From: Planctomycetota bacterium
GTDB lineage: Bacteria; Planctomycetota; UBA8108; UBA1146
Length of the DNA stretch: 45,307 bases
Reading direction: 5' to 3'
NCBI GenBank assembly: GCA_036338595.1
Contig: JAYZBV010000025.1
Coordinates: 1 to 45,307 of the forward strand
Shown here: positions 1 through 45,307 of the stretch, one piece after another
Numbering within the stretch: position 1 is the stretch's first letter
Layout of the letters: each line of letters opens with the position of its first letter
The notes under the pieces: model-generated
Database searches by the model: none
The model's input: only the letters and a program-made list of their open reading frames with translations
Told to the model about the DNA's origin: nothing
Translations under genes and position numbers: made by a program

Positions 1-534
1 CCACTTCGGACCCTGATCGACAAGCACGCAGGAGGAGTCTGGAAGGGCCGAAAATTGAAGGCTGTCATTCCAGGAGGGTCTTCTGCCCATGTTCTCACCG
101 CCGATGAATGCGATGTGGCGATGGATATCGAATCTCTCGCAGCAGCCGGAACGATGCTTGGGTCTGCTGGTGTGATCGTGATGGATGAAACCACCTGCAT
201 GGTCGATGCGATGCTCAATGTGATGCGATTCTACCATCATGAGTCGTGCGGCCAGTGCACGCCTTGTCGAGAAGGCACCGGATGGCTCGCAAAAATCACC
301 CACCGCATTGCACAAGGTGAAGGCCGGATGGAAGACCTCGATCTGATCCAGGATGTTTGCGACAGGATGGTAGGAAAAACCATCTGCGCTCTCGCAGATG
401 CTGCTGCATTCCCTGCCGAATCGATCGTGAAAAAGTTCAAGAGCGACTTTGAATCCGCGATCCAGAATGGCGGCAGCCCCGCCTGGAAGAAACGGCACCC
501 TTCCGTGGTAGGAGGAGCGGCTTCCCATGCCTGA
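1..534 (+). CDS. nuoF: NADH-quinone oxidoreductase subunit F, C-terminal part (5' truncated by window)
   Basis: Frame open from base 1 (PLRTLIDKHAGGVWKGRKLKAVIPGGSS); N3 cluster motif ESCGQCTPCREG...TICAL; directly precedes nuoG. Confidence 0.97.
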   Translation, partial: PLRTLIDKHAGGVWKGRKLKAVIPGGSSAHVLTADECDVAMDIESLAAAGTMLGSAGVIVMDETTCMVDAMLNVMRFYHHESCGQCTPCREGTGWLAKITHRIAQGEGRMEDLDLIQDVCDRMVGKTICALADAAAFPAESIVKKFKSDFESAIQNGGSPAWKKRHPSVVGGAASHA

Positions 535-2140
535 CAAGAACACATCGACAACACGCTGGACGCTCAACGGTCAGGAAGTGGAGAACACTTCCGGCATGAC
601 CATCATGGAGGCTGCCAGTGAGCATGGTGTCGAGATCCCCTGCTTCTGCTACCACCCCGGGCTGTCGATCGCCGGCAATTGCCGTATCTGCATGGTCGAG
701 AGCAATCGCTCGGCCAAGCCCGTGATCTCCTGTTCAGAAAGAATCTCGGACGGTCTCGAGATCGAGACCGAGAGCGAAGTGGCGGTGGATGCCCGCAACT
801 CGGTGATGGAGTTCCAGCTGATCAACCATCCGCTGGATTGCCCCGTTTGTGACAAGTCCGGTGAGTGTGTCCTGCAGGATCACTCCTATTCGCATGGACC
901 GGACCGTAGCCGCTTCATCGAGGACAAGAATATCCGGCATACCAAGGAACTCGGACCGACCATCTCCATCTGGGGTAACCGCTGCATCGTGTGTACACGA
1001 TGCACTCGATTCTGCGATGAGATCAGCGGCACCAGCGAGCTTTGCATCGTCGAACGCGGTGATCGATCTGTGGTCGATGTGTTCCCCGGGATTCCCATCG
1101 ACAACCAGCTGGCGGGCAACACCGTGGACATCTGTCCAGTCGGTGCTCTCATCTCGCACGACTTCAAGTACGAGGCACGGGTCTGGAACATGGAGCGCAA
1201 GGACTCCATCTGCGGCGGATGTTCCAGAGGTTGCAACATCGAGGTCGAAACGCTGGACGGTTTCGTCAAGCGGCTGATACCGCGTGAAAATCAGGATGTG
1301 AATGACTGGTGGATGTGCGATGAGGGACGTCACGGCTGGAGACACCTTTACGCCGATGATCGAGTTCTGGAAGCGAGAGGCGCCTCTGGCTCACTCGATT
1401 CATCCCGATCTGTAGCGGCCCTCATGGAAATCCTCGGCAACTCGCCGCGGGTTGGCTTCCTCATCGATCCATTCCTCACCTGCGAGGAACTGCACCTCGT
1501 ACAGGTGCTCGCCTCATCCAGTTCCGAATCGCTGGTGGGAGGCTGGTTGCCCGAGCCGGGTGCTGCAGCCGAGTTCCCATCCGGGTTCAAGATCAGCGCC
1601 GCCAAGCACCCCAACAGAAATGGCGCCGAACAGATCTTTGGAAATCAGGTATTCGGTGACGATGCCAACCAACTCCAGCGAGCGCTCAACGATGGATCCA
1701 TCGAGACGATCGTCGCTTTTTGCGGGGGACCAGATCCGCAGGGGCCGGGGCAGCGGTGGAGCGGAGCGCTGTCAAAGGCCTCGACTCGCGTTCTCTTCTC
1801 CGTCCGCGAAGGGGAATGGCTCGACGGCGCAGCCCTCGTATTCCCCGCAACCGCACCTCTGGAAAAAGAAGGCACCTGGGTCAGCGAAGACGATCGCCTG
1901 CAACGAACCCGAAGCTGCTGGAAACCCGGAGAGGCTCCGTTTTCCAGCGAACTGGTCATCCTTCAGTCGTTGCAGTGCACACTCGGAACCCGATCCCGAA
2001 GTCTCTCCGCTGCCGGGATCTTCAGGGAACTGTCGGAAGTATGCGCTCCATTCACCGGTCATAACCACAGCGATATCGGATCCTCAGGTTTACTCCTTTC
2101 CGACCGCCCCGCAGGGGTAGGTGCGCAGGGAGGTGCTTGA
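527..2140 (+). CDS. nuoG: NADH-quinone oxidoreductase subunit G (short form, 537 aa)
   Basis: IPCFCYHPGLSIAGNCRICMVE (N1b), NHPLDCPVCDKSGEC (N5), CIVCTRCTRFC (N4), CGGCSRGC...MCDEGR (N7-type). Confidence 0.95.
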   Translation: MPDKNTSTTRWTLNGQEVENTSGMTIMEAASEHGVEIPCFCYHPGLSIAGNCRICMVESNRSAKPVISCSERISDGLEIETESEVAVDARNSVMEFQLINHPLDCPVCDKSGECVLQDHSYSHGPDRSRFIEDKNIRHTKELGPTISIWGNRCIVCTRCTRFCDEISGTSELCIVERGDRSVVDVFPGIPIDNQLAGNTVDICPVGALISHDFKYEARVWNMERKDSICGGCSRGCNIEVETLDGFVKRLIPRENQDVNDWWMCDEGRHGWRHLYADDRVLEARGASGSLDSSRSVAALMEILGNSPRVGFLIDPFLTCEELHLVQVLASSSSESLVGGWLPEPGAAAEFPSGFKISAAKHPNRNGAEQIFGNQVFGDDANQLQRALNDGSIETIVAFCGGPDPQGPGQRWSGALSKASTRVLFSVREGEWLDGAALVFPATAPLEKEGTWVSEDDRLQRTRSCWKPGEAPFSSELVILQSLQCTLGTRSRSLSAAGIFRELSEVCAPFTGHNHSDIGSSGLLLSDRPAGVGAQGGA

Positions 2141-3186
2141 TGGATTTTCTACTGCATCCACTCGCGATAGCAGTGATCAAGGCCATCGTCATCTTCGCCG
2201 TGATCCTGCAAATCGTGCCTGCACTCGTGTACTTCGAGCGCAGGATCAGCGCCTGGATTCAGGATCGAATTGGCCCGAATCGCGTCGGTCCCGCGGGCCT
2301 GCTTCAGCCTCTCGCTGACGTCATCAAGCTGGCATTCAAGGAGGACCTCACACCTCAAGGTTCCGACAAGTGGATCTATCGCCTCGGCCCATTCCTCGTC
2401 TACGCCCCTGCCGTGCTCGCCTTTGCCGTGATCCCGGTCGGAATGGATCTGCAGGTCACCTCATTGGGAGTCGGCGTGATCTTCCTGCTGACGGTTTCGG
2501 GATTCTCGGTGTACGGGCTCGCCTTTGGCGGCTGGGCTTCCAACAACAAGTACTCGCTGCTGGGAGGCCTGCGTGCTTCTGCACAGATGATCAGTTACGA
2601 GGTTGCGCTGGGCCTCTCGATCATCGCCATCCTGATGACGGCCCAGACTGTCGATCTCAACGAGATCATCCGACAGCAATGGTCAGCCGGTACACTGGGA
2701 TTGATGCAGTGGAATCTGTTCCAGCAACCGATCGCAGCAGTGATCTTCGTCGTGGCAGCATTCGCAGAAACGAACCGATTGCCATTTGACCTTGCCGAGT
2801 GCGAAGCAGAACTTGTGGGTGGATTTCATACCGAATACTCGGGTCTCAAATTCGCGACCTTCTTCATGGGTGAATATGTAGCAATGATCACCATGTCTGC
2901 CCTGATGATCACGCTTTTCCTCGGTGGTTGGAGTGTTCCGTGGATCGAGATCCCGACCTCCCCCACAGTCTGGGATATCGGCCTCAGCGTCGTGATCTTC
3001 TTCGTGAAACTTGTCGCATTGCTTTTCTTTTTCATCTGGACACGTTGGACACTTCCCCGCTTTCGGTATGACCAGTTGATGAACATCGGCTGGAAAGTGT
3101 TCATTCCAGTTTCGCTCGTGAATCTTGGCCTGACCGCCGTTGCTGGTGTGCTTGGCTGGAAATGGCTGATTCCCCTGCCCTGGTAG
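2137..3186 (+). CDS. nuoH: NADH-quinone oxidoreductase subunit H
   Basis: ERRISAWIQDRIGPNRVGPAGLLQPLAD, AETNRLPFDLAECEAELVGGFHTEYSG, RWTLPRFRYDQLM. Confidence 0.98.
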   Translation: MMDFLLHPLAIAVIKAIVIFAVILQIVPALVYFERRISAWIQDRIGPNRVGPAGLLQPLADVIKLAFKEDLTPQGSDKWIYRLGPFLVYAPAVLAFAVIPVGMDLQVTSLGVGVIFLLTVSGFSVYGLAFGGWASNNKYSLLGGLRASAQMISYEVALGLSIIAILMTAQTVDLNEIIRQQWSAGTLGLMQWNLFQQPIAAVIFVVAAFAETNRLPFDLAECEAELVGGFHTEYSGLKFATFFMGEYVAMITMSALMITLFLGGWSVPWIEIPTSPTVWDIGLSVVIFFVKLVALLFFFIWTRWTLPRFRYDQLMNIGWKVFIPVSLVNLGLTAVAGVLGWKWLIPLPW

Positions 3187-3208
3187 GGTTGGACTAGAAC
3201 GGAGACCG

Positions 3209-3694
3209 ATGGCAAACCAAGAGGATGCCAACGAACAGGATCTGGAGCGAACCACCTCCACCACCGAACCACGGCAGAACGCCAAGTTCGCGGTGCCGGT
3301 GGCCAAGGGGTTGATCAACACGCTCAAGCACATCCTCCGCAATGAACCGAACACGATTCACTACCCGGAAGAGAGACGAACTCCCTATCCGGGATACCGG
3401 GGTGAACACCGTCTCAAGCGAGATGAACTGGGTCGAGAGAAGTGCACGGCCTGCTTCCTGTGCGCCACGGCATGTCCAGCTTTCTGCATTGAAATCGTTG
3501 CTGAAGAAGCGCCCTGGGACGACAGGGAAAAGCGACCGAGGCTCTTCAACATCGACATGATGCGATGCATCTACTGCGGCATGTGCGAGGAAGCCTGCCC
3601 CTGTGACGCCATTGAACTGACACCTGTTTACAACATCCCTTCGCGAACCCGTGGCGAGAAAATTTACAACAAGGAGAAACTCCTTTCCCTCTGA
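3209..3694 (+). CDS. nuoI: NADH-quinone oxidoreductase subunit I
   Basis: Two 4Fe-4S motifs CTACFLCATACP and CIYCGMCEEACP; TIHYPEE. Confidence 0.97.
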   Translation: MANQEDANEQDLERTTSTTEPRQNAKFAVPVAKGLINTLKHILRNEPNTIHYPEERRTPYPGYRGEHRLKRDELGREKCTACFLCATACPAFCIEIVAEEAPWDDREKRPRLFNIDMMRCIYCGMCEEACPCDAIELTPVYNIPSRTRGEKIYNKEKLLSL

Positions 3695-3723
3695 TTGCGG
3701 TGTGAGTCGAGCAAGTAAGGCTG

Positions 3724-4326
3724 GTGGAGACCGTGTTGAGCCCTGTGATGGAGCACCTGTTTTTCGGATTGGCTGCCCTGGTGGCCACTGCGAGTGCCTT
3801 GCTCGTGGTCACCCGGAGAAATCCGATCTATTCGGCACTGTTCCTCATCATCGTGTTTGCCGCGGTAGCCGTGATCTTCATGCTTCTGGATGCTGTGTTC
3901 CTGGGATTCATGCAACTGCTGGTCTATGCAGGAGCCATCATGGTGCTCTACCTGTTCGTCATCATGCTGATCAATCCGCGCGACGGAGATCTTCCCGATG
4001 AAGGTGGTGCCACCGAGAGGGCTTTCGCAGCCGGGGTCTCCCTGCTGATCTTCTCGCTGCTCAGTTTCGCCATCTCTCATTCACAGGAGGTCGAGAAATT
4101 GGCCTCTGCGGGGTCGATTCCGGCGATGCCAGCGGTTCCAGATTCCCACGGTTCCGTCGCGTCCTTTGGACTCGAACTGTTTCATAATCATCTTCTGGTC
4201 TTCGAGCTGACCTCCGTGCTGATCCTGGTCGGAATCATCGGAGCAGTGCACCTGGCAATGCGCCGCAGAAGCACATCGGAATCGCCCTCATCCGTGGAAG
4301 ACGGGCAGGTGACCGTAGATGTTTAG
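3724..4326 (+). CDS. nuoJ: NADH-quinone oxidoreductase subunit J (start may be ATG 3748)
   Basis: RNPIYSALFL, QLLVYAGAIMVLYLFVIML, FELTSVLILVGIIGAV. Confidence 0.96.
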   Translation: METVLSPVMEHLFFGLAALVATASALLVVTRRNPIYSALFLIIVFAAVAVIFMLLDAVFLGFMQLLVYAGAIMVLYLFVIMLINPRDGDLPDEGGATERAFAAGVSLLIFSLLSFAISHSQEVEKLASAGSIPAMPAVPDSHGSVASFGLELFHNHLLVFELTSVLILVGIIGAVHLAMRRRSTSESPSSVEDGQVTVDV

Positions 4327-4639
4327 CCTCACGACACTGCTCTATCTGAGCGCCTTGCTCTTCTCGATCGGCACCTACGGGGTGCTGGCACGGCGCAACA
4401 TCCTGGTCGTTCTCATGTCACTCGAGTTGATGCTCAATGCGGTCAATATCGCCATCGTCTCCTTCGGGCGCGCCCATGCGCTGACAGCATTCTCAGGAGA
4501 ACATGGCGGCCAGATCTTCACCTTGATGGTACTGGCAGTGGCTGCCGCTGAAGCGGCCATCGGCCTTTCACTGCTGCTGGTCATCTGGCGCCGCTGGAAA
4601 TCGATCGATCTTCGCCAACTTTGCCAGTTGAACGGCTAG
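4319..4639 (+). CDS. nuoK: NADH-quinone oxidoreductase subunit K
   Basis: RRNILVVLMSLELMLNAVN, AVAAAEAAIGL. Confidence 0.97.
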   Translation: MFSLTTLLYLSALLFSIGTYGVLARRNILVVLMSLELMLNAVNIAIVSFGRAHALTAFSGEHGGQIFTLMVLAVAAAEAAIGLSLLLVIWRRWKSIDLRQLCQLNG

Positions 4640-4649
4640 GGGGACAGAC

Positions 4650-6641
4650 TTGGACATCCATCTCCTCTGGATACCACTACTTCCCTTCCTCGGCTTCGTC
4701 TTCAACGGGCTGCTGGGACGCAGGATCGGTACCAGGTCAGTTTCGGCGATCGCCTGCGGATTGCCGATCATCTCGTTTCTCATCTCCTACGGTGCCTGGA
4801 GGCATGTCGTAGACGAGGGGACTGCCCAGCACTGGGATGGATTCCCATGGATCTGGATCGATGGCCTCGTCGAGATTCCGTTTTCACTTCACCTGGATGG
4901 CCTCGCTGCCGTCATGTGCCTGGTAGTCACCGGTGTCGGATCTCTCATTCACCTCTACTCGATCGGTTACATGCGTGGAGATCCGGGGTACCACCGCTAT
5001 TTCGCCTACCTGAACCTGTTCACCACATTCATGCTGCTGCTGGTGCTCGGCGACAACCTGTTGCTGATGTTCATCGGCTGGGAGGGCGTGGGGCTCTGCT
5101 CCTATCTGCTGATCGGGTTCTGGTACGAGGATGACGCCAACTGCGCGGCGGGTCGCAAGGCCTTCATCATGAATCGCATCGGTGATTTCGCCTTCTTGCT
5201 GGGAATCTTCCTGTGCCTGTCACACTTCGGCACTCTCGCCATGTCGGCTCTCACCGATGTCGACCAGATCCAGACGGTGGCGGCGCAAACACTGACGATA
5301 CCGTTGCTGGGTTCTGTCGGCCTGGTCACCACGATTGTGATGCTCCTCTTCATCGGAGCTACCGGTAAGAGTGCCCAGATTCCCCTCTATGTATGGTTAC
5401 CCGATGCGATGGCTGGACCGACACCCGTCTCGGCACTGATTCACGCAGCCACCATGGTGACATCCGGTGTTTACCTGTGCTGTCGCCTGATGCCGCTCTT
5501 CCAGGCGGCTCCCGCTGCCCTCACCATCATCGCCGGGATCGGTGCCTGCACCGCACTCCTTGCGGCACTGATCGCATTCGGACAGAACGACATCAAGAAG
5601 GTGCTCGCCTACTCGACAGTGAGCCAGCTGGGATACATGTTCTTCGCCATCGGCGTGGGCGCCTTCTCGGCTGCCTTTTTCCATGTCGTGACTCACGCAT
5701 TCTTCAAGGCCTTGCTCTTTCTTGGCTCCGGTGCAGTGATACATGCGATGCATCACCAGCAGGACATGAGAAAGATGGGAGGGCTTCGAAAACAACTACC
5801 CTTTACCCATCTGACATTTCTCGTCGGAACTCTCGCCATCGCAGGGGTACCACCGCTGGCCGGATTCTTCTCCAAGGATGAGATCCTGTTTGCCGGCTTC
5901 GAGCAGGGCTTCCTGGCTGGATCCGGTGCAGTGATGCTGTTCTGGGGCATCTCATTCCTGACCGCAGGGATGACCGCCTTCTACATGATTCGCTGCGTCT
6001 CCATGACCTTCTGGGGCGAGAGCCGTATCGACCCCGATCTCGAGGGAAAGGTCCACGAACCCGGCGGCTGGATCGGCCTTGCACTGCTGGTGCTGGCCAT
6101 CGCCAGCGCACTCGGAGGGTTCCTCAATGTCCCCGAGTTCCTCGGTGGTCACGCTTCCCTGGGTCACTTCACAGGCCTTCATCAGGGCCATGAAGGGCTA
6201 TCACAGGAGGACCTCCATGCCCTCCACGCAGCCGAGTGGCAAAGCATGATCCTGAGTCTTCTCATTGCAGGATCCGGGTTGCTGCTCGCATTCCACTGTT
6301 ACGGCAAGGGCAAGGATCTGCGCAGACGCTTCATCGAGAGCGGGCCAGGCCAGGTTCTTGGGCGCCTCTCTGCCAACAAGTTCTACGTCGATGAATTTTA
6401 CAACTCAGTATTCGTTCGCCCTTTTGAGACGCTCAGTCACCTGATGTTCATCTTGATCGACCGGATCCTGATCGATGGAATCCTGGTCAGCGGAACCGCA
6501 TTGTTGACAAGAAACGTCGGACACCTCTTTCGCAAGATGCAGACCGGCTTCATTCCGGGATACCTGCTGACCTTTGCCTGTGGGGTGCTGGTGCTGCTCT
6601 TCATGCTACTGAACTTTCTCAGGCAAGGAGGTGCACAGTGA
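4650..6641 (+). CDS. nuoL: NADH-quinone oxidoreductase subunit L
   Basis: GWEGVGLCSYLLIGFW, GKSAQIPLYVWLPDAMAGPTPVSALIHAATMV, DIKKVLAYSTVSQLG. Confidence 0.98.
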   Translation: MDIHLLWIPLLPFLGFVFNGLLGRRIGTRSVSAIACGLPIISFLISYGAWRHVVDEGTAQHWDGFPWIWIDGLVEIPFSLHLDGLAAVMCLVVTGVGSLIHLYSIGYMRGDPGYHRYFAYLNLFTTFMLLLVLGDNLLLMFIGWEGVGLCSYLLIGFWYEDDANCAAGRKAFIMNRIGDFAFLLGIFLCLSHFGTLAMSALTDVDQIQTVAAQTLTIPLLGSVGLVTTIVMLLFIGATGKSAQIPLYVWLPDAMAGPTPVSALIHAATMVTSGVYLCCRLMPLFQAAPAALTIIAGIGACTALLAALIAFGQNDIKKVLAYSTVSQLGYMFFAIGVGAFSAAFFHVVTHAFFKALLFLGSGAVIHAMHHQQDMRKMGGLRKQLPFTHLTFLVGTLAIAGVPPLAGFFSKDEILFAGFEQGFLAGSGAVMLFWGISFLTAGMTAFYMIRCVSMTFWGESRIDPDLEGKVHEPGGWIGLALLVLAIASALGGFLNVPEFLGGHASLGHFTGLHQGHEGLSQEDLHALHAAEWQSMILSLLIAGSGLLLAFHCYGKGKDLRRRFIESGPGQVLGRLSANKFYVDEFYNSVFVRPFETLSHLMFILIDRILIDGILVSGTALLTRNVGHLFRKMQTGFIPGYLLTFACGVLVLLFMLLNFLRQGGAQ

Positions 6642-8137
6642 TTCCTGAACTCGAATCCTTCAACCTCCCGGTTCTGAGCCTGATCACCCTGACCCCGGCG
6701 GTCGGTGCCATCTTGCTATCGCTCGTCGATCGCAACAACAAGGCACTGCTGCGCCAAGCAGCTCTGATGATCAGTTTCCTGACGCTGCTCTTCTCGCTCT
6801 TGATGGTCGGAAACTTCGACAATTCGGTGGGAACGATGCAACTCGAAGAGCAGCACACGTGGATAGAATCCCTCGGTATCAGCTACCACCTCGGTGTCGA
6901 CGGTATCTCGGTACTTCTGGTGTTGCTGACCAGTTTCTCGATGCCCCTGGTATTCCTGAGCACCTGGAAAGCGATCGACGACAGGGTCAAGGAGTTCCAG
7001 ATTGCCCTGTTGCTGCTTCAGACCGGGATGATCGGTGCCTTCGTGGCCCTCGACCTGATCCTCTTCTACCTCTTCTACGAGGCGATGCTGATCCCGATGT
7101 ATCTCATCATCGGCATCTGGGGCGGTCGAGAGAGGATCTACGCGGCGCTCAAGTTCTTCATCTACACGATGGTCGGAAGTCTCATGATGTTCCTCGCCAT
7201 CCTGTACCTCTACCAGCACACCGGCACCTTCGATCTTCCCCTGATGCTGGAGCGCATCCGCAGCAGCCATCCGCTCGGTCCCGACCAGCAATTCTGGCTG
7301 TTCTCCGCATTCACCCTTTCATTTGCCATCAAGGTGCCCATGTTCCCCCTCCACACATGGCTTCCCGATGCACACGTCCAGGCTCCCACAGCAGGATCGG
7401 TGGTGCTGGCTGGCGTGCTGTTGAAGATGGGGACCTACGGGCTGCTCCGATTCTCGATTCCGCTCTTCTCGGACGCTGCCTTTGATCTTCAAGGGGTGAT
7501 GTGCTGGCTTGCCATCGTCGGCATCATCTTTGGCGCCTGCATGGCTCTCGTTCAAAATGACATCAAGAAATTGATCGCCTACTCATCGGTCAGTCACCTA
7601 GGATTCGTGGTACTCGCCTGCTTCATTCCGAGCGTCGAAGCGATCACCGGAGGAATCCTCCAGATGGTGAATCATGGACTCTCGACGGGGATGCTGTTCC
7701 TGATGGTCGGCATCATTTACGAGCGAAGGCATACCAGAGAGTTGGCGGATTATGGGGGTCTGGCAAAGGTGATCCCGTTATTCACCATCTTCTTCCTGAT
7801 CGCTGTACTGTCGAGCATCGGCCTTCCAGGACTCAATGGCTTCGTCGGTGAGTTTCTGATCCTGTTTGCGGTATTCAGAGATTTCCCGCTCTGGGGAGTC
7901 CTCGCCTCCACCGGCGTCGTGCTGGGAGCGCTCTACCTGCTCAACATGGTCAAGCGGTTCCTCTTTGGCCCCATCGTCCACGAGGAAAACCGGGCTGTTG
8001 CGGATCTCTCCGTGAGAGAGATCATCTACTTGCTCCCGTTTGTCGTCATGATGTTCTGGATCGGATTGTACCCGGCTCCATTCATCAACATGGTGAAGCC
8101 TACACTGGTCCTCTATGTCGAGATGCTGAAGAGTTAG
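6638..8137 (+). CDS. nuoM: NADH-quinone oxidoreductase subunit M
   Basis: KVPMFPLHTWLPDAHVQAPTAGSVVLAGVLLKMG, DIKKLIAYSSVSHLG. Confidence 0.98.
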   Translation: MIPELESFNLPVLSLITLTPAVGAILLSLVDRNNKALLRQAALMISFLTLLFSLLMVGNFDNSVGTMQLEEQHTWIESLGISYHLGVDGISVLLVLLTSFSMPLVFLSTWKAIDDRVKEFQIALLLLQTGMIGAFVALDLILFYLFYEAMLIPMYLIIGIWGGRERIYAALKFFIYTMVGSLMMFLAILYLYQHTGTFDLPLMLERIRSSHPLGPDQQFWLFSAFTLSFAIKVPMFPLHTWLPDAHVQAPTAGSVVLAGVLLKMGTYGLLRFSIPLFSDAAFDLQGVMCWLAIVGIIFGACMALVQNDIKKLIAYSSVSHLGFVVLACFIPSVEAITGGILQMVNHGLSTGMLFLMVGIIYERRHTRELADYGGLAKVIPLFTIFFLIAVLSSIGLPGLNGFVGEFLILFAVFRDFPLWGVLASTGVVLGALYLLNMVKRFLFGPIVHEENRAVADLSVREIIYLLPFVVMMFWIGLYPAPFINMVKPTLVLYVEMLKS

Positions 8138-8146
8138 GAGCCCAAG

Positions 8147-9616
8147 TTGGAACTCACCATCTCCCGAGCCGAGATCCTGGCGATACTCCCGGCCGGGATT
8201 CTATTCATCACCGGCCTGGTGCAGCTGTTTTCTGATCTCGGAAATAAGGGCGACGATACACGCTCCGAAAAGACTCACCTCGCCATGATCGGTGGCGCGG
8301 GATTGCTGCTGGCCCTCGCTGCGCTCTTTGTTCAGGGAACCGGCGCATCGACGGGCACGCTCTATGCGGGTGCCATGACCGACGATCTGTTCGGCCGCAT
8401 GGGAGCCGGTGTCGTCATGATGACGGCTCTCTTCTGTACGTTGATGGCGGGTGGATACCTCGCCAGCAGCGCCAACAATCGCGCAGAGTTTTATTCCTTG
8501 ATCTGTTTCTGCGCCGGCGCGATGGCACTTCTTTGCCAGGCCACAAATCTGATTTCCGTGTTTGTAGCCATCGAGACGCTGTCACTGGCTGTCTACGTGC
8601 TGGCGGGTTACCTCAAGGAGAACCGTTCCGCCAGCGAAGGAGCCTTCAAGTACTTCGTTCTCGGAGCGTTTTCGAGTGGGTTCTTGCTACTGGGGATGGC
8701 CTTCATCTACGGCGCAACGGGCGGATCGATTTCGCTCTCAGACATCGCCGCCTCCAATGGCCAGGGAGATTCACTCTTCAGCATCGGAACGCTGCTGATC
8801 CTGATCGGATTCAGTTTCAAGATCGGCGCCGTACCTTTTCATTCCTGGGTGCCAGATGTTTACCAGGCCTCCCCCGTACTGGCTGTCGGTTGGATGGCCG
8901 TGGCGGTGAAGGCGTCCAGTTTCATCGCGTTGTGCAGGTTCCTGCTCTTCACGGGAGGCGGACAGGAACTGGCGCAGATCCTCGCAGCGATCTCGGTCGT
9001 TTCGATGTTGCTCGGCAATCTAGCTGCACTGAATCAAAGAAGTCTGAAACGAATGATGGCGTACTCGGGGATCGCCCACACCGGTTACCTGCTGATCCCG
9101 CTGGTGATCGCCGTATCAGGAGAGGGGGCATCGGCTGGCGCGAGCATACCCTTCTACCTGTTCGCCTACGCTGCCACCACCCTGGCTGCATTTGGAGTGA
9201 TCACGGCGATCAGTGTCACCACTGACCGTGACGATGTCAGTGATCTCGATGGGCTGGCCAGAAATCGGCCATTCCTGGCCATCGGACTCACCGTCGCATT
9301 GATCTCTCTGGCAGGAATACCTCTGACCGCCGGCTTTGTTGGCAAGTTGATGATCCTGCAAGGTGCTGTCAGCAGTGGATTCCTCACCCTTGCGCTGATT
9401 GCGATCATCACGACCTTGATCAGCGTCTACTATTACCTGCGGCCGGTGGTGGCGATGTGGTTCCGTGAGCCACGATCCTCCTTCGATCTGGTTCCAGCAC
9501 CCTGGGGAGTTCTCTTCACCGTGGCTGTCTGTACCGTCGCGACCGTTTCCGTCGGTATCTTTCCTGGTTGGCTGGTGAACCTCTCGAGGCTCTCGGTAGA
9601 AACCATACTCGGCTGA
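8147..9616 (+). CDS. nuoN: NADH-quinone oxidoreductase subunit N
   Basis: EGAFKYFVLGAFSS, FKIGAVPFHSWVPDVYQ, KRMMAYSGIAHTGY; last gene of nuo run. Confidence 0.97.
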   Translation: MELTISRAEILAILPAGILFITGLVQLFSDLGNKGDDTRSEKTHLAMIGGAGLLLALAALFVQGTGASTGTLYAGAMTDDLFGRMGAGVVMMTALFCTLMAGGYLASSANNRAEFYSLICFCAGAMALLCQATNLISVFVAIETLSLAVYVLAGYLKENRSASEGAFKYFVLGAFSSGFLLLGMAFIYGATGGSISLSDIAASNGQGDSLFSIGTLLILIGFSFKIGAVPFHSWVPDVYQASPVLAVGWMAVAVKASSFIALCRFLLFTGGGQELAQILAAISVVSMLLGNLAALNQRSLKRMMAYSGIAHTGYLLIPLVIAVSGEGASAGASIPFYLFAYAATTLAAFGVITAISVTTDRDDVSDLDGLARNRPFLAIGLTVALISLAGIPLTAGFVGKLMILQGAVSSGFLTLALIAIITTLISVYYYLRPVVAMWFREPRSSFDLVPAPWGVLFTVAVCTVATVSVGIFPGWLVNLSRLSVETILG

Positions 9617-9739
9617 TCGATCATCGGCTCTCTGGCAACCGCCCAGATGTGGGCCTAGAATGAGTGACCTTCCGGATCACCAATGGTGCGTCGACCCGGA
9701 TGAAACACGACTCTGACATTATTCTGGGGCGGGGGGCCA

Positions 9740-10936
9740 ATGCGTAATGTGTTCTTACTTCTCATCATCTCCGGTGGAATCTGGTGGGGATACTCCATCT
9801 GGATCGATGCAGACAAGATCGAGACGAACGAAGACAGCGCCATCGGCGCCCAGAGCGATCCCGAATCCAGTTCGACGTCACCCGGGAGCGCTACCGACCC
9901 GGAATCCAATGATGCGACAGTAACGACCTTGCAGCCCGATGTCCCCGATATCGAATCAGACCAGATCCAGCAGTTACGAGGTCAGTTGCAGGCGGACCCG
10001 GATGATGGCACACGCATTCGACTGGCTCAGGTGCTACTCGCATCCGAAAATCCCAAGAACCGTGGCGAGGCGATGGGAATCCTCACCCGCATCGAAAAGG
10101 CGGAAGGAGATCTTTCCGCTACAGCACGCGTCTTGCTACTGCGAGAAGCGCAGGGTACCGAGCAGATCAGAATCGCCCAGCAGATCATCCCATCGGGACC
10201 GGACACCGCCGGCTACGGCGAGGCCTGCCTCGTCATCGCGAATCAGATCGGTTTCGAGACGGACACCACTGCCGTCCGCTGCTGGCAACTGCTCTCCGAT
10301 GCCTATGTCAGTTCGGATGAAATCGAATGGCGCGCACCGATTCGACAAAAGTTACGCAACCTGGTCGACTTCTGGGTCATTTCAAAGCGCACCTTCTCGA
10401 TGGCAGGCTTCGCTACAGTGACCAGCGGAGATTCACTCTCGCGGATCGCTCGGAGCAACAAGATCACCGTCGATTCCCTGCGTTCACTGAACCACCTGAA
10501 ATCCGATGTGATTCATCCGGGACAAAAATTGAAATTCCTGAATGGGATTTTCACCGTCGACATCGACAAGAGCGATTTCTGGCTCGATCTCTACATCGAT
10601 GGGCGCTGGTTGCAGGGCTTTCCGGTCGGACACGGCAAGGACAACTGCACTCCCAGCGGAGATTTCGTCGTCGATCTGGTGCAGAAGAAACCGATGTGGC
10701 AGCCCCGAGATGGTCGACCTCCCATCGCCTACGGTGCCGAGGGAAACCCTCTCGGCGAGCGCTGGGTAGGCTTCGAGGATACCCCCTCCCACCAGGGCCT
10801 GGGCATCCATGGCACCAGCGACCCGGAGACGATCGGCTCGATGGGATCGGAAGGGTGTATTCGACTGAGGAATGAGGACGTTGTGGACTTTTTCCCCTGG
10901 ATGCGTGCGGGCACCCGCATCCACATCCACGACTGA
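9740..10936 (+). CDS. Membrane-anchored LysM-domain L,D-transpeptidase (YkuD family)
   Basis: N-terminal hydrophobic anchor; LysM (VTSGDSLSRIARSNKITVDSLRSLNHLKSDVIHPGQKL); YkuD motif GIHGT...GSEGCIRL. Confidence 0.9.
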   Translation: MRNVFLLLIISGGIWWGYSIWIDADKIETNEDSAIGAQSDPESSSTSPGSATDPESNDATVTTLQPDVPDIESDQIQQLRGQLQADPDDGTRIRLAQVLLASENPKNRGEAMGILTRIEKAEGDLSATARVLLLREAQGTEQIRIAQQIIPSGPDTAGYGEACLVIANQIGFETDTTAVRCWQLLSDAYVSSDEIEWRAPIRQKLRNLVDFWVISKRTFSMAGFATVTSGDSLSRIARSNKITVDSLRSLNHLKSDVIHPGQKLKFLNGIFTVDIDKSDFWLDLYIDGRWLQGFPVGHGKDNCTPSGDFVVDLVQKKPMWQPRDGRPPIAYGAEGNPLGERWVGFEDTPSHQGLGIHGTSDPETIGSMGSEGCIRLRNEDVVDFFPWMRAGTRIHIHD

Positions 10937-10945
10937 TCTGCTCGA

Positions 10946-13006
10946 TCAGGTTCGAAGTTGTGCCTGGAAGCGGCTCTCGAGTCTCTGCATCAAGCCTTCG
11001 ATCGATTCATCCACTTCTTCATGGGTCAAGGAACGATCGCCAGCTCTGAACGCCATCGAGAAGGTGACACTCTTTTGACCCTTTGGAACCTGCTTGCCCT
11101 GGTAAACATCGACAAAGGTCAACTCCTCGAAATGATCCAGTTGTGCGGATTCCACTTCCGATGAAATATCTCTCCACAGGACCGATTCCTCGATCACGAT
11201 GTTGAGATCTCGGCGCACCCCGGGGTAACGAGAAAACTCGCTGTAACGATGACTGAACTCTGCGTGGTCGATCAGGGTTCCAAGATCCAACTCTCCGCAC
11301 CACGATTCGCCGGGCACCCCATCGATGGCAACAGCACCGATCAATCCGAGCCTCTCGCTGGATAGGTCGAGGGCAGCCGCGGTTCCTGACAGCATTCCCG
11401 AGCCGCTGGAAACTGGATTCCATGTCATCGAACGCCGTGCTGAGAGGTCCAACCTGAGCAGTTCCAGCACTGCATCCGCAATCCCTCGGATCTCTCGATA
11501 CGGCTCAGCATCTGAATTCGGATCGCTCATGCTATGGACCCACGCCAGATGCAACTTCTCGACAGGCCTGTCGACACCCTCACGGCGATGGAAAACCCTG
11601 GCCACCTCGAACAGGCGCACCCCCTCGACACCGTGCAGACGATTGCCTCGCACGCAAGAGAGCAATCCTGGCAGCAGGCTGCGACGCAGCACCCCCTCGT
11701 TGGCTCGAACAGGGTTTCTCACCACCCACGGATCGCCGATACACCACCACTCTTCCAGATCCCTCTGGACCCCCTCCTCGCCAAAGGAGAAGGTCAGCGC
11801 TTCATGGTGGCCACTGCCCTCGAGCAATGATTTGGTGCGTTCGATCAACAGAGCTTCCTGGTCCTCGGGAATCACGCGCACCTGCATGCTGCGATCAGGC
11901 ACCCTGTCGAGGCCGTAGATACGCCCGACTTCCTCGATGAGGTCGATTTCCCTGGTGCAATCTGCACGCCAGGAGGGAGGCGCCCAGAGGCTCTCAGAAG
12001 ACGATTCCGAATCCGGTTCGAATCCCAGTGCCACCAGGATGGTGCGGATCCTCGCAACCGAAATCTCAACACCGAGAATCTTCTCGACTCGTTGGGGGCG
12101 AAGGGACACCGCGGGTGGGGCTGCGAGCAGGCCATCGCGGGTGGTTTCCATGCAGCCGGACAGAACCTGCGCGTCCGTCTCTCGGCAGAGCAGGTGGAAG
12201 AAGCGACGGGAAGCAGCATCTGCCCCGTCGACATCGACACGTCGCTCGAATCTGTACGAGGAGTCACTGGTGAGCCCGTGGCGCCGAGAAGTCTCCCGAA
12301 CCGGGACAGGATCGAACCAGGCACTCTCGAGCAAGATACGATCTGTATTGCCACTGACCTCGGTCCGAGCTCCCCCCATGACACCGGCTAACGCCACTGC
12401 CCGGGATGAATCAGCGATCACCAGATCGTCCGAGTCGAGTGCCAGCGCAGTGCCGTCGATGGCATCGAATTGCTCTCCACGGCGTGCACGCCGAACGATG
12501 ATCTCTGGCCCCTCAAGCAGGTCGAGATCGAACGCATGGAGCGGTTGTGCGAGGTCCATCAGAACATAGTTGGTCAGATCCACGACGATGTTGATCGACC
12601 TCAGGCCGATCGATTCGAGACGACGAATCAACCATGCAGGGCTGGCCCCCGCATCGACATCGAAGGCGATCCTGGCCGTGTACCTGCCACAGCGATCGTC
12701 ATCGTCCACCTCGATACTGGTCACCTCATCGAGGGCATTGCCTGCCGCGTCCTTCTCGATCTCTGGAAAGTCCAGCCCGAGAGGCTTGAGTGGAACATCG
12801 AGGATACATGCCAGTTCCCTGGCTACGCCGCGGTGACCCAGGTGATCCGGGCGGTTGGATGTCACCTCGAGTTCGAGTACATGGTCGGTCCCATGCGTTT
12901 CGATGGCCTCGCAATTGAGACCACACATGGTGAGCTTTTTCGCTACTTCTTCGACAGGAAGATCAAGTTCTACATGATCTCGCAACCAGTCGAGCGACAC
13001 CTTCAT
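10946..13006 (-). CDS. pheT: Phenylalanine--tRNA ligase beta subunit (lacks B2 OB-fold domain)
   Basis: MKVSLDWL, EVTSNRPDHLGHRGVARE, RADCTREIDLIEEVGRIYG, C-terminal FDX-ACB (YPGVRRDLNIV...RSLTHEEV). Confidence 0.96.
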   Translation of the reverse strand: MKVSLDWLRDHVELDLPVEEVAKKLTMCGLNCEAIETHGTDHVLELEVTSNRPDHLGHRGVARELACILDVPLKPLGLDFPEIEKDAAGNALDEVTSIEVDDDDRCGRYTARIAFDVDAGASPAWLIRRLESIGLRSINIVVDLTNYVLMDLAQPLHAFDLDLLEGPEIIVRRARRGEQFDAIDGTALALDSDDLVIADSSRAVALAGVMGGARTEVSGNTDRILLESAWFDPVPVRETSRRHGLTSDSSYRFERRVDVDGADAASRRFFHLLCRETDAQVLSGCMETTRDGLLAAPPAVSLRPQRVEKILGVEISVARIRTILVALGFEPDSESSSESLWAPPSWRADCTREIDLIEEVGRIYGLDRVPDRSMQVRVIPEDQEALLIERTKSLLEGSGHHEALTFSFGEEGVQRDLEEWWCIGDPWVVRNPVRANEGVLRRSLLPGLLSCVRGNRLHGVEGVRLFEVARVFHRREGVDRPVEKLHLAWVHSMSDPNSDAEPYREIRGIADAVLELLRLDLSARRSMTWNPVSSGSGMLSGTAAALDLSSERLGLIGAVAIDGVPGESWCGELDLGTLIDHAEFSHRYSEFSRYPGVRRDLNIVIEESVLWRDISSEVESAQLDHFEELTFVDVYQGKQVPKGQKSVTFSMAFRAGDRSLTHEEVDESIEGLMQRLESRFQAQLRT

Positions 13007-13042
13007 GACTTGTACTCCCGGTAATTCAGTCGCTCATCTCCA

Positions 13043-14050
13043 TCAGGAGAATTGCTGGAGAAACCTGACATCATTTTCGTAGAGGTAACGAATATCCGGA
13101 ATGTTGTAGGAGGCCATCGCCACCCGCTCGATCCCGAGACCAAATGCAAAACCGGTCCACTTTTCTGGGTCGATACCGACCGCCTCGAGGACATTCGGGT
13201 CGACCATCCCACAGCCCCCCATCTCCATCCAGCCACCGCGCCAGTACAGGTCTACTTCTGCACTCGGTTCGGTGAAGGGGAAAAACGAAGGCCTCAGCCT
13301 CAGTTTCATCCCGTCTTCCTGCAGTAACTGCTGGAAGAAGCTCAAGAGGGTTGCCTTGAGGTGGCCAAAGCTCATCCCCTCATCGATGACGAGACCTTCG
13401 AGCTGGTTGAACATGTAGGAGTGGGTCGCATCGACGGTATCGGGACGAAACACCTTTCCAGGAGCGATGATACGCAATGGCGGTGGCGTGCCCTCCATGA
13501 CTCGAACCTGGACCGTGGAGGTCTGGCTACGCATCAGCAGGTCGTCCTCGAGGAAGAAGTTCTCTGAGGGATCCCTGGCGATGTGATCGACCGGGATATT
13601 CAAGCCGGTGAAATTGTGCCACTCGTCCTCCACCTCGGGGCCGTCAGCGACCTGGAAACCGAGGTTGCCGAAGATGTTGATCATCCGTGATGCGACCAGC
13701 TGTACAGGATGCCTACTGCCGCGCTGCGGGAGTCGGCCGGGAAGGGTGACATCGGTCTGGGCGACCCCCCTCGCAGTGGTAGAGGCTGCAGGAGGCCCCC
13801 CGAGCCGCTCTCTAGCAGCCGCCAGTGCCGCCTCGAGCGTTTCCTTGACGACATTTGCGCGGGCCCCGAACGAGGCACGCTCATCGACAGGCAATTTGCC
13901 CAGTGAGCGGAGAATCTGCTTGAGGGACCCCTTTTTGCCCAGGACGCCAACGCGAACCAGTTCCAATCCGGAAGCGTCGGAAGCAGACTCGATCGCCTGC
14001 AACGCCTCGGATTCGATGGTATCGAGATCCACCTGGGACCCTTCGCTCAT
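13043..14050 (-). CDS. pheS: Phenylalanine--tRNA ligase alpha subunit
   Basis: RSQTSTVQVR, PGKVFRPDTVDATHS, FFPFTEPSAE, GFAFGLGIER. Confidence 0.98.
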   Translation of the reverse strand: MSEGSQVDLDTIESEALQAIESASDASGLELVRVGVLGKKGSLKQILRSLGKLPVDERASFGARANVVKETLEAALAAARERLGGPPAASTTARGVAQTDVTLPGRLPQRGSRHPVQLVASRMINIFGNLGFQVADGPEVEDEWHNFTGLNIPVDHIARDPSENFFLEDDLLMRSQTSTVQVRVMEGTPPPLRIIAPGKVFRPDTVDATHSYMFNQLEGLVIDEGMSFGHLKATLLSFFQQLLQEDGMKLRLRPSFFPFTEPSAEVDLYWRGGWMEMGGCGMVDPNVLEAVGIDPEKWTGFAFGLGIERVAMASYNIPDIRYLYENDVRFLQQFS

Positions 14051-14403
14051 TGCTGCGCGCCGCGGGCAATCCCGACGAGCGCAATGAAGGCCTCGTTGTT
14101 ACGGATCGCTAACTCGGAGATCATCTTCCGATCCAGATCGACGTGGGCACACTTGAGTCCATGAATGAATCGGCTGTAGGAGATGTCGTTTTGACCACAA
14201 GCTGCCGAGATCCGGGTGATCCAGAGGCGACGGATCATGCGCTTCCGTACGCGCCGGTCGCGGGTTGCGTATGCTTCAGCCCGGATGATGGTTTGCTTGG
14301 CTGTCTGGTACTGACGACTTGCGGCCCCGAAGAAGCCCCTGGCTTTTCTGAGAATCCGCTTCTGCTTGCGGTGACGAGCGACGCCAAAACGTACTCGTGC
14401 CAT
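14047..14403 (-). CDS. rplT: 50S ribosomal protein L20
   Basis: MARVRFGVARHRKQKRILRKARGFFG, RRLWITRISAA, YSRFIHGLK; ATG at 14403 preferred over track start 14427. Confidence 0.97.
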   Translation of the reverse strand: MARVRFGVARHRKQKRILRKARGFFGAASRQYQTAKQTIIRAEAYATRDRRVRKRMIRRLWITRISAACGQNDISYSRFIHGLKCAHVDLDRKMISELAIRNNEAFIALVGIARGAQQ

Positions 14404-14557
14404 CGAATTATCCCTTCCAGTGAGCAACGCACGGGAGGAATCGTGATCGATTCGCTCGGGACCTCATGGTCCGTCATCCCCGGAATTGCCGGCCGGTGCG
14501 CCATCTGGCGCGATGTTAGTTACAAATTTCTTACACCATGCACTACGGGTCTGGCGA

Positions 14558-14761
14558 CTAGCCGACCCCGAGCAGTTTTTTTATCACCTTCGCATCACAC
14601 TCTGGAACGATTTCGGTGCGCCGACCGCGGCGAATCCTGGTGGCGTTCCAGGGGCCCATCCGATGGCTCTTTCCAGCGCGGTGACGCTTGATCTTTCCGG
14701 TCCCCGTCACCTTGACCCGCTTCTGCAGGCCCTTGTGAGGCTTGTGAGTCTTTCTGGCCAC
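14558..14761 (-). CDS. rpmI: 50S ribosomal protein L35
   Basis: KPHKGLQKRVKVTGTGKIKR; located between infC and rplT. Confidence 0.94.
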   Translation of the reverse strand: MARKTHKPHKGLQKRVKVTGTGKIKRHRAGKSHRMGPWNATRIRRGRRTEIVPECDAKVIKKLLGVG

Positions 14762-14807
14762 CGGGGCCCCTTTCCAGTCACGTCTCCCTCATGCAGAGGG
14801 AGATCGC

Positions 14808-15317
14808 TCATTTCTTCTTTGCCAGCACCATCGCCATCCGGTTTCTTGCTTCTTGAACCGGCTCACGCTCCATCTTCGCCAACTCTTCGAGTTCATCGAA
14901 GAACCTGAGGAGTACCTCTTTGCCCAGATCAGGGTGCCTTTGTTCACGCCCCCGAAAAACCATCGTCACCAGCACCTTATGGCCCTCTTCGAGGAAATTT
15001 CGAGCTCTTCGCAGTTTGACATCCAGATCGTGTCGTTCTGTCTTGGGCCGCAGTTTCACTTCCTTGATCTTGCGGACCTTTTGCACCTGCTTGGAGTTCT
15101 TCGACTGATCGTACTTGAACTTGCCAAAATCCATCAACTTGCACAATGGCGGATCGGAATTTGGATTCATTTCGACCAGATCGAGCTCTTTTTCCTGCGC
15201 CATTTCCAGTGCGGCAATCAACTCCACGACACCGACCTGATTCCCCTCATCGTCGATGAGGCGTACCTGCCCCGGCGCGGGCCTGTCGATGATCCGGTAC
15301 TTGGTCTGCTCGGCGAT
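14808..15317 (-). CDS. infC: Translation initiation factor IF-3 (non-canonical ATC start)
   Basis: Frame extends upstream of track start to ATC at 15317 preceded by AAGGAGG (15324-15330, 6-nt spacer); VRLIDDEG, LDLVEM, PPLCKLMDFGKFKYD, KEVKLRP, MVFRGRE. Confidence 0.95.
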   Translation of the reverse strand: MAEQTKYRIIDRPAPGQVRLIDDEGNQVGVVELIAALEMAQEKELDLVEMNPNSDPPLCKLMDFGKFKYDQSKNSKQVQKVRKIKEVKLRPKTERHDLDVKLRRARNFLEEGHKVLVTMVFRGREQRHPDLGKEVLLRFFDELEELAKMEREPVQEARNRMAMVLAKKK

Positions 15318-15494
15318 GTCGGTCCTCCTTCTCGAATCCTCAGATCTCTGGATACTGAAGTGGTAGATCGGCCATTTCTGGCCTCTGAGAACTCCGATGG
15401 ATACACCGTACAGGGGCCTGATGGCAAGCCGTAAACCCCGAATTACGGGGTTGTTGGGTAAAAAAAACGAGTTCCGGGGGAAACCCCCATCGCT

Positions 15495-17291
15495 TCAGGA
15501 GGTCTCTCCCTCTTTCGGCTCTGCATCCGGCTCATCTCGGGGGGCCAATTGCAGGCCCACCTCATCGAGTTGAGCATCGGATACGAAGGTCGGTGCCCCC
15601 GTCAACAGGCAGGTGCCGCGCTGAGTCTTGGGAAAGGCGATCACCTCTCGGATCGAATCGTCCCCCGCCAGCACCATGACCAGTCGATCGATCCCGAGAG
15701 CGATTCCGCCATGAGGGGGCGCCCCGTATTTCAGCGCCTCCAGCAGAAAACTGAATTTACTCTGTGCCTCTTCATGACTCAGACCGATCGCCTCGAAAAC
15801 TCGTTCCTGGAGATCTCTCTGGTGTATCCGGATGCTACCGCCACCCACCTCGAAACCATTGAGAACCAGATCGTAAGCCCGTGCTCGAACCGATAGGGGC
15901 GAGTCCTCCAGTTGATCCAGATCCTCAGGATTTGGCGATGTGAAAGGATGGTGACAGGGAACCGGCAGCCCACTCTCTTCATCTTCATCGAAAAGGGGGA
16001 ACTCCGTGACCCAGCAAAACTCGAGAGCGCCGGGTTTCAGATGTCCGAGACGATTCGCCAGTTCCTTGCGAAGAAACGACAGTGAGTTGATCACGATGCG
16101 CTTCGAGGCATCGGCAACGAAGTAGCACAGATCCCCCACCTCCATGGCGCTTCGCTCGATGAGCGCCGCACCCGCTTCGTTGTCACAAAACCTTGCGACA
16201 GGCCCTGCCAAGCCCTCGTCACCCAGTTTCATCCAGGCGAGACCACCCGCCCCCTGGTTCTTGACGATCGCCTCGAGCGACTCGATCTCCTTGCGCGACC
16301 ATGCACCGCCACCGGGGACCCGGATGGCGCGTACCGCACCCCCGGCCTCGACCGCCCCGGAGAAGACCTTGAATCCCATCTCAAGCGCCAGATCGGAGAG
16401 TTCAAAGACCTCCAGGTCACTCCTGAGGTCAGGTGCGTCACTCGAATAACGAAGCAGTGCATCGTCGTACTGGATGCGGCGAAATGGCGTCTCGACTTCC
16501 TCACCGGTGAGTGCGCTGACGACATGAGCCATCAACCCCTCGAGCACTTCCATGACGTCATCTTCCTCGACACAGGCCATCTCGAGGTCGAGTTGCGTGA
16601 ATTCTGGCTGTCGATCCGCTCGAAGATCCTCGTCCCTGAAACAGCGAACGATCTGCATGTAACGATCGAATCCTGCCACCATGAAGAGTTGCTTGAAGAT
16701 CTGTGGAGATTGAGGGAGCGCATACAATTCTCCCGGATTGAGACGGCTCGGAACCAGGAAATCGCGGGCACCCTCCGGCGTGCTTTTTGTCAGCATCGGA
16801 GTTTCCAGATCGACAAATTGCTGCTCGTGCAGGTAATTTCGGATCTCGTGCTGAAGGTCCGACCTCAATTGAAAGCGCTTTTGAACATCGGGTCTGCGCA
16901 TATCCAGGAAACGGTACTGAAAACGCAACTCGTCATTCACCTGATCCCCGCCAGAGGAATCGAAGGGCAGCGCGGGACAGTCTCCCAGAATCGATGCAGT
17001 GGTGCCGATCAACTCGATCTCACCGGTTTCGAGACGCGGATTTTTCATTCCTTCGGGACGTGCCTCGACTCGGCCAACAACCTGAAGCACTTGCTCAGAG
17101 CGAAGGGCTTCCAGCGCATCGACATCGATGGAGTCGGGAGACAACGTCACCTGCGTGCGTCCATATCGATCACGAAGATCGATGAAGCGCAGCCCCCCGT
17201 GATCACGCACGGTATCAATCCAGCCGACGAGGGTGACTTCCTGGCCAACGTTCGCGGCACGAAGTTCACCACAGGTATGGCTTCTCAGCAT
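15495..17291 (-). CDS. aspS: Aspartate--tRNA ligase (probably non-discriminating Asp/Asn)
   Basis: MLRSHTCGEL start with GAGGAG SD; RDHGGLRFIDLRD, TPEGARDFLVPSR, FRDEDLRADRQPEFTQLD, YGAPPHGGIALGIDR. Confidence 0.98.
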   Translation of the reverse strand: MLRSHTCGELRAANVGQEVTLVGWIDTVRDHGGLRFIDLRDRYGRTQVTLSPDSIDVDALEALRSEQVLQVVGRVEARPEGMKNPRLETGEIELIGTTASILGDCPALPFDSSGGDQVNDELRFQYRFLDMRRPDVQKRFQLRSDLQHEIRNYLHEQQFVDLETPMLTKSTPEGARDFLVPSRLNPGELYALPQSPQIFKQLFMVAGFDRYMQIVRCFRDEDLRADRQPEFTQLDLEMACVEEDDVMEVLEGLMAHVVSALTGEEVETPFRRIQYDDALLRYSSDAPDLRSDLEVFELSDLALEMGFKVFSGAVEAGGAVRAIRVPGGGAWSRKEIESLEAIVKNQGAGGLAWMKLGDEGLAGPVARFCDNEAGAALIERSAMEVGDLCYFVADASKRIVINSLSFLRKELANRLGHLKPGALEFCWVTEFPLFDEDEESGLPVPCHHPFTSPNPEDLDQLEDSPLSVRARAYDLVLNGFEVGGGSIRIHQRDLQERVFEAIGLSHEEAQSKFSFLLEALKYGAPPHGGIALGIDRLVMVLAGDDSIREVIAFPKTQRGTCLLTGAPTFVSDAQLDEVGLQLAPRDEPDAEPKEGETS

Positions 17292-17337
17292 CTCGACTCC
17301 TCTTTCCCCATCGGCGGTGATCTGTCTCTGTGAGATT

Positions 17338-20300
17338 CTACGCCAGTGCGGTGCTTCGGCCACCCATGTCGGAAAGTGATCCCGAGGCAAGATCTGCGAC
17401 GCCGAGCAGCGTAGCCAGTTCTCGCCACCGGGTCCCTGCCGGGCTGTGCTGGCGCCAGCGATCGACCTCGCGCAGAGCCGCTTGGCGCAGCCGCTGGCCC
17501 GCCACATCGTCTCCTGCTTCTTCCCTGGCCTTCGCCCACCATAACAACACCGCAGCGTGGCCCTCACGTGTCTCCTGTTTCAACAGCCTCTTCCAGGCAC
17601 TGAGAGCGATTCCTTCCTTCTCCGCCGGGGCTGCCTCATTGTTTCTTTCGAGCGTCAGCAAGATCGACATCGGCTGCGCCCTCAGGCGCAGCGCATCGAG
17701 AGCCGCCATCTCCAGGTACCTGGCAGCCTCCTGATGCTGACGCCTTCTCAGCAGCACCTTGCGCCGATCGAGGGCTTTTCGGGCCCTTCGATGGCCAACA
17801 GGCTCCGGGTCGGTTCCCGGTTCCGGAATCGATCCGGCGGCGATCCTGCGCCTCTCCGTCTGTGCCATCGCATTCTGTCCCAGGCGCTCCAGCAATCGGG
17901 CGCGCTCTCGACGCAACGGTGCCAGGTCTCGATCCGTTCCGCGCAGACGCAACGAGGTGATCCCCCGATCCAGGATGCTCAGTGCCTCGGATGGATCCCC
18001 CATCGAAAATGCACAGCGGCTCTCAAGAATCAGATGACGCCCATGAACGTCGACCGACTCCTTCTCATGAGGTGCTCGATGAACAGGTGTTGCATCGAGG
18101 ATCTGACGCGCGGTGCAGGGGCGGCCGGCTGCCCATTCTGAAGCTGCGACGAGCAGATTTCCCTCCCATGCGACGATTCCTGCGGATCCATCCAGGGTCA
18201 GGGCCTCCTCGAGACAGCGAGAAGCAGCGCGAATCCAGCCGGCACCCGACTCGCAACGAGCCAACAGCAACAGGGCCCGGGGCAACTGTCCCCGACAATG
18301 AAGCCTCGCTTGCTCGATCAACCCGGTGACTTCAGAGTGTGCCAGCGCTCCATCTCCCAGTCGAAGCGATGCTTCAGCGGCTTCGATTCCCGCGACGATG
18401 GATGCCTCTCTCCTCGACTCCTGAAAACACAGGTGATGGTGCCAGCGACTCCAGATCCTCAAGGATCTCAGGTCCTCCATCGCCCGGGCACGTAGACACT
18501 GCGCCTCGACGATGCGACACACTCGAAATTCTGACGCGGGAGATTCGAGCACCTGACGCGCCAGATCGATGGCCTGCAGCCTTGCGCCTCTTGCGAGTGC
18601 GCAGCGACAGCGTTCCAGGAGAGCCGCATCGACAAGGTCCTGTTGGTCTTCACCGACTTCCACATGCAGTAACGGAGCCGATGTTGCGCCTCGACGCGCC
18701 AGCGCCCTCAGGATGCGGGACCTTTCGATCGCTACCAGTATCCGTTCGCGTTCGATTTCGTGTTCTGGACCTTGCGACGAATCAGTGGCCTCGTCGAGAA
18801 TTTCTAGCGCCTGCTGAGGATCCCCATCACGACGGGTGGTGTGCGCTCTCAGGCGTGCCAACCGCATCGCCGACAGGGTACCGCTCGGATGCCACTGGGC
18901 GGCAACACGCCATGCACGATCACGATGGGCTGCGTTTCCCAGTTGATCCTCGACTTGCCCCAGCAAGTCTGCCCACCTGCCCTGGGTGTGGTCCCCGAGC
19001 AGGTCGACCAGTGGCGTCAGCAAACTGGCCAATCTGCCAGCATCTCGGCTGCGCTTCGCCTCATCTTCGAACCATGGCTGAAGCAACAGCGCCGCCTGTT
19101 CTGGATTCCCTGAGTTCATCTGATGCCGCACCCGATCGAGAGAATCACACTGAGGGAGTCCCGACGCCCTCTCATGCATCGCCTTCCGACGTCGCGGTTC
19201 TATCGCTAGCAGTACCCCCTCAGCCTGGAACGGCTCTCGCCAGTGAATCGCTCCATCGAGGCGAATCCAGTGCTTTTGAACCAGACCCGAGATCACCGAC
19301 GGAACCAGTCCACGATCGATGCCCGCAACCGTGGCCACTTCCGACGGTGTTGCAGGGGCGCCGACGATGGCGAGGGCTTCCAGCACATATCGATGCTCTT
19401 GCTCGAGGTGCAAGACCTGTTCGACAACCCGATCCCTCCAGCGATCTTCCGGAAGGGAGTTCGATTCCCGCCAGATCCATCGGCGGCCGTCGTGCCCCAG
19501 GTCACCAGCAACGATCCTCCCGATCAGGATTCTCTCCCAGATGGATGGACTTCCTGCACCCCAGTTCTGCAGGCGACGATGCAGTTTTGAATCCACCGTG
19601 GCGCCTGGCAGTGCCCTGGCCAGCCACTCATCCAGGTCGATGGAAATCGCATCGTCGGTACAGATCACCCGGTGCGAGTGCCTTGCGAGAAACTCGCCAA
19701 GGAATCCGCCTGGGGCGATCGAACAGTGAAGCCACCAGATCAACTTGCAGTCCGACACATCGGTCGTCTGCATCGCCTGCTGCATCATCTGGGTCGCAGA
19801 GTCAGGGTCATCGATCTGGATGACGACATTGCTGGAGCCAGGGGGTATCGATCGGATGACATCCTGAAGCGGGGCATCGGTAGCCGCGTCAACGCAGATC
19901 ACAGGCAGGCCCCGAGACATCAACTCCACCTCGACACGATTCGTGATCTTGCGGCGATCACCTTCGCGCCGATGAAGATGGAGGACGATACCTCCGACAT
20001 CCTTGACTCCAAGGAACTGGTCGAGCACCAGCCGAGGTAATTCGTCACCGACTCCTGGAAATTTCAGTTGAGCCATCAGTGACGACTCCGACTCCACCAC
20101 GCACCTTCCCTCTGCGGAAGGAAACACACGCTCCAGCGACGCAAGCACCTCACCCGCATCGTGAGGCCGATCATCGGGGCGCTTCTTGAGCATCTTGTCG
20201 ATGATGAAGGCGGCAGCATCCGGAAGCCCACCTCTGAACTGCTTCAGAGGTGTGGGATCATCCTGCAGGTGAGCCTTCCCCAGTCGAGAGCGATCCATAT

Positions 20301-20955
20301 TCTCGAAGAGAAGGTGACCGCACCACCACTGATAGAGCAGCACACCTGCCGAATAGATGTCCCCCCTCGCATCCGGCCTTTCACCGAGCCATTGCTCGGG
20401 CGGCATCGCATGAGGAGTCCCGAGGATCTTTTCCTCTGGAGGCTGCCCCTGCTGCTGGCACAGCCCGAAATCCAGCAGCACGGGATCGGGTGAATCCCCC
20501 GGTCTCAGCGGTCGTCGAAGGCGAATATTGTCAGATTTGATGTCTCCATGAACCCAGCCATTGCGATGCAAGAAGGCCAGGGCGCGAAGAAATTTACGAG
20601 TCATCTCCACCCAGTCAGCGAGGGAGAGTGTGCCCGCCAGTTCCGTGGAGACGGGACCTGCCAGCACCTCGCTGCTGAACCACCGAGCCCCATCCCCGGG
20701 ATCGATGCCATACTCCTGCACCGCCAGGATCGAGGGGTGACGCAATCGGGCGAGGTGATCGAACTCACGTCGATGACGTTCCCCGATCGGCCAACAGGAA
20801 TCCTCGGGCGCCACTCGTTTGAGGGCCACGTCCTCGGCGGCCAGCCCGTCTCGACAGTGCCACACCTCACCCATGCCGCCACGCCCGAGCATGGCTGCAG
20901 GGTAAAATCGGCCAGCGATGGGCCGGTCCGTTCTGGAAGGGTCAGAATTGGCCAC
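17338..20955 (-). CDS. Hanks-type Ser/Thr protein kinase fused to degenerate STAND-like NTPase and helical/TPR-like region
   Basis: LGRGGMGEVW, VALK, HGDIKSDN, DFG, GTPHAMPPEQ, DIYSAG; C-terminal ~900 aa helical. Confidence 0.88.
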   Translation of the reverse strand: MANSDPSRTDRPIAGRFYPAAMLGRGGMGEVWHCRDGLAAEDVALKRVAPEDSCWPIGERHRREFDHLARLRHPSILAVQEYGIDPGDGARWFSSEVLAGPVSTELAGTLSLADWVEMTRKFLRALAFLHRNGWVHGDIKSDNIRLRRPLRPGDSPDPVLLDFGLCQQQGQPPEEKILGTPHAMPPEQWLGERPDARGDIYSAGVLLYQWWCGHLLFENMDRSRLGKAHLQDDPTPLKQFRGGLPDAAAFIIDKMLKKRPDDRPHDAGEVLASLERVFPSAEGRCVVESESSLMAQLKFPGVGDELPRLVLDQFLGVKDVGGIVLHLHRREGDRRKITNRVEVELMSRGLPVICVDAATDAPLQDVIRSIPPGSSNVVIQIDDPDSATQMMQQAMQTTDVSDCKLIWWLHCSIAPGGFLGEFLARHSHRVICTDDAISIDLDEWLARALPGATVDSKLHRRLQNWGAGSPSIWERILIGRIVAGDLGHDGRRWIWRESNSLPEDRWRDRVVEQVLHLEQEHRYVLEALAIVGAPATPSEVATVAGIDRGLVPSVISGLVQKHWIRLDGAIHWREPFQAEGVLLAIEPRRRKAMHERASGLPQCDSLDRVRHQMNSGNPEQAALLLQPWFEDEAKRSRDAGRLASLLTPLVDLLGDHTQGRWADLLGQVEDQLGNAAHRDRAWRVAAQWHPSGTLSAMRLARLRAHTTRRDGDPQQALEILDEATDSSQGPEHEIERERILVAIERSRILRALARRGATSAPLLHVEVGEDQQDLVDAALLERCRCALARGARLQAIDLARQVLESPASEFRVCRIVEAQCLRARAMEDLRSLRIWSRWHHHLCFQESRREASIVAGIEAAEASLRLGDGALAHSEVTGLIEQARLHCRGQLPRALLLLARCESGAGWIRAASRCLEEALTLDGSAGIVAWEGNLLVAASEWAAGRPCTARQILDATPVHRAPHEKESVDVHGRHLILESRCAFSMGDPSEALSILDRGITSLRLRGTDRDLAPLRRERARLLERLGQNAMAQTERRRIAAGSIPEPGTDPEPVGHRRARKALDRRKVLLRRRQHQEAARYLEMAALDALRLRAQPMSILLTLERNNEAAPAEKEGIALSAWKRLLKQETREGHAAVLLWWAKAREEAGDDVAGQRLRQAALREVDRWRQHSPAGTRWRELATLLGVADLASGSLSDMGGRSTALA

Positions 20956-21237
20956 GGGGCTCCGTCTCAGGGGAGATCGCCCTGCTCCCGTCTAATTCTA
21001 CGACAATTTGCCGAATTCGTCCTACCGCAGAGGACGGTCACGGCAGCAATAGGGCCATTTCCTGGGTTCATATCGCTTCGATGATCGAATTTGTCACGAT
21101 GGAATTCAGCCCGAGGTATTTTTCTTACGCCCCGAATTTCAGAGATGATGCGCCGATGCACAGACATCCGAGGTTCTGCTCACCGGGCAACGACGCAGAA
21201 GCTGATGACTGGAGCAGATGGCACCTGTCCTTGACAG

Positions 21238-22224
21238 TTACAGGTTGCGCTGTGACTCCCCGGCGCAGAAGGCCCTCAACAACCGTATCGGAGTCCAGCC
21301 GGTCACATGAAGTGACTGATCGAGGGTCAGTGAGTGCTCCTCCAGGAGTCGCTTCATCTCGACCCGATCGCTGCGTGATCCTCGCTCGTAGCGATTCGCG
21401 TCATCTGCGATGCCAGCACAGATTTCGATGACATCCCGGGCACGGGTGATCAGGTGAGCGCCGGACTGGATCAGATCGTGGCAACCATCGTGTGTACCAC
21501 CCTGAGCCGGACCAGGAACAGCACAGACCTCACGCCCCTGATCGAGCGCATGGGATGCAGTCCCCATCGATCCTGATTTGAGGGTCGCTTCCACCACGAC
21601 CACTGCCAGGCTCCAGCCACTGATGAGACGATTTCGGCGCGGAAAGTGATGTCGTAGCGGCGCAGTCCCTGGCCGATACTCACTCATCAGCGAGCCACCC
21701 AGGTCGATGATTCGACGAGCCAACCGCTGATTCTCTGGCGGGTAGATCGCTGGCAAACCATTACCCAGCAGCACAAGGGGAGCCGGTCCTCCCTGCGCAG
21801 CACCACACACCGCACCCTCCAACGCTGCCGCATCGATACCGCGGGCGAGCCCGCTGACAATCCGGAATCCGCTCAGGGTCAGATCAGATGCGATCTCGAA
21901 TGCGAGTCGGAGGCCCGCCACGGACGCTTTTCGACTGCCGACAATGGCGACGGTCGGCACACAACCAGGAATCTGCCCGCACAGCCACAATCCCCGTGGC
22001 GGCTGATTCACCGATTCCAGTTCTGCTGGCCATTCCTGGTGCTGTGGATTCCAGTTCCACGGATCAGGAATTTCAGTACCGCGTGGCTTCGCGCCCTCTT
22101 CCATCGCTTCATCTGCATCGTCATGTTTCCACTCACTCTGCAGCCTCTGGGAATTCAGGGTTCCCCCCCTCTGCGTGCAGCATGCTGGAGGAGCCGCCGA
22201 GCACCACGACCCCATTCCCACCAC
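21238..22224 (-). CDS. dprA: DNA-processing protein DprA (true start probably downstream, e.g. ATG 22104)
   Basis: VAIVGSRKAS, IVSGLARGIDAAA, HHFPRRNRLISG, VVVEATLKSGSMGTA, ALDQGREVCAVPG. Confidence 0.93.
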   Translation of the reverse strand: MVGMGSWCSAAPPACCTQRGGTLNSQRLQSEWKHDDADEAMEEGAKPRGTEIPDPWNWNPQHQEWPAELESVNQPPRGLWLCGQIPGCVPTVAIVGSRKASVAGLRLAFEIASDLTLSGFRIVSGLARGIDAAALEGAVCGAAQGGPAPLVLLGNGLPAIYPPENQRLARRIIDLGGSLMSEYRPGTAPLRHHFPRRNRLISGWSLAVVVVEATLKSGSMGTASHALDQGREVCAVPGPAQGGTHDGCHDLIQSGAHLITRARDVIEICAGIADDANRYERGSRSDRVEMKRLLEEHSLTLDQSLHVTGWTPIRLLRAFCAGESQRNL

Positions 22225-22393
22225 GGACCGGAAACGGTTGCCATCTGCTGCACCACTGATCGTTACTGCTCACTCTATTGCCATGTACTGGGGCATTCCT
22301 CACTGGATGCGGGCTCGGCCCTGACCCTGGCCGTTTCCGCAAAGACCAGCCCAAGCCCACTTCGGCTATGCACTTAGGAGAATTCTCGACGGG

Positions 22394-22411
22394 TTGGCAT
22401 TGTAAATGCAT
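22394..22411 (+). promoter_or_regulatory. Putative sigma54 (-24/-12) promoter
   Basis: TTGGCATTGTAAATGCAT: GG-N10-GC with TGGCA and TGCA boxes, ~57 bp upstream of ORF 22468. Confidence 0.55.
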
Positions 22412-22467
22412 TGGTGCCGGTGAGCCTCATGAAAAACTGACCACCCAAAGGTCCACCAGGAGTCACC

Positions 22468-23001
22468 TTGCAGAATCCAGACCAACACGAGTTTCGAAGC
22501 AACTCTTTTCAAAACACAAAACAGTGGCTTCATTTCAACATCCAGAATGACCTGCAAAACTGCCGAGGCTGCCGAAGACGCTCGCGCCAGTCGATCGGAG
22601 AGACACGGGAATACTCGACCTGGTTTTGTAGCGCATGTCATGCGGGTGAGAGTACTCCGCTGAGTCTGCACCCGGTGGTGAGAGCGATCCTGGATGGAGC
22701 GCCGGTACCGAGACCTCGTTGCGATCGCACGGGAGAACGGATGGACATCTCGGATGCCTGGATCTCCAGTGATTGCCGCCGCATCTACAGGCGTCAGATC
22801 GCCAGGCAGGATCAGGCCACTCGCCAGATCGAAACTGCGCTTCGCAGCATATCGCCCGGCTTTCCTCGAACCGAAACTCACCTCAGGGTGAAACCCATCT
22901 CCGAAGTGACTGGCTCGAGATTCCCATCGGCGGATGGTGCGCCCATGCCTGCCGAAGCAGTCCATTCGACACAAAGTTGCAGCGGCCAGTACCGACGCTA
23001 A
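22468..23001 (+). CDS. Hypothetical Cys-rich protein (possible zinc ribbon)
   Basis: AGGAG SD at 22458-22462 before TTG; CRGC and CSACH pairs plus further Cys; fills an otherwise empty gap. Confidence 0.55.
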   Translation: MQNPDQHEFRSNSFQNTKQWLHFNIQNDLQNCRGCRRRSRQSIGETREYSTWFCSACHAGESTPLSLHPVVRAILDGAPVPRPRCDRTGERMDISDAWISSDCRRIYRRQIARQDQATRQIETALRSISPGFPRTETHLRVKPISEVTGSRFPSADGAPMPAEAVHSTQSCSGQYRR

Positions 23002-23122
23002 CCCCTCTCTGATGGTCTCCGGGAGCCCCCGGGTTGAAGAATCCGTGCTCCCGGAGGGCTCATCGTGTACCCTCTGAGAGGGCGTTGCCGCCGCCCGATC
23101 AGTCCGCGGAAGGATCTCCTTC

Positions 23123-23533
23123 ATGGTTCGTGCCTCCCGGGTGATTCCCTGCCTCTTTCTCGCCGCCATCATCCCGACCCTGATCGCCGCTGGCCTCGAT
23201 GCTCGCGATGTCTCCTATGTGGATGAACTATTTCAGAGCATCGAGCGTCAACCTCTCGATGCACGGGAACGGGTAGCGTTGAGGGCGTTGCGCAATCGAA
23301 TTCGCCATGACGATGCACGTTCCTCGACGCGCGGCCCCGAGCAACAGCAAAGCCAGATCGACGATGTGATGCTTTGTGCGGCGGGACTGCTCGATGAGCG
23401 TCAATTCCTGGTCGCCACGGGCCGCCTGAAGACCACTCGCCAGCAACTGCGATTTGAACTGAGGCAACTCCGAGTCGAGATCCTCCGGCTGGAGCAGATC
23501 ACCCGGGACCTCCAGAAGCAGGGAACCCCTTGA
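23123..23533 (+). CDS. Hypothetical exported protein with C-terminal coiled coil
   Basis: Signal-peptide-like N-terminus; heptad pattern LRFELRQLRVEILRLEQITRDL; 4-nt overlap with next ORF. Confidence 0.65.
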   Translation: MVRASRVIPCLFLAAIIPTLIAAGLDARDVSYVDELFQSIERQPLDARERVALRALRNRIRHDDARSSTRGPEQQQSQIDDVMLCAAGLLDERQFLVATGRLKTTRQQLRFELRQLRVEILRLEQITRDLQKQGTP

Positions 23534-24147
23534 GCAGGAACTCTGCCGCATCCACACCTCCGCTGCTGATCTTGTCGCTCACCCTGTCTCTGGCACTACC
23601 ACTGCAGTCAGGCTGTGAAGGAGTCGCGCCGGCTCGTCACGACTCCGGAAGTGGTTCTGTCGCTTCTCAACTGGAACAAACGCTCTGGAGTCCCACTCTG
23701 CACTGGAGCGGCATTCGATTCCGATTTGAACTGACTCCCGGTGAAGAGAACCTCACCCCTCAATTCCTTTACGAGGGTAACTCTGACATCCTTCGAGTGG
23801 GCCAGCGGCAGGTAACTCTGATTCGAACCCGGTTCAAGATCGACGGAACCTATTTCGACTGGCCAGTAGAGAGCATCATCTGGATTCATCGAATCCCCGA
23901 CACCGATCGACCATTCTTTCGACGCGAAGGCGCCCTGCAACTGACCTGGGTCGGTAACGGCAAGCATGCGGTCGTGGAGGAGCAATGCCAGGACGGCACC
24001 ATCGTGTGGACAATGTCTTCTGCACGGATCACACGTCACCAGGACGGGACAGTTCTGTATCAGGGCCGGGGTCCCGATGTGACACGAAGCGGTCCGTGGA
24101 AGCTGCTGCTCGGCCCGCGTGGCGAGATCGTTGCGGGTTCATCGTGA
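23530..24147 (+). CDS. Hypothetical lipoprotein
   Basis: Hydrophobic stretch ending LQSGC (lipobox-like); beta-rich body; 4-nt overlaps with both neighbours. Confidence 0.65.
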   Translation: MSRNSAASTPPLLILSLTLSLALPLQSGCEGVAPARHDSGSGSVASQLEQTLWSPTLHWSGIRFRFELTPGEENLTPQFLYEGNSDILRVGQRQVTLIRTRFKIDGTYFDWPVESIIWIHRIPDTDRPFFRREGALQLTWVGNGKHAVVEEQCQDGTIVWTMSSARITRHQDGTVLYQGRGPDVTRSGPWKLLLGPRGEIVAGSS

Positions 24148-25220
24148 AGCCATCGCCTGCACCGGAACACCTCTTCGACCTCTCGCCAGAGCACCTCGAA
24201 AAACACCTCGAGTTGTGGTGCCAGCAACACAACCTTCCGGGTTACAGGGCAAAGCAAATCGGGCAGCATCTGTTCGAGGGCAGAACCTACGACCCCGCTC
24301 AGATGACATCGCTTCCTGAAACCGTTCGCCAGGAGCTTTCCGCTGGACTGCTTCGATCACCGCTGATCACCGCAGAGAAGTTGCACTCGTCCGATGGCAC
24401 CATCAAGTTCCGGTTCCTTCTCGAAGACGGCCTCTCCATCGAATCCGTCTGGATTCCTACGGATGATCGAGGAACCCTTTGTATCTCCAGCCAGGTCGGC
24501 TGCGCTGCGGGCTGCACCTTCTGCGCCACCGGTACCATGAATTTGACTCGCAACCTGCACTCTCGGGAGATTGTAGCGCAATGGCTCGCTGTTCACGCAG
24601 CAACCACCGCCGAGGGATTGTGCGGTGTGACGCAGGTCGTCTTCATGGGGATGGGCGAACCGCTCCATAATTATCCAGCGGTATCTCTCGCCATCGATTG
24701 GCTCTCTTCTGCAAAGGGATTTCATTTCAGTCCACGTCGTATCACCGTATCGACCGTCGGCGTTGTCCCAAAAATCAGGGAGCTGGTCAAGGACCACCCC
24801 CAGGTTCGTCTTGCAGTCAGCCTTCACAGTGCTATTGCGGAGACCCGAGACAGCATCGTGCCCATCAATACGCGCCACGATCTTGATCAACTCGGAGCAG
24901 TTCTGGAGGAGGTCAAGGACGACTCCCGCAGGATCAGCATCGAATATGTGCTGTTGCCCGGGGTCAACGATTCCGAGGAGGAAGCGATTGCGCTGGCCCT
25001 CTTCGCAGCGAGATGTGGCGCACACATCAACCTGCTTCCCTTCCACCCCTTCGAAGGTGCGCCCCATGCCGCTGCGGGAGCAGCAGAGGTGGGACGATTC
25101 CAGTCGATGGTTCAGAAGAACTACGAGGGCTCCGTCACTGCCCGTCGCAGCCGCGGCCTCGATATCGACGGAGCCTGTGGCCAGCTGGTGCTCAAGACGC
25201 GCCCAGATCCGTCGAGCTAA
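24144..25220 (+). CDS. rlmN: 23S rRNA (adenine(2503)-C2)-methyltransferase RlmN
   Basis: TLCISSQVGCAAGCTFCATG (radical SAM), VFMGMGEPLHN, DIDGACGQL; GTG at 24144 overlaps previous stop. Confidence 0.93.
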   Translation: MKPSPAPEHLFDLSPEHLEKHLELWCQQHNLPGYRAKQIGQHLFEGRTYDPAQMTSLPETVRQELSAGLLRSPLITAEKLHSSDGTIKFRFLLEDGLSIESVWIPTDDRGTLCISSQVGCAAGCTFCATGTMNLTRNLHSREIVAQWLAVHAATTAEGLCGVTQVVFMGMGEPLHNYPAVSLAIDWLSSAKGFHFSPRRITVSTVGVVPKIRELVKDHPQVRLAVSLHSAIAETRDSIVPINTRHDLDQLGAVLEEVKDDSRRISIEYVLLPGVNDSEEEAIALALFAARCGAHINLLPFHPFEGAPHAAAGAAEVGRFQSMVQKNYEGSVTARRSRGLDIDGACGQLVLKTRPDPSS

Positions 25221-25260
25221 AAAACAAGGGGAAACCGCAAAGCGGTTTCCCCTTGTGATT
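25221..25260. terminator. Intrinsic terminator between convergent genes
   Basis: Perfect 15-bp stem ACAAGGGGAAACCGC-AAA-GCGGTTTCCCCTTGT (25224-25256); A-run on left gives U-tail on minus strand. Confidence 0.85.
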
Positions 25261-25283
25261 CATCATCTTTCGATGGTGAACCG

Positions 25284-26507
25284 TTAGCATCCATCGCCCA
25301 GAGCAGATTCGAGCTGGAGCAAATCCGGAATGTTGTTTGAATCGCGATCAAAAACCTTCGGATCCGGTTTCGGTTCTGGCTTCGGGTCTGGCTTCGGCAC
25401 CGGCTTGGGAGTGGGTTTCGGCTTCGGCTTTTCCCACACTGGCTTCGGCTTCGGCTTGGGCTTTTCCCACACTGGCTTCTTCTCGCCAGCCTCAGCCTCA
25501 CCTGCAGTCGCCTTACCCTCCTGCTCCGCAGCGCGAGCCGCTTCGCGTTCACGCCGCACCTCAGCAAAAGAGCGTCCTTCAGGACGACCAAAAAGCGTCG
25601 GAGAGACTCCCGAGTTGAGTGCGATCTCATCGTAGTTCTGTTCGAGACTCAGTTCCCCGTCCTCGAAGATCTTCTTGATGGTAGGAATCTTGATCCAGCG
25701 ATTTCGATCATCGCTGAAGCGGATTCGAGTGTACTCGCTGAAGAAGACTTCCTTCTTGATCACTGCCGGAGCCTGACCTTCGTTCCAGGTCTTGCGCAAC
25801 AGCAATCCGTCCTCTTCGGAGAATGCATACATCAGCACCTGGTTACCAGCAAAGGCTTTCAGTTCCACCATCTTGCAGGCAGTACCGAGGACCGTCTGGT
25901 CATTCTTCAGGGTGGCAACATAACCATTGTCCTGGAACGTGATGAAGAAGTCATCGATGTGCTTATCCCAGACAAAAACAATGAGAGTCTTGCCAGCGAG
26001 CGGAGACACCGCCCCCATCGCTTTGACCCATGCCTTTTCTCCGTCGTAAACCTGCACGAAGTTGAGCGGTTCGTTGTTCTTGGTCAGGCCGAGACCAGGT
26101 AGTTGCCATTCTTCTCGGATCATCAGCGCACCTTCACCGGTCCGCTTGAGGAAACGAGCCATCTTCATCACGGTCTCATTTGTAGGATCGATCTTCTTGT
26201 TCTTGAACCGTTCGACTCGATCAGTGATGGACAGCATCGTCTCGCGTCCGCCAACCGCTTCGAGGTACTTCTGGATCACCTCCATCGCAGCAGGATCACT
26301 CTTCGGAATTCCGAGAATGTCCCCATCCAGGATGTCATCCTCGTCGGCAGCCGGTTCCTTCGTTTCCTTGTCGGGGAGATCCACGGGCGCAGGATCCTGA
26401 ATGCGTTGAGTTGCAGCGGCCTGCTGGACCGGAGAGCTCCAGACCAGAAATGCCGCCAACAAAAAGAGGCCGGCGAGGTACCTTCCGGCGGGGGAAGCAG
26501 TATTCAT
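25284..26507 (-). CDS. Exported protein, LolA-like/outer-membrane lipoprotein-sorting fold, with Pro/Lys-rich tail
   Basis: Signal peptide; EVIQKYLEAVGG, QVYDGEKAW, EEDGLLLRK, LNSGVSPTLF patterns typical of LolA-like family; KP repeats at C-terminus. Confidence 0.65.
   Translation of the reverse strand: MNTASPAGRYLAGLFLLAAFLVWSSPVQQAAATQRIQDPAPVDLPDKETKEPAADEDDILDGDILGIPKSDPAAMEVIQKYLEAVGGRETMLSITDRVERFKNKKIDPTNETVMKMARFLKRTGEGALMIREEWQLPGLGLTKNNEPLNFVQVYDGEKAWVKAMGAVSPLAGKTLIVFVWDKHIDDFFITFQDNGYVATLKNDQTVLGTACKMVELKAFAGNQVLMYAFSEEDGLLLRKTWNEGQAPAVIKKEVFFSEYTRIRFSDDRNRWIKIPTIKKIFEDGELSLEQNYDEIALNSGVSPTLFGRPEGRSFAEVRREREAARAAEQEGKATAGEAEAGEKKPVWEKPKPKPKPVWEKPKPKPTPKPVPKPDPKPEPKPDPKVFDRDSNNIPDLLQLESALGDGC
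25357..25481 (-). repeat. Coding Pro/Lys repeat (KPVWEKPKPKP x2, PKPxPKP)
   Basis: GGCTTTTCCCACACTGGCTT at 25426 and 25459 (33-bp period) plus GGCTTC hexamer repeats. Confidence 0.85.
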
Positions 26508-26701
26508 CGAAATCAGTCCTTCCAGCGAGCCAGGAAGTTTTCTGCTTCCCGACGGTGATCCAGTGTTCAGTGCCCCGATCTTCGTCGCCGAGTGGTCCCC
26601 TGTGGGTTCTTCGGCATCGGGCCAGTGTCAGATGAGTACCCGGCATCCGCCAGATTTCGGAATCTCGGACTTACGCAGGATACTGTGCGGACCGCTCCGG
26701 G

Positions 26702-27895
26702 TCAAAACGACCCGGAAACGTCACCTTTGGCCTCCTCAGGGCTGCTGGTGGCAGGAACCGGCGTCATCGGCCCAGGATCCCCCATCAAGTGCGCAAAACC
26801 CTCCCTGCGTAGCCAGGAGCGTACCGTCTGTAGAGGTACGAAGAGTCCCATATGAGGCACCACCATCGGAGACCTCTTGCCGTAGGTGTAGATCATGCTG
26901 CTGATTCCCACCAGCCTGCCATCGCCAGCGAGGAAGATCCCGCCGCCGGAGTTGCCGAAAAAGGTCGGCGCACTGACCATCCAGAAAACCTCATCGGCGA
27001 CAGGTTTGTACTGTGATGAGATCTCTCCGATGGTCGGTAGCGGCTGGTTTCCCAGGGGACAACCGACAGCATACACGGTGTCGAAAACCGACAGTTGAAG
27101 GCACGCTTTCTCGGTTGCCGGCTCTGCCAGGAAGGACCATTGCCGGGTCAACAGGACTCGCACCAGCGACAGGTCAGAGGCGGGCAAGGAGGCGATCTCC
27201 ACACCCTCATGGATTTCGCTTCCCAGTCGGCCAAGCTCTGGATCGAAGAACCGGATCTCGCGGACAACCACCTTTTCGCTGGAGAAATCACGCACTTCTT
27301 CAACGACATGGTATGCAGTCACGATCCACGTTGCCCACTGGTTTTCATCCACCTGATCACTGCTGACCACGACACCGCTTCCGACGGTACCGTTGCCTCT
27401 CAGTTGCACCACTGGGTAGATCATCCGTTCCACCTTGTTGCGGTGATTCCCGGGAACATACTGTCTCTGGGCAGGCGACTTTGCCGGACCCATCGCATCG
27501 ATTCTCGCTTCGATACGAGAATCCAGGGCTTCGATCTTCTGGTGCGTTTGATCGATCTCGTTATCGACCCAACGCTTCAATCCATCGCTGGTTAGATCCA
27601 GTTCTCTCATGATTCTGGCGCGCTCTTCCTCGAGAATCTGGCTCGAGAGTTCGGCCACGGGACTCGTTTCTGGAGCGATCTCGAAGTCACTGACTTCGGA
27701 GTTGATCACCACATCCAGTTCATCCTGCAGATCGGCCACGAATTGTGGCTGGGTAGCGCCGTGGTCCACGGTGCTGGATACCGCTTCGGCGGTCGCAACC
27801 TGCTCGGAGGCCATCGGAGAGATGGACACACTCCATAGCAGTGCCATGGCCACGAAGATGGCAAGTGCCGCGCGATTGGGCTGGTAGTCCTTCAA
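26702..27895 (-). CDS. Exported trypsin-like (S1) serine protease with N-terminal coiled coil
   Basis: Catalytic triad motifs IVTAYHVV, SDLSLV, GNSGGG; signal/anchor at N-terminus; no PDZ domain seen. Confidence 0.88.
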   Translation of the reverse strand: MKDYQPNRAALAIFVAMALLWSVSISPMASEQVATAEAVSSTVDHGATQPQFVADLQDELDVVINSEVSDFEIAPETSPVAELSSQILEEERARIMRELDLTSDGLKRWVDNEIDQTHQKIEALDSRIEARIDAMGPAKSPAQRQYVPGNHRNKVERMIYPVVQLRGNGTVGSGVVVSSDQVDENQWATWIVTAYHVVEEVRDFSSEKVVVREIRFFDPELGRLGSEIHEGVEIASLPASDLSLVRVLLTRQWSFLAEPATEKACLQLSVFDTVYAVGCPLGNQPLPTIGEISSQYKPVADEVFWMVSAPTFFGNSGGGIFLAGDGRLVGISSMIYTYGKRSPMVVPHMGLFVPLQTVRSWLRREGFAHLMGDPGPMTPVPATSSPEEAKGDVSGSF

Positions 27896-28065
27896 GTTTC
27901 CCCCGTTTCGGTGCGGGCAGGCCCCGGAACCGTCGGGACCATCGGTACTGGATGGCCCTCACAGGAGACTACGATGAGAAGGTAGAGTCGGGCAAAGCAC
28001 CCGAGCCGCGATCGGTTGAATCCAGGGAGTATCGAGCAAGGAACGGCAGATCTGCGACCATCTGC

Positions 28066-30843
28066 TCAGTTCTGATCCGCCTTCTGATCGGTCGACTCCG
28101 CATCGGTTGCGGCTTCCGATGGTGGCACCGAAGGGGGCACCATTGTTTCACCTGAATAGATCAGTTTCAGCAATCGATCGGGCACGTGCACGACCCGATC
28201 TGCGGGACGCCCGCCGGTCCTTTCCCGGACGGATTCCAGTTTCAGCGCCTGCTCGATCACCTGCGTCTTGGGAGCGTCCAGTTCTACCGTGATTCGATCC
28301 ACGATCTTCTCGTTGACCAGGACAGCGAGAGAGATCTCCGAAGGCTCGAGCAACTCTTCACTATGCTCAGGCCAGGGCTCCTGATCCAGTGCAGTCTGTT
28401 CGCCGATCTCTTGCCACAACTCGTGAGCCATGTGAGGCGCGAAGGGAGCCAGCAGCACGATAAATGTCTTGAGGGTCTGCCGGTCGACCTCCTCCAGGCT
28501 GAGTTCATCTCCTCGCAGCAACTTCACGAATTCCATGAAGGCACTGATCGCCTTGTTGAGGCGGAAATTACGAATCGCCCGACTCACACGCCTGACGAGA
28601 CGGTGCTTGGCAACCAGCACATTTCGGCTCACGAACCGTCCCTTGCCGTGGCGGTGCAGGATCATCTCGTGGGTTCGCTGAAGGAATCGGGCGCAGCCAC
28701 GCAATCCCTCATCATTCCACTCTGCATGGTCCTGAGGCGGTCCGAGGAACAGCAGGTGCAGCCTCATCGCATCGGCTCCATACTTTTCCAGGTACCCCTC
28801 CGCGAGCACTCGGGGTCCCCTGTGGGCACTGGCTGAATCCACATCCTCGGTGGCATCGGCGGCACGGATACGCCCCTGATTGAAGAGCCTGCGGAACGGC
28901 TCGCGCCGCGCCGTGATTCCCAGTTCCCTGAGAAAGTGGCTCACGAACCGGACATAGAGCAGATGCAACTCAGCATGCTCGATGCCGCCCACGCAGAGAT
29001 TCACCGGAGTCCAGTGCGCCAGTTGCCGGGGCGAGGCGATCTGTCCCTCGAGTCCGGGATCGAGTGACCGCAGGTGGGTCCAGCAGGAAGCGATCCAGTC
29101 CGGCATCGTATCGGTACAGCGCCTCGCGGATCCCCCGCATTTGGGGCACTCGGTCTGGATCCACTCCTCATAACTGGAGAGTCCACTTTCCCCTTCGACA
29201 GGTTCCTTCAGCTGATCGATTTCAGGAAGTTCCACAGGAAGTTGATCTTCCCGAACCGGCACCTGGCCGCACTCGGAACATTCAACGATGGGAATTGGTT
29301 CCCCCCAGACCCTCTGGCGCTCGAATGCCCAGTCGTGCAATTTCCAGTCGATGTGCGACTCGACCAGATCGCGCGCCTCCAGCGATGCTTGCATCGACCG
29401 CGCAGAGTCCGATCCATCGCCGCCCCTGCGACGTCCTGAGCGGCGCCTTCTTCTGCCGTGGTTCGACTGGCCCCTGCTCGACGGTAATCCAAAACTCTGT
29501 GCAAATTCCTTGTGCGCCGGATGTGCGGAAGGAATGCCGAGGATCGCTCCGAAACGAATCTCTGGCAGCACATAACTGCTGACCCAGATCGGCATCTTGT
29601 CGAGAGTGACTGGATTGAGGCAGTATCCACCGGTCGGGACTCCATCGGCATTCGAACGTCCAGTGATCCGTTCTCGTTCGCTGAGACTGCCACAATTATC
29701 GAGGTACTGCTGCACATCATCCTTCTGAATCGGATCGATGATTTTTTCCAGCAACGGATGCTCCGGGCAAAGAACCACGAAGGTCGCTTCCGCCAGGGCG
29801 TCAATTCGCCACGAGAAGACATCGAGCTCGTCCCAGCCATCGAGCAACTCTGCGCTGGCCTTGAGGGTCAGGCGAGTCCCCTCACGGCGACCGATCCAGT
29901 TCCGCTGCAGCAGTTTGGTACGAGCAGGCCATTTCAGCTGTTTCAATCCCGAGTGCAGAGATTCGGCGTAATCGGTGATGGCAACCTTCCAGCCATCTTC
30001 GTAGCGCACCAGCCCCTTTTCGTGGAGTTTCAGGAAGATCCACTGAGACCAGCGATAACACTCCGGATCGGAGCTGTTGAGTTCGTGATCCCAGTGCACC
30101 ATCGCGCCGAAGTAATGAAGTTGATCTCGCATCTTCTGGATGCCTCGCTCGACAACCTGCTGCGGCGGAATCTTCGCTGCTCGCGCTTCCTCCTCGATGG
30201 AAAGACCAAAGGAGTCCCAACCCATCGGGCGAAAGACTTCGCGTCCTCGAGATCGCTGATACCTCGCCACCACATCGTTGATGGCGATCCCCCTGAGTTG
30301 ATTGACGCTGAAACCGTCGAGGGAAGGATAGGGAAACATATCCAGACAGAAGAAGGGCCGTGTCGGTGGGTCGTCAGGAGCATGCGCGGACTCGGCAGAG
30401 TCTTCTTCGGCAGAGTCTTCTTCGGCAGAGTCTTCGTCGGTAGAGTCTTCGTCGGTAGAGTCTTCGTCGGTAGAGTCTTCTTCGGTAGAGTCTTCTTCGG
30501 TAGAGTCTTCTTCGGCAGATTCTTCATCTCCAGTGACATCGGCAGGAGCGTCCTCGGCAGTGGTCTCCTGGTCAGCGGTTTCTTCGGTTTCTACCCCGTC
30601 AACTGCTACTGCATCTGCGGACGCATCATCCGACGCATCATCCGATGCGGTCTCATCGGAGGTTGTCTCCTCGACAGAAACTTCTTCGGAAACAGATTCA
30701 GTGCCGCTGCCCGCATCGGTTTTCGACTCGCCACCCACTGACGAGGGAGCATCGCCGGAGTCGGGTTGAATCGGCGAGATGGGTGGATTCGCGAGCCAGT
30801 GCTCGCGCCAGCGGCGTTCCAGTTGCAGTAGATCGACCGACAA
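28066..30843 (-). CDS. Leucyl-tRNA synthetase paralog with degenerate HIGH/KMSKS/editing motifs (putative pseudo-synthetase)
   Basis: LeuRS landmarks LDMFPYPS, PMGWDSFGL, QRNWIGR, RQRVWGEPIP, GGIEHAELHLLY, YGADAMRL, LLAPFAPH; TTG at 30843 after GAGGAGG; uninterrupted frame. Confidence 0.9.
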   Translation of the reverse strand: MSVDLLQLERRWREHWLANPPISPIQPDSGDAPSSVGGESKTDAGSGTESVSEEVSVEETTSDETASDDASDDASADAVAVDGVETEETADQETTAEDAPADVTGDEESAEEDSTEEDSTEEDSTDEDSTDEDSTDEDSAEEDSAEEDSAESAHAPDDPPTRPFFCLDMFPYPSLDGFSVNQLRGIAINDVVARYQRSRGREVFRPMGWDSFGLSIEEEARAAKIPPQQVVERGIQKMRDQLHYFGAMVHWDHELNSSDPECYRWSQWIFLKLHEKGLVRYEDGWKVAITDYAESLHSGLKQLKWPARTKLLQRNWIGRREGTRLTLKASAELLDGWDELDVFSWRIDALAEATFVVLCPEHPLLEKIIDPIQKDDVQQYLDNCGSLSERERITGRSNADGVPTGGYCLNPVTLDKMPIWVSSYVLPEIRFGAILGIPSAHPAHKEFAQSFGLPSSRGQSNHGRRRRRSGRRRGGDGSDSARSMQASLEARDLVESHIDWKLHDWAFERQRVWGEPIPIVECSECGQVPVREDQLPVELPEIDQLKEPVEGESGLSSYEEWIQTECPKCGGSARRCTDTMPDWIASCWTHLRSLDPGLEGQIASPRQLAHWTPVNLCVGGIEHAELHLLYVRFVSHFLRELGITARREPFRRLFNQGRIRAADATEDVDSASAHRGPRVLAEGYLEKYGADAMRLHLLFLGPPQDHAEWNDEGLRGCARFLQRTHEMILHRHGKGRFVSRNVLVAKHRLVRRVSRAIRNFRLNKAISAFMEFVKLLRGDELSLEEVDRQTLKTFIVLLAPFAPHMAHELWQEIGEQTALDQEPWPEHSEELLEPSEISLAVLVNEKIVDRITVELDAPKTQVIEQALKLESVRERTGGRPADRVVHVPDRLLKLIYSGETMVPPSVPPSEAATDAESTDQKADQN
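30392..30526 (-). repeat. 15-bp coding tandem repeat, 9 units, encoding (E/D)EDS(T/A)
   Basis: TCGG(C/T)AGAGTCTTC(T/G) units starting 30392, 30407, ... 30512 (last unit slightly degenerate). Confidence 0.95.
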
Positions 30844-30940
30844 GGGCCTCCTCGATCCCAGGGCATTACCCGACGAGTCAGCCGGTCCCCCAGGAACGCA
30901 TGATCGTAGGTGCCAGAGGGTGCGGCGACAATCGGTTCCC

Positions 30941-30968
30941 TTGACCCAAGAGTGCACCGGGCTATCCT
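30941..30968 (+). promoter_or_regulatory. Putative sigma70 promoter for tRNA-Ala
   Basis: TTGACC-N16-TATCCT about 85 bp upstream of the tRNA. Confidence 0.55.
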
Positions 30969-31052
30969 CTGGAGATCCTGGCGGAGGAACCGGGCGGCGG
31001 CGGCTGATTCATCGGCAACGGCCACCTCAACGGCCCCTCCGAGGAAATCATT

Positions 31053-31128
31053 GGGGCTGTAGCTCAGCTGGGAGAGCGCCTGACTGGCAGTCAGGAGGTC
31101 AGGGGTTCGAGCCCCCTCAGCTCCACCA
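31053..31128 (+). tRNA. tRNA-Ala(GGC)
   Basis: Cloverleaf GGGGCTG...CAGCTCCACCA, G3:U70, anticodon arm CCTGA-CTGGCAG-TCAGG, TTCGA loop, encoded CCA. Confidence 0.98.
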
Positions 31129-31142
31129 TTTTGAACCGATGT

Positions 31143-31175
31143 GCCCCCTCGTCTGCCGACGAGGGGGCTTTTTTT
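31143..31175 (+). terminator. Rho-independent terminator after tRNA-Ala
   Basis: GCCCCCTCGTC-TGCC-GACGAGGGGGC followed by T7. Confidence 0.92.
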
Positions 31176-31337
31176 GAAGGGCACAATGGCTGCCGAAAAC
31201 TGATCGATCTGCCCCCTCGAGTGCCCGGCCTTCTCTCTATTAGATCGATGCGAGATTAGCAGGCGACGTCTGTATTCTCTCCGAGCCGCGGTGTATATCA
31301 GGCGTTGGAATTGCAACCGGGGAGGACCACAGGGGAT

Positions 31338-32528
31338 ATGCAGGACGTCGTTGTCGATCAACCCTACTCCTTTGTTGCGCCCTATCGCGGCAACATCCTG
31401 CCGCGCTTGCTGGGGCACCTGGTGATCCCCCGACTGATGCGCGATCGATACGGCATCGTCTCCAGCGAGGTGCACGGCGCCGACAAGATCCGTGCCGCGA
31501 TCGATGCCGGTCATGGCATCCTGATCACACCCAACCACCCACGACCCGCCGACCCGATGGCGCTGTACCCTCTGTCTCAGGCGACCCGATCGCTTTTCTA
31601 TGCCATGGCCAGCTGGCACATCTTCATGGAAGGGAAGTTACAGAGATTCGTCATCCGGATGATGGGAGCCTTCAGCATCTACCGCGAAGGGATGGATCGA
31701 ACTTCTCTGCAGTGCGCGATGGAGATCCTCGAGCAGGCGAAGCGGCCCCTGGTGATCTTCCCCGAGGGCGCGGTCTCTCGTACCAATGATCTGCTCAATC
31801 CGCTGATGGAGGGGATCTCGACCATCGCTCGTGGCGCAGCACGCAAGCGCGCTGCCGGCGATGGCGGCAAGGTGATCATCTTTCCGCTGGCGATCCGCTA
31901 TCACTTCGAGGGCGATCTGACCGGGACGCTGGAACCGGTGCTGGAACAGATCGAGCACCGTCTTTCGTGGGCTCCTCAACGCAATCTCGATCTACTGACA
32001 CGGATTCGCAAGATCGGAGGTGCGCTGCTGAGTTTGAAGGAGATCGAGCACCTCGGTGACACCCAGTCGGGCGACCTGTGGGGACGGGCCGAGAAACTGA
32101 TCGATCACCTGCTGCACCCACTCGAGAAGGAGTGGCTCGATGGTCACCAGGACGGCAGCGTAGTCAAGCGCAGCAAGAACCTGCGCGCAGTGATCCTCAA
32201 GGGGATGATCTCTGGCGACATCGATGACGAGGAGCGAGACCGACGCTGGCAACAATTTGCAGCGCTGTACCTGGCACAGCAACTGTCACTGTATCCGCGC
32301 GGCTACCTCTCCTCCGATGCCCCCGCCGAACGATTTCTCGAGACGGTCGAGCGATTCGAGGAGGACCTGACCGATACCGCGCGGCCGCATCCACCCCAGC
32401 GGGTCACGCTGCATGTCTGCGATGGCATCGAGGTGCCGGCCGAGAAGTCGCGCGGCGACGATCCTCTGATGGGCAAGGTCGAGGCCAGCCTGCTCCAGGC
32501 GCTGGGTCTGGACCAGGAGAGTGATTGA
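31338..32528 (+). CDS. 1-acyl-sn-glycerol-3-phosphate acyltransferase family protein (extended C-terminus)
   Basis: NHPRPAD (HX4D), FSIYRE, IFPEG motifs; ATG 31338 preferred over TTG 31305. Confidence 0.85.
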   Translation: MQDVVVDQPYSFVAPYRGNILPRLLGHLVIPRLMRDRYGIVSSEVHGADKIRAAIDAGHGILITPNHPRPADPMALYPLSQATRSLFYAMASWHIFMEGKLQRFVIRMMGAFSIYREGMDRTSLQCAMEILEQAKRPLVIFPEGAVSRTNDLLNPLMEGISTIARGAARKRAAGDGGKVIIFPLAIRYHFEGDLTGTLEPVLEQIEHRLSWAPQRNLDLLTRIRKIGGALLSLKEIEHLGDTQSGDLWGRAEKLIDHLLHPLEKEWLDGHQDGSVVKRSKNLRAVILKGMISGDIDDEERDRRWQQFAALYLAQQLSLYPRGYLSSDAPAERFLETVERFEEDLTDTARPHPPQRVTLHVCDGIEVPAEKSRGDDPLMGKVEASLLQALGLDQESD

Positions 32529-33214
32529 TGGATTCCATCCGGTGGCGTCGTCTGGCCGTGGTTGTGCTGGGTCTGGGACTGTGGTTTCTGACCCAGTCGC
32601 TGCTCGGGGCGCGCACCTTACCGGCTGGCGGCGAGATCGCCGGTCAGGTGCTCTCGGAAGGCGATGGCTTGTTTCGCTGGAGTGCCCCATGGCACCAGAT
32701 GCTGGTCGCCAACGAAACGCTTGCCGATACGCTACTGATCTGTAGTTCCCTCGTCATCGATCTGATCGCCATCTTCATCATTCTGTCTTCCGTCTTCGGA
32801 GCGACGATGCGGCCCTTTCTGGCGCTGCTGATGCTCTTCATGCTGCGCCAGATCTGTCAGGGGCTGAGCCCACTGCCGGCCCCGACCGGCATGATCTGGC
32901 ACCATCCTGGATTTCCCTCGCTGCTGGTCACCTACCAGGTGGCCAACGACTTCTTCTTCTCGGGCCACACCGCCATCGCGGCCATCGGAGCCACCGAGAT
33001 GGGTCGGCTGGGCAGACGCTGGTGGATTCCAGCAGTTCTGGTGCTGCTGTTCGAGATGGCGACGGTGATCGTTCTCAGGGCTCATTACACGATGGACGTT
33101 TACGCCGGAATCGTCAGTGCGTTACTGGTGGCCATCATCGCAGCCCGCGTGGCCCCCCCGGTCGACCGTTGGCTCGCCGGCAGCAGCCCCAGCCCACCCA
33201 CTGCGACACCCTGA
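32525..33214 (+). CDS. PAP2-superfamily membrane protein, sphingomyelin/IPC synthase-like
   Basis: Multiple TM helices; DFFFSGHT and RAHYTMDV motifs; overlaps upstream stop. Confidence 0.8.
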   Translation: MMDSIRWRRLAVVVLGLGLWFLTQSLLGARTLPAGGEIAGQVLSEGDGLFRWSAPWHQMLVANETLADTLLICSSLVIDLIAIFIILSSVFGATMRPFLALLMLFMLRQICQGLSPLPAPTGMIWHHPGFPSLLVTYQVANDFFFSGHTAIAAIGATEMGRLGRRWWIPAVLVLLFEMATVIVLRAHYTMDVYAGIVSALLVAIIAARVAPPVDRWLAGSSPSPPTATP

Positions 33215-33298
33215 CTCCCGTCGCCAAACGGACCCCGATGATGTCCGCCTCGATCGCCTGCGGGCGCCGATAGCCCCTTCTGAAATCGTAGTCAGTAC

Positions 33299-34930
33299 TT
33301 GCCACGGCAGGGGTATCTCCTGACAATGCGGGGACTTGAGGATCCAACATGCGAGCCTTTCGCAGCCGGGAAGAGAGATGCCTTGACGTTCCGAACCTGC
33401 CGATCGCCCCGCTGGCGTCGGTTCCTGTTTCCCTGTTCCCTCGTGGTGGCTCTGTGCACACACGGCCTCGTTCTGGCCCAGACAGCCGGATCCGATCCCG
33501 AACAGATATCGCTCCGGGATGTGGCCGTGGTGGTCCCCATCGATCAGCAGATCGACGATTCGGTCGTCCGACGCTTCGATGCCACCCTCGCCGAACTTCT
33601 CAAGCGTGAAGTCCGGATCGTCATCATTCAACTATCGACCCCCGGCGGAACCATCGATGCCAGCCGAAAACTGGCAGAGTCGATCGACAACCTGACCGAG
33701 AAGGGTGTCGAGACCTTCGGCTGGGTGCCCAACGGTCAGCAGGCCTACAGCGGTGGCACGATGGTGGCTCTGGCATGCCGAAATCTGGTGATGGGAGATA
33801 ATAGCCGCATCGGAGATGTGCAACCGATCGACATCTTCGGCAACGAGTTGCCGGAAAAGATCCAGACCACGGTCCGGGCAGACATGCGTCGCTGGGCGCG
33901 AGATCGTGGCTACCCCATCGCCCTCGCCGAGGCGATGGTGACCAAGGAGATCACGGTTCTGAAGGTCCGTACTGCAGAGGGGCGTACCCTCTACCTGACC
34001 GAGCAGGAGTTTCAGGATCTGCCGGAGCATGAACGCAATAGCGCCCAGACGCAGAGGATCGTCGAGCGAGGAGAGATCCTCACCATCGACGAGAAGGAAG
34101 CCTTCGAGTACGGCTTCATCTCCCACATCTGCCTCACCCGAGAGCAACTGCTGACCGATTACGGCCTGACCCAGATGCGAGCGCTGACCGCCGATGAGGC
34201 ACTGGGACGTCAACGCATCGGTACTCCCGGCGGCTTTGCCCTCGATGCATTTCGGGACTGGGGCCGTTTCATCAAGTTCTTGCTGATCTTCGGTGCGTCT
34301 CTGGCACTGGTGGTCGAGTTCAAACTTCCCGGTGTCGGACTCGGCGCTTCCCTATCGCTCGGCTTCCTGTGCGTGTTTCTGCTCAGCAGTTTTGCCGACG
34401 GCAATGTCGGTTGGGTCGAACTCTCCCTGTTTGGACTGGGCCTGGCACTTCTGGTGATCGAACTGTTCGTGATCCCCGGTTTCGGAATCTCTGGAATCCT
34501 CGGCCTGGTCATCGTGTGCGTATCTCTGGGTCTGTGCTACCAGCCCGTAGATGCGACACTGAGCTTGCGCCAGTTGAGCGAGGATTCGCTGCAGGTCGCT
34601 GGCGGACTGACCACCGGATTGCTGGCGCTGCTGATCGTCTCCTACATCCTTCCCGGACGCTCTTCGCAAAGCGGTTCTCTCATCGACAAATCAACCCTGG
34701 CCACCGACGATAAGGCGATCGCCTCGCCTGGATTCGAGGGCGGCGCACTGGAGGTTGGCCAGCGCGGTTCTCCTCTCCAGGATCTGCACCCTGCAGGAAA
34801 GGTGGAATTCGAGGGCACTCCCTTCGATGTGGTCTCCGACGGGGGCTACATCGAGAAGGATAGCCTCGTTGAAGTGGTCGAGGTCGAGGGCAACCGCATC
34901 GTCGTCCGTGCTGTCGTCGAGGAGGCCTGA
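33299..34930 (+). CDS. Long NfeD protein (ClpP/crotonase-like protease domain + TM + OB fold); start probably somewhat downstream
   Basis: LSTPGG, AYSGG (Ser), PEKIQ (Lys), IALAEAMV, ELFVIPGFGISG, DLHPAGKV...VVEVEGNRIVVR. Confidence 0.88.
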   Translation: MPRQGYLLTMRGLEDPTCEPFAAGKRDALTFRTCRSPRWRRFLFPCSLVVALCTHGLVLAQTAGSDPEQISLRDVAVVVPIDQQIDDSVVRRFDATLAELLKREVRIVIIQLSTPGGTIDASRKLAESIDNLTEKGVETFGWVPNGQQAYSGGTMVALACRNLVMGDNSRIGDVQPIDIFGNELPEKIQTTVRADMRRWARDRGYPIALAEAMVTKEITVLKVRTAEGRTLYLTEQEFQDLPEHERNSAQTQRIVERGEILTIDEKEAFEYGFISHICLTREQLLTDYGLTQMRALTADEALGRQRIGTPGGFALDAFRDWGRFIKFLLIFGASLALVVEFKLPGVGLGASLSLGFLCVFLLSSFADGNVGWVELSLFGLGLALLVIELFVIPGFGISGILGLVIVCVSLGLCYQPVDATLSLRQLSEDSLQVAGGLTTGLLALLIVSYILPGRSSQSGSLIDKSTLATDDKAIASPGFEGGALEVGQRGSPLQDLHPAGKVEFEGTPFDVVSDGGYIEKDSLVEVVEVEGNRIVVRAVVEEA

Positions 34931-34932
34931 GC

Positions 34933-35415
34933 ATGGAAACAATGGATTGGTGGCTACTGTCGGTGCTCTGCATCGCTGGCCTGACACTCCTTTTCCTGGA
35001 GGTCTTCATCCCCAGCGGAGGGATTCTTGCCATCGCTGCCGTGCTCTGCATCGGCTACTCCATCTTGGAGTTGTGGCTCAAGGATTATCAATTGCTCGCG
35101 GTCATCTGCGCAGGTTTCACGGTTCTCTACACCGTGGCACTCTTCCAGTTCTGGGTCAAAAAAATCGGTCTGCATACCAGCCTCGACGAGGTCGCGCTCG
35201 GTGACGATGTGCGTTCAGCACAGGAACTGATCGGCCAACGAGGCCTGGTGATGTCAGATCTTCGACCGGCAGGGATCGCCCTGATCGCTGGACGACGCCT
35301 CGATGTGGTCGCCAATTCGGGCTACATAGATAAAGGGGATTCGGTCGTCATCATCCAATCCGATGGCAATCGTATCCTTGTCAGGAAATCCACTGAAGAA
35401 TCTCAAGACGATTAG
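34933..35415 (+). CDS. Short NfeD family protein
   Basis: LEVFIPSGGIL; C-terminal OB fold DLRPAG...DGNRILVRK. Confidence 0.88.
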   Translation: METMDWWLLSVLCIAGLTLLFLEVFIPSGGILAIAAVLCIGYSILELWLKDYQLLAVICAGFTVLYTVALFQFWVKKIGLHTSLDEVALGDDVRSAQELIGQRGLVMSDLRPAGIALIAGRRLDVVANSGYIDKGDSVVIIQSDGNRILVRKSTEESQDD

Positions 35416-35451
35416 AATCATGACGGCAAGACCGTCGGACAGGAGTTCGCG

Positions 35452-36516
35452 ATGGGTACTATTCCAGATCTAGCAACGACACTCTTGCTGGGGCAAACGA
35501 GCAACCCGATAGTCAACGTGGTGCTGCTCTTCCTCGTGATCGCCATGGGAGTGGTGCTGTTCATCTTCTTCATCACGTTCGGAAGATTGTACATCCAGGC
35601 CCTCTCCTCCGGAGTCAAGATCAGCGTCTTTGCCTTCATCGGAATGTGGCTCAGAAGGGTGAGCCCGAGAATCATCGTCGATAGCCTGATCATGTGCACC
35701 AAGGCGGGCATCAAGGATGTTCATACCAACAAGCTCGAAGCGCACTACATGGCCAAGGGCAATGTTAGTCGAGTGGTTCGATCGCTGGTTGCAGCCCACA
35801 AGGCGAACATCGATCTCAACTTTGACCAGGCTGCCGCCATCGATCTGGCCGGAAGAGATGTGCTCGAAGCGGTCAGAACCAGCGTGCTTCCAAAGGTCAT
35901 CGATGCCCCTTCGCGCGAAGGGGCACGCACCACGGTCGACGCAGTGGCAGGAGATGGCATCCAGTTGCGGGCACGAGCACGGGTCACCGTCCGCACCAAC
36001 CTGGCGCGTCTGGTCGGAGGTGCCACGGAAGAGACCATCATCGCTCGCGTGGGTGAAGGTATCGTCACCACCATCGGATCGGCTACGACTCACAAGGATG
36101 TGCTGGCCAATCCCGATCTGATGTCGAAAAAGGTGCTGGAGAAGGGCCTGGACTCGGGAACCTCTTTCGAGATCCTCTCCATCGACATCGCCGATGTCGA
36201 TGTCGGCGAAAACATCGGTGCAAAACTACAGGCCGAGCAGGCGGAAGCAGACAAGCGGGTGGCACAGGCGTTGGCAGAGAAGCGCCGTGCACTGGCTGTT
36301 GCCCAGGAACAGGAAAATGTCGCCAAGATCGCCGATAACAGAGCCAAACTGGTTCTCGCAGAGGCCGAAGTTCCTCTGGCCATCGCCGATGCATTCCGGC
36401 AAGGCAACCTGGGAGTGATGGATTACTACCGCCTCAAGAATCTCCAGGCAGACACCTCGATGAGGGAGTCCATCGGAGAAGATGACGAAGGTGGTTCCGA
36501 TGCCATCCACGACTAG
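35452..36516 (+). CDS. floA: Flotillin-like protein FloA (YqfA family)
   Basis: [73 protein letters not shown]. Confidence 0.95.
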
Positions 36517-36531
36517 AAGGACAAGACACCG

Positions 36532-37209
36532 ATGAAGGACATGAGTTGGATCTATCTGCTGATCTTCGTGGTACTTCCGATACTCAAGCGTGTCCTTGAG
36601 TCGCGGTCCGTTGCCAAGAGAGAGAAGGCGCGCCAAAGCACGCTGCAAGGAAGCAGGAGTGAACCAGCCTGGTCCCCTTCCACGGCCGAAGATGAAGATG
36701 AGCCGCTGACCCTGGCCGAGATGGAGGAGGAAGGCTGGATCGCTGCAGATCCGCGCCCGGTCGCCTCTTCCCGACCGCCGATACCAGCCGAAATCCGCAC
36801 CTTGCAGGAACTCGGTGGCGGCTGGGTCGAGGTGCCCGGAGTGACCTCCGGCGACAGCACCACGACCATCCACGACCCCGCCGCGACCAGACCCGCACCG
36901 CTTCCGCGCGCCGATCAGCATGGAGTGCCACCTCATCCCATCGATCTGCTGGAGCATATGCGACAGGAGATGGAGCAGGACGGGTTTGCCTCCGACCCCG
37001 TTCAGGACCCCTACCAGGTCGACGATCTGGAATCCGACCCCGTCCACGGTCCAGGGGCCTACGCTCTGCCCGCTGCCGGACATAAGCGCCACGGCAGGTT
37101 CCAACATGGCAGTGGTCGTCGCTGGAAATTGAGTCGGAGTGAACTGCGGGAACGCCTGGTATGGCGAGAGATTCTCGGCCCACCTGTGTGCTTGCGCGAA
37201 CCCGAGTGA
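36532..37209 (+). CDS. Hypothetical membrane-anchored protein, YqfB-like position downstream of floA
   Basis: N-terminal TM; low-complexity middle; C-terminal LRERLVWREILGPPVCLR motif typical of floA-downstream genes. Confidence 0.7.
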   Translation: MKDMSWIYLLIFVVLPILKRVLESRSVAKREKARQSTLQGSRSEPAWSPSTAEDEDEPLTLAEMEEEGWIAADPRPVASSRPPIPAEIRTLQELGGGWVEVPGVTSGDSTTTIHDPAATRPAPLPRADQHGVPPHPIDLLEHMRQEMEQDGFASDPVQDPYQVDDLESDPVHGPGAYALPAAGHKRHGRFQHGSGRRWKLSRSELRERLVWREILGPPVCLREPE

Positions 37210-37270
37210 AACCGCTCGCCGATACCGTGACCTACCGAGGAAGCCTCTGAGCCATCGATTGCAGGAGCAG

Positions 37271-37299
37271 GTGACGAAAGGACTACTGACCACTACAAT
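37271..37299 (+). promoter_or_regulatory. Putative sigma70 promoter for tRNA-Leu
   Basis: GTGACG-N17-TACAAT 40 bp upstream of the tRNA. Confidence 0.5.
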
Positions 37300-37338
37300 G
37301 GCCACCCGGTGGTGATCAGAAACAACGCAGCAACATGA

Positions 37339-37425
37339 GCCGGAGTGGCGGAATTGGCATACGCGGCGGATTCAAAATCCGCTGGCCTCACGGCCTTGTG
37401 GGTTCGAGTCCCACCTCCGGTACCA
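37339..37425 (+). tRNA. tRNA-Leu(CAA)
   Basis: GCCGGAG...CTCCGGTACCA, anticodon arm GCGGA-TTCAAAA-TCCGC, long variable arm GGCC-TCAC-GGCC, encoded CCA. Confidence 0.97.
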
Positions 37426-37454
37426 CTGCCCTGATGGGGCAACTCAGCGAGACG

Positions 37455-37505
37455 AAAAAAACAAAAAAAAAAGAGGGCGCATCGGTGTTGCCGATGCGTC
37501 CTCTT
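37455..37505 (-). terminator. Rho-independent terminator of rplM-rpsI
   Basis: Stem AAGAGGGCGCATCGG/CCGATGCGTCCTCTT with long A-run on left (U-tail on minus strand). Confidence 0.88.
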
Positions 37506-37527
37506 CAATTCAAGGCGATGGACGCGT

Positions 37528-37926
37528 CTAACGCTTGGAGAACTGGAACGACTTGCGAGCCTTCTTTCGGCCCGGTTTTTTCCGTTCCACCATCCGCGAG
37601 TCCCGGGTCAGGTAGGTTCCCTTGCGCAGCGCAGCTTCATTTTCCTCGCTCACACGTGCCAGCGCACGAGCAAGACCCATCACGACTGCCCCCACCTGTC
37701 CGGTGGTGCCTCCACCCTTGATGTTGGCCCACACATCAAATGATCCCTCTGCCTGAACGGCCCTCAATGGGTCAGAAAGACGCAACTGGTCGGGCGCGAG
37801 ACGGAAGTACTCCGTGTGCACCTTGCCATTGATGGTGATCTTGCCATTGCCCTCACGTATACGAACACGTGCGACGGCGGTCTTTCTTCGACCGACTCCC
37901 CAGACGTAGTCATTTGGCTTCGCCAA
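37528..37926 (-). CDS. rpsI: 30S ribosomal protein S9
   Basis: GVGRRKTAVARV, KGGGTTGQVGA, LTRDSRMVERKKPGRKKARKSFQFSKR. Confidence 0.99.
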   Translation of the reverse strand: MAKPNDYVWGVGRRKTAVARVRIREGNGKITINGKVHTEYFRLAPDQLRLSDPLRAVQAEGSFDVWANIKGGGTTGQVGAVVMGLARALARVSEENEAALRKGTYLTRDSRMVERKKPGRKKARKSFQFSKR

Positions 37927-37974
37927 GTCGTTCCTCCTGCTAATCCGGAGACCCCAGGGCCGCCGGCGGATCTA

Positions 37975-38463
37975 TCACTTTTTACCGGCTAGTTTATGCA
38001 CGGTGAACTGGATCTTCTCGAAGTGAGCTTCCTGAGCTTGCAATGTATGTTCGGGACCAGCAAACACCTTGAGTTTTGTCAGCATCTTGCGGCCAAGACG
38101 GGACTTGGGCAGCATCCGGCGGACCGCAAGACGAATCACCTCTTCCGGCTTCTTCTCGAGCATCCACTCCAGCGTGTTGGACTTCAGCCCACCCATGTAC
38201 CCCGTATGGTAGCGGTACACTTTTTTCTCACGCTTCTGTCCCGTAACTTGAATCTCGCGCGCATTGGTGACCACGACAAAATCTCCGCCATCGACATGAG
38301 GCGTGTATGTGGGCTTGTTCTTACCCATCAAGATGCGTGCGATCTTCACCGCCATGTGTCCAAGGATCTCCTCGGAGGCGTCCACGTGGTACCACTGGCG
38401 GACCACATCTTCCTTGCGCTGATTGAATGTCCGCTGCGGACTGTAGTACTGCATCTTCTCCAC
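37975..38463 (-). CDS. rplM: 50S ribosomal protein L13
   Basis: RQWYHVDA, LMGKNKPTYTPHVDGGDFVVVTNA, YHTGYMGGLK, RRMLPKSRLG. Confidence 0.99.
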   Translation of the reverse strand: MEKMQYYSPQRTFNQRKEDVVRQWYHVDASEEILGHMAVKIARILMGKNKPTYTPHVDGGDFVVVTNAREIQVTGQKREKKVYRYHTGYMGGLKSNTLEWMLEKKPEEVIRLAVRRMLPKSRLGRKMLTKLKVFAGPEHTLQAQEAHFEKIQFTVHKLAGKK

Positions 38464-38628
38464 CCTGTAGTAGCCTGGTCGCCATGGAGTTCGGTTCTCT
38501 CCGGTGCTCGGGTCTCCCCGGCGGCGACTCGCTACCTTCTCACTGGTCTCTGCACCAAACCCTGAGTCGCCCTTCTCGGGGCACCCGCAGCCGATGCGGC
38601 TGTCTTTCAGGGTAAAACGGAAGCCCGG

Positions 38629-38657
38629 ATCCTATTTCGAGCAGGATTTGCTGTCAA
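38629..38657 (-). promoter_or_regulatory. sigma70 promoter of rplM-rpsI
   Basis: Minus strand TTGACA-N17-TAGGAT. Confidence 0.75.
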
Positions 38658-38688
38658 CGGCCATCCACTGATCAGGCGAGGATTTCGG

Positions 38689-40980
38689 TCAATTTGAGGG
38701 CAATTCTTCAGCGATCTGTCGCGCCTCCTCGAGGGACAGAAGAAGCCTCCTGGTATGATCCACACCCGACTCACCCAGCAGCGGTAACCTGTGTTCCAGG
38801 CGCGCCTGGAGGCGTTTCAGATCCCCTCCTCCCGCCTGTGCCAGCCACCTCGATACCGCCAGATCGTCGAGCCAGGGACGAGCCGGCAGCACCGGGGAGG
38901 GCCCGATCCTCTGCCATGCAGCGGCGATGGCCCCGGAGGGGTCCTGGGCCGCAGCGCCGGGCTCTCCTGCGACCAGGATCACCTCACCGGTCCCCGGAGG
39001 GTGCCACACCTGGACGGGCCCCAGTGCGTCGCGGAAGGAAGCGAGAATTCCGGCGAATTCGGCGATCCCGATGCGATACAACTGCAACCACTGCACGACG
39101 ATGCCGCCCTCTGCGAGTCTGCGCTGGAGCAATCGGTGAAACTCGGGAGCAAATAGCGGCGCCGACCAGGGTAACCACGGTTCCGAAGGTTGGATGACGA
39201 TGGCATCCCAGAGACGCGAATCCCGCGCCAGCATCGCCCTGGCATCCTGGATCACGATGCTGGGGGCATCTCGGCCCAGAAGTGCCCGGTGTTCGATGGG
39301 AAACGCCTCGCGCCCCGCTGGGGATAACAACGCCTCCTTGACCGCAGGCTCGATCTCCGACACGACGATCTCCCCCGTCCATGTATCGACTGCGGTCGCC
39401 ACCGTTGTGCCACCACCGAGGCCGACGATGAAGAGGCGACCCTGTGCGGGGCCGACCCACGAGGGGAGCAGTCCCAACATCAGTTCGGTCGGCAAGTCGG
39501 CCATCGACGCGACGGAAGGATCGATGGCAACGCTGCCCTCGATGCGCCCACCGACACGCAGGTAGTTGGTATTTTGCAGCCGATCCCGTTCGATCTGGAC
39601 AGTGCCCAGTCGCCCTTCCACGCTGGTGAGGATTTCCCTCTGACGCCAGTTCTCCAGCGCCGTTCCAGCCACGATCTCCGAACGTGACCACTGAAATACA
39701 CCCGCTCCGAGCAACGACTGATCCCAGAATTGAGATGCCGCGGACAGCAACAACGCGCCGCACAGAAAGGACGATACAGCGCCCCCTCGGCTCCCCTGCA
39801 GCAATGAAGGCATGCCCGCGATCACGGTTCCCAGGCCACACAGGATGAACAGGATCAGCGATCCAAACTGCGGAATGATCCAGAATGCAGCGATAGTGGC
39901 ACCCACCATCGCCCCGACCAGATTCGCTCCCTGAAGGATTCCTGCCCCTCGGTCGAGCCTTCCCACCTCGCCATGGTCGACGAGCAGTGCCGGGACGATC
40001 AATCCTGCACAGAATCCGGGAACGCCGAGGATAGCGAGCAGCAGCACCGACTTGCTCACCGCCACGGAAACACCCGGGCTCTCTCCCAACCAGGAGACCA
40101 ACCCGAGGTAAAAATAGGGGCTGAAGCAGATCAGCAGCAAGGAAAAGCCCTGAGAGATGAGCCAGGATGACCAGGCGAATCGGCGATAGCGGGAGGCTCC
40201 CAGAAGTTGTCTCAACTCCGGCATCAACAGGGCACCCGCCGAAGCCCCTACCAGCGAAACACCGGAGGCGATGCCAAACACCAGCAAACTCGAGCCGAGC
40301 ACCTCTCCCAGGACACGAACCCAGCCGAGTTGAAGCGAGAATGCGATACAGCCGACCAGGAATGCCGTCACGGTGGCACGCTTGCTGACGCTTCGATCAC
40401 CGCGTACCACCTCGGACTCGGTGATCCCAGGATCCGCAGGCTGCATCGATGCCAATCCCAGCAGCAACAGGCCAAAGCAGATGGTTCCAGCATCTCCAGA
40501 CATCGGAAGCAGAACCAAGGGCGTCAAGAGGGCTCCGAGCGCACTGCCCAGATCGATGGCAGCAATACCTCTGGATGATCGATTCATGACCTCGGAAGAC
40601 CGCGCACGGAAAGCACTCGTCACCGCCACCCCGAGCGGAATCGAACAGCACAACAGCGGTAGAGATACGATGATCTTTCCAGATACGGTGGCCACGAACG
40701 AAAATCCCTCGACGATCTCCGGAAGCAGGAATTCGATCCAGATGATCGCAGGAATGCATCCGACGAGAGCGATGCGACACCAGATGTGAGGCAACGACCT
40801 TCGGTCGCGAGTCGCGCCAGCAAGGATTTGCCCGAAGGCGAATCCTGCCAGTGCGACCACCACTGCCAGCGCCACTCCATCGAGCGCGCTGCCCAGAATG
40901 GTACCCAGTTGCCTTGCGAGCAGTATTTCGAGGATCATCGTCGATGCGCCGACGAGAGCGAGCGTGCGGGTAGCTGTCAC
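38689..40980 (-). CDS. Multi-TM protein fused to spermidine-synthase-like SAM-binding domain
   Basis: Two repeated TM blocks (LEILLARQLGTILGS / LQLGWVRVLGEVLGSS); FIVGLGGGTT, SEIEPAV, QDAR, DAIVIQPSEPW, GGIVVQWL. Confidence 0.82.
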   Translation of the reverse strand: MTATRTLALVGASTMILEILLARQLGTILGSALDGVALAVVVALAGFAFGQILAGATRDRRSLPHIWCRIALVGCIPAIIWIEFLLPEIVEGFSFVATVSGKIIVSLPLLCCSIPLGVAVTSAFRARSSEVMNRSSRGIAAIDLGSALGALLTPLVLLPMSGDAGTICFGLLLLGLASMQPADPGITESEVVRGDRSVSKRATVTAFLVGCIAFSLQLGWVRVLGEVLGSSLLVFGIASGVSLVGASAGALLMPELRQLLGASRYRRFAWSSWLISQGFSLLLICFSPYFYLGLVSWLGESPGVSVAVSKSVLLLAILGVPGFCAGLIVPALLVDHGEVGRLDRGAGILQGANLVGAMVGATIAAFWIIPQFGSLILFILCGLGTVIAGMPSLLQGSRGGAVSSFLCGALLLSAASQFWDQSLLGAGVFQWSRSEIVAGTALENWRQREILTSVEGRLGTVQIERDRLQNTNYLRVGGRIEGSVAIDPSVASMADLPTELMLGLLPSWVGPAQGRLFIVGLGGGTTVATAVDTWTGEIVVSEIEPAVKEALLSPAGREAFPIEHRALLGRDAPSIVIQDARAMLARDSRLWDAIVIQPSEPWLPWSAPLFAPEFHRLLQRRLAEGGIVVQWLQLYRIGIAEFAGILASFRDALGPVQVWHPPGTGEVILVAGEPGAAAQDPSGAIAAAWQRIGPSPVLPARPWLDDLAVSRWLAQAGGGDLKRLQARLEHRLPLLGESGVDHTRRLLLSLEEARQIAEELPSN

Positions 40981-43682
40981 CTGGAATCTCCCTGCTCCTG
41001 CGAACCCTCCGGGACGTCTGGCTGCACCTCTTCGAGCGCGTCCTCGATCCGGGCGCGCATGGCGGGATCTTCATCTTCCATCTCGGCCAGATGTTTCCGA
41101 TACCACCTTGCAGCCACAGAGTTCCGTCCCAGTTGATGAGCCATGGCACCCATCTGGCGGTACAGCCTCGGTTCCACGACCCCATCGGCCTGCTGCTGGG
41201 TGAGCATCTCCAGCGCCGCCTCGGTGCCCTCGATTCGACGCAGAACCTCGGCGGCTTCGAGGATGAAGTGGCCGCGCTCGGAGACCTCTACCATCTCGAT
41301 CAGACGCTGATACCCCTCGAAGGAGAGGGGCCAATCGCCCTGGGCAGCATCCAGCCGTGCGACTCTCAGGATCAGTTCCACTCTTCGCACCTTCTCATCG
41401 GGACCTTCGGCATGCTTCATCGCCTCCGTCAGGGCCACACGAGCCTTCGCAGGCTCGCCCTTACCCATCATCTTGTCTGCCAGCATCGTCAGTGCGGTGA
41501 TCCGCGTCGGATCGACCTGTGCCACTGCGGTGCCCTCCTTTAACTTCTTACGTACCGCAGCCTGCTGGATCCCCTGGAGAGCCTGTGGATTATCCGGGAC
41601 CACCAGGAGGACGAGCCGGAAGTGCTCGATCGCAGCATCTATTTTCTCGGAAGCGAGCAGCAACTCGCCCAGGGATAGATGCGAAGCCAGATGAGAGGGA
41701 TCGTCCTCCAGCAACTGCTCCAGAACTTCCCTGGCATCGGTTGTCCTGCCCAGACCGAGCAAGCATTCGGCACGGCGATAGCGCGCCGTCACCCTTCGCC
41801 CCGATTCATCGAGAAGATCCAGCGATCGATCGAAATCGACGAGGGCCTCTTCAAACCGCTTCTGGTCCAGAGCGATCATGCCTCTTTGATACGCGACCGT
41901 AGCGAGAGCACGAGGTCCGATCACCTGTGCCAGACGCTGCGCCGCTTCGAGACGCTGCTGTTGCTCGGGTGGCTCCGAAGTTGCTGCCAGGTACATCAGC
42001 GCCTCCAGCCTGATCGCAGGCTGGGCATCGGCAAGATCGACCAGGGTCATGGCGGCTACCCGGGCCCCTTCGAAATCGCCCAGGCGTTCCCTGATCTTGA
42101 GGGACTCGCGCCAGGGGGTCTCCTGAAGTGCGATGGCGCTGCCATCGGTATCCTGAAGAGAGAGCAGCGTGGTCAGGTGATCATTGGCCACCTCGAGGTT
42201 TGCCTCGCCTCCAAAGCGCGCCAGCAAGCCGGAGCGGATCTGCAACGCCTGCAGGTAGATTCCCTGTTGCAGTCGATCACGGTCCACGACTTCGAGAATC
42301 TCGATGGTTCTGGCCAGATCCTCGACCGCCTCGCTGTCCCATTGTCGATTCCTCGCAGCTTCTGCATGCCCGAACCAGGCCCTGGCGCAACGAGGCTGGG
42401 AAGCGACCGCACTGCTCCAGAGCTCGTAGGGACCGTGCCAGTCCTCGAGTCGATTTCTCGTCAGCAACATCATCAACAACACCAGGATCAGCAAGACAGG
42501 AGTTCTCGATCCGGGAGATCGTTTCTCGAGTGAGATCAATATTGATGCAACGGGGATCAACAGCGCCACCAGTGGCAAGTACATGAATCGTTCGGCAAAT
42601 CGTTCAGGGTGTGGAAAGATCTGCAGCACAGGCGACAACAACACGATGAACAGAGCCACCACGATCGCCATCCACCACTTGCCCTGGAGCGCACGTCGCA
42701 CAGAAATAGCCACCACCGATAGGATCAGCAACCAGCTCGCCAGCGAGGTCCAGGGAGTCACCATGCCAGCCGATGGCACGAAAGCAGCATGAGAGTGATC
42801 GACCGACAAACCGACCGGCCACAGGAACAAGCCCAGGTACTGGAGCAGCGCCCTGCCCATCGTCCAGAAGGTCATGTCGGCGGATCCACCCCAGAAAGCA
42901 GTTCCTGCACCCGGATGCTGCAGCGCCAGCACCCGATAGGAGAGCAGCAATATGACCGCGGTAACTGGCAGCAGGACTCGACTCCAGCGACGCCATTGCT
43001 CACGGTCTGCCGGACCATCCCAGGACAGAGCAGCCGCCGCAATCAGCGCAACGGGTAAGGTCGCAGCCATCTCCTTGGCAGCCATCGCCGTGGCACCGAG
43101 CAGTGCGACTGCAATTCCTCTGCCCCATCCGGGCCGTTTCCCACCCGACACCGCAATCAACACCGCGGCGAGATAAGCACAAGCAAAGAGCACATCTCGC
43201 CGTCCTGAGATCCATGCCACGGCTTCACTCTGGACAGGATGGACCAGAAACAGCAGTGAACAGGCGGCAGCGGTGACACGTCCCCCAGCAGGATAGATCC
43301 GGAAAACCAGGAAGAAGAGCAGCGCTGCACAGAGTCCGTGCAGAAGCATGTTGTGGAGATGAAAAACCCTCGTCGCTCCTTCGGCGTCAGGCCCATCGAC
43401 TCCCATCGCCATCGTCAACAAGGCATCGATTCGATAGGAGAAGAAGCGTAGCGGGCGAAATCCAACTCTTACCTGATCTTCCGAGGTTGCTGGCTCCTGC
43501 AGAACTGTTCGCCACTGACCCAGTTCTTCCTGGACTCCATCGAAGGATCTCCATAACCAATCGTTGGTCGAGACCAGACGCACGTCGTCGAAGACCCAAT
43601 CGCCGTCGAGTACAGGTTGATAGAGCAGCACCGAGCCGAGAAGGCAGGCGATGACCACGACGATTCGGTATTGCGCACTCAC
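40977..43682 (-). CDS. TMTC-like GT-C glycosyltransferase with C-terminal TPRs
   Basis: VFDD, FRPL, HPVQSEAVAWISGRRDVL, AKE, AERFMYLP; TPR repeats in C-terminal half. Confidence 0.85.
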   Translation of the reverse strand: MSAQYRIVVVIACLLGSVLLYQPVLDGDWVFDDVRLVSTNDWLWRSFDGVQEELGQWRTVLQEPATSEDQVRVGFRPLRFFSYRIDALLTMAMGVDGPDAEGATRVFHLHNMLLHGLCAALLFFLVFRIYPAGGRVTAAACSLLFLVHPVQSEAVAWISGRRDVLFACAYLAAVLIAVSGGKRPGWGRGIAVALLGATAMAAKEMAATLPVALIAAAALSWDGPADREQWRRWSRVLLPVTAVILLLSYRVLALQHPGAGTAFWGGSADMTFWTMGRALLQYLGLFLWPVGLSVDHSHAAFVPSAGMVTPWTSLASWLLILSVVAISVRRALQGKWWMAIVVALFIVLLSPVLQIFPHPERFAERFMYLPLVALLIPVASILISLEKRSPGSRTPVLLILVLLMMLLTRNRLEDWHGPYELWSSAVASQPRCARAWFGHAEAARNRQWDSEAVEDLARTIEILEVVDRDRLQQGIYLQALQIRSGLLARFGGEANLEVANDHLTTLLSLQDTDGSAIALQETPWRESLKIRERLGDFEGARVAAMTLVDLADAQPAIRLEALMYLAATSEPPEQQQRLEAAQRLAQVIGPRALATVAYQRGMIALDQKRFEEALVDFDRSLDLLDESGRRVTARYRRAECLLGLGRTTDAREVLEQLLEDDPSHLASHLSLGELLLASEKIDAAIEHFRLVLLVVPDNPQALQGIQQAAVRKKLKEGTAVAQVDPTRITALTMLADKMMGKGEPAKARVALTEAMKHAEGPDEKVRRVELILRVARLDAAQGDWPLSFEGYQRLIEMVEVSERGHFILEAAEVLRRIEGTEAALEMLTQQQADGVVEPRLYRQMGAMAHQLGRNSVAARWYRKHLAEMEDEDPAMRARIEDALEEVQPDVPEGSQEQGDSR

Positions 43683-44818
43683 CGCAGCACCTCCGTGATG
43701 ATCTTGCGAAGAGTTTCACCACAGACGCGTCTGGAAAAGCGAGCGGTATCCTGCATCTGAAGGGCCAGCCGTGCCTGCTCAAGAGAGCTGGAATCGAGCG
43801 ACAGTTCCTGGATCAATCGTGAGAGAGAGGCGCAGACCTCTGCGTCGTCAGATCCGTCGATGGGATACCATCCACCCCCTTCGCCAAACAGATCGGGCAC
43901 TCCCCCTACCGCGGTGGCTGCAACCGGCAATCCTCGAGCCATCGATTCCTGGACCACGAGGGGTGTTCCCTCTGCCAGACTCGGAAGTAACAGCAGGTGA
44001 CTTCGGTCCATCGCCTCCAGCACCTCTGCAGAGGTGAGAGCGCCCCGTAGAACCACCTCATGATGGGAATCGATGGTCGAGAGCGGGCCTTCCCCGATCA
44101 CTTCGAGGCTCAGTTTTGCGCCCTGGAGGCGAGCGTTCTCCACCGCATGAAGAACCCTGAGATAGCCCTTCGATTCGATCCTCTCGCCCACATACAGCAG
44201 TTTCAACGGAGGTTCCGGTGAGTTAACAGGCGCTGTCTCGATGAAGGCCGGGTCAATTCCCACCGGCAGTACATCCACACGTTTGATGTGATGACGATCC
44301 CGAAGTTCCCGGGCCATCGGCTCGCTGGAAGCCAACACTCTATCTGCCACTGACAGTCCTTTTCGCAGCAGATAGGCGCCGAGCCGGGTTCGTCCATGGC
44401 GATGCACATCCGACCCGTGGCACCAGACGATGTAAGGGCAGTCGAGCCGACTTGCGTTGTGCCTGGCGACGGGAGCCGCCGGAACTGCCCAGTGTGTCAG
44501 AATTACAGCAGGAGTATCGAGTGGTTTCCATCTTCTCACTTCACGCCGCATCGACCGCCACCAGCTGAATGCAGCGATGGGGCCTGCGCCACCCTGTCTC
44601 GGTGACCGGCCGCCAGAACGATAGGAGAAACGTCGAACTTCAATCGGACCATCCTGTTCGACGGTCAGATCCTCTGCATGAATCCGGGGCGCAATCACCT
44701 CCGTGTCAAAGTGCTGGGCCAGTTCGATGTGAAGATCTCGGATGAACCGTGCTCTCCACGGTTCTCGCTGACCCGGCCAGGAAGCAGTGAGAACCCGGAG
44801 CATCGGCCGCTTGCTCAC
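43679..44818 (-). CDS. Glycosyltransferase family 4
   Basis: HGSDV, LLYVGERIESKG, PSLAEGTPLVVQESMARGLPVAATAVGGVPD (EX7E); GTG 44818 overlaps upstream stop. Confidence 0.9.
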   Translation of the reverse strand: MSKRPMLRVLTASWPGQREPWRARFIRDLHIELAQHFDTEVIAPRIHAEDLTVEQDGPIEVRRFSYRSGGRSPRQGGAGPIAAFSWWRSMRREVRRWKPLDTPAVILTHWAVPAAPVARHNASRLDCPYIVWCHGSDVHRHGRTRLGAYLLRKGLSVADRVLASSEPMARELRDRHHIKRVDVLPVGIDPAFIETAPVNSPEPPLKLLYVGERIESKGYLRVLHAVENARLQGAKLSLEVIGEGPLSTIDSHHEVVLRGALTSAEVLEAMDRSHLLLLPSLAEGTPLVVQESMARGLPVAATAVGGVPDLFGEGGGWYPIDGSDDAEVCASLSRLIQELSLDSSSLEQARLALQMQDTARFSRRVCGETLRKIITEVLR

Positions 44819-45307
44819 TGCTGCCTCTGCCGTTCCAGAGTCCTGGACTTCTCGATTCTGTAGGGGGGACGACCTCGTTCCCTGGCCCCGAGCCACTCTG
44901 TCAGCACCCCTGTCAGCAGTAACTGCAGGCCTGCAAGGCTCAACAGGATGCCGAGAGCCAGCAGCGGATATCTATGATGAATGGTGCCATCGGAGATGCG
45001 CAGATAAGTGATGTAGGCGAGGATCACGACTCCGGGAAGACCCAGATAGACGCTCCAACGGAAGAAGGGAACCCCCGGTCTCCCCTGGCTCTTGAGCAGT
45101 GCGAGAATCGCAACCAGATCGAGCATCGCTGAGAATGCACGCAGCGGACCGAAGTGGGATCGTCCTGTCTGACGCTTCCGGTGCGACACCTGAACCTCAT
45201 CGACACGATACCCCCAGTGAGCAGCGACCAGATGCATGAAGCGAAATCTGCCGCCGGAAAGTGGCAACTCACGAGCCAGGTCGCTTCGGATCAACTTGAA
45301 TCCACAA
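44815..45307 (-). CDS. Glycosyltransferase family 2, ArnC/polyprenol-P-sugar synthase-like (5' truncated by window)
   Basis: CGFKLIR at window edge, RFMHLVA, EVQVSHRKRQTGRSHF, two C-terminal TM helices, RPPYRIE. Confidence 0.82.
   Translation of the reverse strand, partial: CGFKLIRSDLARELPLSGGRFRFMHLVAAHWGYRVDEVQVSHRKRQTGRSHFGPLRAFSAMLDLVAILALLKSQGRPGVPFFRWSVYLGLPGVVILAYITYLRISDGTIHHRYPLLALGILLSLAGLQLLLTGVLTEWLGARERGRPPYRIEKSRTLERQRQQ

Follow-up and report, generated by a model that had tools for sequence, protein, structure and literature searches.

A LeuRS-like gene without its ATP and editing sites

What does a cell do with a full-length leucyl-tRNA synthetase (LeuRS) from which the ATP and editing sites have been erased, and in which most residues of the leucine pocket remain? 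Such a gene lies in the 45,307-nucleotide stretch of planctomycete DNA analysed here (the window), as an open reading frame of 963 codons at 28066-30957 on the minus strand, the strand of every feature below unless stated otherwise. A sequence-only reading had proposed that its product binds leucine or the 3' end of tRNA-Leu without catalysis, as a nutrient or charging sensor, a tRNA-sequestering factor or a Leu-tRNA delivery subunit. The frame scored 584 bits against TIGR00396 and 92 bits against leuS_arch, indicating a LeuRS of bacterial type. Its probable start is the TTG codon at 30843, which would yield 925 residues; alignment of the N-terminal ExxW helix and an upstream GAGGAGG both point to this codon. 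The protein was aligned with T. thermophilus LeuRS over its length, with the motif register in agreement, and a structure model (82 sequences; mean pLDDT 87.9) recovered the LeuRS fold and domain order, its TM against known LeuRS structures reaching 0.86 (T. thermophilus LeuRS 2bte).

In T. thermophilus numbering, MFPY (30328-30339) supplies the pocket residues M40, F41 and Y43, and GWDSFG (30205-30222) contains the amino-group-binding Asp80. Within MPDWIASCWT (29077-29106), F501 is replaced by Trp, S504 is kept and Y507 has become Thr, while EHAELH (28963-28980) aligned with E540, H541 and H545, all retained. This copy thus has nine of the ten pocket residues, counting F501 as Trp, and lacks both Y507 and the ZN1 lid, whose deletion junction lies at 29989-30012. 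In the tRNA A73/C74-binding motif, KLHDWAFERQRVWG (29302-29343), the R424 equivalent is kept, the R418 equivalent is His and the S423 equivalent is Glu. The second Zn site, CSEC...CPKC (29137-29280; CSEC at 29269-29280, CPKC at 29137-29148), is also kept here, although the CPKC cysteines are not diagnostic, being present in 18/26 ZN1-bearing orthologs and 60/79 canonical LeuRS. Together with FRLNKAISAFMEF (28528-28566), LLAPFAPH (28432-28455) and LAVLVNEKIVDRITV (28285-28329), three motifs beyond the 28960-30345 segment, all of the motifs named by the sequence-only reading were found in this frame.

The same reading had described the ATP site as lost, and the alignments bear this out. HMGH of T. 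thermophilus LeuRS corresponds to SVNQ (30298-30309) in the pairwise alignment, and SASAHRG (28816-28836), modelled with pLDDT <50 over most of the loop, stands in place of KMSKS. Among 40 non-redundant orthologs from the same order, the His, Gly and His of HIGH were each found in 0/40, as were the Met and the catalytic Lys of KMSKS; none of seven ATP-motif positions was kept. Residues new to the former ATP site have become fixed instead: the Gln of SVNQ, a Cys, a His and a Ser/Thr, each in 40/40. The TT and GTG..HDxRD motifs of the CP1 editing domain (29512-29817) are likewise erased, and the catalytic Asp of editing was found in 0/40. The gene is thus predicted to encode a catalytically dead LeuRS paralog.

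A class-wide paralog under purifying selection

The paralog was found in 58/59 genomes of one class of uncultured Planctomycetota, as 54 strong matches and four divergent copies in family f4 that were assigned by synteny. Counted by LeuRS-like matches, 51/59 genomes have two, seven have the paralog only (these are 55-88% complete and include the assembly of this window, G000) and one has the canonical gene only. At 31 loci, direct reading of the second copy showed that it carries HIGH. The sole class genome without the paralog (G025) also lacks the protease that neighbours it elsewhere, which points to an assembly gap. A search for canonical leuS in G000 (88% complete) found no other LeuRS-like gene; we read this as an assembly gap because relatives carry one, a second LeuRS-like match being present in 8/8 other genomes of its genus and read as canonical in 5/8. 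Outside the class, in a 401-genome sample of the phylum, no genome exceeded 182 bits, compared with scores of at least 250 among paralogs of the class. In a tree of 33 selected rows all paralogs formed one clade (support 100/100). Against six relatives, dN/dS was about 0.07-0.13, with dS saturating in far pairs. Together, these comparisons show a gene under purifying selection that has lost catalytic and editing residues and persists alongside a working LeuRS. The canonical LeuRS of the class are themselves of three different types, and no co-evolving protein or RNA partner could accordingly be found.

The neighbourhood of the gene is also conserved. Downstream lies a gene for a trypsin-like serine protease that has a hydrophobic segment at its N terminus (26702-27895), present in 28/30 loci and in 24/27 of a second count, followed by a third gene (25284-26507; 22/27 loci) that resembles 'outer membrane lipoprotein-sorting' clusters, a match we treat as a lead only. 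From their hydrophobic N-termini, both downstream products look exported. The upstream neighbour, in 26/30 loci, is a divergent tRNA-Ala(GGC) gene (31053-31128, plus strand). We considered whether this arrangement might be an ancestral leuS locus. Protease homologs outside the class had a LeuRS-like neighbour in 0/17 loci, and paralog-type synteny was not found at 17 of 18 protease loci or at ten canonical leuS loci outside the class; the ancestral-locus reading was rejected on these grounds.

The leucine pocket is kept in one order

We aligned 65 order-level orthologs with 109 canonical LeuRS, excluding partial proteins of <700 aa and two partial loci, and reduced both sets at 90% identity, to 40 and 79 sequences with a mean identity of about 57% in each. 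M40, S504, Y507 and H545 we take to be leucine-pocket residues. For F41, Y43, D80, F501, E540 and H541, roles in the pocket are given in the available portions of PMC13454842 and PMC5059758, and for R416, R418 and R424, roles at the tRNA 3' end in those of PMC6614811. Among the 40 orthologs the pocket residues were retained as follows: M40 in 39, F41 in 40, Y43 in 35, D80 in 40, W501 in 40, S504 in 39, Y507 in 26, E540 in 39, H541 in 40 and H545 in 40, so that nine of ten positions were kept in at least 85% of sequences. At the 3'-end motif, both the R424 equivalent and DWxxxRQ were present in 40/40. Of the members that carry ZN1, 22/26 keep its NEE motif, for which the accessible text of PMC13454842 describes a contact with C75 in E. 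coli LeuRS, and 22/26 have CxHC where the ATP-binding Arg sits.

The sequence-only reading would be contradicted by pocket residues no better conserved than surface ones, and the order-level orthologs do not show this. Pocket positions (9/10) were retained far more often than positions variable in canonical LeuRS (63/290; Fisher p=1e-5), were not clearly better kept than the other canonical-invariant positions (92/142; p=0.17) and were marginally better kept than polar canonical-invariant positions (28/52; p=0.04), all p-values being overstated because the sequences are related. The idea put forward in that reading therefore survives at the level of the order. It is the ATP and editing sites, however, whose loss is sharply selective.

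Pocket loss elsewhere in the class, and erosion in this subclade

We compared this with a far clade of 18 sequences (genome loci of families f5-f7 and further proteins; the four f4 rows, one protein designated P0139 and two duplicates were excluded). There, M40, Y43, S504 and H545 were kept in 0/18, H541 in 1/18 and E540 in 2/18, and all 3'-end residues are lost, with the RQR motif in 0/18. Families f5-f7 have nonetheless kept the gene and the family-specific motif in its anticodon-binding bundle described below, and leucine sensing can therefore not be the core job of the family. The same comparison suggests that in the near clade the pocket residues are not merely structural, since sister lineages keep the gene without them, and that they are retained for function rather than folding. 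Pocket-keeping members fall in more than one deep branch of the paralog tree, and the pocket-keeping P0139 (MBN1420086.1) joins the prototrophic family f4, though weakly (81/62). We conclude that an ancestral pocket has disappeared one or two times.

A different kind of change was observed in the subclade of the window's own gene, comprising 14 non-redundant sequences (genera g1, g5 and g7 and close proteins). ZN1 is deleted in 14/14, a deletion seen in these genera only; among the 40 orthologs, three more have the knuckle replaced. Y507 is lost in 14/14 (to Thr, Gly or Ala), the R418 equivalent has become His in 14/14, and Y43 is kept in 9/14, the other five having Asn. Three new acidic residues have become fixed beside the pocket and the 3'-end site. 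In contrast, the remaining 26 order-level orthologs keep Y507 and Y43 in 26/26 each. The pocket thus appears to be eroding in this subclade, and the case for a leucine sensor is weakest in this copy. A tRNA-Leu(AAG) is confined to the same genera, whereas the paralog is class-wide, and was rejected as the core substrate.

A remodelled, basic anticodon-binding bundle is shared across the family

The features common to near and far clades lie in the anticodon-binding helix bundle (residues numbered from window position 30372). Here we found a family-specific RxxxGxFVSRxxLVxKH motif (28603-28653), whose R, G, V, S and K are invariant in 58/58 near and far orthologs, an EEVD motif in the next bundle loop (28483-28494) and a WPxxSxELxxP linker (28342-28374) to the C-terminal tRNA-binding domain (28159-28329), which has an intact fold. 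All 58 sequences share R574, G578, V581, S582, K589 and E673, which are rare in canonical LeuRS, and F580, E628, S671 and R693 are nearly invariant. These residues sit in loops and helices of the bundle and its linker, and 15/21 family-specific positions common to both clades fall within residues 574-693 (bundle, linker and start of the C-terminal domain). The first three bundle helices carry a net charge of +10.7 in the near and +8.8 in the far clade (f4 included), compared with -2.3 and 0.0 in the canonical sets. In the four f4 orthologs even the bundle motif is lost.

Insertions have also accumulated. An acidic low-complexity segment of about 146 aa (38% Asp/Glu) precedes the Rossmann fold (30360-30800), and an Arg-rich insertion lies in the editing domain (29425-29457; net +7 to +12 in family f1). 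Far orthologs have 136-257-residue insertions, mostly acidic, within the Rossmann fold itself.

The pocket-keeping order lacks leucine synthesis

The regulatory domain of LeuA was found in 0/34 genomes of the pocket-keeping order versus 24/25 in pocket-less families, and LeuC in 0/34 versus 21/25. HisZ-like control of LeuA was accordingly rejected for this order. The loss is not specific to leucine: ilvD, hisD, trpB and argH were missing in 3/3 genomes of the order and found in 2/2 others, aroC was found in all five, and leuB matches fell below the cut-off in all five. The loss of amino-acid synthesis is one evolutionary shift to general auxotrophy, and its effect cannot be told apart from that of any other trait the order has.

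A proposed function and its alternatives

Near and far clades share the basic bundle patch and not the pocket, and the core job is therefore probably RNA binding without leucine. We propose, with a probability of about one half, that the protein is a class-wide pseudo-synthetase with RNA, most likely a tRNA, as its core ligand and with the pocket as an accessory site. The partner would be tRNA-Leu or a tRNA-like fold, bound by the C-terminal domain together with the anticodon-binding bundle, which has been remodelled and is strongly basic, and it would be held or presented but never charged; tRNA-Leu binding in particular we infer from the charge and the domains. The leucine pocket and 3'-end motif would form an ancestral accessory site, still under selection in the amino-acid-auxotrophic order, where it possibly grips the aminoacyl end, dispensable in the prototrophic orders and partly eroded in the g1/g5/g7 subclade. 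Some points pull against this proposal. Several Arg/Lys and Glu residues of the bundle motif might pair with one another in salt bridges inside the protein instead of facing RNA, the f4 orthologs do without the motif, and no co-evolving partner was found.

The match between pocket and auxotrophy speaks for a more important pocket than this proposal allows. The main alternative, which we hold only tentatively, is that in this order the protein senses leucine or the charging of Leu-tRNA, either in a HisZ-like way or by sensing uncharged tRNA. The pocket ligand would switch RNA or partner binding and so report how well an auxotroph that scavenges peptides is supplied with amino acids, perhaps with a link to the protease. 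The retained pocket (9/10), the R424 equivalent (40/40), the NEE and CxHC motifs (22/26 each), the missing leucine synthesis genes (0/34) and the precedent of HisZ (available text of PMC9734150) are all in keeping with this. However, biosynthesis was lost a single time and the pocket once or twice, which offers almost no phylogenetic replication, and the auxotrophy is general, extending to ilvD, hisD, trpB and argH. The window's subclade has lost ZN1, Y507 (0/14), the R418 Arg and some of Y43 (9/14) and has fixed acidic residues nearby, whereas ZN packing is needed for stable leucine shielding in E. coli LeuRS, according to the accessible portion of PMC13454842; coupling to the protease is disfavoured by the 0/17 outside-class loci. 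The idea of a leucine or tRNA sensor therefore stands in part. The order-level pocket, DWxxxRQ in 40/40 and the absence of LeuA and LeuC speak for it, pocket loss in f5-f7 and erosion in the subclade against it, and its tRNA-binding or sequestering half appears better supported than the half in which free leucine is sensed.

The bundle patch might instead dock a class-specific protein, in which case the gene would encode a scaffold or regulatory subunit, the long acidic stretches would be spacers and the rest of the fold structural baggage. The hydrophobic Phe/Val and mixed charges of the invariant motif, together with the mostly acidic insertions of 136-257 residues and the complete loss of 3'-end residues in far orthologs, fit such a role, but a gain of about ten net positive charges on the tRNA face of LeuRS fits RNA better, and no partner gene was found, the two downstream products looking exported; we consider it unlikely. 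Less probable again is a Leu-tRNA-dependent transferase or hydrolase, holding Leu-tRNA in transfer geometry with an acceptor in the vacated ATP site, which is relined by S/T-V-N-Q, the Cys of LCVGG, the His of LRLH and HRG. Fixation of these residues in the order (Q, C, H and S/T, 40/40 each) and the existence of SbzA, an IleRS-like aminoacyl transferase (as described in the part of PMC6331615 available), lend it some appeal. Against it, P0139 has the pocket without the new ATP-site residues, the site is missing from far orthologs and ZN1 from this copy, while SbzA itself has near-canonical HIGH and KMSKS and belongs to a biosynthetic cluster (PMC6331615, same portion), of which there is none here. 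We give very little credence to the gene being either the working LeuRS of its genome with unusual motifs or a decaying pseudogene. It does pass the TIGR00396 cut-off and is the sole LeuRS-like gene in the G000 assembly, but that assembly is 88% complete, a second LeuRS-like match occurs in 8/8 other genomes of its genus and both HIGH and KMSKS are lost; decay is excluded because the frame is open, dN/dS is near 0.1 and synteny holds across the class.

Combining RNA binding as the core job with a role for the pocket, it is conceivable, though doubtful at present, that the class turned a whole LeuRS into a tRNA-holding regulator, which reads its RNA through a new surface of the anticodon-domain bundle, and that in the auxotrophic order the pocket by itself senses leucine supply or tRNA charging. 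If true, a dead synthetase would have become a nutrient sensor that works independently of the ribosome. Because members have a pocket with lid, a pocket without lid or no pocket, the family offers a natural series for comparing the binding of ligand and of RNA. It is also an annotation trap, since members pass the TIGR00396 cut-off and several records label them leucine--tRNA ligase.

Comparison with known systems

In the literature searched, with partial coverage and without supplements, we found no publication on this family, and the impaired LeuRS duplicates found there come from archaea and retain part of their chemistry. That a class of bacteria maintains a full-length LeuRS in which neither active site survives points to an undescribed function for the fold, which the available text of PMC5388404 describes as belonging to one of the most stable synthetases. 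The paralog resembles bacterial LeuRS (TIGR00396; 2bte/1h3n, E. coli 4aq7) in domain order, fold, most pocket residues, the CP2 3'-end motif, the helix bundle and the C-terminal domain. It differs in lacking HIGH, KMSKS and editing residues, and in this copy ZN1, absences on which its membership among active bacterial LeuRS was rejected, as well as in having the new basic bundle motif, acidic and Arg-rich insertions and a canonical enzyme alongside.

Among synthetase paralogs with other duties, HisZ, a HisRS paralog and regulatory subunit of ATP-PRT that exerts amino-acid-dependent control, is likewise a dead synthetase reused in regulation; unlike our protein it has a class II fold and regulates a biosynthetic enzyme, whereas the pocket-keeping order lacks leucine biosynthesis (HisZ as given in the part of PMC9734150 available). 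SbzA is a class Ia synthetase paralog next to a housekeeping copy, as here, but it keeps HIGH/KMSKS-like motifs and sits in an antibiotic cluster (PMC6331615, available portion). With no biosynthetic cluster at our locus and the signature motifs lost, membership in an SbzA-type transferase group was rejected.

The closest parallels are archaeal, and are taken here from the accessible parts of two papers. Halobacterial LeuRS2 of Natrialba magadii is also a second full-length LeuRS, in which charging and editing have collapsed, affinity for tRNA-Leu is kept and the function is unknown; it differs from the paralog in its trace activity, in a KMSKS that is near-intact, with a single Lys-to-Ser change, and in an archaeal C-terminal domain (PMC4005665). 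LeuRS-I of Sulfolobaceae, another duplicate with a disrupted editing domain, binds tRNA-Leu and cannot aminoacylate it, yet still makes leucyl-adenylate; it is archaeal-type and of unrelated origin, whereas the paralog lacks the ATP motifs (PMC9437257). Of the traits of these archaeal duplicates, the planctomycete gene has the canonical LeuRS alongside (51/59 genomes) and lacks both an archaeal-type C-terminal domain and residual activation motifs. By this analogy, the paralog appears to work like LeuRS2 and LeuRS-I without being a member of either group, as a LeuRS of bacterial type from which both ATP motifs are gone.

Sequence features and neighbours of the paralog locus

The acidic N-terminal insertion of the catalytically dead LeuRS paralog contains a tandem 15-bp repeat (window 30380-30520) encoding EEDST/DEDST. 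An RlmN-like radical SAM gene (23985-25220, + strand) lies convergent with the paralog operon, an arrangement found at 17 of 27 loci of the paralog family. On the same strand, genes for NfeD, an NfeD-like protein and FloA followed by tRNA-Leu(CAA) (33299-37425) form a block that keeps its upstream position in many loci of the order comprising families f1-f3. In one genome (G047; L162:3228-3303), the tRNA-Ala adjoining the paralog was called with anticodon CGC, not GGC. We also found a member that branches deep within the paralog family, P0139 (MBN1420086.1), in which the leucine pocket is intact, HIGH is replaced by RLEQ, a GKFVS motif is present, and the C-terminal domain resembles that of the divergent family f4.

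Canonical LeuRS and leucine supply

In the canonical leuS loci of order f1-f3 (L039-L059), the pocket carries Ser where Phe/Trp stands elsewhere (MPGSAGSS; n = 15 non-redundant sequences). Three different types of canonical LeuRS are present within the class, which suggests that the canonical enzyme was repeatedly replaced. Two assemblies carry duplicate synthetase genes, possibly as binning artefacts: the window's genome (G000; 7% contamination) has a pair of similar ValRS-like genes on contigs C1 and C79, and G018 encodes canonical LeuRS twice, on C4 and C18.

Neither the LeuA regulatory domain nor leuC was found in any of the 34 genomes of order f1-f3, and ilvD, hisD, trpB and argH were absent from all three genomes tested. 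These absences hold even at genome sizes of 5-8.6 Mb, pointing to an apparent auxotrophy for multiple amino acids.

A leucine tRNA replacement

In genera g1, g5 and g7, tRNA-Leu(GAG) is replaced by tRNA-Leu(AAG). The window's genome encodes tRNA-Leu(AAG) on another contig (C37:58659-58742; L143), as do its relatives: the AAG pattern occurs in 22 of the 23 genomes of these genera and GAG in none, and GAG is present in 32 of the 36 remaining genomes. One additional candidate AAG match was found in G044. The clade carrying tRNA-Leu(AAG) is also the clade whose paralog lacks ZN1, a coincidence that amounts to a single event. Leucine tRNAs with A34 are rare among bacteria; such a tRNA has been described in the Lactobacillales.

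Follow-up and report, generated by a model that had tools for sequence, protein, structure and literature searches.

Among the synthetases, leucyl-tRNA synthetase (LeuRS) is regarded as one of the most stable in evolution. Extra copies of the enzyme have been described in archaea, namely LeuRS-I in the Sulfolobaceae and LeuRS2 in the Halobacteria, where they occur beside a working LeuRS and show impaired or absent aminoacylation (PMC9437257). According to the account given there, LeuRS-I has a disrupted CP1 domain and retains leucyl-adenylate formation and tRNA-Leu binding, LeuRS2 keeps a low charging activity, and both are suspected of a tRNA-dependent role outside translation. Table 1 of the same work, a 2022 review of duplicated synthetases, includes HisZ as a synthetase paralog that has lost aminoacylation and persists in a role outside translation, and it lists no LeuRS-derived paralog with a new function (PMC9437257). 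A search of the openly accessible literature returned nothing relevant on a dead LeuRS from Planctomycetota or other bacteria.

Here, we describe a LeuRS-derived paralog that is encoded in a stretch of 45,307 nucleotides from a bacterium of the phylum Planctomycetota (contig JAYZBV010000025.1; hereafter the window). A first-pass annotation, made from the DNA letters of the window, had proposed that this gene is a maintained and repurposed LeuRS copy devoid of the HIGH and KMSKS motifs. As detailed below, a whole bacterial class keeps such a full-length LeuRS body, in which both active sites are erased and new invariant motifs stand in their place. An essential translation enzyme was thus probably turned into a non-enzymatic protein across one class of Planctomycetota. 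The paralog would thus be a natural experiment on the class Ia synthetase scaffold without its chemistry, and it likely represents a new family of RNA- or ligand-binding proteins.

Gene and domain organization

The reverse-strand frame 28066..30957 is open throughout, without a stop, and reaches 963 aa when read from a GTG at 30957. The likely start codon is the TTG at 30843, which yields 925 aa, because orthologs begin at the same position, with TTG ('LTVDLHQLEQRW') in three genomes of the same genus and with ATG ('MGVDLRDLEKRW') in L057; the intact LeuRS-like frame of about 925 aa in the first-pass annotation is thereby confirmed. Pfam recognizes the LeuRS editing domain, tRNA-synt_1 and Anticodon_1 in the product. 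The NCBIfam model TIGR00396 (leuS_bact) matches it with 584 bits in three separate stretches, above the curated cut-off of 548.4 bits, against 92 bits for leuS_arch, and the alignment to Thermus thermophilus LeuRS scores 458 bits. By these matches, the paralog is a full-length LeuRS homolog of the bacterial type. An AF2 model (mean pLDDT 66.7) has the T. thermophilus LeuRS-tRNA complex 2bte_A as its best Foldseek match (E 3.6e-53, TM 0.59/0.62, ~31% identity), and the predicted fold is that of LeuRS, complete with helical and C-terminal domains of the tRNA-binding type. The features of the gene are as follows.

28066..30843, reverse strand: coding sequence of the LeuRS-derived paralog (reading frame, Pfam, NCBIfam, ortholog starts)
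30370..30765, reverse strand: disordered acidic insertion (residues 27-158; pLDDT below 50) that separates the N-terminal helix of LeuRS from the first Rossmann strand
30392..30525, strand not given: 15-bp tandem repeat, 8.9 copies, coding (E/D)EDS(T/A) pentapeptides within the acidic insertion
30298..30342, reverse strand: DMFPYPS (30322-30342), then LDGFSVNQ (30298-30321), with SVNQ at the HxGH site (alignment)
29983..30009, reverse strand: junction of VRYED and GWKV at the missing ZN1 zinc module (alignment to T. thermophilus LeuRS)
29365..29883, reverse strand: homolog of the CP1 editing domain, residues 321-493, with degenerate active-site motifs (Pfam, alignment)
29794-29820, reverse strand: FSWRIDA in place of the CP1 motif FTTRPDT (alignment)
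29500-29556, reverse strand: FGAILGIPSAHPAHK in place of the CP1 motif GTGAxMxVPAHDxRD (alignment)
29404..29481, reverse strand: Arg-rich disordered insertion GRRRRRSGRRRGG, residues 455-480 (AF2 model, alignment)
29131..29280, reverse strand: four-Cys knuckle CSECG...CPKCGG with C522, C525, C566 and C569 (alignment)
28972..28989, reverse strand: GGIEHA 'priming loop' of the aminoacylation pocket (alignment)
28807..28884, reverse strand: FNQG, then RIR...HRGPRV, with HRGPR at the site of the KMSKS loop (alignment)
28345..28806, reverse strand: helical domain of the anticodon-binding type, residues 680-833 (Pfam, alignment)
28150..28344, reverse strand: C-terminal LeuRS domain, residues 834-898 (model, alignment)
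28069-28149, reverse strand: disordered acidic tail after the C-terminal domain (model)

Two insertions are peculiar in their composition. The acidic one carries a net charge of -54 with 42% Asp+Glu and ranges from 6 to 161 aa in length among orthologs, while the Arg-rich one has a net charge of +7 in the paralog of the window and of +5.4 on average in the family.

Loss and replacement of the catalytic motifs

In the alignment to T. thermophilus LeuRS, H49-M-G-H52 of the HIGH motif faces S-V-N-Q, with none of the four residues kept, and KSKGN of KMSKSKGN faces AHRGP in a segment that reads ...SAHRGPR. The first-pass annotation had placed LDGFSVNQ at the HIGH site and had noted the missing KMSKS motif after FNQG; both hold at the positions given, the latter with RIRAADATEDVDSASAHRGPRV at 28807-28872 immediately following FNQG.

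The losses reach beyond those of the first-pass annotation, to the ZN1 module, the leucine-specific domain and both motifs of the editing site. Residues 151-189 (ZN1) and 580-639 (the leucine-specific domain and the start of KMSKS) of the T. thermophilus enzyme are without counterpart, in agreement with a comparison to the consensus, and an 11-residue linker stands where the leucine-specific domain would be. In the CP1 domain, the Thr-rich TTRPDT is replaced by SWRIDA and the HDxRD region by SAHPAHK, so that the aspartates of AHDxRD are gone; the Thr-rich motif and the conserved Asp are the catalytic residues of editing. As for the zinc module, its importance for activation is documented in E. 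coli LeuRS, where the mutation W177A is reported to lower kcat 800-fold (PMC13454842).

The same replacements are found in every paralog row from other genomes that covers the respective site (23/23 for HIGH, 24/24 for KMSKS) and in 37 of 39 database clusters, and the pattern K[MI][SG]K[RST] is absent from all 24 paralog rows and all 39 clusters. The motif changes are therefore not an assembly error of this contig, a possibility that the first-pass annotation had raised. Rather than varying freely, the replacement motifs GxSVNQ, QGR and HRGPR are themselves invariant: G177, S179, V180, Q182, R658 and R675 are identical in 21 sequences, and G676 and R678 reach at least 90% conservation.

From these losses we infer that leucine activation, tRNA charging and editing have all ceased in the paralog. 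The step is one of inference rather than proof, because LeuRS urzymes are described to retain low-level activation without a strict need for the side chains of the HxGH His or the KMSKS Lys (PMC10450160).

Canonical leuS in relatives

All eight other genomes of the same genus contain two kinds of TIGR00396 matches together, one of the canonical type (841-1000 bits) and one of the paralog type (577-596 bits). The canonical rows of the relatives read H[VM]GH in 26/26 cases covering the site and K[MI][SG]K[RST] in 27/27, and those from the same genus have HVGH and KMSK[RS]. In the assembly of the window, which is 88% complete, a second LeuRS-like gene was not found. Yet while the paralog region of the nearest relative aligns to this assembly with 87% identity over 10.2 kb, the 13.3-kb region around its canonical leuS gives 0 blastn hits. 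Since the whole 13-kb neighborhood is missing from an incomplete assembly, the absence of the canonical gene is, by this comparison, an assembly gap. The first-pass annotation had called for a canonical leuS elsewhere in the genome; such a gene exists beside the paralog in relatives and is lacking in the assembly of the window itself, where incompleteness and the missing canonical region mean that the paralog is not the only leuS of a complete genome.

These observations bear on the idea that the paralog is a working, if unorthodox, LeuRS and the sole one of this genome. It is the only LeuRS-like gene in its assembly, it passes the TIGR00396 cut-off, and the published urzymes can catalyze to some extent even when the signature side chains are missing (PMC10450160). 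Considering that HIGH and KMSKS are gone altogether, that ZN1 and the leucine-specific domain are deleted, that every well-assembled relative also has a canonical leuS and that the canonical region is missing as one block, we regard this explanation as very improbable and reject it. By the gene content of its relatives, the paralog is not the synthetase of the cell, and a separate canonical leuS does the charging.

Because the paralog passes the leuS HMM cut-off, it also constitutes an annotation trap: in incomplete genomes it can pass for the housekeeping leuS and inflate completeness or pathway calls. The mislabeling anticipated in the first-pass annotation is real at JGI, which names members of the family leucyl-tRNA synthetase, but not generally at NCBI, where they mostly appear as 'class I tRNA ligase family protein'.

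Distribution, descent and selection

The paralog is present in 33 of the 34 genomes of the order to which the window belongs, and the loss of its motifs is common to them, as the first-pass annotation had suggested checking. Diverged second LeuRS copies with the same synteny occur in all four other families of the class. In a sample of the phylum, the paralog was found in 12 of 13 genomes of the class, and a second LeuRS-like locus in none of 238 sampled Planctomycetota genomes outside it. The distant copies keep the Zn knuckle, the 'AKHRLI' helix and the C-terminal domain, and have lost GGIEHA, which is invariant in the order-level paralogs, and mostly also the GWD motif. The knuckle, which the order-level paralogs and the distant copies share, is missing in the canonical LeuRS of the same order.

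In an unrooted LeuRS tree with long branches, obtained from a 'quick' search, every motif-less copy falls on one side of a branch marked 100*, with 39 canonical rows on the other. A single origin of the motif-less copies is supported mainly by their synteny. Judged by this distribution and the tree, the paralog is vertically inherited, specific to the class and as old as the class itself. Two further motif-less LeuRS-like representatives, P0125 and P0233, were noted; a search of genome contigs with P0125 returned canonical LeuRS only, at 41% identity or less and mostly from Bacillota.

Compared with its nearest relative (G004), the paralog has a dN/dS of 0.153 at a dS of 0.42. Pooled over four close pairs, dN/dS is 0.098 for the core, 0.05-0.08 for the Rossmann halves, 0.08 for the helical anticodon-binding-type domain, 0.12 for both CP1 and the C-terminal domain, and 0.31-0.52 for the disordered inserts. 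Both halves of the dead Rossmann fold, with identities of 0.61-0.66 in the order-level clade, are among the most conserved parts, and the helical domain has a mean pairwise identity of 0.68. The folded domains are thus under strong purifying selection. Neither stops nor frameshifts were found in the copy of the window or in 23 other aligned order-level frames.

Decay would likewise have erased all catalytic motifs, and their absence could be read as that of a decaying pseudogene, or as an assembly artifact at these sites. We consider this exceedingly improbable: the frames are intact, core dN/dS is ~0.10, the same replacements recur across 33 genomes and in the database clusters, and the family has the age of its class. 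The selection values together with the presence in nearly all genomes of the order refute the pseudogene reading. By contrast, the maintained and repurposed paralog of the first-pass annotation finds support in the canonical copies of relatives, in the shared motif loss and in dN/dS, which it had named as a check and which came out at 0.15 against the nearest relative and ~0.10 in the folded core, with no frameshifted copy seen.

Genomic context

Downstream of the paralog, on the same strand, lie two genes for proteins of the cell envelope.

26702..27895, reverse strand: membrane-anchored trypsin-like protease (S1, Trypsin_2), downstream of the paralog
25284..26507, reverse strand: exported protein, fold of the LolA/LolB/RseB superfamily, tail rich in Pro and Lys, next downstream (fold search)

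For the third gene, an atlas search had given a weak lead (0.87), and the later fold search led to the LolA superfamily. The S1 protease, whose His/Asp/Ser triad is invariant in 29/29 orthologs, adjoins the paralog in 28 of 29 loci, and the LolA-fold gene is adjacent in 25 of 29; the order paralog, protease, LolA-fold gene is kept on one strand, with the exceptions at contig ends, and holds even where the paralog has only 23-42% identity. The gaps between the three genes measure 170 and 194 nt, which speaks against translational coupling. A terminator scan, which reports consensus matches only, found none between paralog and protease, a weak site at 26476..26453 shortly after the third gene begins, and a strong site at 25256..25224 after it. 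Three intergenic stretches around the paralog fold no better than shuffled sequences (z +0.84, -0.68, -1.47) and Rfam reports only two tRNAs over 25000-38000, so that these analyses give no sign of structured leaders or of a tRNA-like operator.

Could the paralog then serve the adjacent envelope module as a protein scaffold or as its regulator, with no role in RNA or leucine binding? The gene order, which persists in the most diverged loci, points in this direction, as does the LolA-fold gene, which has the same phyletic pattern as the paralog (12/13 genomes in the class, 0/238 outside). All three genes are also missing together in one genome, G019, but this genome is 93% complete and the joint loss could represent a single unassembled locus. 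Moreover, neither a signal peptide nor a membrane segment was detected in the paralog sequence, whereas its neighbors, being exported or anchored in the membrane, have hardly any cytoplasmic portion, which makes direct contact unlikely; nor are the genes translationally coupled. On balance, a scaffold of this kind seems doubtful to us.

The surroundings also speak to the notion of a decoy or immunity protein that would sequester a natural product directed against LeuRS, such as agrocin/TM84-like compounds or Leu-AMP mimics. Self-immunity copies of LeuRS, for instance AgnB2, are reportedly known, and part of the Leu/adenosine pocket is still present in the order-level clade. Yet the known immunity copies are active enzymes of narrow range in biosynthetic clusters, while the paralog is inherited vertically across a class, has distant members devoid of the pocket and sits near the housekeeping genes rlmN and tRNA-Ala, with no biosynthetic genes beside it. 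We therefore reject the decoy as highly unlikely.

Possible function

We propose that the paralog is a class-specific, noncatalytic pseudo-synthetase that most likely holds tRNA-Leu or a tRNA-like RNA, a reading to which we give roughly even chances. It would act by binding rather than catalysis, with tRNA-Leu or another RNA as the probable ligand. This is suggested by the fact that only the tRNA-facing parts of LeuRS survive in all members, the most diverged included: the helical anticodon-binding-type domain with a new, family-specific basic helix (VAKHRLVRRVSRAIRNFRLNKA), the C-terminal domain and the Zn knuckle; the Arg-rich loop is an addition of the family. The RNA-binding interpretation thus draws on which domains stay conserved and on the added basic residues. 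The net charge, -9 for the folded core and -68 for the whole protein, is unlike that of a simple RNA binder and counts against it.

The aminoacylation pocket permits a different explanation, for which published work on LeuRS provides the framework: it describes roles for Y43, D80, the GIEHA loop, Q580, N55, M582 and KMSKS, with H547 contacting the Leu carboxylate, Q580 meeting the ribose 2'-OH and R416 of the E. coli enzyme forming part of an acceptor-end salt bridge (PMC9424281). Order-level paralogs keep D210 (D80), F170 (F41 backbone), the GGIEHA loop with H623 (H547) and Q656 (Q580). In contrast, Y172, the equivalent of the 'invariant' Y43, is N or H in some members, the equivalents of N55 and M582 are Gly and Arg, and that of R416 is His. 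The variation of Y172 and the His at the R416 site also argue against tRNA binding.

The retained residues could serve a small-ligand sensor, in which leucine, a leucyl-adenylate-like molecule or the Leu-A76 end would occupy the emptied pocket and the protein would report leucine or charging status without catalysis; HisZ and the leucine sensor LARS1 of eukaryotes offer parallels for such noncatalytic reporting. That the residues at the HIGH and KMSKS sites are invariant and not random would suit a sensor, and the strongest constraint, which lies on the dead catalytic halves, is no less compatible with a small-ligand pocket than with tRNA binding. Still, the distant copies with the same synteny have lost GGIEHA and mostly GWD, so that a leucine pocket cannot be the function of the whole family. 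Furthermore, the Y43 equivalent varies, the Gly and Arg at the N55 and M582 equivalents would fill the adenine site, and the ZN1 module that would shut the pocket above leucine is missing. We hold a sensor to be unlikely.

Returning to the pseudo-synthetase that binds RNA, the kept leucine/A76 pocket residues might allow its representatives in the order of the window to recognize the 3' end in its leucylated or free form. Binding might then lead to sequestration, sensing or scaffolding, and it may be tied to the neighboring envelope protease module. At its most speculative, and in our view quite improbably, the three genes would form a class-specific module, with the pseudo-LeuRS as cytoplasmic arm next to the membrane-anchored S1 protease and the periplasmic LolA/RseB-fold protein. 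Through it, the state of tRNA-Leu or leucine would be linked to regulated proteolysis or to the handling of lipoproteins in the unusual envelope of planctomycetes, or signals would run the opposite way. We know of no parallel in bacteria for such a signaling use of a synthetase body.

Comparison with known systems

With no catalytic signatures, a coexisting functional enzyme and maintenance by selection, the paralog fits the description of an aaRS-like pseudoenzyme, as far as its sequence tells. Its closest known relatives are bacterial LeuRS (TIGR00396; T. thermophilus 1h3n/2bte, N. gonorrhoeae 6q89/7nu*, E. coli 4aq7), with which it shares the domain order of Rossmann fold, CP1, second Zn knuckle, helical domain and C-terminal domain. 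Unlike them, it lacks HIGH, KMSKS, ZN1, the leucine-specific domain and the Thr-rich and Asp motifs of editing, has gained the acidic disordered insertion and the Arg-rich loop, and coexists with a true LeuRS. Going by their published description, LeuRS-I and LeuRS2 resemble it as extra LeuRS copies kept beside a working enzyme; they belong to the archaeal lineage, however, whereas the paralog is of the bacterial type and is missing the ATP motifs and two whole modules. Lastly, HisZ is a class II HisRS core that lacks an anticodon domain and works with a known enzyme, HisG, as its partner, while the paralog is a full-length class Ia body, so that the likeness between the two is one of kind, not of family.

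Sequence and structure of the LeuRS paralogue

The LeuRS-like gene occupies an open frame of 963 codons (28066..30957, minus strand). The TTG at 30843 is its likely start, giving a protein of 925 aa, because orthologues begin at that position: with TTG ('LTVDLHQLEQRW') in three same-genus genomes, with ATG ('MGVDLRDLEKRW') in L057 and with 'MPTIDLREIEKKW' in L063, two sequences from relatives. Pfam detects the LeuRS editing domain, tRNA-synt_1 and Anticodon_1, and TIGR00396 (leuS_bact) matches with 584 bits (cut-off 548.4), split over three pieces. The AF2 model (mean pLDDT 66.7, pTM 0.58), with disordered acidic and Arg-rich inserts, matches LeuRS structures (2bte_A: E 3.6e-53, TM 0.59/0.62).

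The first-pass annotation had described an intact LeuRS copy without HIGH and KMSKS, and the strings it cited were all confirmed: DMFPYPS at 30322-30342, LDGFSVNQ at 30298-30321 and RIRAADATEDVDSASAHRGPRV at 28807-28872. In a residue-by-residue alignment to Thermus thermophilus (Tt) LeuRS (458 bits), H49-M-G-H52 of the HIGH site becomes S-V-N-Q and KSKGN of KMSKSKGN becomes AHRGP, while the ZN1 module (Tt 151-189) and the leucine-specific domain together with the start of KMSKS (Tt 580-639) have no counterpart. In CP1, the Thr-rich motif TTRPDT reads SWRIDA, and the aspartates of AHDQRD are replaced (SAHPAHK). These losses are family-wide in a consensus comparison of 24 paralogue with 26 canonical rows; in the comparison with relatives that the annotation had proposed, motif loss proved to be shared, with HIGH absent from 23/23 and KMSKS from 24/24 paralogue rows covering the respective site. 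Neither a working synthetase nor an antibiotic decoy is a likely identity for the paralogue.

According to excerpts of PMC9424281, LeuRS binds leucine through Y43, D80, the F41 carbonyl and H547 of the GIEHA loop, and adenosine through Q580, N55, M582/V583 and the KMSKS loop; mutants of the ZN domain lower the kcat of activation up to 800-fold (excerpts of PMC13454842). Urzymes without the signature side chains retain some activity (excerpts of PMC10450160), and therefore the absence of any chemistry in the paralogue is something we infer.

Across 21 order-level paralogues, DMFP.PS, GWD.F (D210), RQR.WGEPIP, CVGGIEH (H623), LHL.YVRF and NQG (Q656 in at least 90%) are kept, as are a four-Cys knuckle, the helical domain and the C-terminal domain. 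No variation is seen at the replacement residues G177, S179, V180, Q182, R658 (which occupies the M582 position) and R675, and N181, G676 and R678 are conserved in at least 90%. In the order's canonical LeuRS (L011-L032), the second Zn knuckle has lost its four Cys, which the dead paralogue retains and the canonical copy of one family (f4) still has.

The paralogue has gained an Arg-rich loop (residues 455-480, net +7) and an acidic disordered insertion (residues 27-158, net -54), the latter built in part from one repeat:

30392-30525: 15-bp tandem repeat, 8.9 copies, 95% matches, coding for the (E/D)EDS(T/A) units within the acidic insertion

Since the insertion spans 6-161 aa among orthologues, repeat slippage probably lengthens and shortens it.

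The canonical leuS

The paralogue is the only LeuRS-like gene in its assembly (114 contigs, 88.3% completeness, 7.2% contamination). The first-pass annotation had suggested looking for a canonical leuS in the rest of the genome; among same-genus genomes, 8/8 have a canonical-type match (841-1000 bits, two of them cut by contig ends) as well as a paralogue-type match (577-596 bits). Canonical rows covering the site carry H[VM]GH in 26/26 and K[MI][SG]K[RST] in 27/27 cases. The 13.3-kb canonical leuS region of the nearest relative, G004, has zero blastn matches in the window's genome, nor do its other long frames have orthologues there, whereas the G004 paralogue region, used as a control, aligns at 87% over 10.2 kb; the canonical gene therefore most simply falls into what would be an assembly gap. 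Another relative, G018 (79% complete), has two full canonical matches of ~1000 bits on different contigs (C4:13089-15491; C18:60146-62548), which points to a genuine duplication or else to a mixed bin.

Distribution and origin

Within the order, the paralogue is present in 33/34 genomes (one as a contig-end fragment); the exception, G019, has the canonical copy only. In the class (59 genomes, 7 families), the second LeuRS-like gene of the four other families has diverged much further and lies in the same gene order. When 251 sampled genomes of the phylum were searched with a profile of the C-terminal third, the 12 best matches (289-487 bits) fell in 12/13 class genomes; outside the class, 222 genomes had exactly one match each (<=256 bits) and 16 had none.

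Among 120 database matches listed, the top 39 clusters are of the paralogue type: 37/39 contain [FL][ST]V[NS]Q (the other two being partial or missed by the pattern) and 0/39 KMSKS, and all 81 remaining matches have K[MI][SG]K[SR] (80 KMSKS, one KIGKR). Named members are 'Planctomycetes/Planctomycetota/Planctomycetia bacterium' MAGs. The anticipated mislabelling as leuS holds for JGI ('leucyl-tRNA synthetase') and mostly does not for NCBI, where the usual name is 'class I tRNA ligase family protein'. Only four of the best 150 representatives (50% clustering) are paralogue-type, and thus the family is narrow.

In a quick, unrooted IQ-TREE analysis (60 rows, 814 columns, long branches flagged), a 100* branch separates 39 canonical rows and P0233 from the order-level paralogues (100*), the distant copies and P0125. 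Branching within the paralogue clade tracks genome families, as it does in the canonical clade. Both the shared 'AKH[RK]LI' helix and the conserved synteny argue for one old origin. P0125 and P0233, LeuRS-like representative proteins on the paralogue and the canonical side of the tree, respectively, lack HIGH (FRLEQ, LRIDQ) and KMSKS and retain the editing-site HxxRD.

Selection

By the Nei-Gojobori method, dN/dS of the paralogue is 0.153 against G004 (dS 0.42) and 0.13-0.18 in other close pairs; canonical leuS ranges from 0.04 to 0.16 in the same genome pairs, and dN of the paralogue is 1.5-2.9 times higher. Pooled over four close pairs, two of which come from one tight cluster and possibly share a branch, the folded core has 0.098. 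By region, dN/dS is 0.03 in the linker, 0.05 and 0.08 in the Rossmann halves, 0.08 in the helical domain and 0.12 in both CP1 and the C-terminal domain; the disordered inserts and tail have 0.31-0.52. The presumed maintenance of the gene is borne out by the G004 and core values; a pseudogene is unlikely, and the data speak for a protein that selection maintains without catalytic function.

Genomic context

The neighbouring features are:

23985-25220, plus strand: rlmN, dual-specificity rRNA/tRNA m2A methyltransferase (TIGR00048, 297.6 bits, cut-off 290)
25284-26507, minus strand: signal-peptide protein with a modelled LolA/LolB/RseB-superfamily fold, second gene downstream of the paralogue, same strand
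26702-27895, minus strand: membrane-anchored Trypsin_2/S1 protease, first gene downstream, same strand
31053-31128, plus strand: tRNA-Ala(GGC), divergent, 210 nt upstream of the paralogue
31143-31168: strong terminator-like hairpin after tRNA-Ala(GGC)
33299-36516, plus strand: NfeD, NfeD, FloA (flotillin) cluster
37339-37425, plus strand: tRNA-Leu(CAA), 6.4 kb from the paralogue

The protease domain is preceded by a coiled-coil-like stretch, and its His/Asp/Ser triad is invariant in 29/29 orthologues. The LolA-fold protein has no Pfam or NCBIfam match; its AF2 model (pLDDT 72.6) best matches 4z48_A (E 5e-9, TMt 0.62), with 3bk5, LolA3 and RseB lower, and the protein's tail is KP-rich (KPKPKPKPVWEKPKPKP...). 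Its gene occurs in 12/13 class genomes and 0/238 outside the class. At 29 paralogue loci, the protease is found in 28, the LolA-fold gene in 25 and rlmN, which follows the LolA-fold gene convergently, in 22, every miss falling at a contig end. Paralogue, protease and LolA-fold gene are all absent from G019, where a different gene follows rlmN; this could reflect co-loss or one unassembled locus.

The protease and its LolA/RseB-fold neighbour loosely recall what we take to be the DegS/RseB pairing, and a purely protein-scaffolding role tied to this envelope module seems a rather doubtful option for the paralogue. The NfeD-NfeD-FloA cluster is the direct upstream neighbour of the paralogue in family- and order-level relatives; in the window's genus, an insertion of an acyltransferase and a PAP2 gene (31305-33214) separates the two.

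Possible function and known relatives

Paralogues of the window's order still conserve the leucine/A76 pocket, and no part of them is more constrained than the dead Rossmann fold; a role in ligand sensing would fit this but is on the whole improbable to us. In the distant copies at class level, the GGIEHA loop is gone and so, mostly, is GWD, while the Zn knuckle is kept together with the helical and C-terminal domains. From LeuRS-tRNA complexes such as 2bte, we take these to form the tRNA-holding side, which is therefore the common denominator of the family. Because of this shared side, the Arg loop and a newly acquired basic helix, our best single guess is binding of tRNA-Leu or RNA; taken together with the pseudo-enzyme reading, this might equally well prove right or wrong, and the dead LeuRS body would hold its RNA without catalysis.

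In our full-text literature search, no description of a dead LeuRS from planctomycetes or other bacteria came up, and in excerpts of the review PMC9437257 no paralogue of LeuRS is listed as having taken on a new function. The closest described cases there are archaeal LeuRS-I and LeuRS2, which, unlike the paralogue as we read it, keep adenylate formation or weak charging.
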